Below, piece after piece: positions 1 to 64,000 of a DNA stretch of 64,000 nt. Position numbers and translations under genes: made by a program. Source of the DNA: an archaeon (GTDB taxonomy: Bacteria; Gemmatimonadota; Glassbacteria; GWA2-58-10); the NCBI GenBank assembly GCA_035528795.1, contig DATKXY010000274.1:958-64957 (forward strand). The letters are read 5' to 3'. Every line of letters starts with the position of its first letter. The stretch's first letter is position 1. The notes below the pieces were generated by a model that was not told the DNA's origin, made no database searches, and saw only the letters and a list, made by a program, of their open reading frames with translations.

Positions 1-1497
1 GAAATCCACAGTCTCTGCAAAAACCTCTCCTCCGATATTCAGATCAGCCGAGTCTTTGCCCTGCTCGATTGAGCAGGACAGGCGGTCCAGAGCGTTATTG
101 TAAAGGAAAATGATCTCTACGACTTTCTGTAAATCGTGGACACGGTTCTCGCGCAGGAATTGAAAAATGCGCCTGTAGACCTTGTAGAACTCCCCCCTGA
201 TTCGTCCATCCCGGGTAACCGGACTGGCCAGCCAGCGGTCGCGCTCCACTGCCATGTAATAGTTCAGGCCTTTTATACCGTGCATAAAACATGTCAGAGT
301 GGTGAACTCTAAATCTTCAGGCCATCTGGGCAGAAGCTGTTCAGAGAACCGGTATCCTGCGCCGAATTCCGGACGGAACGGATAAAGATTCAACCCGGCA
401 GCGGCCCGGCACAGCTCTCGCTCCTCAGTGAAATTTTCCCGCCTTGGATAGCCGTCTATACCGTCCAGAGCAATCAGGTCGACCGCTTCGGCAGCGGGAA
501 TGTTTACCGGGGCCCGGAAATCTTCAAGGGTGGAGTCAATAAACGGTATGCCGCTTATCCCGCGCTCTGTAAACATCATGGAAATCCTTTCCAGGCTCCA
601 GATCACACTCCACTCGCGAAACTCGACCCAATCCAGGTATGCAGGGAGATCCTGCATTTTTTCACCTGCAAAGCGGCGCGGGGGCTCAACCAGGGCGAAC
701 GATTCGTAGTTGGTCCCATAGCCGCGGTTCAGTCCCTGGATCCGGCCCTCGTATTTTTCTTCCAGGTGCTTTCGGTAAAGCGCCAGAGCGCTCGGATGGT
801 AATCGATCGTATAAGGCCGCCGGATGCGGTGAAAAAAGCTCAGCTCGTTGTCCGCCTGCATCGCGATAATCGGGCCTCCCCGGGTATGGAGCCGCCTGGC
901 CAGAATAGGCATCAAGGCCTCGAAATATATCCCGACTTCCTGATAAAACTTCTCACTGTAATAACTAGGCACAGGAAACTGTCCACCCACGGAATGAAGC
1001 ACTTCCACAGTGTCGACACTGGTCCGGGCAGCGATCTCCGGGTCAAAAAGTATGCGCTGCGGCAAGCCGTAATAGGTCAAGTCGCAGCCCAATTGCGGTC
1101 CCGGACAAACAATCACTTTGAAACCCTTATCAGCCGCCAGGTCGATAAAGGCGCCAATGTCCTTGCTCTTGTCGTAACGGCCGAAATCGAAACTGCCACG
1201 CTCAAGCTCATGCACCTCCCAGGGGATGCCGGTCGAGATGGTGTTGACCCCCATCCGGGAAAGCTGGTCAAAAATGTCCGGCCAGAGCGCAGCCTTGTGA
1301 CGCCAGTAGTGAAAACTGCCGCTATAAAGCGGATAAATCTTGCCATCGATAACAAAGCCTTTACGGCTGACCTCTACCGGACGATTCCCGGTTTCACCGG
1401 AACAGCCTGATCCCCCGAGAATTGTTTGTGACAGTAAAAGAGAGCCTGCGCCCAGCGTGTAAATGAATTCTTTCCTGTTTATTTTACCCTCTTTCAC
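1..1497 (-). CDS. Glycoside hydrolase family 35 beta-galactosidase-like protein, partial. The C-terminus lies beyond the window edge. N-terminal signal peptide with RK-variant Tat-like/lipoprotein features.
   Basis: I translated the reverse strand manually because the ORF is open to the window edge and is therefore absent from the ORF track. It reads MKEGKINRKEFIYTLGAGSLLLSQTILGGSGCSGE..., then IPWEVHE, then GGPIIAMQADNE. The last motif matches the GH35 catalytic-region signature (GPIIxxQxENEYG type). A GTG start lies at 1497-1495, with AAGGAA seven nt upstream. The plus-strand ORF 766..1410 in the track is antisense noise. Confidence 0.55.
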   Translation of the reverse strand, partial: MKEGKINRKEFIYTLGAGSLLLSQTILGGSGCSGETGNRPVEVSRKGFVIDGKIYPLYSGSFHYWRHKAALWPDIFDQLSRMGVNTISTGIPWEVHELERGSFDFGRYDKSKDIGAFIDLAADKGFKVIVCPGPQLGCDLTYYGLPQRILFDPEIAARTSVDTVEVLHSVGGQFPVPSYYSEKFYQEVGIYFEALMPILARRLHTRGGPIIAMQADNELSFFHRIRRPYTIDYHPSALALYRKHLEEKYEGRIQGLNRGYGTNYESFALVEPPRRFAGEKMQDLPAYLDWVEFREWSVIWSLERISMMFTERGISGIPFIDSTLEDFRAPVNIPAAEAVDLIALDGIDGYPRRENFTEERELCRAAAGLNLYPFRPEFGAGYRFSEQLLPRWPEDLEFTTLTCFMHGIKGLNYYMAVERDRWLASPVTRDGRIRGEFYKVYRRIFQFLRENRVHDLQKVVEIIFLYNNALDRLSCSIEQGKDSADLNIGGEVFAETVDF

Positions 1498-1648
1498 GAC
1501 CTGTTCCTTTTGCAGCCGGTATTTTTGTATCCGCCAGGAGGCTAACACATTTTGATCACGCCAGTACGCACACACAGGGCACCCCTGCGTCAGCACAAGG
1601 ATGGCCTTTTTTCTGAATAATCCGGGGATAAAAGATCTCTGCCATTCC

Positions 1649-2605
1649 TTAAAGGACAACCTCTACAATACTGTAAAAAAGGGGGATAGTAAAAAGCGCT
1701 ATCAGATAGGCGATCACCATAATTCCGCAAACGAGCTTTTCATCTCCGCCGAAATGCACGACCTGCAGGACCAGTGCTGTTGCCGGTGGCGAAGAAGCCT
1801 CGAGGATCCAGAATGCGTCCTCCAGTCTGCCGCCTGAAAACGAGGTGTATTTCAGGAGCACGAGCATTAAAACAGGTATGATCAACAGTTTTATTGCCAC
1901 CACCCGGCTGACTGTAAAAAAAGGTGGCATGCGGTTTACTCTGAGCGCTCCCATAGTCAATCCGAGCACCACCGTGGCCAGAGGCACGCAAGATTTGCCG
2001 ACCAGTTCGACCGAGCCCAGAAAAATCCGGGGGACAAAACCTGACAGACCTGTAAAAACCAGAGACATGGCCAGCACAGTCGCACAGAAAGGGGTGGTGA
2101 TAATCTGGCTCCATTTCACTCTCATGCCTTTCCGGTGCGAGATAAGAAAACTGGCCAGGCTCCAGAGCAAAGGGTTGTAACTTAAGAGCAGCAGAAAAAT
2201 ATAGATCGAGAAGCGCTCGAACTGGGCCGGGAACAGGACCTCGCCGATCGGCAAGACCAGGTACCCGGCGTTCTGGAAAACGGACAGGGCGCTCAGTGCA
2301 TAGCTCTGCTCATTGTCCCGCCTGAACACGAGGCGGGCAATGGCCAGCCCGACAAAAGTGATCGTGGCCCCCATAAGCGGAAACTTCCACCAGTGCGCAT
2401 AGTCTGATACCTCGAAATGTTGGATAATATTAGCGAATACAAGGCAGGGCAGAGAGAGATGCACCACCACTCCGCTCAGCGCCCGGACATGAGTCTCGTT
2501 AAAGATATTCCTGCGCACAAGCCAGGCGCTGGCAATTATTACGATAGCCACCTTGGTCAGAGCGGTAAAAGTGGCTAAAAAAGATACTGTCAACAGAGAA
2601 TACAA
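1649..2605 (-). CDS. AEC (auxin efflux carrier / malate permease-like) family membrane transporter
   Basis: 318-aa polytopic membrane protein with TM helices throughout and the general look of the AEC/MleP family. TTG start at 2605, preceded by GGGGGAAAATAAA. Confidence 0.65.
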   Translation of the reverse strand: MYSLLTVSFLATFTALTKVAIVIIASAWLVRRNIFNETHVRALSGVVVHLSLPCLVFANIIQHFEVSDYAHWWKFPLMGATITFVGLAIARLVFRRDNEQSYALSALSVFQNAGYLVLPIGEVLFPAQFERFSIYIFLLLLSYNPLLWSLASFLISHRKGMRVKWSQIITTPFCATVLAMSLVFTGLSGFVPRIFLGSVELVGKSCVPLATVVLGLTMGALRVNRMPPFFTVSRVVAIKLLIIPVLMLVLLKYTSFSGGRLEDAFWILEASSPPATALVLQVVHFGGDEKLVCGIMVIAYLIALFTIPLFYSIVEVVL

Positions 2606-2678
2606 TTTATTTTCCCCCGGAAAAAGCTCTTAAACATTCATTCAATACCGGCTCCTGCGAATTCCAGACGAATCTTAA

Positions 2679-2740
2679 TCTGGATTATTCACAAAATTTA
2701 GTAGAAAGGAATAGGTTTTCGGTTTCTCAAGCATTTGCTC
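2679..2740. repeat. Intergenic repeat module tctggattattcacaaaatttagtagaaaggaatagg. It is near-identical to 19310-19350.
   Basis: By direct comparison, 2679-2720 and 19310-19350 differ only by a 2-nt indel and about 3 substitutions. Read in the sense of the downstream minus-strand gene, both contain the core TGTGA(A)TAAT. Confidence 0.5.
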
Positions 2741-3175
2741 TAGACCGGATAAGAAGTCAGAAGTCAGGAGACAGGAGTCAGAAGTTTAAAAAACTTCTGG
2801 TTGCCGTTTGTTCATAATGGTCTGGAGTAGCGACAAGTTTTATGAAGAATAATCCGAGCTTAATTCTAACCAGAATAACATTACTCAAGAAAATAGGCTT
2901 TCCACCCGTTTTATTCAAGAAGTTCTTGGCTGCGAATGCCAGTCAAGGAGGGTAAAAATTAACTCCGGTTGAATCCAAAAACATTGACAACTGCAAGCGC
3001 TTATTCAAAGATTATAATCTTATCAGCCCGCTGTTTTGTTCTATCTCAAATGAAGGCAGGCATCTTAAATGTAAAAATTGACATCTGGTAAATTACTACT
3101 GATTACCCGACTTTTATAAAAAAATCAAAACTAATTATTTGAGAAAAATCAAACCAAAATATATCTGGAGAAAAG

Positions 3176-4573
3176 ATGGCTGAAAATAACCGTTTCGATC
3201 TTGTCATACTCGGCGGCGGACCCGGCGGTTATGTGGCGGCTATCAAGGCCGCGCAGGAAGGACTCTCTGCGGCTCTGGTCGAGTCTGACCTTCTGGGCGG
3301 GGTGTGTCTCAACTGGGGGTGTATTCCGAGCAAGGCGCTCCTGGCGAGCGCCCGGTTGTATGAAAATATTCTCCGGGCCAGAGATTTCGGGATCTCGACC
3401 GGTGAGATAAGCTACAACTGGGAGGCCATAGTCAAGCGGAGCCGTCAGGTTGCTGACCGCGCAGCCAAGGGCGTGGCCTACCTGATGAAAAAAAACGGGA
3501 TCACGGTATTTCAGGGCAAAGGCGTGCTGGCCGGACAAGGAAGGATACGCATCGAAGCCGGGGAAGAAAAGGCCGTCTCAGCCGGGAACATTATCCTGGC
3601 TACCGGGGCCCGCCCCAGCGAGATTCCAGGCATTAAAGCGGATGGAGAAACAGTGATCACCTCCCGCGAGGCCCTGGCCCTGAAACACAGGCCGGAGTCA
3701 ATCGTTATAGTGGGGGGAGGGGCGATAGGAATGGAATTCGCCTACCTGTTCAATGCTTTCGGCTCGCTGGTCACGGTTGTCGAGCTCCTGGAGCGGATCC
3801 TTCCCCAGGAGGACCAGGAGATTTCGGAGGAATTGAAAAGGCTTTACCAGCGGAAAGGGATGAACATCCTGACCGGTTCGCAGGTTGAGCGAATCGAAAC
3901 ACCGGCGAATAATAAAGTTTCGGTTCTGGTAAAAACCGGGGATAAATCCGAGAGTTTTGAGTGCGAAAAGGTTCTTGTCGCAGTGGGTGTGCGAGGCAAT
4001 GTCGAGGGAATCGGGTGCGAGGAGGCAGGAGTCGAGGTGGAAAAAGGATTTATCAAGGTGGACCGCAGCTACCGGACGACAGCTTCCGGTATCTGGGCGA
4101 TCGGGGATTGCATAGGGCCGCCGCTTTTGGCCCATGCCGCCTCAGCCGAGGGCATCTCTGCGGTTGAGTCGATTCTCGGCCGCAAAGCGCGCTTCATTGC
4201 CGGCGATCTGGTGCCCAGTTGCATCTACTGCCAGCCCCAGGTGGCGAGTGTCGGGTTGACCGAGGCCGCGGCCTTGCAAGCCGGCCATGAGGTGTCTGTG
4301 GGGCGCTTCCCGTTCCGGCCTCTCGGCAAGGCGCTGGCCCTGGGGGAGCGGGACGGTTTCGTGAAAGCAGTCGTGGACAAAAAGAGCGGGAAATTGCTAG
4401 GCATGCATATACTGGGCCCTGAGGCCACAGAGCTGATTCCGGAAGCTGTGTTTGCCAAATACACCGGCGCCAGTGCCGAGGAGATGCACCACGCCGTGCA
4501 CCCCCACCCTACGCTTTCGGAGGCCCTGGCCGAGGCCGTTTCCGCGGCTACAGGCGCGGCTATCCATCTTTAA
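3176..4573 (+). CDS. lpdA: Dihydrolipoyl dehydrogenase (E3 component)
   Basis: FAD-binding N-terminus GGGPGGYVAAIKAAQ, redox-active disulfide motif GGVCLNWGCIPSKALL, and C-terminal HPHPTLSEA interface motif. 465 aa. RBS GGAGAAAAG lies before the ATG. Confidence 0.9.
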   Translation: MAENNRFDLVILGGGPGGYVAAIKAAQEGLSAALVESDLLGGVCLNWGCIPSKALLASARLYENILRARDFGISTGEISYNWEAIVKRSRQVADRAAKGVAYLMKKNGITVFQGKGVLAGQGRIRIEAGEEKAVSAGNIILATGARPSEIPGIKADGETVITSREALALKHRPESIVIVGGGAIGMEFAYLFNAFGSLVTVVELLERILPQEDQEISEELKRLYQRKGMNILTGSQVERIETPANNKVSVLVKTGDKSESFECEKVLVAVGVRGNVEGIGCEEAGVEVEKGFIKVDRSYRTTASGIWAIGDCIGPPLLAHAASAEGISAVESILGRKARFIAGDLVPSCIYCQPQVASVGLTEAAALQAGHEVSVGRFPFRPLGKALALGERDGFVKAVVDKKSGKLLGMHILGPEATELIPEAVFAKYTGASAEEMHHAVHPHPTLSEALAEAVSAATGAAIHL

Positions 4574-4726
4574 AGAATGCATGCATAGGGTTTAACAGGT
4601 TGAATTACCTGATCTTAACAACCAGAAGAACAACTTAGTTTTTTCTGGACAAATCGGCCTGCAGTTAGTAAAATAACCTTTCATCCGAGACTAAACCCCT
4701 CACCCCAGGGCACGATTGCATACCTC

Positions 4727-5083
4727 ATGCAGAGCTACATAGCCATATTGATTACAATCGTTATTGCCGCGCTGTTAGTGGGTGCAGCCCTCATTCTCAG
4801 CGCGATTATCGGCCCTAAAAGCAAGACCGGCAAAGAGAAGGGAAGGCCTTTCGAATGCGGCAACATTCCCTTCGAAAGACCGGGAAAACGTTTCCCGGTG
4901 CACTTTTACGTAGTAGCCATCCTTTTCATAGTCTTCGATATCGAGATTGTTTTCCTTTACCCATGGATCGCTTCTTTCGGCGCAGTCGGCAAGTACGGCT
5001 TTTTCGCAGCGCTGTTCTTTGTGGCGGTCTTGACTTTCGGTCTGGTGTATGAATGGATCAGAGGGGGACTTGAATGGCACTGA
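4727..5083 (+). CDS. nuoA: NADH-quinone oxidoreductase subunit A
   Basis: 118-aa three-TM protein with PFECG and YVVAILFIVFDIEIVFLYPW motifs typical of NuoA/ND3. Confidence 0.9.
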   Translation: MQSYIAILITIVIAALLVGAALILSAIIGPKSKTGKEKGRPFECGNIPFERPGKRFPVHFYVVAILFIVFDIEIVFLYPWIASFGAVGKYGFFAALFFVAVLTFGLVYEWIRGGLEWH

Positions 5084-5550
5084 GACCCCTGCTGGGAAGC
5101 GCCAGTTTTATCACTGCCCGTCTGGATGAGGCGATTGCCTGGGCGCGGAAATTTTCGATCTTCCCTTACCCTTTTGTAACAGCCTGCTGCGGCATGGAGT
5201 ACATGTCGCTCTCTGCCGCTCACTACGACCTCGACCGCTTCGGGGCCGCTTTTCCACGCTTCACTCCCCGCCAGGCGGACCTCCTTCTCGTAGTGGGAAC
5301 GATCAGCCACAAGATAGCCCCGCTCCTCAGGCGGGTCTACGAGCAGATGACCGAGCCTAAATGGGTGATCGCTTTCGGGGTCTGTACCTGTACCGGCGGC
5401 TTTTACGACAACTACGCCACAGTGCAGGGCATTGACACGATCATCCCGGTGGATGTCTATATCCCGGGCTGCCCGCCCAGGCCGGAAACAGTGCTCCAGG
5501 GGATAATGCTGCTGCAGGAAAAAATCGCCAGGCAGAAACAGGAATACTGA
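5074..5550 (+). CDS. nuoB: NADH-quinone oxidoreductase subunit B
   Basis: CCGMEY...GTISHKIAP...GVCTCTGG...GCPPRP cysteine motifs of the N2 cluster subunit. Start overlaps the nuoA stop (ATGGCACTGA). Confidence 0.9.
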   Translation: MALRPLLGSASFITARLDEAIAWARKFSIFPYPFVTACCGMEYMSLSAAHYDLDRFGAAFPRFTPRQADLLLVVGTISHKIAPLLRRVYEQMTEPKWVIAFGVCTCTGGFYDNYATVQGIDTIIPVDVYIPGCPPRPETVLQGIMLLQEKIARQKQEY

Positions 5551-5698
5551 CCTCTCAGCTTGTTTACAATCGGTGCTGGACAGGTTAAACACATCGATAA
5601 ATTCTGTGCGGTAATTTTGTGCTGCCTCTTGATTAATCCAAGAAAGTGCGGAAGATTCAGCGGAGCGTTTTCTCAAATCTATTTGTGAGCAGGACAAA

Positions 5699-6190
5699 AT
5701 GGAACCGGTGACGGATAACAACACACTGAACACGCTCAGACACCGTTTTGGCGGGGCGATAATCGAAAGCGGACTCGACAGGGGAGACCTCGTAGCGATT
5801 GTAGCCAAAGAGCGCCTTCACGAAATAATCGTCTGTCTAAGAGACGAGCCGGGCCTGAATTTTAAAATGCTGATCGACATTTTTGGAGTGGACTTCCTCC
5901 CGCGCAAGCCCAGATTCGAGGTAGTGTATCATCTCCACTGTCCCGAGCGCAACGAACGGATCCGTCTGAAAGTACAAATCGAGGAACAGGACTGTGAAAT
6001 TGATACTGTCACGGACCTTTATGCCGGGGCCAACTGGTGTGAGCGTGAGACCTGGGACATGTTCGGGATAGTGTTCAAGGGCCACCCCGACCTCAAGCGC
6101 CTGCTGATGTACGAGCCGTTCGAGGGATATCCTCTGAGGCGCGATTACCCGATCAACAAACGTCAGCCGCTGATCGGCCCTCAAAACTAG
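5699..6190 (+). CDS. nuoC: NADH-quinone oxidoreductase subunit C
   Basis: EVVYHL...ERETWDMFGIVFKGHPDLKRLL...FEGYPLRRDYP, the canonical 30-kDa subunit motifs. Confidence 0.85.
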   Translation: MEPVTDNNTLNTLRHRFGGAIIESGLDRGDLVAIVAKERLHEIIVCLRDEPGLNFKMLIDIFGVDFLPRKPRFEVVYHLHCPERNERIRLKVQIEEQDCEIDTVTDLYAGANWCERETWDMFGIVFKGHPDLKRLLMYEPFEGYPLRRDYPINKRQPLIGPQN

Positions 6191-6215
6191 CCCTTGCTCG
6201 AAATCCGGGAAATTT

Positions 6216-7568
6216 ATGGAGACTTTCGAAAACAAAAACAATGAGCAACGCACCGAGACCATGTTTCTCAATGTGGGTCCCTCGCACCCGGCCATGCACG
6301 GTGTAATCCGCATTATCACCGAGCTCGAGGGTGAGCGGATCATGGGCGCCGAGGTGGAGATTGGGTATTTGCACCGCTGTTTCGAGAAGGACTGCGAGAA
6401 TGTCGGCTGGAACCAGGCTTTTCCTTATACGGACCGCTTGAACTACGTAAGCCCGCTTATAAATAACGTGGGCTGGGCCCTGGCAGTGGAAAAGCTGTTC
6501 GGCGTAACAGTGCCCGAGCGCTGCCAGTATATCCGGGTGATTATCTCCGAGCTGAGCCGTCTGGTCGATCACCTGACCTGTATTGGGGCTGCTGCCATGG
6601 AACTCGGGGCCATGACGGTTTTCCTCTATTTCATGAAAGCCAGGGAATATCTCTACGACCTGATCGAATGGCTCGCCGGCGCCCGGATAACTGTCTCCTA
6701 TGTCCGCGTGGGAGGGGTAAAGGGAGACCTCCCGGATGGGTTCGCCGAAAAAACGCGGACCGTGCTCCGGAAGCTGCCCTCGATTATCAAGGAGGTCGAC
6801 AAGCTCCTGACGCGCAACCGGATCTTTATCGACCGGATGAAAGGCCTGGGTCTGCTGGACCGCGAGCGCTCGCTCTCTTACGGGATCACAGGCCCGCTGA
6901 TCAGGGCTGTGGGCGTGCCCTACGATGTGCGCAAGGACATACCCTATCTGGTTTATGACCGGTTCGATTTCGAGATCCCGATCGCCGAGGACGGCGACAA
7001 CTACAGCCGCTACATGGTGCGCATGGAGGAAATGCGCCAGAGTATCAGGATTATCGAGCAGGCTCTCGATCAAATCCCCCCCGGGGCAATTGCTGTGGAC
7101 CCGGAGGGACGCGAGCTGACCGGAGCCGAGATGATTGAGCTGGCCAAGCTCGGGCGCACCAGGGAGTATATTGACGCCAGGGCCAGGGTGGATCTCACTC
7201 TCGAAGGCACTAATTCCGAGTGCGCTTCCCTGGTAAACCTGGCAGAAGAACGCAAGCTGAAACTGCCCTCCAAGGAAGAATGTTACGGCAATATCGAGGG
7301 CATGATGGCGCATTTCATGCAAATCATGGACAACTGGGGAATCCGTCCGCCTGAAGGCGAAGCCTATCAGGCTGTGGAAGGAGCCAACGGCGAGCTGGGG
7401 TTCTACCTCGTTTCCGATGGCAGCGGCAGGCCGATGCGCGCCCGCTGCCGGGGCCCGTGCTTTTTCCCCATGGCCGCCCTGCATGAGATGCTTATCGGCG
7501 ATATGGTGGCCGATATTATCCCTACTTTCGGCTCCATTAACATGATCGCCGGAGAGCTGGACCGCTGA
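6216..7568 (+). CDS. nuoD: NADH-quinone oxidoreductase subunit D
   Basis: MFLNVGPSHPAMHGVIRI...EIGYLHRCFEK. 450 aa, 49-kDa subunit. Confidence 0.9.
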   Translation: METFENKNNEQRTETMFLNVGPSHPAMHGVIRIITELEGERIMGAEVEIGYLHRCFEKDCENVGWNQAFPYTDRLNYVSPLINNVGWALAVEKLFGVTVPERCQYIRVIISELSRLVDHLTCIGAAAMELGAMTVFLYFMKAREYLYDLIEWLAGARITVSYVRVGGVKGDLPDGFAEKTRTVLRKLPSIIKEVDKLLTRNRIFIDRMKGLGLLDRERSLSYGITGPLIRAVGVPYDVRKDIPYLVYDRFDFEIPIAEDGDNYSRYMVRMEEMRQSIRIIEQALDQIPPGAIAVDPEGRELTGAEMIELAKLGRTREYIDARARVDLTLEGTNSECASLVNLAEERKLKLPSKEECYGNIEGMMAHFMQIMDNWGIRPPEGEAYQAVEGANGELGFYLVSDGSGRPMRARCRGPCFFPMAALHEMLIGDMVADIIPTFGSINMIAGELDR

Positions 7569-7723
7569 TTTTTCAATCGCCCGGTGACGGCTGACAGCTC
7601 GTGATTCAGTTATTTGGCAAGATATCAGGCAGGCCTTGAGTGCTTATGGATTCTACAACTAACTTCTCTGATTTTGCGTATCTTGCAGAATACAATGCCA
7701 CGCAGTGCGAAAGGGGAGGACAA

Positions 7724-9277
7724 ATGAAACGCCGCAGTCTTTTCGGGGGTCTGGGCGCTGCATTTACAAGCGCATTAGCGTTCAGCAATTTTATAGTTTC
7801 CAAAAAGGCAGGTGCAAAAACCTGGGCCTCTCAGCCAGTACTGAGAGATGGGACAATCAATCCCTGTGATGTAAAAATCAACTTGAAACCCGTGATGACA
7901 CATATAATTCACACCGGTAAATGGGAAGGGCCGTGCAGGTGGGACCCCGTGAGTGTCAGTGAAGAGAAAGCGCGGGCAGAAGAAAGTTTTATTAAATGGG
8001 CAAAGGAGTGCAAAGAAGGCAAAATAAATCTCGATGAAAAAAATGTAAAAATTCTGGAACCGGTCCATATAAAATTTGCGGAAGATTTTATTTTGAGACA
8101 GGAAGAAATAAATAAGCTGAAGCCGGACAGCCGGGAAATAGACGCTTGTTTTATCCTCGCCTATGGCTCTTCGATTTCCGCCTTTGAGATCGGCAAGCTG
8201 CTCGACAGGCCGATCATGATGGTTGGATTGAACTGCAGAAATGTCGATATCGCCGCTTATACAAGAAGCATGGGTTACGAGGCTTTCGTTCCCGCTGATT
8301 ATGCCGAGCTGAATAAACTTTTATCCTTATTGCGCGCCAGAAAAGTATTTAATCAGACCAGTATTTTATTCCCCACAGACAAAGGGTTGCCGGCGGTATG
8401 TTCGATCTGCGCCATAAACGACCTTCCGGAGCTTGAGGAAAAACTCGGCGTCGCAGTCAAACAGATCCCCTATAAAGAGCTTGACCAGGAAATGAACGAG
8501 GTGATGAACAGCAAAACCGAAAGGGAAAAAGCCGAGCAAGCTGCGGACAAATTGCTCCGGAATGCTCAAAAGTCCTTTATCGACAGGAAATACGTTGTCC
8601 GGAGCATTCAGTTTTATCAGACCGTGAAGAGCTTGATGAACAGGCACGGCTGCAATGCATTCACCATAGAATGTTTCGAGTTTTGCTCAAACAGGCTGCC
8701 GGAAAAATGGACCATTACCCCATGTTTGATCCACACTCTGCTCAGAGACCAGGGATATGCATCCTCGTGTGAGGCGGACCTGGGTTCATTGCTGGCTATG
8801 CAATTGTTAATGTCCGTATCGAATAAATCCTGCCACCAGGGTAACGCAGATCCGGTTCAAGGAAGTGAAGATACCTTTAAAATAAACCACAGCGCACCCA
8901 GCATAAAAATGAACGGTCTCGACCAGCCCTGCCTGCCTTACCAGTTGGGGCGCTTTGTTGCCTCCGGATGGGGCACCAAGGCAGTGATCAATTTCACGAA
9001 TAATACAGAAAAAACAGTCACCGTGGCCAGAGTCGATCCTACTGCATCAAAAGTGCTCGTGTTGAAGGGTGAGCTTGTGGGATCGAGCGGCTGGGACAAT
9101 GACTATCTTGGATGTTCTGTCGAAGCCGTGATCAAACCGCCGGATGGAAGAACCGGGGAATTCATGAAGAAGCGGATTGATTATGGAAATCATCTCCCCT
9201 GGGTTTACGGGGATTATTCCGAGGAAATACGTCAGCTTGGTGAAATGCTCAAGCTGGAGGTTGATGTTATTAGCTGA
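7724..9277 (+). CDS. Twin-arginine (Tat) signal-bearing secreted protein of unknown function, Cys-rich and low-GC, inserted inside the nuo operon.
   Basis: AGGGGAGGA RBS followed by ATG at 7724. The N-terminus MKRRSLFGGLGAAFTSALAFS is a textbook Tat motif (RRSLF plus hydrophobic core plus AFS). The gene is visibly more AT-rich than its nuo neighbours and has many Cys (VCSICAI, ECFEFC, SSCEADLG). No family recognised. The upstream in-frame ATG at 7640 is rejected as the start. Confidence 0.6.
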   Translation: MKRRSLFGGLGAAFTSALAFSNFIVSKKAGAKTWASQPVLRDGTINPCDVKINLKPVMTHIIHTGKWEGPCRWDPVSVSEEKARAEESFIKWAKECKEGKINLDEKNVKILEPVHIKFAEDFILRQEEINKLKPDSREIDACFILAYGSSISAFEIGKLLDRPIMMVGLNCRNVDIAAYTRSMGYEAFVPADYAELNKLLSLLRARKVFNQTSILFPTDKGLPAVCSICAINDLPELEEKLGVAVKQIPYKELDQEMNEVMNSKTEREKAEQAADKLLRNAQKSFIDRKYVVRSIQFYQTVKSLMNRHGCNAFTIECFEFCSNRLPEKWTITPCLIHTLLRDQGYASSCEADLGSLLAMQLLMSVSNKSCHQGNADPVQGSEDTFKINHSAPSIKMNGLDQPCLPYQLGRFVASGWGTKAVINFTNNTEKTVTVARVDPTASKVLVLKGELVGSSGWDNDYLGCSVEAVIKPPDGRTGEFMKKRIDYGNHLPWVYGDYSEEIRQLGEMLKLEVDVIS

Positions 9278-9352
9278 GCGCTGTGTTCTCTCTTCTGGAT
9301 TCAGTATTACTCAGTAATTGCCAATTTATCACTCTTAGGCCAGAGCTCCAGC

Positions 9353-9826
9353 ATGCCTGCAGTTTTTTCGGAGAAAGACAGGAAAATCATTGAAACGCTG
9401 ATCGAGCGCTACCCGCAGAAAAAGGCCGCCCTGGGGGATGTGCTCTATCTGGCCCAGGAGTGTTTCGGCAGCCTGACCCCGGAGGTGGAGGAGTATGTGG
9501 CCGGGGTGATGGACTTGCCGGTCTCCTATGTTCACCAGGTAGTGACCTTTTACACCATGTATCTGCGCAAGCCTCTGGGCAGGTACCACCTTACGCTGTG
9601 CGACAATGTGAGCTGCATGCTTTCCGGAGCGGAAGACCTCCTGGGCCACATCAAAAAGAAGCTGGGCCTCGAGGTAGGGGAAACCACTAAGGACGGGAAA
9701 TTCACTCTCTGGACAGTGGAGTGCCTGGGAGCCTGTGAGCTTGCGCCAGTGCTCATGGTAGGCGACAAGCTTTACGGTAATCTTACCGCTGAAAAAATAG
9801 ACAACCTCCTGGATTCTCTGGAGTGA
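9353..9826 (+). CDS. nuoE: NADH-quinone oxidoreductase subunit E (24-kDa, 2Fe-2S)
   Basis: LTLCDNVSCMLSGAEDL...ECLGACELAPV, the four-Cys thioredoxin-like pattern of NuoE. Confidence 0.85.
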   Translation: MPAVFSEKDRKIIETLIERYPQKKAALGDVLYLAQECFGSLTPEVEEYVAGVMDLPVSYVHQVVTFYTMYLRKPLGRYHLTLCDNVSCMLSGAEDLLGHIKKKLGLEVGETTKDGKFTLWTVECLGACELAPVLMVGDKLYGNLTAEKIDNLLDSLE

Positions 9827-9829
9827 GAC

Positions 9830-11101
9830 ATGGGTCAGGTTAAACTTATCAGCCGTTTTTTCGAGATCGAAAATTCTCATCTCCTCCCGGTTTACGAGAG
9901 GCACGGCGGTTATTCCGCGGCTCGTCGGGTAGTGACTGAAAAATGGCCGATGGAGAAGATCATCTCGACAGTCAAGGCCAGCAACCTGCGTGGTCTGGGC
10001 GGTGCTGGCTTTCCTACGGGTGTCAAGTGGGGCTTTGTCCCCCGGGATCAAGAGGGACCGAAATACCTGGTGGTAAATGCGGATGAGGCCGAGCCCGGCA
10101 CTTTCAAGGACCGCCAGGTGATGCTTAACGCCCCGCATCTTTTGATCGAGGGCATTATTATCGCCGCTCTGTCTTTCGGAGCAAAGGAAGCGTTCATCTA
10201 TATCCGGGGCGAATATTTCGAACCCTGCCTGGTGCTTAAACAGGCGCTCAAAGAGGCCGAAGAAGCGGGTTATCTGGGACATAACATTTTCGGAACCTCC
10301 CGCTCCCTCGAGGTAACTATCCACCGGGGAGCCGGAGCCTATATCTGCGGCGAGGAAACTGCGCTCCTCTCGAGCCTCGAAGGCTTCAAAGGATGGCCCA
10401 AGCTTAAGCCCCCCTTCCCTGCTTTAAAGGGCCTGTTCTCAAAGCCTACTATTATCAACAATGTGGAAACCCTCTCTTACGTTCCGATAGTGATCGATAA
10501 AGGACCGGAGTATTTCGCCGGACTCGGTGTCGAGCGTAGCGGCGGAGCGCGGCTGTTCGGGATAAGCGGCCATGTGAAGAAACCCGGGGTCTACGAGCTT
10601 GCCCTGGGCACACCGATGAGGGAGCTCATTTACGAGCATGCAGGCGGGATCAGGGAAAACAGGGCGCTTAAAGCGGTTATCCCCGGCGGCACAAGCTGCC
10701 CGGTCCTCAAAGCCGGGGAAGCTGATATTTCCCTCGATTTCGACAGCCTGGCGAAAATCGGCTCCATGCTGGGATCGGGCGGAGTGATCGTGATGGACGA
10801 GACCACCGATCTGGTCCGGGTGCTCCACCGGATCTGCAGGTTCTATGCGCACGAATCCTGCGGCCAGTGCACCCCCTGCCGCGAGGGGACCGGCTGGATG
10901 ACCCGGATCATGGAAAGGATCGCGGCTGGAGAGGGCCGCGCCAAGGACCTGGACAACCTGGTGGATATCGCCAATATGATCCTGGGCAACACGATCTGCC
11001 CTCTGGGAGATGCCGCGGCCATGCCGGTTGCCAGCTTTATCACCAAGTTCAGGGAAGAGTTCGAGGCAAAGGTCAAAGCCAAATCAGTCGCTGTGGGGTG
11101 A
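9830..11101 (+). CDS. nuoF: NADH-quinone oxidoreductase subunit F (51-kDa, FMN/NADH-binding)
   Basis: GLGGAGFPTGVKWGF (NADH/FMN site), GEETALLSSLEG, and ESCGQCTPCREG (4Fe-4S). Confidence 0.9.
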   Translation: MGQVKLISRFFEIENSHLLPVYERHGGYSAARRVVTEKWPMEKIISTVKASNLRGLGGAGFPTGVKWGFVPRDQEGPKYLVVNADEAEPGTFKDRQVMLNAPHLLIEGIIIAALSFGAKEAFIYIRGEYFEPCLVLKQALKEAEEAGYLGHNIFGTSRSLEVTIHRGAGAYICGEETALLSSLEGFKGWPKLKPPFPALKGLFSKPTIINNVETLSYVPIVIDKGPEYFAGLGVERSGGARLFGISGHVKKPGVYELALGTPMRELIYEHAGGIRENRALKAVIPGGTSCPVLKAGEADISLDFDSLAKIGSMLGSGGVIVMDETTDLVRVLHRICRFYAHESCGQCTPCREGTGWMTRIMERIAAGEGRAKDLDNLVDIANMILGNTICPLGDAAAMPVASFITKFREEFEAKVKAKSVAVG

Positions 11102-11120
11102 GTTTTCCAGCGGAGGAGTT

Positions 11121-12770
11121 TTGAGCCTGAACGGCATAAAAAAGGTCAGGGTGGTAATTGACGGGAACGAGCACCTCTTTCCCGTGGGGATGACAATCTT
11201 CGAGGCCGCAGAGAGCGTGGGGATCGAAATCCCCCATTACTGCTACCATCCCGGGCTTCCGATTGCCGGCGCCTGCAGGATGTGCCTGGTGGAGATCGAA
11301 AAAATACCCAAACTGCAGATCTCCTGCTATATGACAGTCGGGGACGGGATGGTGATCCGCACCAACACAGAGCGGGTGAAAAGGGCCCGGGCCGCAATGC
11401 TCGAATTCCACCTGGTGAACCACCCGCTCGACTGCCCGGTTTGCGACCAGGCCGGAGAATGCGGCCTTCAGATTTATTACATGACGCACGGCCTCTATAT
11501 CTCCAGACTGCTCGAGAACAAGGTCAAGAAGACCAAAAAGGCAGCCCAGATCGGCCCGCACGTGATGCTCGACCAGGAGCGCTGCATACTCTGCAGCCGG
11601 TGCGTCAGGTTTTGCGCCGAGATCTCGAAAAGCCACGAGCTGGGCATTTTCGAACGGGGAGACTACAGCGAGCTCGATATTTTCCCTGGCAAACAGCTCG
11701 ACAATCCTTACTCTGGCAATGTAGTGGATATCTGCCCGGTGGGCGCTTTGACAGACCGGGATTTCCGCTTCAAGACCAGGGTCTGGTACCTGGAAGAGGC
11801 TGAATCGGTGTGCCCGCGCTGCGCCAATGGATGCAACATCTATATCCACTACAATCTCAAGCGGCCATATAAGAACGACGGCCGACGGATAAGCCGTCTC
11901 AAGCCCCGCTACAACAGCGAGGTCAATGACTGGTGGATCTGCGATGAGGGCCGCTACTGTTTCAAGTTCGCAGATAACGATGACAGGCTCCTCGAGCCCC
12001 TTGTGCGCCAGGACAGCCGGACAGCCAGACCGGGATGGGAGGAGACTCTCGGGCGGGCCGCTGAAAGGCTGCGCGCCACCGCCGCCGCTGCTAAAGTGGA
12101 GGTGGCTGTCCTTGTTTCACCGCAAGCATCCAATGAAGAACTGCACATTACAAAGAGAATTTTCAACGAGCAGCTTCCGGGATGCGGGTTCTATTTCAGT
12201 GCGCTGTCGCCTTTCGAGCCTACTGAAGACAGCCTGCTGCGCAAAAAGGATAAAAACCCGAACACCAGAGGTGCAGAGCTTATGGGCTTGAGCTCGGATT
12301 CAGCCGGGGTGAAAAGCCTCGCTGAGCTCAAATCAGCGGCCCTGGCCGGCAAAATCGGCGCGCTCTTTATCGCCTACCATGATCCGCCGGGTCTGCCGGA
12401 ATCCGAAAACCGGGGCTGGGCTGAGGCCATCGAGCGCATACCTTTAATTATCTATCAGGGTACCAACAATACGGCAACCAGCCGCTCGGCGCATATTGTG
12501 CTTCCTGCGGCAACTTTCGCAGAGCGCGAGGGCACGGTGACAAATTCAAGCTCCAGAGTACAGATCCAACGGCGCGCTTTCAGCCCGGCGGGCGAGGCGC
12601 TTCCAGGCTGGGAGATCATGCGCTGCCTGGGCGAGGCATTGGGCGGAGTCTACAGGTTCGAAAATGCAGAGCAGGTTTTTGACGATATGGCTCAGAAATA
12701 TCCGGCCTTTGCCGGGCTGGACTATGGAAAAATCGGCTCATCAGGGATCATTGTAACGAGCGGGAAATAG
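11121..12770 (+). CDS. nuoG: NADH-quinone oxidoreductase subunit G, short form of about 549 aa
   Basis: VVIDGNEH...IPHYCYHPGLPIAGACRMCLVEIE (2Fe-2S ferredoxin), HPLDCPVCDQAGEC and CILCSRCVRFC (4Fe-4S). A TTG at 11121 preceded by GGAGGA is preferred as the start over the ATG at 11010, which lies 90 nt inside nuoF. The protein is markedly shorter than the 780-910-aa NuoG of model organisms. Confidence 0.8.
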   Translation: MSLNGIKKVRVVIDGNEHLFPVGMTIFEAAESVGIEIPHYCYHPGLPIAGACRMCLVEIEKIPKLQISCYMTVGDGMVIRTNTERVKRARAAMLEFHLVNHPLDCPVCDQAGECGLQIYYMTHGLYISRLLENKVKKTKKAAQIGPHVMLDQERCILCSRCVRFCAEISKSHELGIFERGDYSELDIFPGKQLDNPYSGNVVDICPVGALTDRDFRFKTRVWYLEEAESVCPRCANGCNIYIHYNLKRPYKNDGRRISRLKPRYNSEVNDWWICDEGRYCFKFADNDDRLLEPLVRQDSRTARPGWEETLGRAAERLRATAAAAKVEVAVLVSPQASNEELHITKRIFNEQLPGCGFYFSALSPFEPTEDSLLRKKDKNPNTRGAELMGLSSDSAGVKSLAELKSAALAGKIGALFIAYHDPPGLPESENRGWAEAIERIPLIIYQGTNNTATSRSAHIVLPAATFAEREGTVTNSSSRVQIQRRAFSPAGEALPGWEIMRCLGEALGGVYRFENAEQVFDDMAQKYPAFAGLDYGKIGSSGIIVTSGK

Positions 12771-12777
12771 TGAAGGT

Positions 12778-13869
12778 TTGTTTATGTTGATCGATCTGTT
12801 GATCAAAACAATTGTCATCCTTGTGGTCTTGAACGGGGTTCTCGCTTTCGGCGGGTTTCTCACCTGGGTTGAGCGCAAGCAGAGCGCGGTGATGCAGGAC
12901 CGTATCGGCGCAAACCGCGCCTCTATCCTCGGCTTCAGGCTCTGGGGGCTGTTTCATATCCTGAGCGACGGGATCAAGATGTTCGCCAAGGAGGAGTTCA
13001 CCCCGACCACCGAGTACCGCAAGCTGTTCTGGCTCGCCCCGTTTATCTCGTGGTTTTTCGCCCTGACAGCCTTTGCGGTCATCCCTTTCTCTGATACTAT
13101 CAGCCTGTGGGGCAAAGAGCTGACCCTTCAGATTGCCAACCCGGAGATCGGCATCCTGTTTGTTTTTGCGATGATGGGTATGTCGATCTACGGGGTGATC
13201 CTCGGCGGCTGGTCCTCGAGCAACAATTACGCCCTCCTGGGAGCCATGCGGGCCAGCGCGCAGATGATAAGCTACGAGGTGGCTCTGGCAGCTTCCGTGG
13301 TCGGGCCGCTGATCGTGTTCGGAACCCTGAACATGCAGAAAATTGTCGAGTGGCAGGGCCAGACTTACGGCGGCTGGCTGCCCCTGTGGGGAGTAGTGGT
13401 GCAGCCCCTGGCTTTTCTTCTGTTTATCACCGCCGGTGCGGCGGAAACCAAAAGGGTGCCTTTTGACCTGCCAGAGGGCGAGTCCGAGATTATCGGCTTC
13501 AACCTCGAGTATTCGAGCATGCGTTTCGGCGCTTTCATGTTCACTGACTTCGTGGAAAAGATACTCGTGTCCTGCCTGACTGTCACAGTGTTCCTGGGCG
13601 GCTGGCAGGTCCCGTTCCTGGCAGAGAGCGGCTTCGTTTACGGCCCGGAAACCTTGCTCCCGCTGGATATCAGGCTTGTCTGGCTGCTCCGGGCGGCCGC
13701 TTTCCTGGTCAAAGTCTGTATCGTGATCTATGTTCTGATGCTCGTGCGCTGGACCCTGCCCCGCTTCCGTTACGACCAGCTCATGCGCCTGGGCTGGAAA
13801 TTCCTGCTGCCGCTGGCTTTCGCCAATATAGTGGTCACTGCTGCGGTGGTCTTTATCCTGAATTCGTGA
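12778..13869 (+). CDS. nuoH: NADH-quinone oxidoreductase subunit H
   Basis: Polytopic protein with GFLTWVERK...MQDRIGANR...GLFHILSDGIKMF...EGESEI motifs of NuoH/ND1. Confidence 0.9.
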   Translation: MFMLIDLLIKTIVILVVLNGVLAFGGFLTWVERKQSAVMQDRIGANRASILGFRLWGLFHILSDGIKMFAKEEFTPTTEYRKLFWLAPFISWFFALTAFAVIPFSDTISLWGKELTLQIANPEIGILFVFAMMGMSIYGVILGGWSSSNNYALLGAMRASAQMISYEVALAASVVGPLIVFGTLNMQKIVEWQGQTYGGWLPLWGVVVQPLAFLLFITAGAAETKRVPFDLPEGESEIIGFNLEYSSMRFGAFMFTDFVEKILVSCLTVTVFLGGWQVPFLAESGFVYGPETLLPLDIRLVWLLRAAAFLVKVCIVIYVLMLVRWTLPRFRYDQLMRLGWKFLLPLAFANIVVTAAVVFILNS

Positions 13870-13910
13870 ATCAGACCGGATAAGTCATTTGTTGGAGGTT
13901 TTATATCATC

Positions 13911-14489
13911 TTGGGCAAGATAACTGTTAAAAAGATCGATACCAGGCCTACGCTCACCTTTCTCGAGCGCACGTACCTGAAAGAAATCCTGCGGGGTTTG
14001 TGGATCACCAACCTGCATTTCGTGGTCAATATCTTTTTCCACATCCTGCACCTGTTCGGGATCAGGACAAGACGAAAAGGGGCGGTGACAATCCAGTACC
14101 CGGAGGAGCACAGGGGCTACCACCGCCGCCTGCGCACCTCGCACTACTTGACAAAGCGCGAGGACGGCAGCCCGCGCTGCGTGGGCTGCATGATGTGCGA
14201 GACAGTCTGCCCGGCCCACTGTATCTTTATCACCGCTAAGGAACACCCGGACCCGAACGTGGAAAAACAGGCTTATTCCTATACTATCGATATGGGCAGG
14301 TGTGTCTACTGCGGGTTCTGTGTCGAGGCCTGCCCTGAGGATGCGATCCGCATGGACTCGGGCCACCTGGAGATCAGTGCCTACAGCCGGGAAGAAATGG
14401 TCTACCCCATAGACCGGCTGCTGAAGATCGAGCATGATCCCAAGCCGTACAAGGACTATGGAAAATATCTCGAGGAGTTTTTGAGGTAA
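13911..14489 (+). CDS. nuoI: NADH-quinone oxidoreductase subunit I (2x[4Fe-4S] ferredoxin)
   Basis: CVGCMMCETVCP and CVYCGFCVEACP tandem ferredoxin motifs. 192 aa. Confidence 0.85.
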   Translation: MGKITVKKIDTRPTLTFLERTYLKEILRGLWITNLHFVVNIFFHILHLFGIRTRRKGAVTIQYPEEHRGYHRRLRTSHYLTKREDGSPRCVGCMMCETVCPAHCIFITAKEHPDPNVEKQAYSYTIDMGRCVYCGFCVEACPEDAIRMDSGHLEISAYSREEMVYPIDRLLKIEHDPKPYKDYGKYLEEFLR

Positions 14490-14665
14490 GCTTTTTCGAC
14501 GCGAGACTGCCGGGTTATTAAACTCAAAGCATAGTAGTTTCGCGCATTACCCATTTTCAATACAGTTTCTTTTATATTTTAGTCTCCCCTTATTCCGCCT
14601 TTCTATAAAAGCTTTCATTAGTTAAGCCTTTACTCCTGCCTGCCGCCTGGATATTCCCGCCCTGT

Positions 14666-16609
14666 CTACCTCATGATCTGCTCTGCCAGCTCGAGGCGCG
14701 CCCTGTACCAGTCTTCCGGCCTGTGCGACCAGCTCCCCGGATCAGACACCGGGTCCCCTGGGAAAGGCCAGGTCTCCCGCAGGGCCCGCCTGATTATCCG
14801 GCTCACTATCCGGTCAGCCGCTGCCCCGCTGTCGCTGTTTTTCCGGGTGAGCAGCCAGAAATACTCGTAATCCTGAATACTGCGGCGCATCATTTTGAGC
14901 CTGATCGAGGGCAGCACCTCGCCAGGCAGGCCTATCTGTTCTCCCGGGTAAATATACATGACCCGGAGGTAGCTACCGCTAAGGTCCTCGCTCTTTCCCA
15001 TCCGGCGGAACACATTGCGCCCGCCGGTCACCGCGAACTCCCAGTCGCACACTCCGCCGATACGGTTCTTCCAGGCAATCCACATCCAGGTGCGGAACCC
15101 CAGGGACTCGCCGTTGACATTGTTAGTCCCGACAGCAGGCGCATAACCGTTGTAGAACCAGACATCGGTCCAGGGGCTTCCCGGGCGCATGTTGAGCACT
15201 TCCGGGACTAGACACACGCCGTGGCAGTTCCACAGATCGACCACATCTTTCAGATAGCTCACTGTCTCCCGGGTGCCGGGCGCGATCTTCCCGTCAACGT
15301 CGAGGTCAACAGCAGCGCTCAGGCCGTAATCGATATCAGTGCGGTATTTGATCCGTCCGGCGCCGCTCTCTTTGAGAATCTCCCCGAAGCGCCTGACCAG
15401 GCGCAGCTCCTTGCCCTGGGGTCCCGGCTCATCCACTCCGCCAGGGAAAAAGTAGATTCTCGTTTCAGTCCAGCCCCGCTCGTTGAAATGCCGCTCGAAC
15501 TCGAGGAGAATCCGCTTGAGGGCGGCTTCGTATTCAGGTGTAAAATGCTCTAAGGCGCTGTCTCCAGGCATAGGGAACGGCCAGTTGCGGCCCTTCCAGG
15601 CTCCCCCTTTGTCCTCGCGCCAGATTCGGGCGTCAATCGGCAGGACAATATGCTTTACAGGCTGCCCCCGGCCCGGGCCTTCCACGAATGCCGAGCCGTC
15701 GAAAAACCTGCCCCACCGCTGGTCGTACTGTCGCCAGTCAAACTTTACTCCATACCCTTCCCCCACCAGCTCCGGACCGATCGTGCTCGGGCAGAGAGTG
15801 AGCCTGTGGCTCTGGGCCATGCGCCAGGTTTTCAGTTCCAGCTCCTCCGGTCCCCTGGCGAGCCGTCCATAATCGAGGATCTCCCAGGTAGTGTGAAACT
15901 CATCCGGGATGGTGAAATCAAAAACCTCAAGCTCCATGGAGAGGACCAGGTCCGGTTCCCCCCCGGCGCTTACCTGCAGCGTGCCGCGATATTTTCCAGC
16001 GCTAGCGCTGTCCGGCACATAAAGGTCCATCCAGACAGCCTGGTTGGTCTGGGTCGTGAGATACTGAAAAGGCTTGCCTTCTTCATCGAGCGAATAAAAA
16101 TCCTCGCCCGGGATATCAAAAGGCGCCCCGTGTTTCTGCGCATCGAGCGGGATCAGGGCATCCGGGTACCAGCCGGTCTTTAAGGGAAAAAAGACACCCT
16201 TTTCCCTCTGGCTTCGGGTGAGTAGAATGTACCATTCCCTGAAAAGCCTGACCTGCGAGGCCGGGATGCTCGCGCCGCCTGCTGATTCGAGGCCCGACAC
16301 TCCGATTGAAACCCCTCTGACAGGCCGGTCTGTGGCGATAATCAACTGGCAGGAGACCACTTCATTGCAGGCAGCTTTGAGGGAGATCGTGCGGGAATAA
16401 GAGTCCCAGACCCAGTTTTTTTCCCTGCAGCCGGATTCGATTACAGGCCCGAAAAAGGTCTGCATCCCTTCGATTGCTCTTCCAGATTCCGGGTCAATCC
16501 GCACCCCGTCCCCGACAGCCCAGACATCCAGTGCGCAGGCGTGATCCACTGAAGAAAAAATTATGCCTGCCAAAATGAAGAAAAAGAGCGCATGACAGTT
16601 CATTTTCAT
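14666..16609 (-). CDS. Secreted 647-aa protein, a putative glycoside hydrolase (DUF4091/GH123-like). The family assignment is tentative.
   Basis: N-terminal signal peptide MKMNCHALFFFILAGIIFSSVDHACA. Size, the Trp/Tyr-rich composition and the sugar-gene context are consistent with DUF4091-type hydrolases. No catalytic motif could be confirmed by eye. Confidence 0.35.
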   Translation of the reverse strand: MKMNCHALFFFILAGIIFSSVDHACALDVWAVGDGVRIDPESGRAIEGMQTFFGPVIESGCREKNWVWDSYSRTISLKAACNEVVSCQLIIATDRPVRGVSIGVSGLESAGGASIPASQVRLFREWYILLTRSQREKGVFFPLKTGWYPDALIPLDAQKHGAPFDIPGEDFYSLDEEGKPFQYLTTQTNQAVWMDLYVPDSASAGKYRGTLQVSAGGEPDLVLSMELEVFDFTIPDEFHTTWEILDYGRLARGPEELELKTWRMAQSHRLTLCPSTIGPELVGEGYGVKFDWRQYDQRWGRFFDGSAFVEGPGRGQPVKHIVLPIDARIWREDKGGAWKGRNWPFPMPGDSALEHFTPEYEAALKRILLEFERHFNERGWTETRIYFFPGGVDEPGPQGKELRLVRRFGEILKESGAGRIKYRTDIDYGLSAAVDLDVDGKIAPGTRETVSYLKDVVDLWNCHGVCLVPEVLNMRPGSPWTDVWFYNGYAPAVGTNNVNGESLGFRTWMWIAWKNRIGGVCDWEFAVTGGRNVFRRMGKSEDLSGSYLRVMYIYPGEQIGLPGEVLPSIRLKMMRRSIQDYEYFWLLTRKNSDSGAAADRIVSRIIRRALRETWPFPGDPVSDPGSWSHRPEDWYRARLELAEQIMR

Positions 16610-16699
16610 AGCGGAACCCTCCTGTGCGGAATTCTATTTCAGGATTTCAGCAAAAAAAAGACCGCCTGCGGACGGTCCTTTTTTCAATATTTGAATTTC

Positions 16700-17908
16700 C
16701 TACTTCACCGGGTGGAAAGCAAAGTCTGTAAACTCAGGCATCTCGCCCACCAAGGGCGCGAGATAGTCGATAAAAGCCTGGGTCACGAACATGCCCGACT
16801 GGTCGATAAACTGATCCGGCATGGGTTTGGCCTTTACTGCCACCTCGCCCAGGAGGGCCGTGCCGAGCCTGGTGCAGTAGCAGCCGCCCTCGCTGCCCCG
16901 CTCGATCGAGACCATCAGCCCGGTTTTGCCCTCGCCGGCAAGCTCGACTGCCCGCTGGCCGCAGAGATAGGCTTCCTCGAGATCCAGGCAGCTTACACGG
17001 TCTGAGCCGCACATCTGCAGGGACTCGACCACCTGGAACTCACCCCTCTGACCCTTGAACCTGTCCCCGATCATCTTATGCAGCATCATCGCCGCGCTGG
17101 TGCCGCCCATGGCGCCGAACTCGACATTGCCGAAGCGGTCCACGGTCTGGGAGGCGGAGATCGGGGTGCCGTCAGCATAGGAGACACCTTCGCCGCAGGA
17201 GATCGAGCAGAAACCGTATTTCTTGTAGCATTCCCCGACCTTAGCCAGGAATTTTTCCTTGTCGAACGCGCGCTCGGGGATCAGGATAATGTGCGGCGGG
17301 TCCTCCTCGTTCTTTTTTGCGGCAATCGCGCTTGCAGCAAGCCAGCCTGAATCGCGCCCGACTGCCTGATAGATCACGTACTGGTCCACTTTCTGCATGT
17401 CACGGGCCAGGCGCCCGCCCTGCTGCACCGAAAGGGCCACGTAGCGGGCAGCGCTCGGGTAACCGGGCGTATGGTCAGTGCCGAAAAGGTCATTGTCCAC
17501 TGTTTTGGGGACACCGATGCCGTGGAGCTCGTAGCCGTTCTTCCTGCAATAGTCCTCGACCCTGTTGATCGTGTCCATGGAGTCATTGCCGCCGATCATG
17601 AAAAAGTAGCGGATGTCGTATTTTTTAAGGACTTTCAAAATCGCGGGAAAGTCCTTATCCTGCAGCTTGTGCCTGCATGAACCCAGTGCGCTTGAGGGTG
17701 TCTGGCGCAGGGCGGCTATGGTGCGCGGATCCTCTTTTTTCAGATCCGCGAGCATCTCTTTCATAAAGCCCTCGATACCCCAGCGCATCCCGTAGACCCC
17801 GCTGATACAGTCCTGGCGCATCGCAGCCTCGATCACCCCGCAGAGGCTCGAGTTGATTACCGAGGTCGGACCGCCGGACTGTCCGATAACAGCGTTTCCT
17901 TTAAGCAT
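16700..17908 (-). CDS. pfp: 6-phosphofructokinase, probably the pyrophosphate-dependent type
   Basis: IGQSGGPTSVINSS...FFMIGGNDSMDT...GIGVPKTVDNDL...MGGTSA. The PFK-A fold motifs carry the Gly-to-Asn/Asp and GGDG-to-GGND changes typical of PPi-PFK. An internal ATG at 17908 with a GGAG RBS is preferred over 17956. Confidence 0.75.
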   Translation of the reverse strand: MLKGNAVIGQSGGPTSVINSSLCGVIEAAMRQDCISGVYGMRWGIEGFMKEMLADLKKEDPRTIAALRQTPSSALGSCRHKLQDKDFPAILKVLKKYDIRYFFMIGGNDSMDTINRVEDYCRKNGYELHGIGVPKTVDNDLFGTDHTPGYPSAARYVALSVQQGGRLARDMQKVDQYVIYQAVGRDSGWLAASAIAAKKNEEDPPHIILIPERAFDKEKFLAKVGECYKKYGFCSISCGEGVSYADGTPISASQTVDRFGNVEFGAMGGTSAAMMLHKMIGDRFKGQRGEFQVVESLQMCGSDRVSCLDLEEAYLCGQRAVELAGEGKTGLMVSIERGSEGGCYCTRLGTALLGEVAVKAKPMPDQFIDQSGMFVTQAFIDYLAPLVGEMPEFTDFAFHPVK

Positions 17909-18064
17909 GGCATTACTCCGTTTATTCTGGCTTGAGTTTCTCCGATGAGCTACCATGCAAGCCAGGCTTGCAGGTAATAAAAGCTATCAAGTCTTTTCGC
18001 GAAACTCTTTATTTCAGGAATTGTCAACCCGTATTTTCGCGTTAATGATCAAACAGTACGTTTG

Positions 18065-19276
18065 TTAACCGGCAATCACCTTGAAAGTGCCGTCGGCATA
18101 AAACCGCGGACGGTCGTAAATCCTGACCCCCTTGACCACCCTGCTGATCACCCCGGCCTCAGAGGGGCTGTCGGGTTTCAGGCCGTAGGAAAGCGATTTA
18201 AAGACCCCGAGGCTCTGGCCGATAACGACATAAGCCGGGCTCTGGTAGTCATCGGGAATCTCGCAGCCATGCTCGATCACCAGGTCAGCCGCGGCTTTCA
18301 CCTCGGCATCCGCTTTCCTGCAGACTGCGATCTTTTTCATGCCGATTCCCTTATTCTTGACCCCGTTCATCAGGTCCAGCTCGTAGCGGTGAACCAGGGG
18401 CTCCTCGCTCATGAGATAGACAACCAGGGTGTCGTTATGGACCACCGCTTCCGGGCCGTGGCGCAGTCCCAGGAAACTGTCGAACTTGCCCACCACCTTG
18501 CCGTCTGTCTCCTCCTGGAGCTTGAGGTGGCATTCCTTGGCGCAGCCGAACAGGGTGTTCGAGCCCAGGAAAACCGCTCTCTCGAACGGCTCGCCGCACA
18601 GGGCTTCGAGAGCCCCGGAGTACTGGGCCATGATCTTTTTGCCTGCCGCAGCGAGCTCTTTGGCAATCTTAGCATAACGGGCAGTGTCCTTGATCGAGGC
18701 GATATACTGGCCCGCGACCACCATGCTCGAAAACGAGCTGGTCATGGCCAGGGACTTATCATTGGTTTTCTCTGGCAGAAGGATCAGCAGGCTCCGCCCT
18801 TTGGTCTCCCGGCCCATCTGGGCCAGCTTGCCGTCCTTGTTGCATGTAATCACGATATGTTTTATATCGCTCTTCGATTCCTCGCCCAGCACAAAGGTGC
18901 CCACGCTTTCCGGGCTGTTGCCCGAGCGGGCGAAATGCACCAGGAAATATTTCTTACCTGGCAGAAAGAAAGCCTCCGGGTCAGTGATAATCTCCGTGGT
19001 CCCCACTGCCTTGGCCTTATAATCGCTGACCTTATTGTACAGGCTCTCCAGACAGAGGCCGATAAAAGCCGAGGTCCCGGCGCCGGTGAGCAGGACCGTG
19101 CGATCAGTCTCTCCGCCCAGATAGGAGAGAATCTCCTTTTTCTGCTTTTCGAGAATCGCCAGGGTCTCAAGCCACATCTCGGGCTGCTGGTAAATCTCGG
19201 CGGGGGTGTACTCGGTGCCTTTGGCTTTCTTCTCTTTCCCAGGCGCCTGAATCAGTTTGAGCAATGCATCCGGCAT
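18065..19276 (-). CDS. SIS-domain sugar-phosphate isomerase, AgaS-like (putative galactosamine/tagatose-6-phosphate ketose-aldose isomerase)
   Basis: Two SIS repeats: VLLTGAGTSAFIG...HFARSGNSPESVG and VFLGSNTLFGCAKECHLKL. At 403 aa with a double SIS domain, it matches the AgaS/GlmS C-terminal-like family. Confidence 0.6.
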   Translation of the reverse strand: MPDALLKLIQAPGKEKKAKGTEYTPAEIYQQPEMWLETLAILEKQKKEILSYLGGETDRTVLLTGAGTSAFIGLCLESLYNKVSDYKAKAVGTTEIITDPEAFFLPGKKYFLVHFARSGNSPESVGTFVLGEESKSDIKHIVITCNKDGKLAQMGRETKGRSLLILLPEKTNDKSLAMTSSFSSMVVAGQYIASIKDTARYAKIAKELAAAGKKIMAQYSGALEALCGEPFERAVFLGSNTLFGCAKECHLKLQEETDGKVVGKFDSFLGLRHGPEAVVHNDTLVVYLMSEEPLVHRYELDLMNGVKNKGIGMKKIAVCRKADAEVKAAADLVIEHGCEIPDDYQSPAYVVIGQSLGVFKSLSYGLKPDSPSEAGVISRVVKGVRIYDRPRFYADGTFKVIAG

Positions 19277-19299
19277 TATAAACTCCTTCCAGGTAACTT

Positions 19300-19565
19300 A
19301 ATTATAAAATCTGGATTATCACAAAATTTAGTAAAATGGAATAGGCTTTAGGTCATTTGAAAGCGTTTTTAGCCGGCATTATTCACAAAATTAACCAAAG
19401 CCTGTACGGGCAGGCCCCTGTGCCTGCCCAATGTTTGGGATTTCCTCGATGTAAATCGGGCGGCCACGGGGGGCCGCCACTACAAAAACGGGAACGGAAA
19501 ATTTTTTTATGAATAATGGCGGTTAAACACACTGCCAGACCCACGAATTTTTCGATTTTTTTCTC
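19300..19565. repeat. Structured intergenic repeat element, copy A. It contains two TGTGA(A)TAAT modules (read on the minus strand), two GC-rich 7-bp-stem hairpins, and a 3' module aaaacgggaacggaaaatttttttatgaataatggcggttaaa.
   Basis: 19310-19350 matches 2679-2720. 19371-19392 (gccggcattattcacaaaatta) matches 32251-32270. The hairpins are ggcaggcccctgtgcctgcc and ggcggccacggggggccgcc. 19486-19535 aligns with 32348-32390 at roughly 80% identity. catttgaaagcgtt is also shared with 32640-32655. Confidence 0.55.
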
Positions 19566-19570
19566 ATCAC

Positions 19571-20725
19571 TCATAATCCGGACCTGGCGATCCGGTGCGC
19601 CTCGGCAACCGCCACCGCGAAATCGCGCACATCGATAGGATTGAACGAGGGGAGGTTCTCGTCCCTGGCGATTTGCTCCGCGCTGGTTCCTTTCTGCGCG
19701 GCCATTAAAGTCCTGGCAATCGTTTTGGGGATATCGCTCCTCTTGTCGCCGATAATAATGCTCAGGAAATCATCGCTGCCGAAAGCCTCCCGGCCGAACT
19801 CCCGCAGGCCCGCATCTTTCGAGTAATTGCCATCCTCGACTGCCGGGGAGATCAGGTCCACTCCGAAATCCTCATAGACCAGGGCCTTGCGGCCCGAGCG
19901 CTTCTCGAAATCAGATGTGATCGCTTTCAGGCTCGCGAAGTCGAAACCTTCCTTGTCCTTGTCATCGATCCAGATAGCGAGACGGTCCGGGCCTTGTTTC
20001 TCGACCCGCACGCTGATCAGGGGGTGGGTCTTGACCAGGGCTTTATAGAGCCCGCGCATGTTTTCCACCCCTGAGCTGAAACTGATCCTGCCCGCGGCCC
20101 TGTCGAACTCGACCTTGCTCTCCGGAGCACAGGCTTTTGCAAGCTGGGCCATATCGGGTCTGCGACCCTTGACAAGGGGATGCTCGAGCAGGTTCCCGTT
20201 CCGGTCGCCCTCGATATAGATCGCTCCGGCGCCGGTCGAGTAATTGCCCTGGAAAGCGACTTTCACCCTGCCCTCAGCGGCTGACAAGAGAACATCCCGC
20301 ACGAAATTCAGCGCTTCCTGCTCATTGTAAGGATAGAGGTAGTGAAATTCCCCTTTCCGCTCATAGACCATGCCGTATTCGCCTACAGTGCCTAATCCCT
20401 CCACCTTGAGACGGTTCTCCTTGAAAAATTCCATGCTCATCAGGTCCCAGCCGGTGCAAAGGGTGACCTCGATACCCCGGACGCCGATCAGGTAGCTGAT
20501 AGCCTCGCTCGATCCGGGGTACGGCGTAAGCTCGGAGTCGTCGCAGTCCACTATCGGTCCGTTGACATCCAGGCCGCAAACGATATTTCCGCCGACATTC
20601 CGGCCGGTCTCCCGGCTCACCTTGAGTATATCCCCGATCAGGTCGACCAGCTTGTCTTTGTCGAGCGCCAGTTTTTGCGCAATCTTTTCCACAGGCGCGG
20701 ACAGCTTAATTTCTGAAAAAGACAT
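19571..20725 (-). CDS. Hypothetical protein, possibly a HAD-like hydrolase. The call is weak.
   Basis: 384 aa. The C-terminal IIIGDKRSD resembles HAD motif IV (GDxxxD), but motif I (LDVNGPI) is atypical. Co-directional with the AgaS-like gene. Confidence 0.3.
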   Translation of the reverse strand: MSFSEIKLSAPVEKIAQKLALDKDKLVDLIGDILKVSRETGRNVGGNIVCGLDVNGPIVDCDDSELTPYPGSSEAISYLIGVRGIEVTLCTGWDLMSMEFFKENRLKVEGLGTVGEYGMVYERKGEFHYLYPYNEQEALNFVRDVLLSAAEGRVKVAFQGNYSTGAGAIYIEGDRNGNLLEHPLVKGRRPDMAQLAKACAPESKVEFDRAAGRISFSSGVENMRGLYKALVKTHPLISVRVEKQGPDRLAIWIDDKDKEGFDFASLKAITSDFEKRSGRKALVYEDFGVDLISPAVEDGNYSKDAGLREFGREAFGSDDFLSIIIGDKRSDIPKTIARTLMAAQKGTSAEQIARDENLPSFNPIDVRDFAVAVAEAHRIARSGL

Positions 20726-20786
20726 CCTTCCTCCGCTAAATACAAATAAACGATTACCGATATGTATGTTCCATGTGGATTAAAAC

Positions 20787-21743
20787 TCAGCCCAGCGACG
20801 GCGTAACCCTGATTGTCCGCAGATCCTTTTCGCCGGGTCCAAGCTGCACCACTCCGACTTTGCGGTCAAAAGGCTCCTGTTCCTCGTGGTCGTCCATTCC
20901 CTGCCAGGGCTCGATACAGATAAATTCATAGCCCGGCTCGGACCAGAACCCCAGATGGGGAAAGTCCGGGAAATCCACGCGGATCGAGACCCTGGCTGAC
21001 CGGTCCTCGAGCGTTACCGTACGCATGGCCGGATCATCTATCCCGTACATGAGCGTAGCCTCGAGCTCCTCCTCGGTCCAGCTCAGCGGGCCGCCCACCT
21101 CAACGAGACTCGTCTCGCCGGTAAGCCTGCAGTGCTCGTTGTTGTGATATTTTCTGATCTTCCCCTGAGGGAGAACCAGGCGGCAGTCGCTCTTTTTCCC
21201 CTTTCCCGGGAAAATAGGGGTCCTGAAACCGGGATGCCAGCCGAAACAGTAGTACATCGGCTCATCACCGGGATTGGTGATCTCGAAGGTCACGGAAACG
21301 ACATTGCCTTTAAGCTCGAATACGAGAGCGAGACGGAAATCGAAAGGATAATACCCGCGGGTATAGTCATTGGCCAGGAGGCAGTAATGCGCGAGCGCCC
21401 GGCCGGCCTCATCGGCTCTCACCAATTCGAACACGCTGTGCCTGGCGACCCCGTGGTTCCCGGGTGTTTTGATAACTTTCGAGCCCAGGCGGCTCTCCTT
21501 GTTTTTCAGCCCGCCGACAATGGGAAAAAGCACGGTAGCGCGATTTTTCCAGCCTGATTCCGGAGCTTCCGCCTCGGAGTCGCGGTACATAAGAGGCACC
21601 TCCTGGCCGCTTTTCGGGTCAGTGAGCCGGTAACCGATCATCTCACAGCCCAGGCGGTTTATCATCACCCTGGTCCCGGCCTTTTCGTCTGTCAGCAGAT
21701 CGATTTTGCGCTGGTTATCCAGCTTTACGACATAAGAGCTCAT
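20787..21743 (-). CDS. Aldose 1-epimerase family protein (galactose mutarotase-like, YihR-type)
   Basis: 318 aa with a GWHPGF motif and the overall beta-sandwich mutarotase pattern (HG...; YCFGWHPGFRTP). Confidence 0.65.
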   Translation of the reverse strand: MSSYVVKLDNQRKIDLLTDEKAGTRVMINRLGCEMIGYRLTDPKSGQEVPLMYRDSEAEAPESGWKNRATVLFPIVGGLKNKESRLGSKVIKTPGNHGVARHSVFELVRADEAGRALAHYCLLANDYTRGYYPFDFRLALVFELKGNVVSVTFEITNPGDEPMYYCFGWHPGFRTPIFPGKGKKSDCRLVLPQGKIRKYHNNEHCRLTGETSLVEVGGPLSWTEEELEATLMYGIDDPAMRTVTLEDRSARVSIRVDFPDFPHLGFWSEPGYEFICIEPWQGMDDHEEQEPFDRKVGVVQLGPGEKDLRTIRVTPSLG

Positions 21744-21947
21744 CTCCTGTTCTCCTCGGGATTGCCGCCGGAGTTTTCCGGTAAGTAGTACTCAGGATGT
21801 CTGGCACTTTAAAAATGGTAATGGCAGAAGTTAAATTATTCGGACGTGCCAATTTAACATTTTTTTCATCTCAAGTCAAAACTTAATCCGGACATGCATC
21901 ACCGAGCGGCCTTGACAAGCCGGAGGTGAAACCGATATTTTTTCCGC

Positions 21948-22661
21948 ATGCACATCTACCGGAAAAGTCTGCTTGACGGAGCCTCTGCGGCGCGGGGCAC
22001 TGCGGTGGTGATCGATGTCTTCCGGGCTTTCACCTGCGGAAGTATTCTCCTGGATTACGGTGTCTCCAGCCTGCTCCTGGAAGAGGACCCGGCCCGAGTG
22101 CTCCGGCTCAAGGAAAAGCACGGGTATATCGCCCTGGGAGAGCGCGGGGGTATAATGGTGGAGGGGTTCGACCTGGGCAACTCGCCGACTGAAATTGTGG
22201 CCCGGGGCAGAGATTTTTTCCAGGGCCGGACCGTGGTCATGCGCACCTCGGCAGGGGTGCGGGGAATTTTCGCGGCCATGAAACACTGCCAGCATGTATA
22301 TGCCGGCTCATACACCACAGCGCCCGCCCTGGCCGCCCTGCTCAAAAAAGAAAACCCCGCCGAGGTGCACCTGGTGGCCATGGGCTGGAATGGAAAAGAC
22401 CCGGCGCCTGAGGACGAGCACTGCGCAGCCTTTATCCACCACCTGCTTGATCCGGGCTCCCCTTACAGCCATCTCTCCGCTCTGCGGGAGATCCTCTCCC
22501 ACGAGAGCGCGCAGAAATTCCTCCGGGGCAATAAGCCCCATTTCCCGCCCACTGATGTCCCTTACTGCCTGGGAGTGGGTCTTTTCGGGATGGCGATGAA
22601 AGTATCTTCCACGCCGGAGGGGCTCGAGCTCTGCCCTGTCTTGGTGAAGCTTGAGTGGTGA
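21948..22661 (+). CDS. 2-phosphosulfolactate phosphatase (ComB) family protein
   Basis: 237 aa. The N-terminal VVIDVFRAFTCGS and central GERGG...GFDLGNSP resemble the ComB family. Confidence 0.5.
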   Translation: MHIYRKSLLDGASAARGTAVVIDVFRAFTCGSILLDYGVSSLLLEEDPARVLRLKEKHGYIALGERGGIMVEGFDLGNSPTEIVARGRDFFQGRTVVMRTSAGVRGIFAAMKHCQHVYAGSYTTAPALAALLKKENPAEVHLVAMGWNGKDPAPEDEHCAAFIHHLLDPGSPYSHLSALREILSHESAQKFLRGNKPHFPPTDVPYCLGVGLFGMAMKVSSTPEGLELCPVLVKLEW

Positions 22662-22955
22662 AAAGGCCGAGACAGACCTTTGTATATGCGTAACGCAAAA
22701 ACTAAACACTGCTACTTTTTGATACCTGATAAACCGCTTTAAATCCCCACAACTATTTTTCTTATTACATCACTTTCTTATTTTCATTTTTTATCGAGTA
22801 AATATTGTTTTTATAATTTAGTAAAAAATTATTTAACTTATGTTAACGTTATTTTTTGATTTTATTTTTATTGACTTAACCATGTTTTTTTATTAAATTA
22901 TATTACAACGTTTTATTTATATTTTACAGTCTTTTTATCACTGAAAGGAGGATCC

Positions 22956-22988
22956 ATGAAATTGATTTTATCCCTTTGTCTTGTTTAA
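22956..22988 (+). other. Mini-ORF MKLILSLCLV (10 codons) with a strong AAGGAGGA RBS, in the AT-rich leader of the lipoprotein gene. It is a possible leader peptide.
   Basis: aaggaggatccATGaaattgattttatccctttgtcttgttTAA. The Shine-Dalgarno is perfect and the spacing is 5 nt. It lies 32 nt upstream of the 23020 start. Confidence 0.25.
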
Positions 22989-23019
22989 TTTCATTTAATC
23001 TTTAAACAAGAAGGTTAAA

Positions 23020-23808
23020 ATGAAAAAGTTATTAGCTGTTTTGGCTGCAATTTCTGTCATTTTCATCCTTTATTTCGCCTGCGAGACAGACGATCCCAAG
23101 CTTTCTTCCTCCCCCGAATTAGCTGCTGCAGAAAAAGAGGTTGCCACTTTATCAGTTTCCATAAAAACAAACGGAGGGCCGGTCAGGAAATTTAAGCTTC
23201 AGGCAATCGAGTGGGATGGAGTACAGGATATCCAACCCGATAAGTTTTATGAGATGTCAGCAGAAAAAAGGAATTCCTTTCAGGAAAAATTAGAAACCCA
23301 GAGAGGTAAGAAAGCAACAGGAGTAAAAACGAAAGTATCCGTAAACAGAGACAGTCCGGAATTGGCGGGGTGGGATTCAGCACCGGGTTTATTCGCTTAT
23401 GCTTCTGCTGAATGTTTTACTAGCAGCTGCCATGGCTCCTGTCAGACTACTGCAAGTCAATATTACTATAATACCAAGACACATGAACATGAGTTTTGCA
23501 GTCCGGGAAAATATCGTTATTACTCTCATGAAGATGAATTCTCAGAATGGAGTGAAATAGATACGCAATACGACAATGATGACCCCCGATTAACCTGTGA
23601 GAGTATTTTAGTAAGAGATGATTATTATTATGCTTGGTGGGATACTATAAGTGTATGGAGAATAAGATTAGCTGCAATGCCTGGAGGAGATGATGACGAA
23701 AAAGATAATCCTCCTTCCCCACCATATGATTGGGAGGATATTGTAATTCAAAAATGGATAAAAATTCCAGGGGATGCTGTCAACGCAAGTGATAATTGTG
23801 GCAACTGA
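23020..23808 (+). CDS. Putative lipoprotein (262 aa) of unknown function, AT-rich and probably horizontally acquired.
   Basis: MKKLLAVLAAISVIFILYFAC signal with a Cys lipobox-like end. Codon usage is AT-rich in a roughly 60% GC genome. The protein has an acidic, Tyr/Trp-rich C-terminal half. Confidence 0.55.
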   Translation: MKKLLAVLAAISVIFILYFACETDDPKLSSSPELAAAEKEVATLSVSIKTNGGPVRKFKLQAIEWDGVQDIQPDKFYEMSAEKRNSFQEKLETQRGKKATGVKTKVSVNRDSPELAGWDSAPGLFAYASAECFTSSCHGSCQTTASQYYYNTKTHEHEFCSPGKYRYYSHEDEFSEWSEIDTQYDNDDPRLTCESILVRDDYYYAWWDTISVWRIRLAAMPGGDDDEKDNPPSPPYDWEDIVIQKWIKIPGDAVNASDNCGN

Positions 23809-24174
23809 AAGACAATGGATTGAAGTCCATCGTATCCGAGTGCTTGATTCACTTACTTATAACAGGATATCTGTTTTTCGCAATTATAGAGTACTCATTA
23901 ATGTATTAGATTAAACCTTCTTTCAGGCGGTCAAGGTTCTCACAATTAGCCTTGTCTGCCTGAAAGACTTCTATGAAGATATTCTAATTTTTTTTTGTGT
24001 ATAAATAGTTAAAGTGTTTTTTTAACGTATGAAACCATTATTTCATACAAGATTCGGTTAAAGCATTAATAACAGTTTTTCTTAATTCTTTAAACATTCA
24101 GCTTAGAATTCAGATTATTCCCCTGATCCCTCCACTTTAAAGCCGTAAAGTACAATCAAACAGGCTTTCCCCTG

Positions 24175-26268
24175 ATGGGATATTTCCAAAAAATCGCCCC
24201 GGCTTTTTTATGCTGCTGCTTTATCTGTTTAGGAACCGGACTCTCTGCCGAGCTTAGACAGGATAGCATTCCAATTGCATTTTCAAGCATCCAGTACCCT
24301 GTGGTCAGCCAGGGAACGGGACTCCGCCACGGAGACCCAGGCTGGGTCAGGAAAATGGCCCGCCGAAAACAACTTCGCCGCAAAGCCGGCAGAAAAGAGG
24401 CCGCTCTCCAGGCTCTGCAGCCTGATAAGTTCTATCTGCCTGTCCTGCTGGGGAGTTTCAGCGACAGGGATGAGAGTCATTCAGTGGAAGACTTCCAGGA
24501 CCTGCTATTTGACAACAACCCCTCTGGCACAATGACAGGTTATTTCAGTGAAAATTCTTATGGACAGCTCCTCCTCACCGGCAAAGTGTACGGCTGGCTC
24601 CAGGTCGACCATCCCGTGGATTATTACGCTGCAACCGCCTGGGACGCAAACAGCTTCCCACAAAACATCGCGGGGTTCGTTACGGAAATAGTTACCGAGG
24701 CAGACCCGGTGGTGGATTTCAGTTTTTACGACAATGACGGCCCTGACGGCGTGCCAAACTCTGGGGACGATGACGGTTATGTGGATGCGGTGATGATAGT
24801 TTATGCGGGCGTTTACGGGGAAAACAGCCTTCCTGTTGCGGGTCTTCAGGGAGCCCTGGGAGGGCTTGGAAGCCAAACTTATACAACTGGCGATCCTTCT
24901 TCCAATGGAGGAAGTGTAAAAATTCGTGTTTTTACCCTGGTTCCGGAATTACTTCAAGACAGCATTTTCCCTATTGGGGTGGCCTGCCACGAGTTCTGTC
25001 ATGTCCTCGGTCTGCCGGACTTGTATGATCACACTCTCAATTCCGTGGGATTAGGGTACTGGTGTATTATGTCTTTTGGGAATAATCCTCCAGGAGGAAA
25101 GCCCACCCACCTGTCAGCCTGGTGCAAAATGCAGCTAGGGTGGGTCACTCCTGTTGAGGTCAATGAAGACAAAACCATTAATCTCGATCCGGTTGAAACG
25201 AATTCCAAAGTCTATATGATCTGGGAGGACGGATACAGGCTGAGCCGCTATTTCCTTCTCGAAAACCGGCAGAGAACTGGATTCGACACCGGTCTGCCAG
25301 GCTCCGGTATGTTGATTTACCATGTTGACGAGAATAAATGGTTCGGGAAACCTTCTTTTTTTAGAGGAGGCTCGCAAAATAACGATTTCACTCATAAACT
25401 GGTCGATCTCGAAGAAGCCGACGGGAAGTGTGATTTAGACTACTCCAGGAATCCCGGGGATGCGGGAGATCCTTTCCCAGGCCTGAGTAACAACCGAACG
25501 TTCGATGATCTCTCAAACCCGGACACTAAAGACTATGATGGTAATTCCACGGGTGTCGCGGTCACAAATATCAGCTATTCGAACTGGCCTGCGATGCAGG
25601 CCGACATTACAGTACGAACCCCGTTAGGATATGCTATCGTATATGATCATAATGGTATAACCGGCTATGGCTGGGATGTAGGCTCCTGGTGGGGAGGGGT
25701 GCTATTCAAGGCAGGCAAACATGGTATCCTGGCTGCTCTGGATCTAGGCTTTCCATACCCTGTAGAGGAATACGAAATCAAAATATACCGCACTATCACT
25801 GATTCTGTTCCCTCAGGCCTGATCCATACTGTTTCCGGAGAAACCGCCACACCCGGATGGCACACGATAAACTTGATTAATAAGAAGATAATAGTAGAAG
25901 AGGATCAGGAGTTTCTTGTTACCTATAGGTCTAACAGTGGAATCTGGTATGATCCTTACTCAGAATACACAGGACGCTCATACTTTTCCGACAGCGGCAG
26001 ATACTTTTCCCCCCTGCCGGGCCGGGAATACGGCAATTTCAACCTCCGGGCGCGGATCAATACGGCTGATTACCTGGAGAATATCGTGCTGTGCGATTTT
26101 AACGCAGACGGAAATATGGATAATGAAGATGTAATAGCACTGTTGAAATACCTGCATGAAAACCCGGGAGACCCAAAAGCGGATTTCAACCGGGACGGCA
26201 AAGCCAACATATTGGATGCCATTGCCATGCTGCGTGCCCAGCATACAGGCGCCTGCCCTGACAGGTGA
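24175..26268 (+). CDS. M6-family (immune inhibitor A-like) zinc metalloprotease with a C-terminal dockerin-type duplicated Ca-binding module
   Basis: HEFCHVLGLPDLYD contains the HExxH zincin motif and a downstream D/Y, in the InhA/M6 arrangement. The C-terminus DFNADGNMDNEDVIALLKYL...DFNRDGKANILDAIAMLRA is a pair of dockerin-I-like repeats. An N-terminal signal peptide is present. Confidence 0.65.
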   Translation: MGYFQKIAPAFLCCCFICLGTGLSAELRQDSIPIAFSSIQYPVVSQGTGLRHGDPGWVRKMARRKQLRRKAGRKEAALQALQPDKFYLPVLLGSFSDRDESHSVEDFQDLLFDNNPSGTMTGYFSENSYGQLLLTGKVYGWLQVDHPVDYYAATAWDANSFPQNIAGFVTEIVTEADPVVDFSFYDNDGPDGVPNSGDDDGYVDAVMIVYAGVYGENSLPVAGLQGALGGLGSQTYTTGDPSSNGGSVKIRVFTLVPELLQDSIFPIGVACHEFCHVLGLPDLYDHTLNSVGLGYWCIMSFGNNPPGGKPTHLSAWCKMQLGWVTPVEVNEDKTINLDPVETNSKVYMIWEDGYRLSRYFLLENRQRTGFDTGLPGSGMLIYHVDENKWFGKPSFFRGGSQNNDFTHKLVDLEEADGKCDLDYSRNPGDAGDPFPGLSNNRTFDDLSNPDTKDYDGNSTGVAVTNISYSNWPAMQADITVRTPLGYAIVYDHNGITGYGWDVGSWWGGVLFKAGKHGILAALDLGFPYPVEEYEIKIYRTITDSVPSGLIHTVSGETATPGWHTINLINKKIIVEEDQEFLVTYRSNSGIWYDPYSEYTGRSYFSDSGRYFSPLPGREYGNFNLRARINTADYLENIVLCDFNADGNMDNEDVIALLKYLHENPGDPKADFNRDGKANILDAIAMLRAQHTGACPDR

Positions 26269-26515
26269 CTGGAGTCCGTTATTTTTCCAACACATAATCT
26301 TTTGTTTTTGCGTTTCCTATGCATAATCATTAGGAAAAATAATCAGGCAGGGAACCCGGATCAGTATATACACTGCCTGCTCTTGCCAAACCTTTTACTT
26401 CCTATTTATCTGTTTTATGGCGGGTTATCTCGCCTTAAATCTTGTAAATTATGTCCTTGCCGGAAGCAAACAGTCTGCCACGGGCGGCCCGGTTTATCAA
26501 CCACGCATGGACAGG

Positions 26516-27925
26516 TTACTTCTTCAACCTTACCACCACGCAGCGCTGCATATCCCTGGCCCTTGCCGCTCCGGCCTTTTCGACCGGAAATTTCCCGCCA
26601 GCCAGAGCTGCCAGGCGAGCCTGGTCCACTCCCTCTCCGGTCAGGTAATCCCGGACAGCATGGGCCCTTCTGAAAGAAATCCCCAGACTGTTTTTGCTCT
26701 CGCCTGCCTGGTCAGCATAGCCGATGATCTCGAGCTTCACCCAGTCCGCTGATTTCAGAAGGCGGGCAAGCTGCTCCAACTGGCTGTAGAACCCCGGTTT
26801 GATCTGTGAGCTGTTGAGATCGAAAAACACCTGCAAGTAGAAATCTTCCGCACCGATTAGCGGGCAGCCTTTTTCATCCACCGGAAGAGAGGCCGGGGTG
26901 CCAGGGCACTGGTCAATCCCGTCAGGAACACCATCACGGTCCGAATCGAGCATCCGGCCGCTTTGATCGACCACCGCGCCCCTGGGTGTGTCGGGTTCGA
27001 GGTCAAGGTCATCAGGCACGCTGTCACCATCCGAATCAGGGAGCGGAACCGGTTCCTCTTCCTTGACTACCAAATTTTCAAGCGGACAGCCCTGGTCGTC
27101 CACCTGCACGCCTGCCGGAGTGTCCGGGCACATGTCCAGATAATCAGGCACCCCGTCACTGTCCATGTCAACCGGGCAGCCGCTCTTTGTGACTGCAACC
27201 TCCGGCGGGGTGTCCGGGCATTCGTCCATCTCATCCTGCACACCGTCCCTGTCCGTGTCCACTGCCTCTTTGGCCACCTTGCCGAAAAGGATAGTCACCC
27301 CTGCGCCGAACTCCCAGTTGTGGGTCTCCCGGTCTCCGCGCAAATCACTGTCAATAAAGTCGCGCTCCAGGTAATGGTCATGCACATCACAGCACAAACC
27401 GACATAGCTTTGCAAGAAATACTCAAAGCCGGCGCCGAAAATTATCAGGTCGCGCTTTTCACTCTTTTCGCTATCCAGCCCGGCACTGTTAGTCTTATCA
27501 ATAGCATAGTCGAACTTCATCTCGGCCTGTCCCAGAGCCACTGAAAGATAAGGCACGAAAGAGCCGAGAGGCAGATTTATGCGGGCACCCCCGCCATATG
27601 CGTCATAACGCGCGCTGTTTGGCAGCAGACCCTGCTGGCCCTCGGAAACGACCCCTTTAAGGCCGCGCATATAGAAGCCTTCAATCCCGAGAACAGAGCA
27701 CAGGTCAAAGCCTGCCCTTGCTCCCCACAGGGGCCCGTTCTCCAGAAGATTGGCCGGCTGATACTCCATCCAGTGGCCGAGCACGGGACTGACATACAGG
27801 GTGCCCAGCCTGTGGTTTGCCTGGACCGGCCGGGTCCAGACAAAAAAGACCGCCAATAACCCAGCAAGCCGGATAAAGCCTGGATTGATCAAGCGCATTG
27901 TTTCTCTAAAAAAAAAACGAGACAT
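26516..27925 (-). CDS. OmpA-family outer-membrane protein with an N-terminal beta-barrel-like domain and thrombospondin type-3 (TSP3) Ca-binding repeats
   Basis: Signal peptide, then repeated D-x-D-x-DG-x-x-D-x-x-D-x-CPDTP units (DTDRDGVQDEMDECPDTP, DMDSDGVPDYLDMCPDTP, DSDRDGVPDGIDQCPGTP). The C-terminus is OmpA-like (ESKNSLGISFRRAHAVRDYL). Confidence 0.75.
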   Translation of the reverse strand: MSRFFFRETMRLINPGFIRLAGLLAVFFVWTRPVQANHRLGTLYVSPVLGHWMEYQPANLLENGPLWGARAGFDLCSVLGIEGFYMRGLKGVVSEGQQGLLPNSARYDAYGGGARINLPLGSFVPYLSVALGQAEMKFDYAIDKTNSAGLDSEKSEKRDLIIFGAGFEYFLQSYVGLCCDVHDHYLERDFIDSDLRGDRETHNWEFGAGVTILFGKVAKEAVDTDRDGVQDEMDECPDTPPEVAVTKSGCPVDMDSDGVPDYLDMCPDTPAGVQVDDQGCPLENLVVKEEEPVPLPDSDGDSVPDDLDLEPDTPRGAVVDQSGRMLDSDRDGVPDGIDQCPGTPASLPVDEKGCPLIGAEDFYLQVFFDLNSSQIKPGFYSQLEQLARLLKSADWVKLEIIGYADQAGESKNSLGISFRRAHAVRDYLTGEGVDQARLAALAGGKFPVEKAGAARARDMQRCVVVRLKK

Positions 27926-27956
27926 TTTCCCTTTGACAGTGCTCTGCGTACCTTGA

Positions 27957-29336
27957 TTAATGCTTTAACCTAACAATTACGCAGCGCTGCAGCGATTTAT
28001 CCCTTGCGGGCTTGCCCGGTTCGACAGGAAACTCTCCGCCGGCCAGCAGCTCCAGGCGACCCTCAGCAACTCCCTCGCTCACCAGATAATCCCGGACAGC
28101 CCGGGCCCTTCTTTCGGAAAGTCTGAGATTGGACTCCAAGGAACCGAGATTGTCTGTGTAGCCTATCAGCTCAAGCTCCACTTTGGGAGCTAATTTCATG
28201 AGCTGCGCAATCCGGACCATGTCGCCAAAGAACCGGGCCCCGACCTGAGCCCGATTACTCGGGAATAAAACTTCCAGATAAAACTCTTGCGGGGTCACGC
28301 GGGAGCAGCCTTTTTCATCCACCGGGAGATTGGGCGGAGAGTCAGGGCACTTGTCAATACCGTCGGGAACTCCGTCACTGTCCGAATCAACCGTCCTGCC
28401 GCTTGCATCGACCACCGCGCCTTTTGGAGTGTTCGGTTCAATGTCTAGTTGGTCTATTATACCGTCGCCGTCTTTATCAGCGGGAGGCACAGGTTTTTCT
28501 ACCGCTTTCTTTTCCACCGGGCAGCCCTGTTCATCTACCCGGGTGCCGGCCGGGGTATCCGGGCAGCGGTCCAGGTAATCCGGCACCCCATCCTGGTCTT
28601 TATCGATCGGGCAGCCGTTAGAGTAAACCTCGACTCCAAGCGGTGTACCTGGACACTGGTCTTTTTCATCCGGGATCCCGTCGCTGTCGGAGTCCACCAC
28701 CTTCTTCTCTACTCTGCCGAAAAGGATCGTAATTCCGGCGCCCACCTCCAGGTTGTGGTTCTTACGGTCGCCGCGCAAATCGCCGTCAATAAAATCGCGG
28801 TCCAGGTAATGGTCATAGGCTTCGAAACGCAAGCCCAGATGCCTGTTAACGAAGCATTCAAAGCCTGCACCGAAAACAAGCAGCTTACGTTTTTCATTTT
28901 TTTCTACAGAGACCGGCTCCCCATTGATATCTCTGATCGGGGAATCGAGCTGCATTTCGGCCCGCCCGGTAGAGACTGAAAAAAACGGGACTACGGGGCC
29001 GAGCGGAAGAGTGATGCGGGCTCCGACACCGTATGCATCATAGCGCGCAGATTGTTTTAATTTTCCAGGCGTATCGTCCGGGCTGATCTCCGATGGTCCG
29101 CGCATATAGAAACCTTCAATCCCTAAAACAGGGCAGAAATCGAGGCCTCCTCTTACTCCCCACAGCGGTCCGTCATCCAGACGGTTGGCGACGTAATAAT
29201 CCATCCAGTGGCCCAGCACAGGGCTGACATGCAAGGTGCCTGCGCGGTGGTTGCCCGCAGCCGCAGGCTGAACCCAGACAAAAAATACAGCCAGGACCAA
29301 AAGCCGGAATAAAATCTGACGAAATAACTGCATCAT
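27957..29336 (-). CDS. Paralogous OmpA-family/TSP3-repeat outer-membrane protein (tandem duplicate of 26516..27925)
   Basis: Same architecture and about 55-60% identity by eye (GTLHVSPVLGHWMDY..., DSDSDGIPDEKDQCPGTP, LSERRARAVRDYL). Confidence 0.75.
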   Translation of the reverse strand: MMQLFRQILFRLLVLAVFFVWVQPAAAGNHRAGTLHVSPVLGHWMDYYVANRLDDGPLWGVRGGLDFCPVLGIEGFYMRGPSEISPDDTPGKLKQSARYDAYGVGARITLPLGPVVPFFSVSTGRAEMQLDSPIRDINGEPVSVEKNEKRKLLVFGAGFECFVNRHLGLRFEAYDHYLDRDFIDGDLRGDRKNHNLEVGAGITILFGRVEKKVVDSDSDGIPDEKDQCPGTPLGVEVYSNGCPIDKDQDGVPDYLDRCPDTPAGTRVDEQGCPVEKKAVEKPVPPADKDGDGIIDQLDIEPNTPKGAVVDASGRTVDSDSDGVPDGIDKCPDSPPNLPVDEKGCSRVTPQEFYLEVLFPSNRAQVGARFFGDMVRIAQLMKLAPKVELELIGYTDNLGSLESNLRLSERRARAVRDYLVSEGVAEGRLELLAGGEFPVEPGKPARDKSLQRCVIVRLKH

Positions 29337-29414
29337 TCCTCCAGATAAAGTGAGATGATTTGATTATAACGACATAGAATGAGTGTGTTTCATGGATAAA
29401 ACGCGTCGAATATA

Positions 29415-29440
29415 AACCCGAACTCTAGCCAAAAATATTT
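29415..29440. repeat. 26-nt intergenic repeat tctagccaaaaatatttgaaatttat. A second copy lies at 47299-47324.
   Basis: The two copies match at 25 of 26 positions by direct comparison. Confidence 0.5.
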
Positions 29441-29824
29441 GAAATTTATCGCAATCTATTCAGTTGATCGACCTGAGATCATTCTCGATCTGTTTTTAAG
29501 GAGAATTCAGGAGACAGAAGTCAGGAGTCAGCCATTCATGGCGCTTCGCGTCACCCTGAAAGAAACGAAAATATATAGATCTGTAGGGACACAGCATGCT
29601 GTGTCCGTTCATTGGCCATTATTTAAACCAAGATATTCGACCAATTGGATATGTATTTTCATAGTAGAATATAAAATTTTCCCCCCTGCCCCAAGTAACC
29701 TGCCCCGGCCTTTTCTACCATGCTTCGGACTCGATGTATTTGGGGCGGGGACCACTGACTACTGACTCCTGTATTCTGTATTCTCACATCGACAATTTGT
29801 TGTCGATGTAGGCGCATTAAGCGC

Positions 29825-30568
29825 CTAATAACAGTGCAACTGGGAAGCGAAACAGGCGCGGATCCGGTCTGTGCGGGCCTGATCGCTGACAGATACCACA
29901 GGGGGCTCCTCCCCGGCTCGGGCCATTTTTTCGGCAACCCTGATCACCAGGCAATTGATAATGAAAGAATGCAGAATGGTCGCCACAGCCCCCACTTTTA
30001 TTTCCGGATAGCCTTTTACTGGAATAACAGTCTCCTGGGGGTCCATGTGGTTGTCGATAACCATATCTGCCACCTCGAACAGGTTCTTGCCGGTAGGGTG
30101 GCGGTTGGCTGCGGCTTCCGGCACGGAGCGGGAGAAAGCCGGGCAGGTTATGGCTATCACTTTTGCGCCTAGCTCCCTGGCCCGGATAGCGGCCTGGACA
30201 CAAACAGCGTTGAAGCCATAAGCATTGGCGATAATCAACACATCCCCCTGGCCGATCCCGTAATAAGCCAGACAGGCGTCGGCATGTGAGCTTTGTCCCT
30301 CGAGGCGGTGGGCGAAACGCATACCGTTGGCTGCACTTAACGATATATCCAGCAGTGCGTTAATCGGTATCAATCCGCCCTTGCGGCAGAAAGCATCCTC
30401 GGCGGCGATATTGCTGTGCACCCCGGGACCATAAATATGGACGACCTTGCCCTGGCGAAACCTCTGTAGCATGGCTTCCGCTGCTGAGTCGATAACATGG
30501 CGCTCATTTTCGAGCACCTTGCCAAGACAGGCGCTAACATATTCCAGATATTGAGCTAAACCATCCAC
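29825..30568 (-). CDS. SIS-domain phosphosugar-binding protein (single SIS, about 247 aa)
   Basis: VHIYGPGVHSNIAAED ... DVLIIANAYGFNAVCVQAAIRARELGAKVIAIT matches the SIS-domain glycine-rich and Ser/Thr-loop patterns. Confidence 0.5.
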   Translation of the reverse strand: MDGLAQYLEYVSACLGKVLENERHVIDSAAEAMLQRFRQGKVVHIYGPGVHSNIAAEDAFCRKGGLIPINALLDISLSAANGMRFAHRLEGQSSHADACLAYYGIGQGDVLIIANAYGFNAVCVQAAIRARELGAKVIAITCPAFSRSVPEAAANRHPTGKNLFEVADMVIDNHMDPQETVIPVKGYPEIKVGAVATILHSFIINCLVIRVAEKMARAGEEPPVVSVSDQARTDRIRACFASQLHCY

Positions 30569-30621
30569 TTTTTTTCACCCGCTGTTTAACAAAATAGGGT
30601 TCCCTGTAGTAAGAGCCGGGT

Positions 30622-32220
30622 TCAGCTCTCTTTCTCCAGACTTTCCCCATCTAAGGATTTGGACTCCAGATTCAAGGAAGTGGGCACTATCTTACCTGTC
30701 TGGCGGTGGAGATAACCTGGTATTTTCTCGTGGCTTGCCGGGGTAACCTCTTCATCGTACCCATTTTTAGCAGCGATTGCCGCCCCGATCAGCATTATCC
30801 CACCCCCGACAAAAATCGACTCTCCATATCCGCCGATAGTCAAATAGTAGAGCACACCGACCATAATGGCCAGGACCAATACCAGGGGCAAAGCAAAAAT
30901 CATTTTTTTAAATGCATTGGTCATACGGATATTCCCGGACAAATTATCGAAATAATAATTAATGACCTGATTTGCAGCTCTCTGGGATGAATCGAAATAA
31001 AAAAAATTTCCAAGACAGGTAAGAATAAAAAATTCCTGTTCCATCTTGGAGGTGTACTTGCCGTATAAATAATGCTCTTCTTTGTCCAGGCTTTTGATTA
31101 CCGCCACAACATAGCCTCCAGACAGCCGGTAACACTGTCCCTCTTTTACTGGTGATTGAAGATTGTAGAGCACCTCGGAGCGCAGAAAAAACTTGCCTTT
31201 CTTGGTCTGCTTTGCCTGACTGAAAAAGCTGTTACTGATAGTCCGCCGCGCATGAGACATATCTGAGCCTGCGACAGCCGGGCAGACAAAATCATATTGC
31301 AAGGCCACTTCATGAGCGCCTATCACCGCTTTAGAGCGAATATAGTCTTTGAGGCTCGAGACACCATTTTCCTCTATCTCCGCCACAATGATTTCGATAT
31401 ACAACTCCAGCATGACTTTCCTGAGACGGCTGAATTCACAGGGGTATTCGCTGAACATTTCGAACAACTGATCGCATTTTGCAGCAGCTTCACCTTTAAA
31501 TGTATTCTCCAGGGTGAGATTTTCCTTAATATCCATAATCTTCTTGGAGGCTTCCGCCATTTTATAATCTAGGTAGTTCTTGCTCACCAGGTTTTCATTA
31601 AAAACAGCAGGCAATCCCACCTCGCTAATTATCGCGTTAATGCTCAAATCGCTCTCTGGAACTCCTTTGAGCACGCGGTAGCGGGAATTAAAGAATTTGT
31701 GGAGGCCTTTATCCCAGATGTAATCGTACAACCGCATGAGCTCGAGCTCCTGGATCAGCTCGATCAACCGCTCGTTGGACTGATTGCCGAAAATCATAAA
31801 ATAGAGCTTTTTCAGCTCCTGATTCTCAAGCTCCCGGGCACCAAACAAATTGACCAGGCTTTTCCCCTCCGCCCTGGGAGAAAGCATTAGCTGGAGCGTG
31901 GCGATCTCACAACTTTTCGGCATCTGGTCAAGCTGGAAAACCCCGGCCGCTTTTCTGTCAAGAAATTTATCGAGCAGCGTTAAACTTATACCATGCCTTA
32001 AAGAAATAGCTGACATGCCGCCGTAATTTCTGGCCAATATCTCCTCTATTATCTGGGCGAAATATTCAACTTCCTCGGCCCCCTCGACCAATGTGGGCAG
32101 ACGGCTTAGCTTGATCTGATCCCTGATGTAATTTTTATTGATCATCCAGGTACCAGTTTTTGCAACGGAACCTGCAGGAGAAAAATGCTCCGACCCGATT
32201 TCCATTTTATTTTCGGACAT
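30622..32220 (-). CDS. Hypothetical 532-aa protein with two C-terminal TM helices and a possible N-terminal HTH. Low-GC gene.
   Basis: No family recognised. MSAISLRHGISLTLLDKFL resembles an XRE-type helix-turn-helix. The C-terminus MIFALPLVLVLAIMVGVLYYL...IMLIGAAIAA contains TM helices. Codon usage is AT-rich. Confidence 0.45.
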   Translation of the reverse strand: MSENKMEIGSEHFSPAGSVAKTGTWMINKNYIRDQIKLSRLPTLVEGAEEVEYFAQIIEEILARNYGGMSAISLRHGISLTLLDKFLDRKAAGVFQLDQMPKSCEIATLQLMLSPRAEGKSLVNLFGARELENQELKKLYFMIFGNQSNERLIELIQELELMRLYDYIWDKGLHKFFNSRYRVLKGVPESDLSINAIISEVGLPAVFNENLVSKNYLDYKMAEASKKIMDIKENLTLENTFKGEAAAKCDQLFEMFSEYPCEFSRLRKVMLELYIEIIVAEIEENGVSSLKDYIRSKAVIGAHEVALQYDFVCPAVAGSDMSHARRTISNSFFSQAKQTKKGKFFLRSEVLYNLQSPVKEGQCYRLSGGYVVAVIKSLDKEEHYLYGKYTSKMEQEFFILTCLGNFFYFDSSQRAANQVINYYFDNLSGNIRMTNAFKKMIFALPLVLVLAIMVGVLYYLTIGGYGESIFVGGGIMLIGAAIAAKNGYDEEVTPASHEKIPGYLHRQTGKIVPTSLNLESKSLDGESLEKES

Positions 32221-32224
32221 AATG

Positions 32225-32395
32225 ATCAGAATATTAACCCGTATTATTCACAAATTACCACAAAACTCGTAGGAGCGGACCGATGTGTCCGCCCGTCGTT
32301 CGGTAATTTTTCAATGGTAATCGGGCGCACACGCGGGTGCGCCCCTTCAAAAAACGAGAACAGAAAATTTTTATGAATTTTCCGGGTTAAATAAA
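32225..32395. repeat. Structured intergenic repeat element, copy B. It lies immediately 5' of the 30622..32220 gene.
   Basis: It contains attattcacaaatt (TGTGAATAAT on the minus strand), the hairpin gggcgcacacgcgggtgcgccc, and aaaacgagaacagaaaatttttatgaattttccgggttaaa. It is homologous to copy A (19371-19535). Confidence 0.55.
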
Positions 32396-32665
32396 TAAAT
32401 ATAATAAAATAGTTCTTCTATTGATTAATTCGCAACTATTTTTTAAAAATCAAGGAAACCCGCTAGACTTTCAGTGCACATGGCTGTTAAACCGGAAAGG
32501 CTAAAAGCGTGTTGATTATTAACCATTCACATTGGATTGAAATGAAAAGACGCCTGAGGGATATTGTTAAATCCTAATATATCAATAATTTGCATTGGCG
32601 GTTCGCCAACCGCCCCTACGATCCGGGTACCTTTAATCATTTGAAAGCGTTGTTTCAACCTATTT

Positions 32666-33415
32666 CTAAACCTCCCGATTAATGATAGAGGCTGCATATG
32701 CAGCGCCGAAACCATTATCGATATTGACAACCGTCACACCGGCGGAGCATGAATTGAGCATGGTCAGCAAGGCGGACAGACCGCCGAAGCTTGCGCCATA
32801 GCCCACGCTGGTAGGCACTGCAATTACCGGCCGGTCCACCAGGCCGCCGACAACCGAGGCCAAAGCTCCTTCCATGCCGGCAACCACAATCACCACAGCA
32901 GCCGAAACCAGATCATCCTTGCGGTAAAGGAGACGGTGGAGTCCGGCCACACCTACATCGTAGATCCGCTGTACAGGGCTGCCCAAAACTTCCGCGGTGA
33001 CCGCCGCCTCCTCAGCAATGGGAATGTCGCTGGTGCCGGCGCAAACCACTGTTATCGTGCCCCGCATTTTCGGCGGCTTCCCTTTGGACACAGAAACGAT
33101 TCGCGCCTTCTCATGGTAGACAGCCTCCGGAAAAGCTTCTTTTATAAGCCCGGCTACACTCTGCGTAACCCTGGTGGCCAGCAGGCTGCTGCCTTGCTCG
33201 AGAATGCGCTGGGCAATCGCTAATACCTGCTCGGGCGATTTGCCCAGGCAGAAAATAACCTCCGGAAAACCGCTGCGCAGTTCGCGGTGATGGTCCACTA
33301 CCGCAAAACCCAGCTCCTCAAACGGCAGAGTCTTGAGCATTGCCATCGCCTGCTCGACAGTAAGCTCTCCCTTTTTGAGCCGGGTCAGGATTTTTTTTAT
33401 CCGCTCAGGGTGCAT
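32666..33415 (-). CDS. LarB-like PurE-related (NCAIR mutase-like) protein, a putative nickel-pincer cofactor biosynthesis carboxylase/hydrolase
   Basis: 249 aa. The C-terminal VVIVVAGMEGALASVVGGLVDRPVIAVPTSVGYG is PurE-like. An N-terminal extension of about 100 aa is typical of LarB. Confidence 0.5.
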   Translation of the reverse strand: MHPERIKKILTRLKKGELTVEQAMAMLKTLPFEELGFAVVDHHRELRSGFPEVIFCLGKSPEQVLAIAQRILEQGSSLLATRVTQSVAGLIKEAFPEAVYHEKARIVSVSKGKPPKMRGTITVVCAGTSDIPIAEEAAVTAEVLGSPVQRIYDVGVAGLHRLLYRKDDLVSAAVVIVVAGMEGALASVVGGLVDRPVIAVPTSVGYGASFGGLSALLTMLNSCSAGVTVVNIDNGFGAAYAASIINREV

Positions 33416-34392
33416 TGATATCTCTCCAGATATTGGCTGAAAATTCTTTGGACTTGATTCAGGCTCAGGCAGCTAAAAAGCTCCCGGCGCAGGTGCGAAC
33501 TCTCAGGCAAGCCACGGGTATAGCAGCCGAAATGCCTCCGCATGATGATAATCCCACGGGCGGCCCCGTGCTTTTCAACCATCATTACCGTATGTTCCAA
33601 AACCTGGTCGAACCGTTCCTGCAGGGATGGATCACCGGGGTCTCCGCGACCGGCGATCAGCGCCCTGGCGCGGCGGAAGATCCAGGGATTACCCATAGCC
33701 CCGCGGCCTATCATCACCGCATCGCAACCTGTGCTCCGGAACATCTCCAGGGCATCCTGCGGCTCGAAAACATCCCCGCTGCCTATTATCGGTACCGGGG
33801 AAATGCGTTTGAGCTGCTCAATCCGGCTCCAGTCGCTCCGGCCGGCGAACCTCTGATCCCGGGTGCGCGGATGAAGTGTCAGGGCGCTGATCCCAGCATC
33901 GAAAAGCCGCCGGGCCACCTCGAGATAATTGATCTGGCCGGGCTCCCAGCCACTGCGGATTTTGGCGGTTACCGGGATTCCGCGCGCATTTTTTACGGCT
34001 TCACGCACCAGGCTAGCGACAAGCTCGGGATTACGCAAAAGCGAAGCTCCCCCGTTTCTTTTGACCACCTTGGGTACCGGACAGCCGAAATTGAGATCAA
34101 TGAAATCCGGCTTGAACTCCGCAATAATCTCGCAGGCAGAGCCTATAACCTCAGGATGGGCCCCGAACAGTTGGATACCCAAAGGCCTTTCCTCAGGGGT
34201 AAAAAAAACGAGCTCTCTGGTTGCAGCCCCGCCACGCACCAGACCGTCAGCGCTCACCATTTCAGTCCAGGTGATATCAGCGCCCATCCGGCGGCAAATC
34301 CGCCGGAATATCGAACCCGTGATCCCCGCCATGGGAGCGAGTATTAGTTTATTACTGAAATCCATTTTAACCAGGGGCCTGAGAAAGTCCAA
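33397..34392 (-). CDS. dusB: tRNA-dihydrouridine synthase
   Basis: LILAPMAGITGSIFRRICRRMGADITWTEMVSA...IDLNFGCPVPKVVKRNGGASLL is the Dus TIM-barrel signature with the catalytic Cys in NFGCP. The gene overlaps the LarB-like gene by 19 nt. Confidence 0.8.
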   Translation of the reverse strand: MDFLRPLVKMDFSNKLILAPMAGITGSIFRRICRRMGADITWTEMVSADGLVRGGAATRELVFFTPEERPLGIQLFGAHPEVIGSACEIIAEFKPDFIDLNFGCPVPKVVKRNGGASLLRNPELVASLVREAVKNARGIPVTAKIRSGWEPGQINYLEVARRLFDAGISALTLHPRTRDQRFAGRSDWSRIEQLKRISPVPIIGSGDVFEPQDALEMFRSTGCDAVMIGRGAMGNPWIFRRARALIAGRGDPGDPSLQERFDQVLEHTVMMVEKHGAARGIIIMRRHFGCYTRGLPESSHLRRELFSCLSLNQVQRIFSQYLERYQCTLSG

Positions 34393-34439
34393 TATTCACA
34401 ATTTGCTCTTTGACTGAATTATTCATAAACCAGCATACC

Positions 34440-34680
34440 CTCGCTTGGGCACAACGAAGCATGAAAATCAAGAAGACACACCCGGTCCGCTTCGCGCCCC
34501 ACCCCTCTCAAGAGGGGACTTTCATGTAAATTCCCCCAAGCCCTGCGTAGGTGGACCTGTCTGTCCGACCGAAGGCTGATATGTTTCGGTCAGGCCAGGG
34601 CGCACGCACAGGTGCGTCCCTGCCCAAACACCGGGATGACATTTTTACGAATAATCCGGACTGCAAGATATTATTAAAAA
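34440..34680. repeat. Structured intergenic repeat element, copy C (a more diverged relative of copies A and B)
   Basis: cagggcgcacgcacaggtgcgtccctg plus gacatttttacgaataatccgga parallels the copy B modules gggcgcacacgcgggtgcgcccc and atttttatgaattttccggg. Confidence 0.4.
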
Positions 34681-34903
34681 TTCTTTAGCTGTTCAAGCTT
34701 ATTGACACAATAAATATAATCCTCGCTATCTGCATCGCCTAATACTTGCCAAGATCATCCCGCCAATTTAGCTTAAAAGCCTTCCATGTTTAATTTAATC
34801 CGTTTTTATTCTTTATTTAATTACATGCAGCTTGCCGGGTGTATAATTTTTCTTGCTTTTGCGTGCCCACGGATTGAGGCGAGACATTTCGTTTAAAAGT
34901 TAA

Positions 34904-35581
34904 TTGCCGAGCGGGATTTGCCTGATGAAAGAGAATCAAATCCATGAAGTGATTGAGAAACTGAAATCAGCCGCTGAAAGCTGGAACGTGCCGATTGTGA
35001 CCGATATCAGCCGCCAGCGGCGGGACCCGTTCAAGGTATTGATCGGCACTGTGTTATCATTGAGAACCAAGGATGAAACCACTGCCCGGGCCGTGGAACG
35101 TCTTTTCAAATTGGCGGAAACTCCCGCCCAAATGCTCCAGCTCTCGGCAGAACTCATCGCCAAGGCAATCTATCCTGTAGGCTTTTACAAGACCAAAGCC
35201 GCCAACATTCTTCGAATTTGCAGTCAGCTTGTCGAAAAGCATGACGGAATCGTGCCGGATGAGATCGACGAGCTTTTAACTTTCCAGGGCGTGGGCCGCA
35301 AGACAGCGAACCTAGTGGTAACGCTCGGTTACGGCAAGCCCGGGATTTGTGTCGACACCCATGTACACCGGATCTCGAACCGCCTTGGATATGTCAAAAC
35401 CAAATCCCCGGAAAAAACAGAATTCGCCCTCCGTAAGCGGCTCCCTTCCCAATACTGGATAATCTATAATGACCTGCTGGTGGCATTCGGGCAAAACCTG
35501 TGCAAACCGATTTCCCCTTTTTGCTCCCGCTGCCCCTTAAGCCATCTTTGCGAGCGGGTCGGGGTGAACCGCTTCCGCTAG
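34904..35581 (+). CDS. nth: Endonuclease III (DNA glycosylase/AP lyase)
   Basis: HhH-GPD motif (LTFQGVGRKTANLVV), catalytic Lys/Asp context, and a C-terminal 4Fe-4S loop CKPISPFCSRCPLSHLC. Confidence 0.85.
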   Translation: MPSGICLMKENQIHEVIEKLKSAAESWNVPIVTDISRQRRDPFKVLIGTVLSLRTKDETTARAVERLFKLAETPAQMLQLSAELIAKAIYPVGFYKTKAANILRICSQLVEKHDGIVPDEIDELLTFQGVGRKTANLVVTLGYGKPGICVDTHVHRISNRLGYVKTKSPEKTEFALRKRLPSQYWIIYNDLLVAFGQNLCKPISPFCSRCPLSHLCERVGVNRFR

Positions 35582-35650
35582 CGCTCAAGCTGCTGCGCCG
35601 AAAGGTTCCGCTCCCTTGATACAACAGCACTCGCCGGTGAAACCTGGCGC

Positions 35651-36796
35651 TCAGGCGACATTATCGGATTTGTCGAATTCCTCGATAAATTTCATGGTCT
35701 TGTCCAGTTTCTCGCGCAGTTTAATAGAAACCACCTGCATCTCTCCGACTTTCTGGCCGAGCACTCCGGAAAGATCAATAGCCAACTCTCTCGGCTCGCA
35801 CAAAGGATTGGGAAAACCGTTTTCATGGGCCAGGTTCTCGGCTTTGGCTACTATACAGGCCCCGAAAGCAGTTTCCCGGCCGAGCGCCTCATCGAAACCG
35901 AAAGTACCGCAATGGTGCAGGCCTACAAGCTCGCAAATCTCCCGGTGAATTTTCCACTGCTCGGCGAGCATCTTACCGGCAATCAAGTGGTTGAAACCAA
36001 ACGCCTCCTCCTCAAGCTGCATCGGGTTCTCCGGCCTGGGCTGGCCTTTCAGGCGCCCGAAAAGACCGGCGGCGGTTTCCTGATCGTAGTGGCTGTAAAG
36101 CACCCAGCCGATATCGTGCAAAAGCGCCGCTGTGGTGATAGCCCCCACGTTACGGGTATAGCGGAGAACCTCGCGCAAAATGTATTCGGCGCAAACCGAA
36201 ACCGCATGCGAATGTTTCCAGAACCCCAACAGGTCGAAATATTCGCTCTCTGCCTTGCTCTTGCTCAAGCCCGAGCGGATAACATGCTGAAAGATTATAT
36301 TTTTCACCTCATTGTAACCCAGATAGGTAATCGCCCGCTGAAGAGAATCTATATGATAGCGCAGGCCGAATGCCGCAGAGTTGACTGTCTTAAGAATTTT
36401 AGCGGCATAAAAAGGATTCGACACCACGAACATGGCAATTTCGCGGGGCTCCATATCATAGTTGATCTCAATCAGCGGGGTTTCGCCTAGATCCGGCAAA
36501 TCGCGCAGCACATGCTCCAGCCGCCAGACTGTCTCGACCTCGACCTGAGAGCGGGTCATCGGCCGCCAGCCTGCCGCTGAGGGCAGCTCGACAGGTTGAG
36601 CCTTGATCTCGGGAGAGATGTTCCTGGCCCCGGCAGGCCGGGAATCTCCCGGGGTCTCCTGCGGCGCCTGACTCTTCCGGTCATACCTGATGATACGCTG
36701 CTGAGGCGGTTTTTTTCTGCCGGAACGCAAGCGCAGCACAAGGTAGATAACAGAAAGCACCATAGCAAATAAAACGAAAAAATCCAATATTGTCAT
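35651..36796 (-). CDS. HDOD-domain signalling protein with an N-terminal TM anchor
   Basis: N-terminal TM helix (ILDFFVLFAMVLSVIYLVL), then HDOD-like FGLRYHIDSLQRAITYLG...LLHDIGWV...GLHHCG. Confidence 0.5.
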   Translation of the reverse strand: MTILDFFVLFAMVLSVIYLVLRLRSGRKKPPQQRIIRYDRKSQAPQETPGDSRPAGARNISPEIKAQPVELPSAAGWRPMTRSQVEVETVWRLEHVLRDLPDLGETPLIEINYDMEPREIAMFVVSNPFYAAKILKTVNSAAFGLRYHIDSLQRAITYLGYNEVKNIIFQHVIRSGLSKSKAESEYFDLLGFWKHSHAVSVCAEYILREVLRYTRNVGAITTAALLHDIGWVLYSHYDQETAAGLFGRLKGQPRPENPMQLEEEAFGFNHLIAGKMLAEQWKIHREICELVGLHHCGTFGFDEALGRETAFGACIVAKAENLAHENGFPNPLCEPRELAIDLSGVLGQKVGEMQVVSIKLREKLDKTMKFIEEFDKSDNVA

Positions 36797-37024
36797 GGCC
36801 CGTTATCCTGTTGAAGAAAGTAAAATCATTCAAATTCAAACAATTTCTAGCTATTCTATACCTCAGGCTTATCGACTGTCAAGCGTAAAGCCCGAAATGT
36901 AAATATTAATTGCAAAACCCCCTTCTAGAGCTTGACTGATGCCAAGGTTTATTGATACTATTGTTTATGAATTTATCTTAAATCTTTGACCTGCTCCATA
37001 CTCTCTCTTTATTGAGAGGTCTTC

Positions 37025-40000
37025 TTGCTCCACTCCAAAATCATAGGCCGGCTTTTTATCACTTTAACTTTTCCCCTTTGCAGCCTGGCACTCTCCGCTG
37101 GAGCACAGAAAGAGGATTCACCACTCGATTCACTCCGAGTTGAGAACTACCAGCTCAAAGAACGCCTGAATTTTCTGGAGGCGCGCAGGGAAGCTTTCCG
37201 CTGGGGCCGTTTCACTGAGGGCGCAGTGCTTCGCTCGGGATCGGTCATGCATTCGGAGCTCACACCTGAGGGAAGGCTGGCCTTTGCCACAGACAGGCAG
37301 GGAGTTATCTTTTTCGATGGGACTGTTTTCGAGATTGTAAACAGCCGCTTCTCCGGGCTCCAGGATGATTTTGTCACCTCACTGGCCCCCCTTGACGGAA
37401 ACCGGGCCTACCTGGCTACAGGCTCCGGCCTTGTTTTTTACGACCAGGGAACCGTGACCAGATGTGAAAATATCCCCGCTGAACTGGAAACAGCACCGGT
37501 AAGCTGCCTGGCGGCTCAAGGAGAAAAAGATCTCTGGGTCGGCACGCAGGGCATGGGGCTTTGGCATCTCTCAGGGGACAGGTGGGAAAACTTCCAAGCA
37601 GATACGGATTCCACGGGCCTGAGTAATAACGATATCAACTCTCTGGTTGTGGAACCGAACACGGAAACGGTTTGGGTCGGCACGGCAGGCGGAGGCGTTT
37701 ACCGCCTGGGTCCCCAAGGCTGGCAGAGATTCGAGGAGCCCCTTGGACCTGGAAGCAGTGAGGTGTATTGTCTGACCCTGGATGCCGACGGTCTGATTTG
37801 GATCGGCACGGTCAGTGCCGGCGCAGGTTTCTGGGATGGTATCGCCTGGCGCAAAGCCCCCCTCCCTTTGGAGGAAAACGAAGGGGTGGTCAATATCGCC
37901 GTGCTCTCTGATGGAGACCTGTTTTTCGGCTCCACCGCCGGCTCTTTTATCTACGACCGGGCAGCCGGACTCTGGCAGAGGCTCCCGGTTCCGGAAGAGC
38001 TGGCCCCCTATCCGATAATTTCAGCCTGCGAAGCCTGCGACCACCTCTGGCTCTCCCCCTCCGGCCAGGGCCTCTACCTCTATGACCGGGGCGTGATCGA
38101 ACGCTACAGCCAGGAACAAGGTCTGCCTTCAAACATAGTCTACCATATCGCCCAGGCGGAAGACAACCGCATCTGGTGCGCCACATGGAACGGGGTCGGT
38201 ATTTTCGACGGGCGAAGGTGGAAAAGAATGGGACGCGGGGATGGTCTGCCCAGCGACCTTGTCAATTTCGTTCTTTTCGGCAAGGAGGACAAGGCCTGTT
38301 TTGGTACGCACAGTGGCGTGGCCATTCTTTCCGCGGGACAGTGGACGGTTTATGACCGGGATAACGGCCTGACGAGCAACACTATCAACCACCTCTCGCT
38401 GGACAGCCGAAACAGGCTCTGGATCAGTACAGAGGGCGGAGGTCTGGGTGTTCTGGAGGGCGATTCGCTGAAAATATTCAGCGCCAGCGACGGGCTGCCC
38501 AGCAATCAGGTGCAGGCAGCGGCAAATGAGCCGAATGGCACTGTGTGGGTGGCAACCAAAAGGGGGCTGGCCTGTATCGAGCAGGGCCGGGTATTCCCGG
38601 TTGCCGAGGATCAAAGCTCGCCCGGATCAAGGCCCGGCCCATATCATTTCACTGCGCTGGAGGTCACCGCGGACGGTTCGCTGTGGGCCGCCACATACGG
38701 CCAGGGAGTATGGCGTAAAAATGCGCAAGACCAGTGGCGCCAGTTTACTGTAGATAACGGACTGAACTCTAATGAAGTCTATGCAATTGCCAGCAGCCGG
38801 GATGGACGCCTGTTTTTCGGCACAACGATGGGTTTAAGCCTTTATGACGGAAAGTACTGGAGGTCATACGGACCTGCCGACGGCCTTATCTCAGGCGCGG
38901 TCAAAAGTATCACCCCGGCAACTGACGGCGCGCTCTGGCTGGCTTCCGAGGACCAGGGAATTGTCCGTTTCGACCTGACTCGCTTCCAGCCCCCGGAAAC
39001 TTACATCCGCACACCGGAGGGGCTGCTTGTATGCCAGAATGTAAAAAACCGGCTCGTGCAGCTTGTGGCTGCGCAAGACAAAAATAGCGCTCCAGCGCAA
39101 GCCGACACCGCCGGGGGCGTTTTTTATCTTGAAAACCAGTATTATTTCGCCTTACCGGGACCGGCTGTTGTGGATACATTGAGCGCAAGCCGGCTCGAAC
39201 TCTCCGCTTTGGCCATGACACCCTGGTGGCCTGAAACAGCCAAGCAATTCCGTTACAGCTATAAGCTCGACAACAATCCCTGGACTGATTTCAGCTACCA
39301 GGGCACGATCGGCTTCCATGGGCTCGAGCGCGGGATGCACGTGATCAATGTCCGGGCCAAGGGCCCTCACCTGCGGGTTGATCCCACGGCAGCCATTTAC
39401 AGATTCTATGTGGATATACCCACGCTCTGGAGCGACTGGCGCACTTATGCTCTGGCGCTGATCCTCCTTTCCGGGATTTTTGCCGTTATCTTCCGCAAAC
39501 AGCTGACCTGGTACCTCGGCAAACTCCGCCATAGGCATTTCAGGCCTCTCACCCCGAATCCATTCAACCCCAATGTACCGGTAAGAGAAAAAGAGCGCTT
39601 TTTCGGCCGGGAAGAGACACTCAAGGCCTTGAGCGAATCTTTCACCTCGGGACATGTTTCGCTTATTATCCACGGTGAGGAAAAGATCGGCGTGACAAGT
39701 CTCCTGACACAGGCTGCCGATCATGTTAAACAACAGGGAGCCAAAGCTCTGTACCTCGACCTGGCAAGGCTCTACTTCCAGGATGTGAAAGCCTTTATCA
39801 AACACCTGAGCCTTCTGTTGGCCAATGAAACTCCCCCAGCCCCTGATCTGGACAAACAGGCCGATGTATCGCTGGAGGATTTCCGGGAGCTTGTCGGCCA
39901 GGAACAAAGCCCAGTACTCTTCTTTTTTGATAACGCCGAGCTTTTCGGCCGCCTGATTCTCCGCGATGAAAAATCGGGTTCCGAGCTCGCTTCCTGTTTT

Positions 40001-41893
40001 CGTGAGCTGCTGCTCAGCGACAACGGTGCCAGCTTCGTTTTCGGGCTCAAGGCCCTGAACCTTTTCCGGGAACAGGTGGAAGTGCTTTTCGATGTGAGCC
40101 GGATTATCCGTGTCGGCGAGGTCACCCGGGAAGCCGCAAAAGCAATTATCACCAAACCTCTCGCCGGCCGGGCGCTGTTGCATGATGACGCCCTGGACCT
40201 GCTGGTAAGTCTGGCCGGAGGCCATCCTTACCTGCTTTACTGCCTGGGCCAGGAACTGGTGGAACAAGTGAACCGGGAGCGCACAAATCTCTGCACTGAG
40301 GGTCTGGTGTCCCGGACCGTGGAGAGCCTGCTCAAGAACCCACCTGTGCTGCTTGTTGACTGCTGGGATGAGTTGACCAAAAGGGAGAAGCTACTCCTTG
40401 CAGCGGCGGTTTCGGTGTCTTTTTCCAGCGAGAAGCCGGTGATCTTGAGCCTGTCGGACATTGTCGGCATCCTGAGCTCGCACCGGATATCCTTGCTCGA
40501 GGAGGAGCTGGCCAAGGCCTCCGCAGATCTTTCCCATCGAGAATTACTGCTCACCGAGGACGGTGGCGCCAGGATCCGGGTGGAGGATTCACTCTTGAAC
40601 CGCTGGATCTGCGCCAATCAGAATATAGACCTTATCAATGCCCTCGAGGAGTACGATCTGGGCGAGGCCATGCGCAAACTAGGCGATGAACTCGCCCACT
40701 CCTTCAAGATGGATGAGCTGGCCAGGCGAATACTCTCCTTCCTGGACGGGCTGCTGCATTTCGAATGGGGAGCACTCCTGGCCGCGCAGAGCAAGAAGGG
40801 GGAGGGAGAGCAAATACCGCTGACGCAACTTGGAACTGCCGGTTCCGGAGCCCACGGGATAAAACTTCCCGAGAGCCTCTCCGCCAGGATGCTTGAGAGA
40901 TTGAGCCTTAAAGGCGGCGCACTGACTGTCGAGGGACAGGCCCCAGGCGAGGACTCTACTGACCAACCATGGCCATTCCAGCCGGGCACCCTGCTTGTAC
41001 CCATGATGACAAGAGGTACATTTGCGGGTCTCCTCGCTCTCAGCAGAAGGAGGGACGGCGAGCGCTACAGCCGAAGGGACAGGCTGTTTGTGGAAACGAT
41101 CGCCGAGCAGGTCGCTGTGTCTATGGAAAATGTCCGGCTCTACGAAGAAGAAACCGAAAAAGAAAGATTGAAACAGGAACTGGAAACGGCCCGCAAGATG
41201 CAGATGGCCATCCTGCCGGAAAGAAAACCCCAACTCCCTGACCTGGATATTTATGCCTATCTCAACCCGGCAACCGAGGTGGGAGGCGATTACTTCGATT
41301 ATATCCAGGTCGATGGCTCGAAGCTACTTTTTATTATCGCTGATGTAAGCGGCCACGGAATAAGCGCCAGCACCCTGGTATATATGGCAAAAAGCTGTAT
41401 TTTCAACCAGATCAAAACCGACTACAGCGTGGAAAAAGTGATGGCGGCGATGAACGACATGGTCTATGGGGTGCTCAAAGAACGATTGCTGATGACTTTC
41501 TGCTATGCGATATTCGATTTGGAAAAACGCACTCTCAGCTATTCAATCGCCGGACACCCGTTCCCATATCATTACCATGCAAGAGAGGGAAAGCTCAAAG
41601 AGCTGGAGCTTTCCGCCTATCCCCTGGGTGTCACCCCCAAGGCCAAATATAAATCAGTTGAAATCAGTTATCAGCCCGGTGACCTTTTCGCTTTTTACTC
41701 GGATGGAATTATCGAGGGCTCGAATCCCGGCGGCGAGCAATTCGGTTTTCTGCGCTTCGAGCAAATTATTCTCGATAACAAGGATCTTGACGCCGAGGGA
41801 ATAAACCGGAACATGATCGATAGTTTTCATGTTTTCTCAAAAGGTAATCCACAGGACGATGATGTAACTCTGGTAACGATCAAGGCCCAATGA
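37025..41893 (+). CDS. Giant (1622-aa) sensor serine phosphatase. Domain order: signal peptide, periplasmic two-component-regulator beta-propeller repeats plus Y_Y_Y-like region, TM helix, degenerate P-loop NTPase (AAA-like), GAF-like domain, PP2C/SpoIIE phosphatase.
   Basis: Signal peptide LFITLTFPLCSLALSA. Reg_prop-like repeats include GLSNNDINSLVVEPNTETVWVGTAGGGVYRL and LPSNQVQAAANEPNGTVWVAT. TM segment WRTYALALILLSGIFAVIF. NTPase-like FFGREETLKAL...SLIIHGEEKIGVTSLL. The PP2C domain has MQMAILP...GGDYFDY...LFIIADVSGHGISAS...FAFYSDGIIE and C-terminal DDDVTLV. Confidence 0.75.
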   Translation: MLHSKIIGRLFITLTFPLCSLALSAGAQKEDSPLDSLRVENYQLKERLNFLEARREAFRWGRFTEGAVLRSGSVMHSELTPEGRLAFATDRQGVIFFDGTVFEIVNSRFSGLQDDFVTSLAPLDGNRAYLATGSGLVFYDQGTVTRCENIPAELETAPVSCLAAQGEKDLWVGTQGMGLWHLSGDRWENFQADTDSTGLSNNDINSLVVEPNTETVWVGTAGGGVYRLGPQGWQRFEEPLGPGSSEVYCLTLDADGLIWIGTVSAGAGFWDGIAWRKAPLPLEENEGVVNIAVLSDGDLFFGSTAGSFIYDRAAGLWQRLPVPEELAPYPIISACEACDHLWLSPSGQGLYLYDRGVIERYSQEQGLPSNIVYHIAQAEDNRIWCATWNGVGIFDGRRWKRMGRGDGLPSDLVNFVLFGKEDKACFGTHSGVAILSAGQWTVYDRDNGLTSNTINHLSLDSRNRLWISTEGGGLGVLEGDSLKIFSASDGLPSNQVQAAANEPNGTVWVATKRGLACIEQGRVFPVAEDQSSPGSRPGPYHFTALEVTADGSLWAATYGQGVWRKNAQDQWRQFTVDNGLNSNEVYAIASSRDGRLFFGTTMGLSLYDGKYWRSYGPADGLISGAVKSITPATDGALWLASEDQGIVRFDLTRFQPPETYIRTPEGLLVCQNVKNRLVQLVAAQDKNSAPAQADTAGGVFYLENQYYFALPGPAVVDTLSASRLELSALAMTPWWPETAKQFRYSYKLDNNPWTDFSYQGTIGFHGLERGMHVINVRAKGPHLRVDPTAAIYRFYVDIPTLWSDWRTYALALILLSGIFAVIFRKQLTWYLGKLRHRHFRPLTPNPFNPNVPVREKERFFGREETLKALSESFTSGHVSLIIHGEEKIGVTSLLTQAADHVKQQGAKALYLDLARLYFQDVKAFIKHLSLLLANETPPAPDLDKQADVSLEDFRELVGQEQSPVLFFFDNAELFGRLILRDEKSGSELASCFRELLLSDNGASFVFGLKALNLFREQVEVLFDVSRIIRVGEVTREAAKAIITKPLAGRALLHDDALDLLVSLAGGHPYLLYCLGQELVEQVNRERTNLCTEGLVSRTVESLLKNPPVLLVDCWDELTKREKLLLAAAVSVSFSSEKPVILSLSDIVGILSSHRISLLEEELAKASADLSHRELLLTEDGGARIRVEDSLLNRWICANQNIDLINALEEYDLGEAMRKLGDELAHSFKMDELARRILSFLDGLLHFEWGALLAAQSKKGEGEQIPLTQLGTAGSGAHGIKLPESLSARMLERLSLKGGALTVEGQAPGEDSTDQPWPFQPGTLLVPMMTRGTFAGLLALSRRRDGERYSRRDRLFVETIAEQVAVSMENVRLYEEETEKERLKQELETARKMQMAILPERKPQLPDLDIYAYLNPATEVGGDYFDYIQVDGSKLLFIIADVSGHGISASTLVYMAKSCIFNQIKTDYSVEKVMAAMNDMVYGVLKERLLMTFCYAIFDLEKRTLSYSIAGHPFPYHYHAREGKLKELELSAYPLGVTPKAKYKSVEISYQPGDLFAFYSDGIIEGSNPGGEQFGFLRFEQIILDNKDLDAEGINRNMIDSFHVFSKGNPQDDDVTLVTIKAQ

Positions 41894-44043
41894 AAAAAAA
41901 TCAGCCCATAAAAAAAGTCAGTGAAGCCGCGGTCGAAAAAACGGTCGGCAGGCTTGTCGAATTGTCCCGAATCAGCAGTCTCTTTCTGGAAGCCGAAAAA
42001 GTCGAGGCGGCGCTTGCCGAAGCGCTCGGGATAATCCGGCGCCTGCTCTGCCATGAGAGGGTATATATCTATCTATACGAAGAGGATGACAGGCTGCTTC
42101 TGCCCTTTGACTCAAGCCAGAACACCGCCTGCCCACCGCTCGAGCTGCCCCAAAGCCTGCTGCGACCGCCTGAAGACCGGCGGAAAGGGCCTAAGCTCCA
42201 GTTGAATGACCTTAATAAATTGATTTACTTGAATGGGAAAAACCATTCGGAGCCATGGAGTCTTTTCTTTCAATTAAACAGAAATGCTCTCAAAAAACTC
42301 GAGATCCGGCTGATCGTCCCCCTGGGTACAGGCCGCGATTTCCTGGGCGCGATCCTCCTCGGCGAAAAAAACCGGGATCTCCGGTTGAGCCGGGATCAGC
42401 TTGAGCTGCTGGAGGCTGCGCACATGGAACTCTCTCTCGGTCTGGCCCGCTTCAAGCTTCTGAAATCGATCAAGCGCTCGCATTACGAGACAAAACTCAA
42501 GATTCTCGAACTGGAAACCCTGCAGGACATCGGAATAGCTATTGCAAGTATTCTCGACCTTGATCAACTGACAAAGGAGCTTCTTCTGCGAGCGGTCTCA
42601 GTGCTCAATGTCAACCGGGCAATGGTACTGGTTAAACGGCCGGGCGAAAGTATCCTCAGCCGTATCGATAAGGAACCGGAGCCTATGTATGTGGCTGAAA
42701 CCTTTGGTTTGGAAAGGGCCGAGACAGATAAATTATGCTTTTTCGGCGGCTGCGATGCGGTTCTGGAGAATCTGAGGAAAAGAATCCCCACGATTCTTAA
42801 CGATTCCAAGGCTATTCCCCAGGCTCTTGACTGCGGAAAACTGCTGGTGATGCCGATTCAGTTCAAGGGTGAGCTGCTGGGATGCATTATGGTTGGCGAC
42901 AAGGAAGGCCGTTATGGGCAGTTTCCTGATTTCGACCAGGGTGACCTGAGCCTGCTCGGCGCCATGGCCAACCAGGCGGGAGCCGCTATCTCAAATGCCA
43001 AGCTGTACAGTAATGTGCTGGAAATGAAACAATATAACGAGAACATTCTCACCAGTATCGCCAGCGGGGTGATCACCACTGATAACGAAGGCAGAGTGGT
43101 GAGCTATAACGATTCGGCGGCGAAGATTTTCTCAATCCCCGCTTCTCAGGCGATAGGGTTGAAAATTGAGGAGCTTTTCTCAGCGGTAGATCAAGTCACT
43201 CTGGCCGAGAAACTGGCTGCCACTTTAAAAGAGGGAAGCACTTACCAGGAGACAAACCTGCGAGCTCGCACCCCTGCCGGGTCAGAAATTGTATTTAATA
43301 TCAGCCTGACCCAACTTTATGCAGAGGACGAGAAAAAAAGCACCAGAGGCGTGGTGGTCTCAGTGGAAAACATCTCCGAGGGGGCCAGAGTCAAAGAAAT
43401 GCTCAAGCGCTATGTCAGCGCGAATATAGTGGATCTGGCGCTGGAGAAAGAACACGAGCTGGCCCTGGGCGGCAAATTATGCGAGGTTACCATTCTTTTT
43501 ACCGATATACGGGGATTCACCGAAATGAGCGAGGAGAAAACACCCGGGGAAGTAGTCGACCTTCTCAACAGCTATTTTGACTTGATGATTGATGTGGTTT
43601 TTCGTTACAATGGTACAGTGGATAAAATTGTGGGCGATGAACTAATGGTCCTTTTCGGCGCTCCTTTCGCTTTCAAGGATGACACGCACCGTGCTGTGGG
43701 CTGTGCTCTGGCCATGCTCGAAGCGCTCGGAGAGTTCAACAAGCGCCGTCTGCCGGAAGGGCATGCTCCCCTGGCAATCGGTATCGGTCTGAACCGGGGC
43801 TCTGTGATCTCAGGCAATATCGGCTCGACAAAGCATATGGATTACACGGTCATCGGGGATGCCGTGAACCTGGCCAGCCGCCTTGTAGGCCATGCTGCTA
43901 AAGGTCAGATTCTGATCTCACGCAGCGTGTACGAAAACCTGAACAACTCATTCCTCTGCCGCAGGATGGAAAACATCCGGGTCAAGGGCAAAAAGGACCC
44001 GATAGAAGTTTTCGAGGTTCTGCACAAAAACAGACAAAAATAA
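41890..44043 (+). CDS. GAF/PAS-containing class III adenylate cyclase
   Basis: The C-terminal CHD has ILFTDIRGFTEMSE (metal Asp), KIVGDELMVLFGAP (substrate Lys), YTVIGDAVNLASRL (Asp gives adenine specificity), plus IGIGLNRGSVISGNIGS. Upstream are GAF-like and PAS-like regions. The ATGA start overlaps the stop of the preceding gene. Confidence 0.8.
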   Translation: MKKNQPIKKVSEAAVEKTVGRLVELSRISSLFLEAEKVEAALAEALGIIRRLLCHERVYIYLYEEDDRLLLPFDSSQNTACPPLELPQSLLRPPEDRRKGPKLQLNDLNKLIYLNGKNHSEPWSLFFQLNRNALKKLEIRLIVPLGTGRDFLGAILLGEKNRDLRLSRDQLELLEAAHMELSLGLARFKLLKSIKRSHYETKLKILELETLQDIGIAIASILDLDQLTKELLLRAVSVLNVNRAMVLVKRPGESILSRIDKEPEPMYVAETFGLERAETDKLCFFGGCDAVLENLRKRIPTILNDSKAIPQALDCGKLLVMPIQFKGELLGCIMVGDKEGRYGQFPDFDQGDLSLLGAMANQAGAAISNAKLYSNVLEMKQYNENILTSIASGVITTDNEGRVVSYNDSAAKIFSIPASQAIGLKIEELFSAVDQVTLAEKLAATLKEGSTYQETNLRARTPAGSEIVFNISLTQLYAEDEKKSTRGVVVSVENISEGARVKEMLKRYVSANIVDLALEKEHELALGGKLCEVTILFTDIRGFTEMSEEKTPGEVVDLLNSYFDLMIDVVFRYNGTVDKIVGDELMVLFGAPFAFKDDTHRAVGCALAMLEALGEFNKRRLPEGHAPLAIGIGLNRGSVISGNIGSTKHMDYTVIGDAVNLASRLVGHAAKGQILISRSVYENLNNSFLCRRMENIRVKGKKDPIEVFEVLHKNRQK

Positions 44044-44048
44044 TTGAC

Positions 44049-44486
44049 ATGGGCAGCGAAAAATTAAAATTCGACAGTTGCGTGACTATGACTGTGCCGA
44101 TGGAGGCCAACCAGGAGCTCAAAGTGGCCGAGCGGGCGGAAGAGCTGGCTGTCCGGCTGGGCTTCGAGCGGGATCCGATCGATGAGATAAAGCTCGCCCT
44201 GATTGAAGCCGTAATAAACGCCATCGAGCATGGCAGCAGCCCTGAGCGCAAGGTATTTATTACCTTCGGACTCAACCGGAAGCCTCGCCGGATGGCAATT
44301 GTCATCTCGGATTCCGGCTCAGGCTTTGATCCCGGCGCTGTCGAAATACCGGACATCAAGAAAAAGATGCAAAAAGGCACGCGCAAAAGGGGCTGGGGAC
44401 TGAAAATCATGCGCAGTCTGATGGATGAAGTACGGGTTGAATCTTCCCGGGGTGGGACGCAAATTACCTTGATCAAAAACGGTTAA
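44049..44486 (+). CDS. Anti-sigma regulatory factor-type Ser/Thr kinase (RsbW/SpoIIAB-like HATPase_c)
   Basis: N-box EAVINAIEHG, G1 VISDSGSGFD, G2 RGWGLKIM. 145 aa. It starts 6 nt after the cyclase stop. Confidence 0.75.
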   Translation: MGSEKLKFDSCVTMTVPMEANQELKVAERAEELAVRLGFERDPIDEIKLALIEAVINAIEHGSSPERKVFITFGLNRKPRRMAIVISDSGSGFDPGAVEIPDIKKKMQKGTRKRGWGLKIMRSLMDEVRVESSRGGTQITLIKNG

Positions 44487-44628
44487 AAGTAATTTGACAA
44501 TTAAGCCAGTTCTCTCTACATTAATTCTAGATCTCTGTTAACCTGTTTGCCAAATAGCTTGCTAAAAGAAAATTATGCATCTTGAAACCCAGTTCCATTG
44601 TTCATCCAGATTACCGGAGTAACCACTT

Positions 44629-44979
44629 ATGGCAGAAAATTTTCAAGTAACCATTCGCCGGGAGATTAACTACGCTATCCTTTATACTGATGGCTATATT
44701 AACAATACCGGCGGCGAAAAGATCGCCCAGGAATGTTACAAACTGCTGGATGAAGGGATAAAGCGTTTCATCCTCAATCTGGCCAAGTCACCGATTGTCA
44801 ATAGTGTAGGTATTGCCGTGCTGATTGAGCTCATTGAGAGGGTGCGGGAAGAGGGTGAAAAAGTGATTTTTTGCAATTGCACCCCGGTGATCTCAAAAAC
44901 CTTTAAAATTATGGGATTGACCCAATATGCCGAACTATACGATGATGAAAGGGAAGCTATTGGTAACATTTCATCATGA
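44629..44979 (+). CDS. STAS-domain anti-sigma-factor antagonist (RsbV/SpoIIAA-like)
   Basis: 116 aa. The KRFILNLAKSPIVNSVGIAVLIEL beta-alpha pattern places a Ser (S59, nt 44803-44805) where SpoIIAA-type proteins are phosphorylated. Confidence 0.7.
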   Translation: MAENFQVTIRREINYAILYTDGYINNTGGEKIAQECYKLLDEGIKRFILNLAKSPIVNSVGIAVLIELIERVREEGEKVIFCNCTPVISKTFKIMGLTQYAELYDDEREAIGNISS

Positions 44980-44998
44980 GACAGCGGCGGGCGCAGAA

Positions 44999-46156
44999 AT
45001 GAAAAGGTTTGTCCTCTTATTGGCGATGTTTTTCCTTATGGGTGCGGTCGCCCCTTTGCAAGCCGTATTCGATAAAGCGCAGCTCAACGATAAAAGGTAT
45101 ATCAACATCGTCTTTATCCTCGACTGCTCGGCAAGCATGAACAAGATAATCGGCCCGGTGCGCAAGATCGACATCGCTAAAAAAACCGTGGAATCGATTA
45201 TCAAAAACCTGGCAGTAGAAAGCCATGATGCCGCTTCAATGAAAACGGCTTTGAGAGTTTTCGGTTCCAAGTTCTACAAATGGAAACAGAACTGCGATGA
45301 CACCAGCCTTGAAGTGGCGCTGGATGATATCGAAAAAACCCTGAATCCCATTCTGATCACGGTTAAAAATGTCACGGCCAAAGGCCAGAGTTCGCTTTCT
45401 CTGACCATGGATGCGCTTAAAGGGGATTTCCCGGAAGAGAATGACCAGAGCAATTTTATTGTGGTAGTTTCCGACGGCGATGAATCCTGCGGAGGAAGCC
45501 CTTGCGCTGCTGTTAAACAACTCGCCAGCACAAGCCAGGGGGTTTCTGTAAACACTCTCGGTGTGGAGACCGACCCTGCCGGTTACGAGAATCTCAATTG
45601 TATGGCCAATGCCGGCAACGGCTTATATTTCGACAGCAAGGATGTAGAGGATTTTATTCTTTTCCTCAAAGATAATAACAAAATTATACAGGAAAACCGT
45701 CGGCTGTTCGCTCTGCAAGCCTCAAAGAGCGCGAATGATACTACGCGAATCAAGAAGCGCGATGTGACCGCCGATCTGAAAGAATATGTTCTTGAAGAAG
45801 CTTCTCCGCTCTATCCGGACCGGGATGAACGTTTTCCTGCCATTGATACCTTGAAACCCGAGGACAAACTGTTTTTGATCTCTTCCAGAGGACTCTGGCT
45901 TAATGTTTTCGCACCGGCGAAGCAGATCCAGGGCTGGATCCTGGCCAAAACCGGAGGATCGGAGTACTCGGTAACCGTAACTGATGACAAAACACCTCTT
46001 TATGTGGAGAAGAGCCCATCGAGCCAGGTAGCCGTTTATCTGAACGCGGGCGACCAGCTTACTGTCTTAAAAAAAGAAGGCGCCTGGTATAATGTTTTCA
46101 ACTCGAAACTTAATCTCAAGGGATGGGTTATCGCATTCAATGTAGCGGAGAATTGA
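44999..46156 (+). CDS. Secreted von Willebrand factor A (VWA) domain protein with a C-terminal SH3b-like domain
   Basis: Signal peptide MKRFVLLLAMFFLMGAVAPLQA. VWA fold with IVFILDCSASM (MIDAS DxSxS) and VVVSDGDESCGG. C-terminal SH3b-like GAWYNVFNSKLNLKGWV. A start at 44999 is preferred over the in-frame ATG at 44927, which overlaps the STAS gene. Confidence 0.6.
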   Translation: MKRFVLLLAMFFLMGAVAPLQAVFDKAQLNDKRYINIVFILDCSASMNKIIGPVRKIDIAKKTVESIIKNLAVESHDAASMKTALRVFGSKFYKWKQNCDDTSLEVALDDIEKTLNPILITVKNVTAKGQSSLSLTMDALKGDFPEENDQSNFIVVVSDGDESCGGSPCAAVKQLASTSQGVSVNTLGVETDPAGYENLNCMANAGNGLYFDSKDVEDFILFLKDNNKIIQENRRLFALQASKSANDTTRIKKRDVTADLKEYVLEEASPLYPDRDERFPAIDTLKPEDKLFLISSRGLWLNVFAPAKQIQGWILAKTGGSEYSVTVTDDKTPLYVEKSPSSQVAVYLNAGDQLTVLKKEGAWYNVFNSKLNLKGWVIAFNVAEN

Positions 46157-46234
46157 ATTCCAATGCCTGGGTGGCTGGATTGGCTTGGAATTTTCCTGTG
46201 GCGATCTGATTAATCCTCAACCATAGGCGAAGAT

Positions 46235-47239
46235 ATGCCTGGAGTTCTGAAAAAGTTCAAAAAAGGCGATGTGATTATCGCCGAGGGTACCACAGGCAAA
46301 TTCCTTTATATCATTGAATCTGGCAAAGTCGAGGTGACCAAGGAAAGCCCTACCGGTCCTTTGCAACTTGCCACTTTGGGCCCCAATGAAGTTTTCGGCG
46401 AAATGAGCCTGATTGACGACCGTTTCAGCCGCCGCACCGCCACAGTCCGAGCCATTGAGGACAGCCAGGTAATAGTCCTCGACAGACGGGGGTTTGACAG
46501 TTACATCAATCAGGCCTCCCCCGGTATCTTCAACCTGATCAAAAGACTCTCCAAACGTCTGCGGGAAACAAACGATATTATCACCCGCGCTGGTGGAGAT
46601 GTGCATAACCTTCCTAAAGCCCTCAAAACAAAACCGGTCACCGGGGATAAAGAGCAAAAACTCACTTTCGACCAGATGGCTGAATCAGTAGAAGCCGCAG
46701 TTGACCTCAACCTCATGCCGAAAAAATTCAAAAAAGACCAATTGCTGATCAGGGAGAACGCCGATGCAATGAGCCTTTTCCTGATCAGGGACGGAGCAGT
46801 CAAGATTTTCAAGAAACTGGGCGACCAGGAAGTCGAGATCGACACTCTCTGCGCCAGTGAGGTGTTTGGCGAGATCAGCATGTTCGGCGACGGGAAGCGC
46901 TTTGTGACTGCAAAAGCCATTGAAGACGGGGAAGCGGTCGTTTTCAGCAAGAAACAAATGGACGAAATGCTTCGCAAAGCCCCGCTCGAGCTTTTTTTGA
47001 TTATGGAATGCATGACCCAGAAGTTGAAAAGGATTACCTTGCGTTTTCTGGAACAGATGGATGAAAAACAAAAATCAGAGAGTGTGTGCCGGAAACTGGA
47101 AGCGGAGCTGAACGACTTGAAAAAAGAGAATTTGACGCTTCAGGAAAACCTCAAGAAAATGCGCGAAAATCAAACTGCCAGACCTGCTTTCACCCCTGTC
47201 GATCCCGCTTCGCCACCCCAGGATAATGAGATCACCTGA
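46235..47239 (+). CDS. Tandem cyclic-nucleotide-binding (cNMP) domain protein with a C-terminal coiled-coil. No recognisable HTH.
   Basis: Two cNMP motifs, FGEMSLIDDRFSRRTATVRA and FGEISMFGDGKRFVTAKA (the conserved Gly-Glu...Arg-(T/S)-A phosphate-binding cassette). The C-terminal KLEAELNDLKKENLTLQENLKKM is coiled-coil. Confidence 0.75.
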   Translation: MPGVLKKFKKGDVIIAEGTTGKFLYIIESGKVEVTKESPTGPLQLATLGPNEVFGEMSLIDDRFSRRTATVRAIEDSQVIVLDRRGFDSYINQASPGIFNLIKRLSKRLRETNDIITRAGGDVHNLPKALKTKPVTGDKEQKLTFDQMAESVEAAVDLNLMPKKFKKDQLLIRENADAMSLFLIRDGAVKIFKKLGDQEVEIDTLCASEVFGEISMFGDGKRFVTAKAIEDGEAVVFSKKQMDEMLRKAPLELFLIMECMTQKLKRITLRFLEQMDEKQKSESVCRKLEAELNDLKKENLTLQENLKKMRENQTARPAFTPVDPASPPQDNEIT

Positions 47240-47248
47240 GCCTTTTCA

Positions 47249-47290
47249 GGCAGAACTTCGCCCCTGCCATCCGGATTTCACCTTTATTTC
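47249..47290 (+). terminator. Candidate intrinsic terminator after the cNMP-binding gene
   Basis: ggcagaacttcgcccctgcc has a 5-bp GC stem and is followed by the T-rich tract atttcacctttatttcttct. It is weak. Confidence 0.25.
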
Positions 47291-47298
47291 TTCTAAAA

Positions 47299-47324
47299 TC
47301 TAGCCAAAGATATTTGAAATTTAT
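47299..47324. repeat. Second copy of the 26-nt repeat tctagccaaagatatttgaaatttat
   Basis: 25 of 26 positions match 29415-29440. Confidence 0.5.
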
Positions 47325-47439
47325 TTTATCTAACCACTAAGTAACTATGTTGCTTAGTGCTATAGTTCGAAAGTTCGGAGATGTATTTTATTCATAGTAC
47401 ACGAGTCCTTAAATGCGGCTAAGCGGTCGCCCTCTGGCA

Positions 47440-47660
47440 GTTCCACGGATCCAGTTTATGCGGCGGGCGGAGAATGTCTTGAGCGCCCGCACTATTTCGG
47501 GCAATCCAGGAGTAGGGGCGGGTTTTAAACCCGCCCTCCCGGCTGTGAATAATCGTGACCTTTCAGGCGAATCGAACCACGGTGATAGTTCGTTAAGGGC
47601 GGGTTTGAAACCCGCCCCTACCAGTAAAAATGTCTGGATTGAATAATACGTCATAATATT
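47440..47660. repeat. Structured repeat element, copy D. It is a tandem duplication of a module made of a perfect GC palindrome plus TGAATAAT.
   Basis: GGGCGGGTTTTAAACCCGCCC (47516-47536, a perfect 21-nt palindrome) and GGGCGGGTTTGAAACCCGCCC (47597-47617), 81 bp apart. Each is followed within 10-23 nt by TGAATAAT (47546-47553 and 47640-47647). The core matches the TGTGAATAAT motif of copies A and B. Confidence 0.55.
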
Positions 47661-47967
47661 TATGAAATCATATACTTAGTGTCTTTGTGGTTAAAAATGT
47701 AAGAGATATTCTCTTAGAGCGAATTTGTAAGAATCTATTGGCATCCAGTTTATGTCAGAATGATTCTTGAGTTTGACCTGGAGCTTGTTTATAGTTAAAT
47801 TTTTTGTTAGTGGAGTTATATCCGCACTGTTCAGGGTGATTAGAGAATCCGGTGGTGGGGGCCGGCCCCCACGCCCCTCTTTCGCCCACTTAAACTATCT
47901 GTAACCTTGCAGTCAAACCGACTGGTTTTTTATGACCAACCCAGGTTAAAACAAGGAACCTCCGTCA

Positions 47968-48927
47968 GTGGAAAAAACTCTGCTCAAGCCCCGAAGACTC
48001 AAACAGGGTGACACCGTGGGCCTGGCAGCCCCGGCAAGCCCCCTGCTCACTTACCGCGATATCTCGCGGGCCGAGCATGTGCTCGCCGGCATGGGGTTCA
48101 AGGTGCGCCGCGGCCGGTTCATTCGCCGCAGGACAGGCTTTCTCGCCGGCAGCGACCGTGAGCGCGCCGCTGATCTCAACTCCATGTTCGCAGACCCCTC
48201 GGTGCAAGGTATTTTCACCCTCCGGGGCGGCTACGGAAGCGGCCGCCTGCTCGGGCTTCTCGATTGGGACACTATCCAGGCCAACCCCAAGGTCATTGTC
48301 GGCCACAGCGATCTGACCGCGCTGCTTATCTCTATTTACCAGCGGACAGGCATGGTAACTTTCTGGGGCCCGCTGGCAGGCTACGATCTCGGCCGCTCAC
48401 CCTCCCCTTTTAAACTGAAATGGCTCAAAGCAGTGACTTGCGAAAGCCAGTCCGGCATGAGGCTGCCCAAAGGCCCGGGAGCCGCGGGCCGCCGCTGGCG
48501 CGTGCTGGGCGGGAGCGGGGTGGCCGAGGGCCGCCTGGTCGGAGGGAACCTGAGCCTTCTGGCAAGCCTGATGGGCACGCCGTATGAAATCGACACCAGG
48601 GGCAAGCTCCTTTTTTTCGAAGATGTGGATGAAGACCCATACAGGATCGACCGGATGCTCAATCAGCTCGATCTGGCGGATAAATTGCGCGCGGCTGCGG
48701 GGATTCTGGTGGGACGGTTCATGAACTGCGAGTCAAGCGGAAGGATGCGGCGCTCGTTCGGTTTGCGCCATGTGCTGAAAGAAAGATTGGGCGGCCTCGG
48801 CATCCCGGTGGTCTATGGAGCTCCTATCGGTCACGAGCCTGAAAAAATAACCCTTCCCCTCGGAGTAACGGCCCGCCTGTCGGCCAAGGACAGGAGCCTC
48901 ACCCTGCTCGAGCCGGCGGTCTTGTGA
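47968..48927 (+). CDS. ldcA: LD-carboxypeptidase (muramoyltetrapeptide carboxypeptidase, peptidase S66)
   Basis: GDTVGLAAPASP...GYGSGRLL...KVIVGHSDLTALL (nucleophilic Ser in GHSD) ... C-terminal AP/IGHE catalytic region. GTG start. Confidence 0.75.
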   Translation: MEKTLLKPRRLKQGDTVGLAAPASPLLTYRDISRAEHVLAGMGFKVRRGRFIRRRTGFLAGSDRERAADLNSMFADPSVQGIFTLRGGYGSGRLLGLLDWDTIQANPKVIVGHSDLTALLISIYQRTGMVTFWGPLAGYDLGRSPSPFKLKWLKAVTCESQSGMRLPKGPGAAGRRWRVLGGSGVAEGRLVGGNLSLLASLMGTPYEIDTRGKLLFFEDVDEDPYRIDRMLNQLDLADKLRAAAGILVGRFMNCESSGRMRRSFGLRHVLKERLGGLGIPVVYGAPIGHEPEKITLPLGVTARLSAKDRSLTLLEPAVL

Positions 48928-48977
48928 GGGACCGGTCAAGCCTTCGTGAAACCTGAAAAAAGCTTCTCCTGAAATAA

Positions 48978-51698
48978 TCAAAAAAAGCTCCGCAGCTTTT
49001 CCTTCACCTGTTCATAGGAACAGGGCTTGAGAAGGAAATCATTGGCGCCTTCCTTAGTGGTCTGCTTGAGAAGGATACTCGAGTTCAGGTCGCTCATCAC
49101 GATTACCGGCAAATCCCTGGTCTTCTCTTCCGATCTCAGCGCCTTGAGCGCTTCAAGGCCATTCATCACGGGCATCCGTAAATCGAGAAAAATAATATCC
49201 GGTCTGTCCTTGGCCGTTTTGGCCAGCGCCGCCCTGCCATTGATAGCGGCTGTTGCTTTGAACCCGTCCTTAACGAGCTTGCGGCACATATCCTGGCAGA
49301 ACTGGATGTCGTCATCGGCCACCAGTACGTTTATACCATTTTCCCGCTTGCTGATTTTGGTCATCGAGCGCTCGAGATTATTTTTCACCATCTCATTCTT
49401 ATCGTTGACCACAGCTTTTAAAAGCGCCTTCAACTGCGGCTGATTGTGCCCGATCTCGCCGATAACCCACACTGCGCTGGCCCGCATCTTGGGTTCCAGG
49501 TCCAGCAGCATATCCTGCAGCACAGTGTCAATCTCCTTGTGGCCGAAATTCCAGATCGCCTTGAGCGCATTGGCTCTCACCCGGTTGTCCTTGTCGAACT
49601 TGTATTTCATCAGGATGCCCAGGACATTGCGGTTACCTATCGCTTCGAGCGACTCGATCACATTGGCCCTCACCCTGGCATCCGGATCATTCAGCAGTTT
49701 CATCAACAGGCCGGATTCTTTCTGGTTCAGCATATCGGCAATCAACTTGACTGCTGTCGCCCGTACCTTGTTATCTTCATCGATCACGATCTCAGACAGG
49801 GTCCTAGCTGTAAAATCGGCGTTTTCGTGAATCAAAATGGCCAGAACCTTTTGAGTGGTCTTGGGATTGGTCAGTTCCATATCTTTCAGGTAGCCGTATT
49901 TATTATCCAGGCCGACCACCAGCTCGATGAGCTTTTTTTTCTGCTGGATACCCAGCACAGGCTTTTCTTCATTCTCCTTCAATATCCGCAGGATGATCTT
50001 TATCACTGTGTTGCGGGCCATGTTGCGCAAAAACTCACTCTTGTACTGGGAAAGCGGAAGAATATGTCTGAGGGTTTCCAGCCCGCCCAGGTAAGCTATT
50101 TCTTTCAGGACTTTAATCTTTGTCGGGTCGGGCATTTGTTTCAATTCAGCGGCCAGAAGGACAACCCGTTTTTCCGGATCCTTCTCATCCGCAGAGCTTT
50201 TTTTCTCTCCGACCGCCTCTGCTCCCGGCTCCTCCTTCCTGCCCGGTTCTGTTTTCTCTTCCACCGGCGCCTCTGCACCCTCAGGTGACGGCTCTTCTTT
50301 CAATTCAGTCTTTAAAGCTTCAATCTCACCCCGGACTTCCTCAAAGATCTGCCTGGCCTTTTTCTCGATCTGGGCTCTCTGGAAAGCGGACAACTCGACA
50401 AAAAAATACAGGCTCTGGGTGAGCCGCATTATGTTTTCGTTATAGGTACGGATGATCTTATTCTGGTAGTCCACGTTATTTTTCTTCTTGTATTCCTCGA
50501 GCTTCTTTTCGACCAGGGATATCTGTTCCTCGAGCAGGGAAACGTTGCCCAGCCGATGAATCAAGAGATTAATGTCGCTTTCTTCCAAGGGGTTTTCTCT
50601 TTTTTCGCTGTCCGCCTTGGACCCTTCTGATTCATCGAGTTTTTTACGGAAAAGCAGGTACGACTCCAACTGGGATTTCTGTTCAAGAGAAAGCCTCTGT
50701 TTGTCCGCGTCCTTGATCTCCAGCAAGCTTACCAGTCTGACTACTGTATCGTAATCCATTTCATCGATCCAGGCCTTGCGGTTGTCCTTGGCCACCTTTG
50801 CCCCTGAATTCATGGCAATGATTCTCTTATAAACCAAAGCCTCCAGCAGGGCTTCAAGTTCAAACTCGTAGTATGTGCGGAACTTTTCCAGCAGGCCCTT
50901 GATCACGTTCTGGCTGTCTGTAATATATACCTCATCTATCACCTGTCTGATCTCGCTGAGCGGATCATGGTCGCGGCTCGTTTCGATCAGTTTGTTGGCC
51001 CAAAATTTCAGCTTGTGGCAAATCAGAACCTGCTTTTTCAGGCTGGAAATCGGTTCTCCATGCTGGATTTCATCATCCAGCCTCTGGGAAAGCGAAGTTT
51101 TCTTGCCCTGGTCCAGCCTGGTGCGTTCTACATTCAGAGTATTGAACTGATCTAGATAAAAGAAAAACCGCAGCAGCGTATCCTCTTCATCGATAAAACT
51201 CTTGAAGCGGCTTTTCACCGACTCCAGCTTTTCTCCCTCGATACTTTCCTGCTGGTAAGTATAACGTAAAAAGATCAGGATAAAATAATGCCCGAATAAC
51301 GAGACATCTCCGGCAAACAGCTTTTCCAGGGCATCAAGCTTGGTGCTGAAATATTCTTCCAGGACGGCCTGGCGACTTTCCGCGTTACCCGCAGTGGTGA
51401 GCCTGTCATTGAAAACAGAGTCCAGAATCGCAAATGCCCCGATAAAGGTCTCACCGAGGGTAGTTTTTTCCAGGCGCAAATTCGGATGCTGGTCCAAAAA
51501 GAACTGTCTGAATCTGCCGTCTTTTGTCAGTTTGTCGTAGCGCCCCCCGAAGATCAGAGGGATATCTTCCTTAAGCCGGTTCAATCCCTCCTGAACACTC
51601 AGGCTTTTCAAGGAATTGATCCGGTTTTCAAGAAATTTGCGAGCCTCGACACCCGGATTTAGTCTCAGACCGAATTGCATAAGTATCTCTTTCTTCAT
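48978..51698 (-). CDS. 906-aa protein with a large N-terminal unknown domain, PBS-lyase-type HEAT repeats, a Glu/Lys-rich linker and a C-terminal response-regulator receiver (REC) domain
   Basis: The C-terminus INVLVADDDIQFC...DIIFLDLRMPVMNGLEALK...PVIVMSD...ANDFLLKP is a CheY-like REC with the phospho-acceptor Asp in FLDL. The HEAT repeats include LLNDPDARVRANVIESL, DKDNRVRANALKAI and LLDLEPKMRASAVWVIG. Confidence 0.65.
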   Translation of the reverse strand: MKKEILMQFGLRLNPGVEARKFLENRINSLKSLSVQEGLNRLKEDIPLIFGGRYDKLTKDGRFRQFFLDQHPNLRLEKTTLGETFIGAFAILDSVFNDRLTTAGNAESRQAVLEEYFSTKLDALEKLFAGDVSLFGHYFILIFLRYTYQQESIEGEKLESVKSRFKSFIDEEDTLLRFFFYLDQFNTLNVERTRLDQGKKTSLSQRLDDEIQHGEPISSLKKQVLICHKLKFWANKLIETSRDHDPLSEIRQVIDEVYITDSQNVIKGLLEKFRTYYEFELEALLEALVYKRIIAMNSGAKVAKDNRKAWIDEMDYDTVVRLVSLLEIKDADKQRLSLEQKSQLESYLLFRKKLDESEGSKADSEKRENPLEESDINLLIHRLGNVSLLEEQISLVEKKLEEYKKKNNVDYQNKIIRTYNENIMRLTQSLYFFVELSAFQRAQIEKKARQIFEEVRGEIEALKTELKEEPSPEGAEAPVEEKTEPGRKEEPGAEAVGEKKSSADEKDPEKRVVLLAAELKQMPDPTKIKVLKEIAYLGGLETLRHILPLSQYKSEFLRNMARNTVIKIILRILKENEEKPVLGIQQKKKLIELVVGLDNKYGYLKDMELTNPKTTQKVLAILIHENADFTARTLSEIVIDEDNKVRATAVKLIADMLNQKESGLLMKLLNDPDARVRANVIESLEAIGNRNVLGILMKYKFDKDNRVRANALKAIWNFGHKEIDTVLQDMLLDLEPKMRASAVWVIGEIGHNQPQLKALLKAVVNDKNEMVKNNLERSMTKISKRENGINVLVADDDIQFCQDMCRKLVKDGFKATAAINGRAALAKTAKDRPDIIFLDLRMPVMNGLEALKALRSEEKTRDLPVIVMSDLNSSILLKQTTKEGANDFLLKPCSYEQVKEKLRSFF

Positions 51699-52294
51699 CA
51701 GGGGTACATTCGATTAGTACATTATCTATAATAATTGGACATGATATTTAAATCAATCATGTTGTCAAGAAAACAGCTTGCAAGCTTCCCCTTGAATTCC
51801 TCTCTCTTGATATGTACCCGCCGGCTCTCAAGCCGGGAGTTCTATTTTCAAACCTGGAGGCCCGCCAATAATTAAATACTTTCCGCCAAATAACTTTTCA
51901 AAACTAACCCTTCGGGAGAAAAAATATTGACAGTTTGTTCCCTTAAGTTTAAAATAAGGTTATGCATTTCAACCGGTCTCACCACTTGCGGAAAAAGCGT
52001 TCAGACCCTAAGTGAGAAAAACGATTTAAATCATTTTTTCACTATCCAAGTCGCCGAGGGTGTGTCGATGATCAGTCTGATAAGTTTAGAAAAAGGCCGG
52101 TCCTGGTGCGGCAGGGAATTCCTTTGGCGTAAACTTCACCATAACGCCCGAGCACTATTACGCCCGCAACCCTAGAAGACAAAATGAGCTTGTTTTTTCT
52201 GACACCGTGGGCGCTATAAAGCTTCCGCGGTTTTTTGATTTAAAGGAGTACCTGGTCTCGCGCCGCTGGTACCGAAAAGATTGGGGATCCTCTT

Positions 52295-53782
52295 ATGTCA
52301 CAAATAATTCCCGAGAAGAAAGAGTTCCTTGCCAAAGCCAAACCAGGCAGAATCGTCTCGGTGGCTACCGAGCTTTACACGGATACCGAGACACCAATCA
52401 GCGTGTTCAAGAAAATCTGCGAGCCGAGCGAATACGCTTTTCTATTGGAAAGCGTGGAGATGGAGGAAAAGATCGGACGTTTCTCTTTCCTCGGTCTCTC
52501 TCCATATGTCACTTTCCAGGCTCGCGGCTCACAGATCGAGTTAACCAGAGATGGAAAGGTGAGCCGCTTCGAGGGTAATCCGATAGAATACCTGAAAGAC
52601 TGGATAAAAACTTACAAACCGGTGCCGATCGAGGGGCTGCCCAGGTTTCAATGCGGAATTGTGGGTTACTTTTCTTATGATATCGTCCGCTATTTTGAAA
52701 AAATTCCCTGTACCAAGCCCGACCCTCTGGTCCTTCCTGATTGCTTCCTGATGGTTGCTGACCGGTTGATTGTTTTTGACCATGTCAAGCATACCCTGAT
52801 TGTCATTGTCAGTGCCTTTATCGAAAAAGGCGACCACCCGGACTCGATTTATGAGGCGACCTGCGAAAAAATACGCTGGATTGTCCGGCGGATTAATGAA
52901 ATCGTGCTCGTGCCCCAGAACCTGAGGCCGCCGAGCGAAAGATCATCCCTTAAAACCTCTTCGAACACCACCTGCGAGGATTACATAAGGATGGTGCGGC
53001 GGGCCAAAGAATATATTTACAAGGGAGACATTTTCCAGGTCGTGCTGAGCCAGCGGCTGTCTGCAGAGCTCAAGGGAGACCCCTTCAATGTCTACCGGGC
53101 GCTGCGGCGGATCAACCCCTCACCTTATATGTTTTACCTGAAGTTTGGAGAGCTTAAGATCGCCGGCTCGTCACCGGAGGTTCTGGTCAGGGTGGAAAAT
53201 GGAGTGGTCACTAGCCGGCCCCTGGCAGGCACCAGGCCGCGCGGAGCAAGTCCCGAGAAAGATAAAAAGCTCGAAAAAGAGCTGCTGGCAGATCCCAAGG
53301 AAAGGGCCGAGCATGTGATGCTTGTCGATCTGGGGCGCAACGATCTGGGGCGCATCTGCCGCTACGGCACAGTCAAGGTCACCGAGCAGCTGGCTATCGA
53401 GCGCTATTCCCACGTAATGCATATTGTGTCCAATGTAGAAGGCCGCCTGCGGCCGGAGGTCAACGCCCTCGATGTACTGGGCGCCTGTTTCCCTGCGGGC
53501 ACTGTGAGCGGCGCCCCGAAAGTCAGGGCCATGGAGATTATCGATGAACTGGAGAAAGAAACCAGGGGCATCTACGCCGGAAGCGTGGGCTATATCGATT
53601 TTTCCGGGAACCTGGATTTTTGTATCACCATCCGCACAATCGTGATTAAAGGCTCCACCGCTTATGTTCAGGCCGGGGCCGGCCTGGTCGCCGACTCCGA
53701 TCCCCGGCGCGAGTACCAGGAAACTCTCAACAAAGCAAAAGCGCTGCTTAAAGCTATCGAGCAATCGCAGGAGTTCCTATGA
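52295..53782 (+). CDS. trpE: Anthranilate synthase component I
   Basis: [17 protein letters not shown] (Trp feedback region), [11 protein letters not shown], and the C-terminal chorismate-binding motifs [17 protein letters not shown]. Confidence 0.9.
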
Positions 53783-54351
53783 TCCTTGTCATTGACAACT
53801 ATGACTCTTTTACCTATAATCTCGTCCAGTATCTGGGTGAAATGGGCGCTGATATTGCTGTCTACCGCAACGATAAGATCACGGTAGAGGAGGCTGAAGC
53901 CCTGAATCCCAAGGGGCTGATCATCTCGCCCGGCCCGGGTACGCCGAATGATGCCGGGATATCGCTCAAGCTGATTACCCGTCTTGAAAACCGCCTCCCC
54001 ATCCTGGGTGTCTGCCTGGGCCACCAGTGCATAGGCCAGGCCTATGGAGGACGGGTGGTGGGAGCTCCCACTCTGATGCACGGTAAAACCAGTTTGATCC
54101 ATCACGATGGCTCATCTCTTTACAAAGGCGTCGCTAACCCCTTCGAAGCCACGCGCTACCATTCTCTGGTTGTGGACCGGGATTCTTTCCCCGGATGCCT
54201 CGCCATAACGGCCCGGACAGAGGACGGGGTGATTATGGGCCTGCGCCATGCCCAATTTCCAGTCGAAGGAGTGCAGTTCCACCCGGAATCGTTCCTGACT
54301 ACTGAGGGCAAAAAAATTCTGCGTAATTTTCTTGATCGGGTAAAAGAATAA
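53779..54351 (+). CDS. trpG: Anthranilate synthase component II (glutamine amidotransferase)
   Basis: [15 protein letters not shown]...ILGVCLGHQ (catalytic Cys)...HPES. The start overlaps the trpE stop. Confidence 0.85.
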
Positions 54352-54427
54352 AAACAAGTCACTACTGGAGCAGTCAGAATGGGAAAACTGGCACGAAGTT
54401 TTCAGGATCTACCGGAAGCCTGTTCTA

Positions 54428-55081
54428 ATGCCTGGGCGGAATTCTGTCTTCCGGGCACTGATCACTTTATATTTGAATAATTACCAAATGACGGCTATGG
54501 ACTACGGACGCATTAAAAGGGAACTAGGCCCGCCGGATGCCCGGTGGATCTGTGTGTTCGGCACCTCGGATCCTGCAGATACCCAAAGCGTGGAAGAATC
54601 CGAACGCATGGGGCGCGCTCTGGCTCAAGCCGGTTATGTCGTGGTTACCGGCGGCTACGGAGCGGCCATGGAGGGAGCAAACCGCGGAGCGCAAGCAGCC
54701 GGGGGGTATTCAGTCGGTGTTACCTGCTCCCTCTTTTCCCGTAAACCCAATGCCTATTTAAACCACAGGTTCGAGGCGGACAGCCTGCTCCAGAGGCTCG
54801 AAACCCTGCTCCGGCTCGGGGATGGTTATGTGGCTGGAAAAGGCGGGACAGGCACCCTGGCCGAGATTGCCCTGGCCTGGGAATATATCAACAAGCGCAT
54901 TCTGCCCGGCAGAGCACTGGTGCTCCTGGGCGACTTCTGGTCCGTGCTGCCTGAAATCATGCGCAACGCCAAGGCCGCCCCGGGTGTCAGTCTCGGACGG
55001 GCATCGGAATCAATAGCCACAGCCCGGGATGTCCAGGAGGCAGTGCGAATTCTCAATCAAACACTCGGCAAATCCGCATGA
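54428..55081 (+). CDS. LOG-family (TIGR00730-like Rossmann) protein, a putative nucleotide 5'-monophosphate nucleosidase, inserted in the trp operon
   Basis: ICVFGTSDP...YVVVTGGYGAAMEGANRGA...GGTGTLAEI matches the LOG family GGYGxME and GGxGTxxE motifs. The true start may be the internal ATG near 54488. Confidence 0.6.
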   Translation: MPGRNSVFRALITLYLNNYQMTAMDYGRIKRELGPPDARWICVFGTSDPADTQSVEESERMGRALAQAGYVVVTGGYGAAMEGANRGAQAAGGYSVGVTCSLFSRKPNAYLNHRFEADSLLQRLETLLRLGDGYVAGKGGTGTLAEIALAWEYINKRILPGRALVLLGDFWSVLPEIMRNAKAAPGVSLGRASESIATARDVQEAVRILNQTLGKSA

Positions 55082-55136
55082 GCTAAGATACGGTGGAGGC
55101 TGCCCGATACATTTGCAAGCAGCAGGAGAAATCAAC

Positions 55137-56159
55137 ATGCTAGTTGTCGAGGCGATCCGCTCCCTGGTGGAGGGCCGCGATCTGAGCGCTGAACAAGCCC
55201 GGGGGGCGATGAACGAGATTATGGAGGGCAAAGCGCTGCCCTCACAAATTGGAGCCTTTCTAACCGCGCTGCGGATTAAAGGCGAAACTGTGGCAGAGAT
55301 CACTGCCTTTGCCCAGGTGATGCGCGACAAGGTCACCCGCGTGGAATCCCGCGCCCATGCCGTGGTGCTTGATACCTGCGGTACCGGGGGGGATGGATCA
55401 TGCAGTTTTAACATTTCCACGGCTGCAGCCTTTGTGGCCTCCGGAGCCGGGGTCCCGGTAGCCAAGCACGGGAACCGCTCAGTGTCGAGCGCCTGCGGAA
55501 GCGCCGATGTACTTAAAGAGCTCGGGGTAAATATCCAGGCCGGCCCTGAAACAGTCAGCCGCTGCCTGGATCAAGCAGGGATCTGCTTCATCTTCGCTCC
55601 GCTGTTTCATCCGGCGATGAAGCATGCGATCGGGCCGCGGCGCGAAATCGCTATCCGGACGGTGTTCAATATTCTGGGGCCCCTGACCAACCCGGCGGGC
55701 GCCAAATGCCAGCTCCTGGGCGTTTACTCCGCAGAGCTGACAGAGAAGCTGGCCGGAGTGCTGGCCGGGCTGGGCAGCCGCAAGGCTTATGTAGTCCACG
55801 GGCACGGCGGTATCGATGAGGTGTCGCTCAGCGGGCCGACTAAAATCGCCGAGCTCAAGGATGGCAAGGTAAAAAGTTATACTGTCAAGCCTCAGGACTT
55901 CAAGCTTGCACCTCAGCCACCCGAGGCGATTCGAGGAGGCGAGGCTCCAGAGAACGCCCGGATATTCAAGGAAGTGCTCGAGGGCCGGGCCGGGGCTTAC
56001 AGGGACGCGGTGCTTCTCAACGCCGGGGCTGCAATCAGCGCTTTCCACGAAAGGATGTCGATTGCGGAAGGGATCGGGCTGGCAGCAGAATCAGTGGACA
56101 GCGGCAAGGCAGCCGTGAAGCTCGCTGAGCTGATCGAGCTGACAAACGAGGCCCCTTGA
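55137..56159 (+). CDS. trpD: Anthranilate phosphoribosyltransferase
   Basis: DTCGTGGDGSCSFNISTAAAFVASGAGVPVAKHGNRSVSS, the canonical TrpD PRPP-binding motif. Start ATG at 55137, after GGAGAAATCAAC. Confidence 0.85.
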   Translation: MLVVEAIRSLVEGRDLSAEQARGAMNEIMEGKALPSQIGAFLTALRIKGETVAEITAFAQVMRDKVTRVESRAHAVVLDTCGTGGDGSCSFNISTAAAFVASGAGVPVAKHGNRSVSSACGSADVLKELGVNIQAGPETVSRCLDQAGICFIFAPLFHPAMKHAIGPRREIAIRTVFNILGPLTNPAGAKCQLLGVYSAELTEKLAGVLAGLGSRKAYVVHGHGGIDEVSLSGPTKIAELKDGKVKSYTVKPQDFKLAPQPPEAIRGGEAPENARIFKEVLEGRAGAYRDAVLLNAGAAISAFHERMSIAEGIGLAAESVDSGKAAVKLAELIELTNEAP

Positions 56160-56206
56160 TCCGGCTGGAGCTATAATGAATATAAAAAGCATCCTTTAGA
56201 ATCCAC

Positions 56207-57022
56207 ATGCCAGTATTTGATAAAAAAAGTATCCTTGACAAGATACTCGAGCATAAAAGGCAGGAGGTTGCCGCAGCCCAAAGAGAGCTGCCCCTGAATG
56301 AGCTTAAAAGCAGGCTGCGCGACCTGCCGCAGTCCCGCGGGAAGAGCCGTTTTGCTCGAGCGCTGACTAAAACGGATAAAGTATCCCTGATCGCCGAGAT
56401 CAAAAAGGCCAGCCCCTCGGCCGGGCTGATCCGCGAAGATTTCGATCCCCGCGCGCTCGGGGCGGCTTACGCAGAGGGAGGAGCGAGCGCTTTAAGTGTC
56501 TTGACCGACAGGAAATATTTCCAGGGAGCGGATGAATACCTTGTCCAGGCCAAGGCCGCTTCCGGCCTGCCGGCGCTCAGGAAAGATTTCACTGTGTCGG
56601 CATACCAGCTTTACGATTCCTGTCTCCTTGGCGCAGATTGCGTGCTTTTAATCGCTGCCGCTCTCGAGGAGGGCCGGCTTGCCGAGTTTATCGCCCTGGC
56701 TGATGAGCTCTCCCTTGATGCCCTGGTCGAGGTGCATAACCAGGCCGAGCTCGAGCTGGCAGTCGCCTGCAAAGCCCGGATCATCGGGGTCAATAACCGG
56801 GACCTGAAGACATTCGAGGTCCTGCTGAAAGTCTCGGAAAATCTGGCCGAGCTTTTACCGTCTTCCTGCGTCAAGGTCTCCGAGAGCGGCATTTCAAGCC
56901 ACGGCCATATCAGGCTTCTTGGCTCTCTGGGCTACGATGCGGTCCTGGTGGGCGGACACCTGATGCGGGCAGCCGATCCTGCAGCCGCTGTGAGGACCCT
57001 CATGAACGGGAACTCCCTTTGA
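56207..57022 (+). CDS. trpC: Indole-3-glycerol phosphate synthase
   Basis: LIAEIKKASPSAGLI...ALSVLTDRKYFQG...LRKDF...GVNNRDL, the IGPS (beta/alpha)8 motifs. Confidence 0.85.
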   Translation: MPVFDKKSILDKILEHKRQEVAAAQRELPLNELKSRLRDLPQSRGKSRFARALTKTDKVSLIAEIKKASPSAGLIREDFDPRALGAAYAEGGASALSVLTDRKYFQGADEYLVQAKAASGLPALRKDFTVSAYQLYDSCLLGADCVLLIAAALEEGRLAEFIALADELSLDALVEVHNQAELELAVACKARIIGVNNRDLKTFEVLLKVSENLAELLPSSCVKVSESGISSHGHIRLLGSLGYDAVLVGGHLMRAADPAAAVRTLMNGNSL

Positions 57023-57639
57023 GAGTACGAGTCAAAATCTGCGGGATCACCCGCCTGGAGGATGCGCTTGCAGCCGCACGGCTCGGCGCCCATGCAGTGG
57101 GCTTCGTGTTTCACCCCCCGAGTCCGCGCTATATCGAGCCTGCCTCGGCAGCGGCAATCGTAAAGAAGCTGCCTGCTTTTCTCACTACCGTGGGCGTGTT
57201 CGTGGATCTCGATCAGGAAACCGTGCGGTGCACTGCAGCGCTGTCTGGTGTGGATGTTGTTCAGCTTCACGGCTCGGAGAGCCCTGAGTACTGCCAGGGT
57301 CTGGGGCTTAAATGGATCAAGAGCTTTCGTATCGGGAGCCCGGAAGACCTGAAACTTCTCGCCCCATACGGCGCGGACAGGGACTTCCTGCTAGATAGCA
57401 GCATAGAGGGGCTCCCCGGCGGGACCGGCCGGACATTCAACTGGGAGTGGGCCGCCGGCGCAGGCCGCTACGGCAGGATCATCCTGGCTGGAGGCCTGAC
57501 GCCTGAGAACGTGGCCCGGGCCGTGGCCCTGGTAAACCCTGTGGGTGTGGATGTCTCGAGCATGGTGGAAAAAGCCCCCGGGATAAAAGATGTCGATAAA
57601 ATGGCCGCCTTTATCAATGCGGTGCGAAATATAGATTGA
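57019..57639 (+). CDS. trpF: Phosphoribosylanthranilate isomerase
   Basis: MRVRVKICGITRLEDALAAARLGAHAVGFVF...LLDS...AGGLTPENV. Confidence 0.85.
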   Translation: MRVRVKICGITRLEDALAAARLGAHAVGFVFHPPSPRYIEPASAAAIVKKLPAFLTTVGVFVDLDQETVRCTAALSGVDVVQLHGSESPEYCQGLGLKWIKSFRIGSPEDLKLLAPYGADRDFLLDSSIEGLPGGTGRTFNWEWAAGAGRYGRIILAGGLTPENVARAVALVNPVGVDVSSMVEKAPGIKDVDKMAAFINAVRNID

Positions 57640-57737
57640 TATCTTTGAAGTCAAGCTCCGACTGATGCGCAAAATCATCCATAACCAGCCAACCGTCAAT
57701 CCGGTTGACCGGTGCGGTTACATGAAAGGCAACCAAG

Positions 57738-58607
57738 ATGAAAATCAAAATCGGGCTGCCGAAAGGCAGCCTGCAGGAAGCCACTTTCGAGCTTTTCCGC
57801 AGGGCCGGATACAATTTCAGCATCTCCGAGCGCAGCTACTTCCCTTCGATCGATGACCCGGAGATCGAGGCCATGCTGATCAGGGCCCAGGAGATGGCCC
57901 ACTATGTCGAGGTCGGAGTGTTCGATGCCGGGCTGACCGGCAAGGACTGGATTCTCGAGAACGGGGCGGATGTAGTGGAAGTCGCCGACCTGGTCTACGC
58001 CAAACGGAGCATGCGCCCGGTGCGCTGGGTGCTCGCAGTGCCCAATGACTCGCCGGTCCAGTCAGTGAAAGACCTCGAGGGCGCGAAGATCTCTACCGAG
58101 GTGGTCAATATCGCCCGCAGGTACCTGGAAGATCACGGGGTAACCGCTGAGGTCGAATTCTCCTGGGGCGCAACCGAAGCCAAAGTCCCAGACCTGGCGG
58201 ATGCGATTATCGAGGTGACAGAGACTGGCAGCTCTCTACGGGCCAATAACCTGCGGATTGTGGAGACCGTGCTCGAGTCCACCACCAGGCTGATCGCGAA
58301 CAAAAAAGCCTGGAGCGATCCAGGCAAGCGGGAAAAAATCGAGAATATCGCCCTGATGCTCAAAGGCGCTATCGAGGCTGAGGGCAAAGTAGGAATAAAG
58401 CTGAATGTGCTAAAATCCCACCTGGCTGAGCTGGTCCGGATCCTTCCGGCAATGAAAAATCCCACGATCAGCTCATTGAATGACCCGGAATGGGTGGCAG
58501 TGGAGGTGATTCTGGATGAAAACATTGTCCGCAAGATCGTGCCCGAGCTGAAAAAGAAAGGCGGGCGCGATATAATCGAATACCCGCTGAACAAGGTCAT
58601 TCCCTGA
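57738..58607 (+). CDS. hisG: ATP phosphoribosyltransferase, long form with a C-terminal regulatory domain
   Basis: [25 protein letters not shown]...[18 protein letters not shown]. At 289 aa it carries the C-terminal His-binding regulatory domain. Confidence 0.85.
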
Positions 58608-58631
58608 TAACAACCGAAGGTCGGGAAAGAG

Positions 58632-59921
58632 ATGATTAAGATCATTCAGGAAAAAGGCGAGGATTTTCTCGCTGATCTCGCCAGGCGCAAGGCTGAAGAC
58701 CTGGACCGGGTGACTGCTGAGGTGTCCGAGATTATCCGCCGGGTGCGCAAGGAGGGTGACCGGGCCCTTGTTGAATTCACCCGGCGTTTCGACAAAGTCA
58801 GTCTGGCCCCTGAGCGCTTCCGGGTCACGGATCAGGAAATCGATCGGGCCGAAAGCAGCCTGGACACCGGGCTCAAAAAAGCCTTAAGCTCGGCTTACAA
58901 GCGAATCTGCGATTACCACGGCAGGCAGCTTGCCAACTCCTGGTTTACCACAGGTCCGGATGGGGAAATTCTTGGCCAGCGGATTCTGCCGGTCGAGTCC
59001 GCGGCTATCTACGCCCCTGGAGGCAAAGCCGCCTATCCGAGCAGCGTGCTTATGGGAGCAGGCGCTGCGCGGACTGCCGGCGTGAAAAGGCTGGTGCTCC
59101 TCTCCCCTCCCGATCCCGAGGGCGGGATCAACCCTGCGGTCCTTTTCGCCGCGCGAACGCTCGGAAAAGTGGATGAGATATACCGTCTCGGCGGAGCGCA
59201 CGCTATTGCCGCAGCGGCTTACGGGACAGAGAGCCTGCGCCCGGTAGATGTGATCGCCGGGCCGGGGAATATCTATGTCACCGCTGCTAAAAAACTGGTT
59301 TACGGAACAGTGAATATCGACATGCTGGCAGGCCCGAGCGAGATACTGGTAATTGCAGACAGCTCGGCGCGCCCGGCGTGGATTGCCGCTGACCTGTTGA
59401 GCCAGGCCGAACACGATGAGCGCTCAGCCTGCTGTCTTGTAACCACAAGCAGCGATTTAGCCGGGCGGGTTCAAAAAGAGCTCGAGGCTCAGCTTGAGCG
59501 CCTGCCTAAAAAGGAGATCGCAGCTCAGGCAATACAAAACTTCGGCGCGATTCTCCTGGCCCGGGACCTGGATGAGGCGGCCTTTCTGGCCAACCTCTTC
59601 GCCCCGGAGCATCTCGAGCTCCTCGTGGCCGATCCCTGGTCGCTCCTGGGCAGGATACAAAACGCCGGGGCCGTTTTCCTAGGACCGTACACCCCTGAGG
59701 CGGTCGGCGACTACTGGGCCGGACCGAATCATGTGCTCCCTACCGGGGGCTCGGCGAAAAATTTCTCTCCTCTCGGAGTGGAGGTGTTTCTTAAAAGATC
59801 GAGCCTGATCTCTTTCAACCGGCCAGCCTTCGAGCGGGCGCTTAAACCAGTAACCCTGATGGCACGGGCCGAGGGCCTCGAGGCCCACGCCCGCTCCATG
59901 GAAATAAGGAAAGAAAAATAA
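58632..59921 (+). CDS. hisD: Histidinol dehydrogenase
   Basis: IYAPGGKAAYPSSVLM...AGPSEILVIAD...LLSQAEHD...GDYWAGPNHVLPTGG, the HisD signature. Confidence 0.9.
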   Translation: MIKIIQEKGEDFLADLARRKAEDLDRVTAEVSEIIRRVRKEGDRALVEFTRRFDKVSLAPERFRVTDQEIDRAESSLDTGLKKALSSAYKRICDYHGRQLANSWFTTGPDGEILGQRILPVESAAIYAPGGKAAYPSSVLMGAGAARTAGVKRLVLLSPPDPEGGINPAVLFAARTLGKVDEIYRLGGAHAIAAAAYGTESLRPVDVIAGPGNIYVTAAKKLVYGTVNIDMLAGPSEILVIADSSARPAWIAADLLSQAEHDERSACCLVTTSSDLAGRVQKELEAQLERLPKKEIAAQAIQNFGAILLARDLDEAAFLANLFAPEHLELLVADPWSLLGRIQNAGAVFLGPYTPEAVGDYWAGPNHVLPTGGSAKNFSPLGVEVFLKRSSLISFNRPAFERALKPVTLMARAEGLEAHARSMEIRKEK

Positions 59922-59923
59922 AG

Positions 59924-61006
59924 ATGAACCTTAGCCGCTCGGTAAAAAATATTGTCCGCCCGGACCTCCTGGAGCTTAAAGCCTATCGGTCGCCCTGTTT
60001 CGAGTATCAAATCAAGCTCGACTTGAACGAAAGCCCGTTCGACCTGCCGGAAGAGATCAAGGAAGCGATATTCGAGCGCACAAGAGGACTTCTCTGGCAG
60101 CGCTATCATGATGAGTTCGAAACGCCGCTCAAAAAAGCCCTGGCCGATCATGTCGGGCACGATTCCAGGGGCGTCCTGATTGGAAACGGCTCAAACGAGC
60201 TCATTTTTCATACCCTGCTCTCGACAGTCAAAAACAGTGGAGCGGTGGTCTCTCTTGAGCCTTCTTTCAGCCTGTACCGCCAGAACGTGAAAGTCCTCGG
60301 GGGAAAGCCGGTGCCATTCTGGCTCAGCGGCGAGTCTTTTACCGTGGATCCCCGGGAGGTCATCCGGCTCGCCCGGGATTCCAAGGCTGATGCAGTGGTG
60401 CTCTGTTCGCCCAATAACCCGACCGGCGGCCGCATTCCCAACGAGGTGATCGAAAAAATCGCCCATTCAGTGGAAGCGGCTGTCGTTGTGGATGAGGCTT
60501 ACGCGCATTTTGCCGGGGACAATGCCCTGGGCCTTTTGCGAAAATGCCCGAACCTGATCGTGATTCGGACTTTCAGCAAGGCTTTCGGCCTGGCTGGCCT
60601 GCGTTTCGGTTTCGCGCTCTGCGCTCCCGAGCTTGCAGAGCAAATCTGCAAGGTGCAGCTTCCGCACCATGTAAACTTTTTCACCCAACTCGCCGCTCTC
60701 ACTCTGCTTGAGCGGCCCGAGCTTGTCGAGCAACGAGTGGCGGAAATCAAGCAGGGCCGAAAACACCTTCAAACTGAATTATCAAAAATAACAGGCCTCA
60801 AGGTCTTTCCCAGTGAGACTAATTTCGTGATGATAGAATGCAATGCAAAATCTCCAGCCGAGATTTTCGAGGGTCTGCTCTCCCGCGGCATTCTGGTGCG
60901 GGATATAAGCAAGTACCAGGGGCTCGGGCGCTGCCTGCGGATCACTGTGGGGCCTCCCCGTGATAATGATGCGTTTCTTGAGGCGCTCAGAGAGGTCACA
61001 GCATGA
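59924..61006 (+). CDS. hisC: Histidinol-phosphate aminotransferase
   Basis: Class II aminotransferase with LDLNESP, NPTGG, and a PLP-Lys in IVIRTFSKAFGLAGLRFG. Confidence 0.85.
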   Translation: MNLSRSVKNIVRPDLLELKAYRSPCFEYQIKLDLNESPFDLPEEIKEAIFERTRGLLWQRYHDEFETPLKKALADHVGHDSRGVLIGNGSNELIFHTLLSTVKNSGAVVSLEPSFSLYRQNVKVLGGKPVPFWLSGESFTVDPREVIRLARDSKADAVVLCSPNNPTGGRIPNEVIEKIAHSVEAAVVVDEAYAHFAGDNALGLLRKCPNLIVIRTFSKAFGLAGLRFGFALCAPELAEQICKVQLPHHVNFFTQLAALTLLERPELVEQRVAEIKQGRKHLQTELSKITGLKVFPSETNFVMIECNAKSPAEIFEGLLSRGILVRDISKYQGLGRCLRITVGPPRDNDAFLEALREVTA

Positions 61007-62043
61007 AATCCACGGAATTCAGAAAGCTTTCGGTAGCCTCCGGGGGGCTCTGGAAAAGGAAAGACCCGCAGCCTGTGCCTCTTGAGACAGTAGACGCGGT
61101 GATTTTCGATGTCGACGGGGTCCTGGTTGAGGTAAGCGGCTCTTTCCGCCATGTAATAAGCCAGAGCGTACAGTTCTATTTCAACCGGATCCTTGAAGTT
61201 CCCGGAGAAGAGCGCCTGGTCTCAGGAGAGGAGACAGGGCTTTTCAAGCTCGCCGGCAATTTCAACAACGACTGGGATGTTACCAAAGGCGCAGTGGCCT
61301 ATGGCCTGATGAAGCTAATGAATCTTGACGGTGTGAGTGATAAAAATATCGAGCATCTACGAAAAAAAACGCCGGCGCTCGAGGAGTTTACCGAAGAGAT
61401 CAAAAACCGCGGCGGAGGATTAAGAGTGACTCTCGAGATTATCCGCGAGAAACTCGGGAAACAAGACTTTTCCAGGTTCACGAGCCTTTACAGGCCTGAC
61501 CTTATCAGGCAGCTCTTTTTAGAGCATTACGCCGGTTCCGGGCTCTGCCGGGCCCTTTACGGTTTCGATCCCCGGTATGCGGAAGGGCCCGGACTGATAG
61601 AACGGGAACGTGACATCGTGGATGTCCCGCTCTTGAGAAAAACGGCAGCCAATGGCATTGCTCTCGGCATTCTCTCAGGCAGGATTCCATCCGAGGCCGA
61701 ATACCTTTTCCGGAAGAACGGGATGGACAGTCTTCTGAACCCGGATTTCGTGGTGACTGACGACGGGTCCCTGCCGTCAAAACCTGACCCTGCCGGATTG
61801 AGCCTTCTGGCCCGGAAAATGGGTTTCCAGGCCGCGATCTATGTGGGCGATGTTCCGGATGACTGGACCACGGTCTCCGCTTATAACTCCCAATCCCGGA
61901 ATACCGCCCCGATCGCCTGCTGCATGGTACAGACCGGAGCGGTCTCGGACAAGCTCATATCGCTTTTCTATGAAGAGTCCGGAGTGGACTACGTAGCCGC
62001 TGATGTCAACTGTCTGCTTAAAGCGCTGCTTTTGCATAGATAA
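61003..62043 (+). CDS. HAD-superfamily hydrolase (subfamily IA-like), a candidate histidinol-phosphate phosphatase
   Basis: Motif I AVIFDVDGVLV, motif II ILSGR, motif III KPDP, motif IV YVGDVPDD. 346 aa with a large cap insertion. ATGA start overlap with the hisC stop. It sits between hisC and a monofunctional hisB. Confidence 0.6.
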   Translation: MKSTEFRKLSVASGGLWKRKDPQPVPLETVDAVIFDVDGVLVEVSGSFRHVISQSVQFYFNRILEVPGEERLVSGEETGLFKLAGNFNNDWDVTKGAVAYGLMKLMNLDGVSDKNIEHLRKKTPALEEFTEEIKNRGGGLRVTLEIIREKLGKQDFSRFTSLYRPDLIRQLFLEHYAGSGLCRALYGFDPRYAEGPGLIERERDIVDVPLLRKTAANGIALGILSGRIPSEAEYLFRKNGMDSLLNPDFVVTDDGSLPSKPDPAGLSLLARKMGFQAAIYVGDVPDDWTTVSAYNSQSRNTAPIACCMVQTGAVSDKLISLFYEESGVDYVAADVNCLLKALLLHR

Positions 62044-62217
62044 GCGCTGAAACAAATAGGGCTATAAAGAAACCTTTGACAAATGTTATCATTCTACCCA
62101 AAAGACATTGACTATTTTTATAACGCTTTATAAATCAATAGGTTATTGTAGGGGCGGCTCGCGAACCCCCCTGCAGACCTTCCCCTCGAAACCCGATTTT
62201 AATCCAGGGAGCGCCCA

Positions 62218-62811
62218 ATGAGTTCCCCAAGAACCGCCACTGTAGAAAGAAAAACCAGCGAAACGGATATCCGCTTGACGCTGAACCTGGACGGCATGGG
62301 CGAAAGCTCTGTCGCAACCGGCATCGGTTTTTTTGACCACATGCTCACCGCCCTTGCCAGACATGCGCGTTTCGATATCGATCTGACCTGTAAGGGAGAT
62401 TTACATATCGACGAGCACCACTCGGTCGAGGATGTGGGGATCGTGGTTGGAGAGGCTTTGCGAAAAGCATTAGGCGATAAGTCCGGTATCAGGCGGTTTT
62501 CCCAGGGCTATGCTCCCCTGGATGAGGCATTGAGCAGGGTCGTGGTTGACTTGAGCGGCAGAGGTCTCCTTATTTTCCGCGGTGACCTTAAGCGGGAAAA
62601 GGTCGGGGACATGAGCACCGAGCTGGTGGAGGATTTCTGGCGCGCCCTGGCCTCGAAGGCAGGAATCACCATGCACATGGAGTTCCTTTACGGCGTCAAT
62701 ACGCACCACCTGGTGGAAAGCATGTTTAAAGCGGCTGCCCTGGCCCTTCACCAGGCCACGAGAATCGTTCCCGGAGCCGAGGAGGTTCCCTCGACAAAAG
62801 GGGTTCTCTAA
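62218..62811 (+). CDS. hisB: Imidazoleglycerol-phosphate dehydratase (monofunctional)
   Basis: RKTSETDI...GIGFFDHML...DLHIDEHHSVEDVGI...HHLVESMFKA. The IGPD Mn-binding His/Glu motifs are present. At 197 aa it has no fused phosphatase domain. Confidence 0.85.
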   Translation: MSSPRTATVERKTSETDIRLTLNLDGMGESSVATGIGFFDHMLTALARHARFDIDLTCKGDLHIDEHHSVEDVGIVVGEALRKALGDKSGIRRFSQGYAPLDEALSRVVVDLSGRGLLIFRGDLKREKVGDMSTELVEDFWRALASKAGITMHMEFLYGVNTHHLVESMFKAAALALHQATRIVPGAEEVPSTKGVL

Positions 62812-62995
62812 GCAAGGCCGGGCGGTCGGCTGCGCTTTTTCAGCGGACTGAGGGTATCCCGGCCCGCCCCCGGCTTTCCGAAAACGTTGACAATAAACAT
62901 TGAAACACTCTTTTTCAACTTTCTGACTAATCAGAATACTTCCTTAATGCTCACAAATGTTCCCGGTTAAAACCAGTTAAGAATAATTTTAGGGA

Positions 62996-63595
62996 ATGAT
63001 CAACATAATCGACTTCAAAATGGGCAACCTGCGCAGTGTCGAGAAGGCCTTTCACCACCTGGGATTCGAGGCGGCTATCAGCCAGGAACCCCGTGACATC
63101 CCCGGAGCAAGCCATCTGGTCCTGCCCGGGGATGGGGCTTTCGGCAAAAGCATGCAGCATATCCGCGAAATGGGCTTCGAGGACCCGATAAGGGAATTCA
63201 TCTCCTCAGGCCGGCCCTTTCTGGGCATCTGTGTGGGTTTCCAGCTCCTTTTCGGGACCAGCGAGGAAATGGGAATCCACAAGGGTTTCGGCCTTTTCCA
63301 GGGCGCGGTCAAAAAATTTCCCAAAGGCAGAAAGATCCCCCACATGGGCTGGAACCAGGTGAGCTGGCGCCGCATATCTGCGCTTTCCGCAGGCATCCCG
63401 GATAACTCCTATTTTTATTTCGTGCACTCCTATTATGCAGCGGCCACTGATCCTGATAATATACTCGGCACCACGGATTACGGGATAAATTTTGTTTCGG
63501 TCGCCGGACAGAGAAACATTTTCGCGGTGCAGTTCCACCCGGAGAAAAGCCAGGAGGCGGGATTGCGGCTGTTGAAAAATTTCGCCGAAATATAA
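62996..63595 (+). CDS. hisH: Imidazole glycerol phosphate synthase, glutamine amidotransferase subunit
   Basis: MINIIDFKMGNLRSV...LGICVGFQLL (catalytic Cys)...VQFHPEKS. Confidence 0.85.
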   Translation: MINIIDFKMGNLRSVEKAFHHLGFEAAISQEPRDIPGASHLVLPGDGAFGKSMQHIREMGFEDPIREFISSGRPFLGICVGFQLLFGTSEEMGIHKGFGLFQGAVKKFPKGRKIPHMGWNQVSWRRISALSAGIPDNSYFYFVHSYYAAATDPDNILGTTDYGINFVSVAGQRNIFAVQFHPEKSQEAGLRLLKNFAEI

Positions 63596-63638
63596 GCTGT
63601 TACAGCATGGTTTTAACGCAACTCTAAGGAGCCCAGGC

Positions 63639-64000
63639 TTGGATATTATCCCAGCGATAGATCTGATGGGCGGCCGCGCGGTTCGGCTGCGCCAGGGCAA
63701 AAAGAGCGAGCGGACCACTTATTTCGATGATCCGGTTGAGCCTGCCCTGGCTTTTGTAACAGAAGGCGCCAGGTATCTCCATGTGGTGGACCTTGACGGG
63801 GCTTTCGAGGGTCAGTCGAAAAACCTCGCTGTTGTGCGCAGGATTGTGGAGGCCGTGGGTTCACAGGTTTGCCTTCAGCTCGGGGGTGGGATCCGCAATT
63901 CAGAGGGGATCGAGCGGGCGCTGGGCCTGGGAGTTGACCGGGTGATTCTCGGCACTGCAATCCTGGCCGACCCGAAACTCCTGCGCAGCGCAGTTATAAG
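63639..64000 (+). CDS. hisA: 1-(5-phosphoribosyl)-5-[(5-phosphoribosylamino)methylideneamino]imidazole-4-carboxamide isomerase, partial. The C-terminus lies beyond the window.
   Basis: LDIIPAIDLMGGRAVRLRQG...LHVVDLDGA...LQLGGGIR. A TTG start at 63639 follows an AAGGA RBS. Confidence 0.75.
   Translation, partial: MDIIPAIDLMGGRAVRLRQGKKSERTTYFDDPVEPALAFVTEGARYLHVVDLDGAFEGQSKNLAVVRRIVEAVGSQVCLQLGGGIRNSEGIERALGLGVDRVILGTAILADPKLLRSAVI

Follow-up and report, generated by a model that had tools for sequence, protein, structure and literature searches.

The window analysed here, a stretch of 64,000 nt (DATKXY010000274.1:958-64957), carries on one strand, in this order, lpd (3176-4573), nuoA to nuoD (4727-7568), an additional open reading frame (ORF), and nuoE to nuoI (9353-14489). 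The ORF is intact and extends on the + strand from an ATG at position 7724 to a stop codon at 9277; its 517-residue product begins with MKRRSLFGGLGAAFTSALAFS. It lies 155 nt downstream of nuoD and 75 nt upstream of nuoE and so splits nuoABCD from nuoEFGHI, just as an earlier note on this DNA had claimed. The upstream neighbor, nuoD (6216-7568, + strand, 450 residues), matches the Complex1_49kDa model, and its closest relatives, at 77 to 81% identity, are the NuoD proteins of Candidatus Glassbacteria metagenome-assembled genomes (MAGs), one of which is labelled Gemmatimonadales. The downstream neighbor, nuoE (9353-9826, + strand, 157 residues), matches 2Fe-2S_thioredx, is followed by nuoFGHI, and shows synteny with the Glassbacteria loci.

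A strong Shine-Dalgarno sequence, GGGGAGG, can be read at 7713-7719 on the + strand, 4 nt 5' of the ATG. A GTG at 7640 was considered as an alternative start and dropped, because the homologues start with MxRR and the Shine-Dalgarno sequence precedes the ATG at 7724. The first 140 nt of the upstream spacer (7569-7708) are found in this genome only, matching neither the nuoD-nuoE spacers of the relatives nor the DNA around the gene in the closest homologue loci. With the closest of these loci (L010 and L176), the nucleotide similarity, 84 to 85% identity by blastn, is limited to positions 7709-9278, that is, the ribosome-binding site and the coding sequence, and the flanks are unrelated. Neither this spacer nor the one downstream of the ORF (9278-9352) contains a sequence resembling a promoter or a terminator on the + strand. 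An Rfam scan of the whole window gave no match, and no paralogue of the ORF is found elsewhere within the 64 kb. The closest non-nuo genes in the window include three that lie on the opposite strand and encode a GH123-like hydrolase, a phosphofructokinase, and an aldose 1-epimerase.

In four Glassbacteria relatives (L012, L013, L014, and L025) the lpd-nuoABCDEFGHI order is kept and the nuoD-nuoE spacer is only 20 to 33 nt long. The comparison of related nuo operons that the earlier note had proposed shows that an ORF-like gene is absent from 12 nuo loci, these four and more distant ones included. Conversely, 0 of the 86 other homologue loci contain a nuo or lpd gene. These data support the ORF as a lineage-specific insertion in an otherwise contiguous nuo operon. 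Its location inside the complex I operon is confined to this Glassbacteria genome, where it is most likely a passenger.

The base composition of the ORF (47.2% GC, GC3 of 0.54) is below that of the nuo genes (50 to 58% GC, GC3 of 0.60 to 0.78), in line with the AT-rich codon usage ascribed to it previously. Against the whole window, however, the deviation is only moderate. The ORF is in the 11th percentile of GC content among same-length segments of the 64 kb, its GC3 is approximately 1.3 standard deviations under the gene mean of the window, and by synonymous codon usage it ranks as the 8th most atypical of 46 genes. Genes of still lower GC content are found at 23020-23808 (41%) and 30622-32220 (45.7%).

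The first 31 residues (7724-7816) have the organization of a twin-arginine signal peptide, with the KRRSLF motif, a Gly/Ala-rich h-region, basic residues K27 and K28 in the c-region, and AGA before the predicted cleavage site. Of 116 full-length homologues, 110 have the pattern RRx[FLIM][LFIVM] among their first 30 residues. The homologues begin M-x-R-R, and their N-terminal consensus, MNRRDFL, is a canonical Tat motif. Six homologues have a lipobox variant of the signal, the close clade conserves an A-x-A site before the mature domain, and the Pfam TAT_signal model gives weak matches in 13 of 54 homologues. No other Tat-like N termini are found within the 64-kb window; nor are Tat machinery genes seen there, the window being only part of the genome. 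Judging from this conservation, the Tat signal noticed earlier is real and conserved throughout the family, and the protein would be exported to the periplasm. AraA and FucI are oligomers, and oligomerization ahead of export is one possible reason for the use of Tat. Another plausible reason, by analogy, is that a metal bound only weakly, such as Mn2+, has to be captured while the protein folds in the cytosol: Tat export lets MncA of Synechocystis, a periplasmic cupin, trap Mn2+ in that compartment (PMC8867077). This rationale may be common to MncA and the ORF product, whose folds are unrelated.

A search of a large sequence database scored 559 homologues of the ORF product. Every homologue with a named source is annotated as "hypothetical protein," the sources being Planctomycetota (Thermoguttaceae and Pirellulaceae) and Kiritimatiellae; the database copy of the ORF itself is labelled "archaeon." Among the 120 homologue matches listed, none has a precomputed Pfam domain. 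An exhaustive profile search retrieved 1,362 clusters (50% identity) at E values up to 1e-3, with 138 of them at 1e-30 or better. Many of these clusters start at profile position ~41 to 47, indicating relatives without a signal peptide. One such paralogue, in locus L009, is encoded 2 kb from an exported copy and shows 33% identity.

No characterized-family model recognizes the ORF product at its cut-off, and its identity to L-arabinose isomerase (AraA) and to L-fucose/D-arabinose isomerase (FucI) amounts to no more than 12 to 14%. The scores are 18.9 bits for the Pfam AraA_central domain (cut-off, 24) and likewise 18.9 bits for the NCBIfam L-arabinose isomerase equivalog PRK02929 (cut-off, 622). 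The FucI models of Pfam (Fucose_iso_C and the N-terminal domains) do not match the ORF product; among 54 homologues, AraA_central matches 16 weakly and Fucose_iso_C 6, with a best E value of 1e-3. The best-scoring curated model is that of the sulfoquinovose isomerase SftI (NCBIfam NF048012), which covers the central and C-terminal domains, residues 235 to 515 only, with 45.5 bits and an E value of 4e-12 for the ORF product and 1.7e-15 for the paralogue that lacks a signal peptide. These scores of 45 to 57 bits fall far short of the model's 700-bit cut-off, genes of sulfoglycolysis are not seen nearby, and the ORF product, by prediction, is exported.

When solved structures were searched by sequence, the single sequence had no match and a profile of 54 sequences gave only noise (E values of ~0.5 to 0.7). 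An AlphaFold model built with 54 homologues has a pLDDT of 89 and a pTM of 0.87, and only residues 1 to 39 are disordered (pLDDT below 50). Foldseek comparison of this model with the PDB shows L-arabinose isomerases as the top matches (E values of 7e-20 to ~1e-19, TM scores of 0.65 to 0.69), followed by L-fucose and D-arabinose isomerases, with nothing else below 1e-3 and no redox protein among the matches. An hhalign comparison of the broad family with AraA gives a probability of 94% and an E value of 1e-7 over 394 columns. This probability was reached only with the broad alignment, which adds the distant relatives from the exhaustive profile search to the narrow family. The narrow family alignment aligned with AraA over only ~67 columns at a probability below 2%, and its forced alignments by separate domains were of low confidence. 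The remote homology searches and structure prediction proposed in the earlier note, through Foldseek and hhalign, thus identify the AraA/FucI fold, and the predicted structure shows the complete three domains of an L-arabinose/L-fucose isomerase. The family is best described as an uncharacterized, exported, and mildly novel branch of the isomerase superfamily.

The mature three-domain region (7817-9277, + strand) contains the candidate metal-binding or catalytic residues E350, D352, N374, H389, and H490, plus H371. In the hhalign mapping, E350 corresponds to AraA E306, D352 to D308, H389 to H350, and H490 to H449 or H450 (±1), so that the AraA Mn2+ ligands Glu306, His350, and His450 all have counterparts by alignment. 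In 34 sequences, down to 23% identity, no variation is seen at D352, G373, N374, H389, and H490, and very little at E350. Glu333 of AraA serves as its second carboxylate ligand and as the catalytic base; in the alignment, E333-D334 sits opposite the invariant G373-N374. The nearby E382 of the ORF product is not conserved (Glu in 15 of 54 homologues). This replacement of the E333 equivalent by Gly-Asn suggests that the metal site is remodelled and that the chemistry may differ. Invariance of H371, H63, and four further Cys residues is confined to the exported clade.

The ORF product contains 15 Cys residues (48, 71, 96, 142, 171, 226, 229, 310, 317, 321, 334, 349, 370, 403, and 464), fewer than the 20 or more counted in the earlier note. 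Seven of these (71, 171, 317, 321, 334, 349, and 464) are invariant in the exported clade, and C334, C349, and C464 remain invariant, with C317 nearly so, even among relatives without a signal peptide. Of the two pairs singled out previously, CFEFC (C317 and C321) is invariant among the homologues, whereas CSIC (C226 and C229), the sole CxxC of the protein, is not conserved, with Gly in place of C229 in 35 of 54 homologues. Neither CxxCH nor CxxCxxC motifs can be read in the sequence, in agreement with the lack of a heme or Fe-S motif reported before.

The neighborhoods of the homologues are poorly conserved, and clustering of neighbors over 86 loci revealed no strongly conserved partner. The commonest neighbor, in 12 of the 86 loci, is a Tat-signal GFO_IDH_MocA oxidoreductase. 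Others include glycoside hydrolases of families GH2, GH127, and GH106, sugar transporters of the MFS and SSF families, a XylR-like regulator, AP_endonuc_2, 3keto-disac_hyd/DUF1080, PfkB, and class II aldolase. Such variable contexts indicate carbohydrates generally and no single pathway. Several of these families belong to the periplasmic 3-keto-glycoside route of Bacteroides and others (PMC8121099; bioRxiv 10.1101/2024.03.25.586180), and this route can be regarded as a lead to the pathway of the ORF family. No AraA/FucI-superfamily isomerase within the 3-keto-glycoside pathway was found in the literature searched, and searches on SftI, on Tat and fucose isomerase in Planctomycetes, and on URFs in nuo or nqo operons yielded nothing pertinent.

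Among known systems, E. coli AraA (P08202; PDB 2hxg and 4f2d; Pfam PF02610, PF24856, and PF11762) resembles the ORF product in its fold and in the Glu/His/His counterparts. It differs by sequence, the ORF product being under every model cut-off, and by Glu333, in whose place the ORF family has the invariant Gly-Asn. The ORF also lies outside an araBAD context, and its product has a Tat signal and seven invariant Cys residues, in contrast to E. coli AraA (L095), which starts directly at the enzyme domain. FucI (PDB 4c20, 1fui, and 3a9r; PF02952 and others) likewise shares the fold, but it has ~590 residues with extra N-terminal elements and is encoded in fucPIK-type contexts. In delivering a "cytoplasmic-type" sugar enzyme to the periplasm in a folded state by means of a twin-arginine signal, the ORF family would resemble two kinds of cofactor-carrying sugar enzymes, Zymomonas glucose-fructose oxidoreductase and the Tat-signal GFO_IDH_MocA enzymes (PMC8121099; bioRxiv 10.1101/2024.03.25.586180). 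Genes for GFO_IDH_MocA oxidoreductases, DUF1080/3keto-disac_hyd, and AP_endonuc_2 recur beside ORF homologues; the fold and presumed chemistry of the ORF product differ from those of the Tat-exported GFO-type enzymes. No FucI is known to have a signal peptide.

The reading we prefer, with a probability of roughly 0.7, is that the ORF encodes an uncharacterized Tat-exported enzyme of the AraA/FucI superfamily, whose gene was relocated into the nuoD-nuoE spacer, is passively transcribed there, and has no role in complex I. The three-domain enzyme would fold in the cytoplasm and there load a divalent metal, with E350, H389, and H490 as candidate ligands and H371 or N374 possibly replacing the second Glu of AraA. 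The folded enzyme would then be exported via Tat. In the periplasm, it might act on a sugar, either free or modified, and convert it most probably through aldose-ketose (ene-diol type) isomerization or a related rearrangement, with the product being taken up and passed to a kinase and an aldolase. At the DNA level, a cassette consisting of the ribosome-binding site and the coding sequence (7709-9278), with ~215 nt of unique flanks, would have landed in the short nuoD-nuoE spacer. The ORF would be transcribed by the same read-through from the nuo promoter that is required for nuoEFGHI; as the cassette brings no terminator, nuoEFGHI would still be transcribed and the ORF would ride along. The fold, the residue conservation, the Tat motif, the location peculiar to this genome, and the purifying selection come from the data themselves, and we infer the export, the metal, the chemistry, and the co-transcription of the ORF with nuo.

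An alternative of a different kind, in which the isomerase scaffold houses a Cys-ligated cofactor (Fe-S, Zn, or another metal) and the protein is a periplasmic redox or other nonisomerase enzyme, the cofactor being the reason for Tat, appears improbable. It would account for the seven Cys residues invariant in the exported clade, among them C317-x3-C321 and C349, which adjoins the ligand E350, for the persistence of C334, C349, C464, and, nearly, C317 in relatives without a signal peptide, and for the invariance of H63 and H371 in the exported clade. Tat substrates often carry complex cofactors. The redox-type protein envisaged in the earlier note finds no echo in a fold that is that of an isomerase, with the metal-site residues of that family, or in relatives that lie among carbohydrate rather than respiratory genes. 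Still less probable is a noncatalytic exported sugar-binding protein, or pseudo-enzyme, of isomerase descent. The loss of the E333-equivalent carboxylate and the absence of a conserved operon partner would fit it, but E350, D352, N374, H389, and H490 show little or no variation even among deeply divergent relatives and the gene is under strong purifying selection, as expected of a maintained active site. A functional complex I accessory, or an electron-transfer partner in the periplasm that the operon has recruited, is very improbable. The ORF is on the same strand as its neighbors in the operon with no terminator signature, so that it is probably co-expressed with nuo, and it is both intact and under purifying selection. 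Against such a role, it is missing from the nuo operons of four close and of more distant relatives, its homologues are not nuo-linked, and it has the predicted fold of a sugar isomerase. Moreover, NuoD and NuoE are part of the cytoplasmic arm of complex I, and the ORF product would be periplasmic. As regards complex I, the ORF is most likely an ordinary passenger.

An assembly chimera or mis-join might be suspected in a metagenome-assembled contig from a MAG that NCBI labels "archaeon," but its probability is close to nil: the nuoD-ORF-nuoE order was independently assembled in 7 contigs (ENA and Logan assemblies, different runs), which shows that the arrangement is not chimeric. The closest relatives of the ORF product (76 to 86% identity) are encoded at three other loci in other Glassbacteria-type genomes, near genes for sugar kinases, aldolases, transporters, and oxidoreductases. 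The closest copy (L176/L178, 84 to 86% identity) lies beside PfkB, a lyxose-isomerase-like cupin, two URO-D-family genes, a class II aldolase, an SSF symporter, 3keto-disac_hyd, and BNR_2. A copy with 77 to 78% identity lies on contig CAZJQI010000019 between PTA_PTB and AP_endonuc_2/QueC; in the same MAG (CAZJQI01), nuoD and nuoE are uninterrupted (contig CAZJQI010000046, L014). A copy with 76 to 77% identity in MAG CAZSTM01 (which also holds L033) is located between PhoD and BipA, with two GFO_IDH_MocA genes, AP_endonuc_2, and ThuA in its neighborhood. In tetranucleotide composition, the L178 flanks correlate with the window at 0.90 to 0.92; for comparison, the value is 0.96 between the two halves of the window, 0.94 for Glassbacteria nuo loci, and 0.4 to 0.7 for unrelated loci of similar GC content.

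In a neighbor-joining tree, the Glassbacteria-type copies form one clade, and the sister clade is found on contigs of 38 to 43% GC (L008 and L009). The gene is 7 to 15 percentage points lower in GC than its surroundings in every Glassbacteria-type host (47 versus 53 to 58%, 46 versus 53%, 40 versus 55%, and 46 versus 54% in the four hosts). The term "foreign" applied in the earlier note is half right: the nearest relatives reside in other Glassbacteria-type MAGs at different loci, which makes relocation within the lineage as likely, on that ground, as a fresh import. Overall, a recent horizontal acquisition from a low-GC donor that does not belong to Glassbacteria is possible but rather unlikely. 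The GC content below that of the flanks in every host, the low-GC loci of the sister clade, and the four different positions in four genomes favor it, but the copy in the window groups with Glassbacteria-type contigs, two of them assigned by MAG membership and one by the tetranucleotide correlation. In addition, the divergence of the CAZJQI copy is like that of the housekeeping proteins compared with the same MAG (78% identity for NuoD, 82% for NuoF, 71% for NuoE, and 68% for lpd), which fits residence in the lineage predating the split of these genomes. The gene thus reads as one that is resident in, or repeatedly exchanged among, Glassbacteria and that changes its position, with the nuo site found in this genome only. 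The "selfish insertion" suggested previously is half right. No terminal repeats, target duplication, or att-like sites beyond chance are seen in 7300-9700, a repeat common to both spacers is not significant (its alignment score was reached by 72 of 500 shuffles), and no transposase or integrase gene is apparent beside the insert, whose neighbors are nuoD and nuoE. The dN/dS ratio of the ORF versus the closest copy is 0.12, equal to that of nuoD versus L014; the ORF is therefore under purifying selection and is maintained.

The greater gain lies in the protein family, with more than 550 homologues and ~138 clusters (50% identity) at E values of 1e-30 or better, spread over Planctomycetota, Kiritimatiellia, and Glassbacteria-type MAGs and representing a predicted exported AraA/FucI relative with a largely conserved metal site. 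The known sugar isomerases of the AraA/FucI superfamily, AraA among them, work in the cytoplasm. A periplasmic isomerase, if true, would add a step to models of extracytoplasmic sugar processing by these polysaccharide-degrading bacteria. A bolder proposal, which we consider speculative and rather unlikely, is that the family is the first extracytoplasmic, Tat-exported branch of AraA/FucI. It would have a remodelled Glu/His/His plus His371 center, seven invariant Cys residues, and a periplasmic sugar chemistry new to the fold, acting, for example, on keto-sugar intermediates of the 3-keto-glycoside route beside Tat-exported GFO-type dehydrogenases, and in this genome it would be wired for expression with complex I. 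For the nuo operon itself, the ORF is mainly a caution: an unrelated passenger can be accommodated even in a conserved respiratory operon, so that the place of a gene in an operon should not be taken as evidence of what it does. Tolerated extra genes of this kind have a precedent in the nqo cluster of Paracoccus and the nuo cluster of Rhodobacter, both of which contain unidentified reading frames.

Homologues of the gene for the Tat-signal AraA/FucI-fold protein between nuoD and nuoE (7724-9277, + strand) are found in several Glassbacteria-type loci, at positions 10001-11548 of L179, 5084-6631 of L181, and 838-2391 of L176. In every Glassbacteria-type genome, the GC content of the homologue is 7 to 15 points lower than that of its flanks, with GC3 values down to 0.34 within a locus of 55% GC. 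The gene appears to be resident in this lineage. Its low GC content persists, without amelioration, despite this apparent residence. Recent acquisition from a foreign source is more plausible for the gene at 23020-23808 (+ strand) than for the gene between nuoD and nuoE; this gene at 23020-23808 is the strongest compositional outlier of the window (GC, 41%; GC3, 0.34) and has the worst codon-usage fit. Its 262-aa product contains a signal-like N-terminal sequence, is rich in Cys, Tyr, and Asp, and has no match in a Pfam search. Another low-GC ORF (45.7%; 30622-32220, - strand) encodes a 532-aa protein with a hydrophobic C-terminal segment; it likewise gave no match in a Pfam search and is unrelated to the AraA/FucI-fold protein.

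In NCBI, the window's own copy (P0001), a protein of the source metagenome-assembled genome (MAG), is titled "hypothetical protein VM123_20500 [archaeon]." The lpd-nuo genes of the window are 67 to 87% identical to those of MAGs of "Candidatus Glassbacteria" (Gemmatimonadota related), and its tetranucleotide usage matches these MAGs. Judging from these sequence comparisons, the source MAG appears to carry a wrong taxonomic label.

In six homologues (P0090, P0105, P0111, P0115, P0118, and P0120), the twin-arginine motif is followed by a lipobox (LQGC). These six proteins look like Tat-dependent lipoproteins, which independently supports a predicted extracytoplasmic location of the family. The contig L009 encodes a signal-less paralogue 2 kb upstream of an exported copy (genes at 838-2112 and 4132-5535; 33% identity; E value, 2e-59). 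The paralogue retains the candidate metal-binding or catalytic residues E350, D352, N374, H389, and H490 and lacks H371 and several of the cysteines. This pair would be useful for telling core catalytic residues from those specific to the exported clade. Genes of the URO-D family (uroporphyrinogen decarboxylase/methyltransferase-like) recur beside the close-clade homologues in loci L008, L009, L176, and L178, with two copies in L008 and two in L176/L178. These neighbors may hint at the substrate class, e.g., methylated sugars.

The nuo cluster of the window ends at 14489 with nuoI, and the first gene past it encodes a GH123-like glycoside hydrolase (14666-16609, - strand); therefore, nuoJKLMN must be located elsewhere in the genome. 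Within the cluster, nuoB and nuoC are separated by a gap of 148 nt (5551-5698), whereas nuoA and nuoB overlap. Farther downstream in the window, two OmpA-family paralogues that carry thrombospondin type 3 repeats lie in tandem on the - strand (26516-27925 and 27957-29336).

Follow-up and report, generated by a model that had tools for sequence, protein, structure and literature searches.

The intergenic repeat modules in the 64-kb stretch of DNA analyzed here (the window) are, with a probability of about 0.9, either copies or fragments of miniature non-coding transposons (MITEs) with ends matching the IS1380 family of insertion sequences. The elements are non-coding, 150-180 bp in length, and bounded by a terminal inverted repeat of about 17 nt, CCnGnATTATTCAYAAA, which is the end sequence of an ISSsu5-like clade of IS1380-family insertion sequences. 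They possess inverted repeats and target duplications, are dispersed in multiple copies, include a nested insertion, and have ends identical to those of autonomous IS1380 elements. We read the repeats of the window as selfish mobile DNA and not as a shared regulatory cassette, and any influence of the MITEs on adjacent genes would be incidental. The family itself is new, but the kind of element is well known and no new mechanism is involved; no description of an IS1380-derived MITE family was found in the open-access literature searched.

Judged by sequence features, the elements can be classed both as MITEs and as derivatives of IS1380. Complete copies measure 149-180 bp (copy A, 2679-2858; copy B, 19373-19522; copy C, 32238-32386), and they show no coding capacity, all copies in the window lying between called genes. 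Each of 22 distinct full-length copies in a wider collection is likewise intergenic, and sensitive blastn together with a family profile located six loci in 64 kb. The inverted repeat starts with CC and matches those of IS1380-family members, and direct repeats of 4-5 bp flank the elements; direct repeats of 4-5 bp and CC ends are characteristic of the IS1380 family.

The window comes from a metagenome and corresponds to contig k141_2287135 of ENA ERZ27256834. Each intergenic region was compared with the whole 64-kb window by sensitive blastn. The sequence-only reading had held that intergenic regions of the window share modules, and these proved real, far beyond chance, and at or near the positions it had given. 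The strongest match, with 72% identity over 161 nt (E 2e-21), joined 19369-19527 and 32234-32391. Positions 2677-2736 and 19308-19368 were 82% identical over 62 nt (E 7e-10), and 32252-32385 and 34528-34659 were 66% identical over 140 nt (E 2e-6). Comparison of 34564-34659 with 1530-1625 (73% over 97 nt, E 1e-11) revealed a sixth copy that had escaped the earlier reading. Pairwise identity had been put at 75-95%, but the values within the window were 66-82%. The boundaries of the elements had been misplaced, the true extents being 2679-2858, 19310-19368 plus 19373-19522, 32238-32386, and 34413-34660.

Examination of the short sequences common to the copies revealed that the exact 12-mer ATTATTCAYAAA occurs five times in the window, and the two-anchor pattern ATTATTCAYAAA-N95-125-TTTTTAYGAAT was found twice, compared with none in 100 shuffles. 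ATTATTCAYAAA is the reverse complement of the AT core TGTGAATAAT, which had been described as a module of its own that always reads in the same sense as the downstream gene. Neither description holds, as complete elements carry the core at both ends in opposite senses. ATTATTCAYAAA is found mostly in inverted pairs that bound elements, at 19378(+)/19506(-) and 34418(+)/34644(-), and at 32243(+) it opposes a degenerate partner at 32368-32386. Because ATTATTCAYAAA pairs in inverted orientation, the AT core TGTGAATAAT forms one arm of a single terminal inverted repeat, and the sequence that had been taken for a third module (...gaaaatttttatgaat..ccgg) forms the other. The ends of copy B are complementary (CCGGCATTATTCACAAA with CCGCCATTATTCATAAA), and in alignment A3, 10 of the 17 inverted-repeat pairs keep their complementarity in 21 or more of the 22 copies.

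The copies in the window, all annotated on the plus strand, differ in completeness. Copy A (2679-2858) is a complete 180-bp A-type MITE with the ends TCTGGATTATTCACAAAA on the left and TTTTATGAAGAATAATCCGAG on the right, flanked by a direct 5-bp duplication, CTTAA, at 2674-2678 and 2859-2863, and it is 86-89% identical to A-type copies in the metagenome contigs L126 (10564-10799) and L134 (7924-7538, interrupted). Copy B1 (19310-19368) is the left-end fragment of an A-type element (TCTGGATTAT-CACAAAATTTAGTAAAATGGAATAGG...) that also matches the A-type copies of L134 and L126; one T is missing from its inverted repeat, and it stops at the TTAG where copy B starts. The fragment holds catttgaaagcgtt, which had been proposed as a fourth module, but this sequence is not independently significant (E 0.14) and is simply interior to the truncated A-type copy.

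Copy B (19373-19522) is a complete 150-bp B-type MITE with the ends CCGGCATTATTCACAAAA (left) and TTTTTTTATGAATAATGGCGG (right) and with TTAG (19369-19372) and TTAA (19523-26) as its flanks. Its interior runs from GTAC and the hairpin GGGCAGGC/GCCTGCCC through a spacer to the hairpin GGCGGCC/GGCCGCC and CTAC. It matches the family profile with an E of 8e-51; five B-type copies of the same metagenomes share 92-94% identity with it, and a sixth, degenerate one shares 86%. When folded (-62 kcal/mol, z -4.4), the inverted-repeat arms are paired and both hairpins are formed. Copy C (32238-32386) is a complete 149-bp C-type MITE, ending in CCCGTATTATTCACAAATT on the left and TTTTTATGAATTTTCCGGG on the right, with the hairpins GCGGAC/GTCCGC and GGGCGCAC/GTGCGCCC. 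It lies within a direct TTAA duplication (32234-37 and 32387-90), matches the profile with an E of 2e-53, and is 90-95% identical to nine C-type copies. The four hairpins quoted in the sequence-only reading are all present as written.

The remaining copies are truncated or composite. Copy D1 (34413-34537) is a D-type MITE with the left end ACTGAATTATTCATAAA, a different interior, and the degenerate right end TTTCATGTAAATTCCCCC; its positions 34416-34530 are 90% identical over 115 nt to 556-445 of L133 and diverge beyond. It is adjoined by copy D2 (34538-34660), a 5'-truncated B/C-like MITE with the right end TTTTTACGAATAATCCGGA, whose interior consists of GTAGG and a hairpin followed by the hairpin GGGCGCAC/GTGCGTCCC, and which matches the profile at 34527-34673 (E 5e-14). 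The flanks of the D1 and D2 composite are unlike (TTTG and CTGC). Copy Z (1526-1626), the sixth copy, is a 5'-truncated MITE that retains a degenerate hairpin region and the right inverted repeat TTTTTTCTGAATAATCCGGG, with ATTATTCAGAAA at 1610-1621 on the minus strand. It is matched by the family profile at 1526-1636 (E 6e-5). A Mem_trans gene (minus strand, 1649-2605) borders it on one side, and on the other lies a GH35 gene, with its 5' end toward the copy.

The region at 47440-47660 had been counted as a further copy, but it is not a full one and contains only two REP-like palindromes and remnants of inverted repeats, and the family profile gives no match there. One palindrome, GTAGGGGCGGGTTTTAAACCCGCCCT, lies at 47512-47540, and the other, AGGGCGGGTTTGAAACCCGCCCCTAC, at 47594-47621 in inverted orientation relative to it; the first forms the inverted pair I3, being 96% complementary with 47596-47621. 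Between them, at 47541-47557 on the minus strand, is ATTATTCACAGCC (= TGTGAATAAT), the fourth occurrence of the 10-mer in the window, which we regard as a decayed inverted-repeat remnant because the profile does not match. A short junction at 47632-47647 on the plus strand, TCTGGATT|GAATAAT, with TTATTCA at 47640-46 on the minus strand, could represent a left and a right inverted repeat that are reduced to their outer parts and directly joined, and may be a decayed or deleted element. The palindrome at 47512-47540 belongs to a separate small repeat family that has its GTAGGGGCG head in common with the MITE hairpins. The arm of the second palindrome (47594-47629) recurs in L131, L134, L135, and L137, and an 8-mer census gave about 12 recurrences of the GTAGGGGCGGGTTT palindrome.

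At least four subfamilies (A, B, C, and D) coexist, with the ends and some subterminal sequence in common and with differing interiors. The mosaic, reshuffled look of the repeats is thus due to the presence of several subfamilies together with nested insertion, abutting copies, and truncation. JGI metagenomes were scanned with three anchors, a more specific search that returned 21 loci, mostly in samples that also hold the window contig. From the metagenomes holding the window contig, 17 further distinct full-length B/C-like copies were recovered. The set of 22 distinct full-length B/C-like copies comprises those from the window, its source metagenomes, two Glassbacteria MAGs, and a few other samples. 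Median pairwise identity was 92% among B-type and 93% among C-type copies, and approximately 70% between the two.

Target-site duplications flank many of the elements. In 48 of 128 elements the 4-mers on the two sides are the same, compared with a mean of 9.7 when flanks were shuffled (maximum 20 in 2000), and the 5-mers agree in 7 of the 128, compared with 0.8. YTAR emerges as the target consensus, with TTAA as the most frequent class. Among near-identical copies, the bases outside the conserved ends vary and yet match directly on both sides, with duplications of 4 bp (TTAT/TTAT, CTAA/CTAA twice, ATAA/ATAA, and TTAA/TTAA) and of 5 bp (ATTAA/ATTAA and TTGAA/TTGAA). The YTAR flanks first suggested a MITE of the IS630/Tc1 type, which has a TA duplication and NTAN/CTAG targets; this assignment was rejected because the direct duplications are of 4-5 bp and the ends match IS1380.

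Comparison of individual loci was also informative as to mobility. A B-type copy with CTAA duplications interrupts the A-type element of L134, and the A-type paralogues in L126 and at 2679-2858 of the window are uninterrupted at the same point. The copies in L127 and L131 are identical at 150 of 150 positions, and their flanks differ (TTAA and CTAA). Other assemblies of the window locus were 99.98-100% identical without length differences and provided no orthologous empty site, so the case for mobility rests on the nested insertion and the identical paralogues. Several other assemblies of the window population break at the positions of the repeats, and the MITEs explain these breaks.

The relationship to IS1380 is supported by autonomous elements. 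Viral contigs were scanned for the 17-nt end, and a single locus was found with an inverted partner 1,649 bp away. This element (L149, 2723-4371) is 1,649 bp in length, has CCTGAATTATTCATA at both ends, is flanked by a TTTAG duplication, and encodes a 440-aa transposase that scores 388 bits on the NCBIfam model NF033539, 'IS1380 family transposase' (cut-off 180), and 476 bits on Pfam PF13701. As an unbiased check, four annotated IS1380-family elements of plasmids were chosen by protein similarity alone. Their ends are CCTGAAT(T/A)ATTCATA or CCTGAAATATTCATA, and three of the four have matching 4-5-bp duplications. The Priestia element ends in CCTGAATTATTCATA and has a TTTTA duplication, the Enterococcus faecium element ends in CCTGAATAATTCATA with a TATAA duplication, ISSsu5 has the same CCTGAATAATTCATA end but unlike flanks, and the Alicyclobacillus element ends in CCTGAAATATTCATAGCG with an ATAT duplication.

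The autonomous elements therefore resemble the window family in their ends (CCTGAAT(T/A)ATTCATA compared with CCnGnATTATTCAYAAA, both starting with CC) and in their AT-rich direct target duplications of 4-5 bp. They differ in being 1.65-1.7 kb in length, whereas the window elements are 150-180 bp and lack a transposase; the interiors of the autonomous elements examined are unrelated to those of the window MITEs, and their hosts are Firmicutes and Proteobacteria rather than uncultured sediment-type phyla. More distant relatives in the family are ISEcp1, which has the IRL CCTAGATTCTACGT and 5-bp direct repeats (PMC6061673), and IS1247, which is 1672 bp with 5-bp direct repeats (PMC3281130). The IRL of ISEcp1 shares CCT.GATT with the window ends.

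No IS1380-family transposase gene was identified in the window or in approximately 298 kb of related metagenome sequence, and tblastn with the L149 transposase returned no other copy in 1.57 Mb of fetched sequence. The transposase that mobilizes the MITEs in the window organism would be of the IS1380 type, a DDE enzyme supplied in trans and expected to bind both ends of an element. The same enzyme would then excise or copy the MITE, with insertion into AT-rich YTAR-like sites in intergenic DNA and duplication of 4-5 bp. A blastn search of plasmids with a 39-nt end yielded chance-level matches only (E at or above 0.04), and the end sequences ATTATTCATAAA and TTTATGAATAAT, when sought in the full-text literature, retrieved only unrelated papers.

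The same ends are widespread. A scan of one genome per species, with both inverted-repeat arms as anchors, yielded at least 110 loci. Among those listed, 80 carry extended CCnGn ends on both sides, and these belong to MAGs of Aminicenantes, Zixibacteria, Victivallales, Ignavibacteria, Glassbacteria, and Bacteroidetes and to MAGs labelled 'Eubacteriales'; the remaining 30, found in AT-rich genomes, seem to match by chance. The ends are constant across lineages (cTAaCCTGrATTATTCATAAA), and the interiors are specific to each. Interiors like those of copies B and C were found in the two Glassbacteria MAGs (L005 and L049), and on that account the window organism may be a relative. Inverted end pairs 0.9-3.5 kb apart among the at least 110 loci listed were examined as candidate autonomous elements, and were rejected because the eight pairs of up to 2 kb that were inspected proved to be separate MITEs flanking ordinary genes. 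All-against-all clustering of ORFs among the same at least 110 loci revealed no shared transposase. Several poorly studied phyla thus harbor abundant MITEs that have one IS1380-type end in common and interiors particular to each lineage, and this end sequence should be a useful marker for repeat annotation, for transposase activity, and for horizontal transfer among sediment bacteria.

The orientation of the AT core and its placement upstream of start codons had been thought to favor a regulatory or transcribed role, and the most direct form of that idea is a shared promoter-operator cassette in which the TGTGAATAAT core would serve as a promoter element or binding site, placed and oriented relative to the downstream gene. 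Genes were called by a codon-usage score, which reproduced the reference calls at 17-36 kb except for one low-GC ORF. The left ends of A, B1, C, and D1 do stand 18-74 nt away from start codons on the minus strand, and some IS1380-family elements, such as ISEcp1 and ISPme1, carry outward promoters (PMC9330008). Against this, the core is present in both orientations within every complete element, and the larger set of 22 full-length copies shows neither the orientation bias nor the fixed upstream position that had been claimed: among copies with co-directional flanking genes, 6 have the same direction and 11 the opposite (p=0.33), a gene start lies opposite the TGTGAATAAT end in 12 of 22 copies and a gene 3' end or nothing in the other 10, and the distance from element to neighboring gene varies between 5 and more than 1000 nt. 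That the few copies in the window all point one way is therefore a small-sample effect in a region of mostly minus-strand genes. No sigma-70-type promoter was found in a scan of 19200-19650, and the single one found at 32150-32720 lies outside the element (32537-32565) and within shuffle expectation, so that none falls inside the elements; terminator-like sites were not in excess in elements in the two intergenic regions scanned. As the same ends also stand beside unrelated genes in unrelated phyla, we consider a regulatory cassette highly improbable. It follows from the MITE reading that these intergenic repeats should be masked in annotation as mobile-element relics and that they are unsuitable for mining as regulons or small-RNA genes.

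The two GC-rich hairpins raise other questions. Both belong to the conserved interior of the B and C subfamilies, in the arrangement GTAG-hairpin ... hairpin-CTAC, and pairing reaches 97% in one stem and 94% in the other across the 22 distinct B/C-like copies; in alignment A3, GTAG is invariant or nearly so before hairpin 1, as is CTAC after hairpin 2. A family of small genes for structured RNAs, or of RNA elements acting in cis, under selection for both hairpins would account for this pairing, for the strong folding (z -3.4 to -4.4), and for four stem positions that are changed on both sides between the B and C subfamilies with pairing kept. Folding is equal on both strands, however, as inverted-repeat DNA is expected to be. 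The covariation check that had been suggested for the hairpins came out divided: the score is elevated (0.153 compared with 0.075 when shuffled, 0/500), but the number of pairs with double changes equals that in shuffles (7 compared with 7.0). Because the double changes represent approximately one event each, the split between B and C, the case for selection on hairpin structure is suggestive and not strong. A search of the window against Rfam 15 gave no match at gathering scores, and at E<=1 only matches to miRNA models far below threshold. With neither promoter or terminator signatures nor a consistent orientation among the elements, an RNA function is extremely unlikely as the explanation of the family.

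The GTAG and CTAC motifs bring to mind REP, BIME, and REPIN sequences, which are defined by GTAG-headed imperfect palindromes in inverted doublets. Were the elements of that type, the paired GTAG-headed GC palindromes would be the functional unit, mobilized by a REP-associated tyrosine transposase (RAYT), and the AT-rich ends would be incidental. The MITE interiors do contain such doublets, with a conserved GTAG(G) head or CTAC tail on both hairpins, and the window itself holds an inverted palindrome doublet at 47512-47621. The 8-mer GTAGGGGC occurs at 59 sites in 298 kb, always followed by a GC hairpin, and some of these hairpins are stand-alone palindromes outside any MITE. Moreover, the arrangement GTAG-hairpin ... 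hairpin-CTAC recurs in those elements of Zixibacteria and Ignavibacteria that have the same ends. The copied unit, however, takes in the AT-rich terminal inverted repeats as well and has 4-5-bp duplications on either side, and the REPs of REP/RAYT systems are not known to make such duplications. Aminicenantes and Victivallales elements with the same ends are without such hairpin pairs, no RAYT gene was noticed, the hairpin sequences vary between subfamilies, a further difference from REP elements, and GTAG and CTAC may merely extend the long-range inverted symmetry of the element. A REP origin for the copied unit is thus very unlikely, and of the 'REP/MITE-like' dispersed family of small non-coding elements proposed from sequence, it is the MITE that the inverted repeats, the 4-5-bp duplications, the many copies, and the autonomous IS1380 relative bear out.

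Within the MITE reading, the strong conservation of the GTAG/CTAC-flanked hairpins is not explained by transposition alone. One idea, which we consider unlikely, is that the GTAG-hairpin ... hairpin-CTAC interior is a functional module acquired or kept independently by IS1380-type MITEs in different phyla (the Glassbacteria type and the Zixibacteria/Ignavibacteria type). It could take the form of a REP doublet that makes the element a substrate for both a DDE transposase of the IS1380 family and a Y1 RAYT, or of an RNA or DNA hairpin pair that insulates or stabilizes neighboring transcripts. If the idea were true, the stand-alone GTAGGGGCG-headed palindromes found in that metagenome would represent the other side of a single system.

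In their overall form the window elements conform to well-known bacterial MITEs. Correia elements, RUP, ERIC, and Nezha are short, non-coding, intergenic, strongly folding sequences with inverted repeats and target duplications, present in high copy number; like the window elements, they include several subfamilies and nested or truncated copies. The MaeMITEs of Microcystis are also comparable (PMC2779907). The window family differs from all of these in the transposase family of origin, and in having ends that carry lineage-specific interiors across several phyla. Eukaryotic relatives of IS1380 are found in the piggyBac superfamily, for which IS1380 has been used as an outgroup (PMC10813416). 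The window elements differ from piggyBac in being prokaryotic, non-autonomous, and far smaller, and in having a relaxed target (YTAR, sometimes 5 bp), but they resemble it in a 4-bp target duplication centered on TA, for which TTAA is the commonest class here.

Short elements of 127-147 bp carrying the same IS1380-type ends as the window MITEs (non-coding elements of 150-180 bp) were abundant on genome contigs among the matches listed, where their host MAGs were assigned to the Aminicenantes, Zixibacteria, Victivallales, Ignavibacteria and Bacteroidetes. The interiors of these elements were lineage-specific and unrelated despite the common ends, and an interior of the form GTAG-hairpin ... hairpin-CTAC was also found in the elements of Zixibacteria and Ignavibacteria. 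Aminicenantes-like elements were additionally present, among the matches listed, in several MAGs labelled "uncultured Eubacteriales", which suggests either mislabelling or transfer. The autonomous element of the IS1380 family whose ends match (L149, 2723-4371) may be phage-borne, since it is carried on an IMG/VR viral contig and lies 47 nt away from a 308-aa ORF.

Nearly perfect palindromes of the form GTAGGGGCGGGTTT(C/G/T)AAACCCGCCCCTAC were found to stand alone, in multiple copies and outside any MITE, both in the window (47512-47540 and 47594-47621) and in the related metagenome loci L131 (2416-2452), L134 (1889-1925 and 5606-5641), L135 (8214-8250) and L137 (13336-13370). Within the 298 kb of related metagenome sequence scanned, GTAGGGGC occurred at 59 sites, each of them leading into a GC hairpin whose stem varies. 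The stand-alone palindromes look like a REP-like family whose head is common to the MITE hairpins.

A further repeat family appears to occupy window positions 29500-29830. This region contains an inverted pair, GGAGAATTCAGGAGACAGAAGTCAGGAGTCAG (29500-29531) and CTGACTACTGACTCCTGTATTCTGTATTCTC (29758-29788), as well as a GTAGGGACACAGCATGCTGTGTCC hairpin, and the segment at 29755-29830 is 98.7% identical over 76 nt to positions 1909-1984 of the related metagenome locus L128. The motif of the inverted pair is also contained in the A-type MITE, at 2752-2785.

Contigs of the same population obtained from other samples (L115, L116, L003, L120 and L119) begin or stop at or beside the window repeats, with start or end points at 1664, 2817, 19498, 47329 and 47567, consistent with short-read assemblies having been broken by these repeats.

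The public gene call for a GH35 protein (759 aa, minus strand) begins at 1596, with a GTG within a 5'-truncated MITE copy (1526-1626); this start codon was probably mis-called, the real start being further downstream. Two OmpA-family genes with TSP_3 repeats (Pfam), at 26516-27925 and 27957-29336, are tandem paralogues in which long segments spaced 1435-1441 nt apart (repeat families D1-D4) share 72-78% identity. The stretch at 23000-24000, which may be foreign DNA, has a GC content of 39% versus about 53% elsewhere and contains a 262-aa ORF (23020-23808) for which no Pfam hit is recorded.

Follow-up and report, generated by a model that had tools for sequence, protein, structure and literature searches.

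A partner-switching gene cluster without a nearby sigma factor, with a class III adenylate cyclase as its possible switchable partner, in a Glassbacteria-type bacterium

The window, a 64,000-nt stretch of DNA from an uncultured Glassbacteria-type bacterium, contains six plus-strand open reading frames at the coordinates claimed for them in the original prediction, and Pfam profile searches upheld every domain assigned there (Table 1). Their domain content is directly observed. The genes are closely packed, as had been proposed: the phosphatase stop and the cyclase start overlap by 4 nt, and the intergenic gaps are 5 nt between cyclase and kinase, 142 nt between kinase and STAS, and 78 nt between the VWA and cNMP genes. 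The overlap of the VWA gene with the STAS gene that the longest frame would give did not survive. The longest VWA frame starts at 44927, gene callers take the 385-aa form, and the N-terminus read from 44999 (MKRFVLLL...) is hydrophobic and signal peptide-like; 44999 is most likely the start, and the overlap therefore disappears.

Table 1. Genes and promoter-like elements of the cluster (window coordinates).
Feature	Coordinates	Strand	Evidence
Promoter-like P1 (TTGACT, 18 nt, TACTAT, upstream TG), ahead of phosphatase gene	36932..36961	+	Consensus scan
Transmembrane sensor PP2C phosphatase, 1622 aa (predicted)	37025..41893	+	Pfam, hydropathy
Cytoplasmic class III adenylate cyclase, 717 aa (weak GAF, GAF, PAS, catalytic)	41890..44043	+	Pfam
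RsbW/SpoIIAB-type serine kinase (HATPase_c_2), 145 aa	44049..44486	+	Pfam 2.2e-23
Internal promoter-like P2 (TTGACA, 17 nt, TACATT), kinase-STAS spacer	44494..44522	+	Scan, 10/12 matches
Single-domain STAS protein (RsbV/SpoIIAA-like), 116 aa, putative phospho-acceptor Ser59	44629..44979	+	Pfam STAS 4e-13
Secreted VWA + SH3b protein, 385 aa from likely start	44999..46156	+	Pfam VWA 2e-10, SH3_3 1.4e-6
Tandem cNMP-binding protein, 334 aa, coiled-coil-like C-terminus	46235..47239	+	Pfam, two cNMP_binding stretches, 1e-41

Two promoter-like elements accompany the genes. For P1, the pattern CTTGACTG-N17/18-TAC(T/A)AT lies upstream of the orthologous gene in the window and in three related loci (L007, L009 and L096), the spacers being otherwise unalignable; promoter function is inferred. 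For P2, comparison of the kinase-STAS spacers of six diverged loci (140-430 nt) leaves TTGACA and TCTACATT as the sole invariant blocks, and Rfam gave no match in the region. Because the spacer holds a conserved promoter-like element, the cluster is probably divided into two transcription units.

The phosphatase has the layout of a membrane receptor. By hydropathy, residues 6-24 are a signal anchor, residues 25-805 make up the periplasmic domain, and residues 805-828 form a transmembrane helix. The periplasmic part is a double beta-propeller/Y_Y_Y-type domain (Reg_prop, 1.5e-33) that matches the sensor domains of Bacteroides hybrid two-component proteins (4A2L, 2.9e-37; 3V9F). Further Pfam matches are to GAF and, weakly, to an AAA_16/STAND-like region, the NTPase of which has a degenerate Walker A motif (GEEKIGVTS). 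The RsbU/SpoIIE-type PPM domain (SpoIIE/PP2C, 2.8e-43) occupies residues 1431-1621 and contains all of the metal-binding motifs GGDYFD, ADVSGHG, and DDDVT. Its matches of solved structure are the P. aeruginosa response-regulator PP2C 3ES2, Rv1364c, RsbX, and SpoIIE.

The best solved relatives of the kinase are RsbW (6M36, 6.7e-11) and SpoIIAB (1TH8), and that of the STAS protein is SpoIIAA (1TH8_B). Kinase residues of the N-box (E53/N57/H61), G1 (D88-G90-G92), and G2 (R114-G115-G117) are invariant across 18 homologues. Ser59 of the STAS protein (NSVG), the serine originally proposed as its phospho-acceptor, lines up with Ser58, the phospho-acceptor in SpoIIAA, and is invariant in 89/89 family members, as is the N-S-[IV]-G motif around it. 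These catalytic and phospho-acceptor residues are read directly. With intact kinase motifs, an invariant STAS serine, and PPM motifs, every component of a working switch is encoded; phosphorylation, dephosphorylation, and exclusive binding are inferred.

The cyclase matches Guanylate_cyc (1.6e-33), GAF (1e-12), and PAS (2e-10), and its residues 1-222 form an additional weak GAF domain. Alignment to Cya2 (2W01) and CyaB (3R5G) identifies: both metal-binding Asp residues (FTDIRGF, VGDE); the adenine-type Lys (VDKIVGD) and Thr (DYTVIG); and the transition-state Asn and Arg (AVNLASR). Across the partner-switch-linked cyclases, these catalytic residues are conserved in 30-35 of 36. By its residues, the predicted enzyme fits the Lys/Thr type of class III adenylate cyclase; cAMP synthesis itself is inferred. 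A regular-expression scan of the 717-aa protein for part of the NKFDE-type cNMP-binding motif (N[KR].[DE][DE] or NK[FY]) found no occurrence.

The two distal genes have a narrower distribution. The VWA-SH3b gene was seen only in Glassbacteria-type clusters, and orthologues of the tandem cNMP protein are limited to Glassbacteria-type genomes. Among solved structures, the latter is best matched by the CNB-A/B tandem of PKG I (3SHR, 4.4e-21). Its first phosphate-binding cassette is canonical (FGEMSL...RRTATV); the second is non-canonical and reads FGEISMFGDGKRFVTAKA, with the Arg kept. The protein is a probable cAMP receptor. Pfam gives no HTH, in line with the original description of a receptor lacking a DNA-binding domain.

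A cyclase encoded with a cNMP-binding effector could also constitute a Pycsar-like anti-phage system, and PADLOC models do match both proteins: PycC the cyclase domain (6e-25), and PycTIR the first CNB domain (7.6e-20). However, these matches reflect shared folds only, with that to PycTIR limited to profile positions 40-151 of 306. Pycsar pairs a small pyrimidine cyclase with an effector whose cNMP-binding domain is attached to a killing domain, either TIR or transmembrane. The cNMP protein has neither a TIR nor a transmembrane effector part, and the Lys/Thr residues of the cyclase are of the purine type and its GAF-PAS sensors are large. In addition, the same housekeeping genes (Dus, HhH-GPD, trpE/G) surround the locus in diverged genomes, which sets it apart from mobile defence islands. 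A defence role is scarcely credible.

Since close relatives share these housekeeping flanks too, their synteny is uninformative. The synteny extends further: PP2C, kinase, STAS, and cyclase genes recur with unrelated flanks and in other orders in Marinimicrobia, Bacteroidota, Planctomycetota, and one unclassified lineage. The gene orders directly observed are: PP2C, PP2C, kinase, STAS, cyclase in Marinisomatales (L057); cyclase, YitT, PP2C, kinase, STAS in Bacteroidota (L053 and L078); kinase, STAS, cyclase, STAS in L045; and cNMP protein, kinase, cyclase-kinase fusion, STAS in Planctomycetota (L012, L013, L015, and L073). Speaking against the cyclase as partner, five Marinimicrobia loci encode a propeller-PP2C, a kinase, and a STAS protein but no cyclase close by. 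The co-occurrence of a cyclase with an RsbW/RsbV pair is thereby borne out across lineages, but membership of the cNMP gene in the conserved core is not. Judged by gene content, the core consists of the PP2C, kinase, STAS, and cyclase genes; only Glassbacteria-type genomes have the full unit of six, with the cNMP and VWA genes as lineage-specific additions.

This distribution bears on whether cAMP might be the input, with the tandem-CNB protein acting on the kinase or the PP2C in the manner of a PKA regulatory subunit and the final target lying elsewhere. The resemblance of the CNB domains to PKG and PKA regulatory modules and the lack of a DNA-binding domain would suit such a role, as would the Planctomycetota clusters, where a cNMP gene sits directly 5' of the kinase gene. 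The Planctomycetota protein, however, is a different, single-domain form with only one domain in common with the window protein, at 29% identity. Clusters of Marinimicrobia, Bacteroidota, and L045 have no cNMP protein yet contain cyclase, kinase, and STAS, and the fusion of cyclase to kinase would be left unexplained. A cAMP-gated switch is considered very improbable.

A partner switch normally controls a sigma factor, typically co-encoded as the kinase's alternative partner. Here, as first proposed, none is found nearby: no Sigma70 domain was detected in the flanking genes or in the remaining ORFs of the window that were scanned. Outside the window, the called genes with Pfam matches at 13 annotated loci from several phyla include no sigma factor, and none lies within ~10 kb. 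The search covered only the flanks, the scanned window ORFs, and the surroundings of these loci, and it is not excluded that the genome encodes a sigma factor elsewhere. The kinase could sequester such a factor in a conventional anti-sigma switch, with the cyclase and cNMP genes as co-regulated neighbours or a parallel output. The closest solved kinase and STAS relatives, RsbW, SpoIIAB, and SpoIIAA, are in keeping with this. So is the occurrence of kinase, STAS, and GAF-PP2C without a cyclase in ~60 of the best 80 genomic kinase relatives (mostly Acidobacteriota), from which it follows that controlling cyclases is not the only task of the kinase family and that other targets must exist. The absence of sigma factors from the searched surroundings argues the other way, as do independent in-frame cyclase-kinase fusions and the selectivity of the gene association.

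That selectivity was assessed in a control set of 80 metagenome loci. An adjacent STAS or kinase gene accompanies 8/8 evaluable cyclases of the window's subfamily versus 0/64 other class III cyclases, and 0/21 when the latter are restricted to those flanked on each side by 1.2 kb or more (p = 2e-7). The STAS/kinase association is specific to the window's cyclase subfamily. With these data, a conventional anti-sigma switch is regarded as distinctly unlikely.

Members of the same kinase/STAS family precede a GAF-GGDEF cyclase in five of five Sericytochromatia loci. This arrangement has a known parallel in RsbT, which controls a GGDEF enzyme (PMC12143880, citing Quin 2012).

In a sister lineage, the orthologous cyclase and kinase are directly observed as one fused protein (P0099, 871 aa), 51% identical to the window cyclase across 99% of the latter's length. 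The kinase follows in frame behind a 20-aa linker, within the same PP2C/STAS/VWA-SH3/cNMP cluster (L096), and an NCBI MAG and an independent Logan assembly show the same junction. At least 11 further 50%-identity clusters, Planctomycetota included, align through both domains, and Guanylate_cyc is followed by HATPase_c_2 in 10/10 further fusion representatives scanned. The sensors ahead of the pair vary among these ten (GAF-GAF-PAS, GAF-PAS, GAF, REC, or none), making the cyclase-kinase pair the constant unit. The window itself contains no in-polypeptide fusion of cyclase and HATPase_c_2, the two genes lying in different frames. Of the unfused Glassbacteria-type clusters examined, L007, L009, and L010 have a cyclase stop that overlaps the kinase start. 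Such overlaps, or a gap of a few nucleotides as in the window, suggest that the two are translationally coupled, and the window arrangement is, on this comparison, a split form of the fused pair.

Occurring in an orthologous cluster and at least 11 other protein clusters, these fusions also distinguish the locus from a generic stressosome module. No RsbR/RsbS pair is present: the window cluster and its flanks contain only one STAS gene, of 116 aa, and no RsbR-like gene. Lost synteny, a conserved sigma factor outside the window, or a generic stressosome would each have refuted the original prediction; all three were checked and none was found. Its reading, a partner switch with a cyclic-nucleotide partner and not an adjacent sigma factor, is supported, by comparative evidence only.

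As far as sequence comparison can tell, the fusions and neighbourhoods place these proteins in one pathway; they do not identify which surfaces touch. A tethered kinase could merely keep STAS phosphorylation local. The STAS protein, rather than the kinase, could directly regulate the cyclase, with one phospho-form binding and the kinase and PP2C only setting the phosphorylation state. STAS accompanies the cyclase in every neighbourhood surveyed, a second STAS gene lies directly 3' of the cyclase in L045, and STAS has its own conserved promoter-like element in Glassbacteria-type genomes. In P. aeruginosa, phosphorylated HsbA reportedly engages the diguanylate cyclase HsbD. HsbA-HsbD is the precedent for this reading (PMC5085249). 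Set against this, the fusions found join the cyclase to a kinase domain (cyclase-STAS fusions fell outside the specific search), and the fused kinase domains retain all catalytic motifs, which fits a kinase-centred complex equally well. Direct control by STAS is considered unlikely.

The preferred reading, assigned a probability of roughly 0.55, is a sigma-less partner switch in which the kinase would alternate between the STAS protein and the adenylate cyclase. With its periplasmic propeller, a homologue of Bacteroides hybrid two-component sensors, the transmembrane PP2C would sense an extracellular cue, probably a glycan. The PP2C would then remove the phosphate from STAS Ser59-P, and unphosphorylated STAS would capture the RsbW-type kinase. 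When STAS is phosphorylated, the kinase would be free to bind the class III cyclase with its GAF-GAF-PAS sensors, whose gene lies immediately upstream, and may thereby alter cyclase activity; the sign, whether activation or inhibition, cannot be inferred. The GAF and PAS domains of the cyclase would supply additional cytoplasmic input. In this lineage, cAMP would be read by the co-transcribed tandem-CNB protein, with an unknown output. All protein-protein contacts, all enzymatic steps, and the direction of signal flow are inferred; the evidence is comparative throughout, without experiment or a structure of the complex.

Control of cAMP by partner switching is apparently undescribed: no description was found, whereas control of c-di-GMP cyclases is known. 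The location of such a switch next to a cyclase gene, with physical fusion to the cyclase in relatives, suggests that bacteria can gate cAMP production by a route not described so far. More tentatively, and with somewhat less than even odds, the RsbW-type kinases of this family may regulate nucleotide cyclases reversibly, with STAS as their antagonist ("anti-cyclase factors"). These would gate class III cyclases by direct binding in Glassbacteria, Marinimicrobia, Bacteroidota, and Planctomycetota, and GGDEF cyclases in Sericytochromatia. If true, partner switching would be a general, unrecognised post-translational control layer for cAMP synthesis in at least five phyla, driven in the window by an extracellular glycan-type receptor phosphatase.

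Among known systems, the B. subtilis switches RsbU/RsbV/RsbW-sigmaB and SpoIIE/SpoIIAA/SpoIIAB-sigmaF have the same PPM phosphatase, HATPase_c_2 serine kinase, and single-domain STAS protein with a phospho-Ser, and their proteins are the best solved-structure matches of the window proteins. Unlike these switches, the window operon has no sigma factor gene in or near it, the kinase-adjacent gene encodes an adenylate cyclase that is fused to the kinase in relatives, and the phosphatase is a 1622-aa transmembrane receptor. In this last respect it resembles the B. thetaiotaomicron hybrid two-component sensors (4A2L/4A2M, 3V9F, 3OTT), which have homologous Reg_prop propellers in the periplasm and, behind these, a membrane anchor (E 2.9e-37). 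The cytoplasmic output of those sensors, however, is a histidine kinase, receiver, and AraC module, in contrast to the STAND-like module, GAF, and PP2C phosphatase found here. Like PKG and the PKA regulatory subunits, the cNMP protein lacks a DNA-binding domain and carries its two cNMP-binding domains one after the other; unlike them, it has a coiled-coil-like C-terminal tail and a non-canonical second cassette, shows no recognisable segment for inhibition or docking, and is accompanied by no Hanks-type kinase partner.

The Anabaena adenylate cyclases CyaB1 and CyaB2 have the domain order GAF-GAF-PAS and are of the Lys/Thr type. The window enzyme is organised similarly to these (CyaB2 is described in PMC4411481), its class III catalytic domain being preceded by a weak GAF, a strong GAF, and a PAS domain. 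In contrast, the scan for part of the NKFDE-type motif gave nothing in its GAF domains, and its gene is embedded in a partner-switch operon.

Two further systems tie partner switching to second messengers. In Moorella thermoacetica, an RsbT homologue acts on MtG, a GGDEF protein (Quin 2012, cited in PMC12143880). RsbT-RsbU and RsbT-MtG have in common with the window's proposed switch an RsbW-family kinase that alternates between STAS and a dimeric signalling enzyme regulated by binding, and the output of RsbT-MtG is a nucleotide second messenger, as proposed here. MtG, however, has an RsbU N-terminal domain and makes c-di-GMP, with STAS partners that form a stressosome (RsbR/RsbS), whereas the window enzyme is a predicted class III cAMP cyclase without this domain, served by one small STAS protein, and kinase-cyclase fusions occur in its relatives. 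In P. aeruginosa, HptB-HsbR-HsbA is linked to the diguanylate cyclase HsbD (PMC5085249), and here too a PP2C/kinase/STAS switch is tied to nucleotide second-messenger synthesis and not only to a sigma factor. There, the messenger is c-di-GMP, the contact is proposed to be made by STAS, and HsbR is a fusion of kinase and PP2C. In the window system, by contrast, the messenger is inferred to be cAMP, and it is the kinase that is fused to the cyclase in relatives.

All six plus-strand reading frames of the original prediction are present, every one of its domain calls is matched by Pfam, and the tight packing it described is borne out by the measured spacing: the phosphatase and cyclase genes overlap by 4 nt; the cyclase-kinase and kinase-STAS gaps are 5 nt and 142 nt; and 78 nt precede the cNMP gene. 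The VWA-SH3b gene most likely begins at 44999 (MKRFVLLL..., a signal peptide) rather than at 44927. The cluster is flanked by HDOD, HhH-GPD, and Dus genes upstream and by LD-carboxypeptidase, HEAT-REC protein, and trpE/G genes downstream, and the remaining window reading frames that were scanned comprise nuo genes, outer-membrane proteins, and his/trp enzymes. Side features of the window include tandem paralogous outer-membrane proteins at 26516-27925 (-) and 27957-29336 (-), each with a beta-barrel, a TSP_3 repeat, and an OmpA domain, and two reading frames without a Pfam match (532 aa, 30622-32220 (-); 545 aa, 7640-9277 (+)).

Features of the cluster and of related loci (window positions unless a locus is named)
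Feature	Position	Strand	Description
Sigma-70-like promoter element	36932-36961	+	upstream of phosphatase gene; TTGACT, 18 nt, TACTAT
Phosphatase	37025-41893	+	1622 aa; Pfam SpoIIE/PP2C 2.8e-43, many Reg_prop repeats, GAF, weak AAA_16/STAND-like region
Cyclase	41890-44043	+	717 aa; Pfam GAF, PAS, Guanylate_cyc 1.6e-33
Kinase	44049-44486	+	145 aa; Pfam HATPase_c_2 2.2e-23
Promoter-like element	44494-44522	+	in kinase-STAS spacer 44487-44628; TTGACA, 17 nt, TACATT
STAS gene	44629-44979	+	116 aa; Pfam STAS
VWA-SH3b gene	likely start 44999	+	Pfam VWA and SH3_3
cNMP protein	46235-47239	+	334 aa; Pfam two cNMP_binding domains
GAF/sigma-54-activator/HTH_8 protein	L030 8026-9519		Acidobacteriota locus
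GAF/sigma-54-activator/HTH_8 protein	L037 8041-9537		Acidobacteriota locus

The phosphatase has a signal anchor (residues 6-24), a periplasmic domain of ~780 residues, and a single transmembrane helix (805-828). Bacteroides hybrid two-component proteins have sensor domains homologous to its periplasmic part (4A2L, 2.9e-37; 3V9F), and its cytoplasmic side carries a STAND-like module, a GAF domain, and a PPM domain with the usual metal-binding motifs. The STAND/AAA_16-like module (39575-40715, residues ~851-1230) comes after the transmembrane helix and before the GAF-PP2C part; its Walker A motif is degenerate, with GEEKIGVTS in place of GxxGxGK[ST]. The best solved relatives of the kinase are RsbW and SpoIIAB, and its N-box, G1, and G2 motifs are invariant across 18 homologues. 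In the alignment to SpoIIAA, STAS Ser59 falls on the phospho-acceptor Ser58; this Ser is invariant in 89/89 family members. At the sequence level, the three proteins qualify as the RsbU/V/W-type toolkit that had been proposed; unlike such a module, the cluster has no co-encoded cognate sigma factor. As the window cluster has a single STAS gene, a stressosome is excluded.

The predicted lack of a nearby sigma factor is upheld for the flanks and the scanned window reading frames, the distal genome not being covered. This rests on precomputed Pfam tables and additional Pfam scans and not on a search with SigB and RpoE seeds, which gave 0 matches across 96 loci and is treated as weak. The real target of the kinase could be a sigma factor encoded elsewhere, and scans that do not span the whole genome leave room for one; with none encoded near the cluster, this is considered quite unlikely.

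Residues 1-222 of the cyclase form a weak GAF domain, which gives the architecture GAF-GAF-PAS-catalytic. Alignment to Cya2 and CyaB places both metal-binding Asp residues and the adenine-type Lys, Thr, Asn, and Arg, so the protein looks like a competent Lys/Thr-type adenylate cyclase; cAMP synthesis itself is inferred. The catalytic residues are conserved among 36 partner-switch-linked cyclases (30-35/36). A pattern scan for part of the NKFDE motif, a mark of cAMP-binding GAF domains, gave no match in the window cyclase, and that reading of its GAF domains was dropped.

Cyclase and kinase are joined in a sister-lineage orthologue, P0099 (871 aa), which is 51% identical to the window cyclase across 99% of its length and continues in frame through a 20-residue linker into an RsbW-like domain. 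Its junction DNA is the same in one NCBI MAG and one Logan assembly, and its cluster (L096) encodes a 1660-aa propeller-PP2C, the fusion, STAS, VWA-SH3, and cNMP proteins. When P0099 was queried exhaustively against 1.84 billion representatives, at least 11 further clusters (50% identity) aligned through both the cyclase and the kinase domain. Guanylate_cyc is followed by a C-terminal HATPase_c_2 in 10/10 scanned fusion representatives, their N-terminal sensors differ (GAF-GAF-PAS, GAF-PAS, GAF, REC, or none), and catalytic motifs are alike in fused and free kinase domains. P0203, at 399 aa, is a minimal natural fusion. In those examined Glassbacteria-type loci that lack the fusion, the two genes overlap at the cyclase stop (L007, L009, L010) or stand a few nucleotides apart. 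P0267 is a REC-cyclase-HATPase_c_2 fusion, and in a marine metagenome contig (L100, 2501-3600) an extra REC-cyclase gene immediately precedes those of the kinase, STAS, and GAF-PAS-cyclase.

Exact window proteins were found on metagenome contigs. Of the named relatives, Candidatus Glassbacteria MAGs (candidate phylum Glassiibacteriota) are closest, some of them labelled Gemmatimonadales or Gemmatimonadota. The window kinase, cyclase, and cNMP protein (P0001, P0081, P0142) carry the NCBI label 'archaeon'; all close relatives are bacterial, and the source bin is probably mislabelled. Relatives with 53-69% identical kinases keep all six genes and the housekeeping flanks. The six genes are common to L001-L010, L016-L020, L096, and L098, as are, where the contig is long enough, the flanks (Dus, HhH-GPD, HDOD; LD-carboxypeptidase, HEAT-REC, trpE/G). 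Because these flanks are conserved as well, close-relative synteny is uninformative on function and was not taken as evidence of a functional link.

The proposed association of PP2C, kinase, STAS, and cyclase does extend beyond these relatives, with other gene orders and unrelated flanks. Gene maps of distant loci were drawn with HMMs built from window seeds and spot-checked by Pfam. Planctomycetota-type clusters (L012, L013, L015, L073) encode a single-domain cNMP protein, a free kinase, a fusion, and STAS together with a GAF histidine kinase and a receiver; their flanks are unrelated, and a propeller-PP2C is sometimes included. The order is PP2C, PP2C, kinase, STAS, cyclase in Marinisomatales L057 (gaps of 6-20 nt); cyclase, YitT, Y_Y_Y-PP2C, kinase, STAS in Bacteroidota L053 and L078; and kinase, STAS, cyclase, STAS in L045. 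As a control, the fusion alignment was used to seed a metagenome scan, which yielded 80 loci. Nine have a cyclase of the (GAF-)GAF-PAS subfamily: in eight, STAS lies immediately upstream of the cyclase, with the kinase where the contig extends there; in the ninth, the contig ends right after the cyclase, which a 1621-aa PP2C overlaps. Neither kinase nor STAS accompanies the other cyclases (0/64 loci), and this holds for the 21 of those loci whose contigs reach 1.2 kb or more to each side (Fisher p = 2e-7). Judged by gene neighbourhood, phosphatase, kinase, STAS, and cyclase make up the conserved core, and the six-gene set is a Glassbacteria-specific elaboration of it.

In a quick, rough NJ tree, cyclase-linked kinases form a Glassbacteria clade and a Planctomycetota/Marinimicrobia/Bacteroidota clade. 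In Sericytochromatia, the kinase/STAS family precedes a GAF-GGDEF diguanylate cyclase at 5/5 loci (L025, L049, L050, L083, L089), an arrangement that is, by gene content, the c-di-GMP counterpart of the cAMP arrangement; a small unknown ORF sits there between the kinase/STAS pair and the GAF-GAF-GGDEF enzyme. In Acidobacteriota, the family has a GAF sigma-54 activator and a GAF-PP2C on its flanks and no cyclase; genes in these high-GC loci were read as stop-to-stop ORFs with HMM matches. The GAF/sigma-54-activator/HTH_8 protein is encoded ~0.5 kb ahead of the kinase, STAS, and GAF-PP2C genes in most Acidobacteriota loci (L022-L095) and is a possible alternative target. These neighbourhoods show one kinase/STAS family apparently re-used for cAMP, c-di-GMP and, possibly, sigma-54 activator control.

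The cNMP protein, which has a coiled-coil-like tail, is closest to the tandem CNB-A/B modules found in PKG and PKA-R. Of its two cassettes, the first (FGEMSL...RRTATV) is canonical and the second is non-canonical with the Arg retained. Pfam detects no HTH, in agreement with the predicted absence of a DNA-binding domain. Of the cyclase and the cNMP protein, only the cyclase belongs to the core; orthologues of the tandem-CNB protein, like VWA-SH3b in the loci surveyed, are confined to the Glassbacteria lineage. That cAMP instead acts upstream of the switch through this CNB protein is improbable. A Pycsar-like defence system is scarcely credible and was rejected: PADLOC models match shared folds only, TIR and TM effectors are lacking, and the locus has a fixed housekeeping context. 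In every Glassbacteria-type locus, the next gene after that of the cNMP protein encodes the LD-carboxypeptidase (47968-48927 in the window), and the two are fused in P0170 (L098, 10001-11650). This fusion is not trusted and may be an indel artefact, since the L098 phosphatase gene is broken into five pieces; the fusion and the peptidoglycan-binding SH3b domain together give a hint of a cell-wall theme.

Two sigma-70-like promoter elements stand out as conserved where the surrounding sequence does not align. That of the phosphatase gene, CTTGACTG-N17/18-TAC(T/A)AT, recurs in L007, L009, and L096. In the kinase-STAS spacers of six diverged Glassbacteria-type loci (140-430 nt), TTGACA and TACATT are the sole invariant blocks; the gap in other phyla is only about 10-35 nt. 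An Rfam scan of 36000-48500 gave no match to an RNA element in the spacer. The STAS, VWA-SH3b, and cNMP genes thus probably have their own promoter, its function being inferred, and the cluster probably forms two predicted units: phosphatase-cyclase-kinase and STAS-VWA/SH3b-cNMP. The phosphatase element is part of a divergent pair (36853-36961) whose HDOD side (-), TTGACA...TAGAAT, has 11/12 matches. The 730-nt gap after the cNMP gene, just 25-50 nt in L009 and L010, contains two copies of a REP-like palindrome, GTAGGGGCGGGTTT(T/G)AAACCCGCCC (47512-47537, 47594-47621).

Taken in aggregate, comparative genomics on MAG and metagenome contigs, the only evidence available, suggests that the switch and the cyclase are functionally coupled (probability roughly 0.85). 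By analogy with characterised switches, the kinase would phosphorylate STAS Ser59, the PPM domain would remove the phosphate, and unphosphorylated STAS would bind the kinase. Fusions, inferred translational coupling, and a neighbourhood specific to the subfamily all point to the cyclase as the other partner of the kinase. Class III cyclases and RsbW-type kinases both act as dimers, so a kinase dimer docked on or tethered to the catalytic dimer could set cyclase activity, with STAS competing it off. That the kinase alternates in this way is favoured only slightly; the contacts are inferred, and the data do not give the sign of regulation. STAS might itself contact the cyclase, as proposed for HsbA, which is considered unlikely beside fusions that join the kinase to the cyclase. 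For the alternating kinase, the input in the window would probably be an extracellular ligand of the propeller domain, the GAF and PAS domains of the cyclase would supply a second input, and cAMP would likely be read locally by the tandem-CNB protein.

Both partner switching and cAMP signalling rank among the best-studied bacterial regulatory systems and, to our knowledge, have so far been handled as separate fields. Full-text literature searches gave no class III cyclase linked or fused to RsbW/STAS, consistent with the original prediction that the combination is undescribed; because coverage is incomplete, this is absence of evidence only. Co-occurrences of the terms were, by titles and term counts, mostly unrelated uses, for example in adenylate-cyclase two-hybrid assays. 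From the fusions and neighbourhoods comes a concrete hypothesis that is cheap to test: a small serine kinase and its STAS antagonist set adenylate cyclase activity. If this is true, the inputs to class III cyclases (GAF, PAS, HAMP, bicarbonate, and similar) would be joined by a new regulatory class; some of the sigma-less RsbW/RsbV pairs that are numerous in genomes would have a candidate target; and a compact natural design, from receptor phosphatase through STAS and kinase to cyclase, would turn extracellular signals into cAMP with no two-component system involved.

Partner switches with non-sigma outputs are already known, c-di-GMP cyclases included, and RsbT activates RsbU through binding. 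A Moorella RsbT homologue controls a GGDEF enzyme (PMC12143880, citing Quin 2012), and HsbA has a link to the diguanylate cyclase HsbD (PMC5085249). In RsbT, the Moorella homologue, and HsbA alike, a switch kinase or STAS partner controls an enzyme, not a sigma factor.
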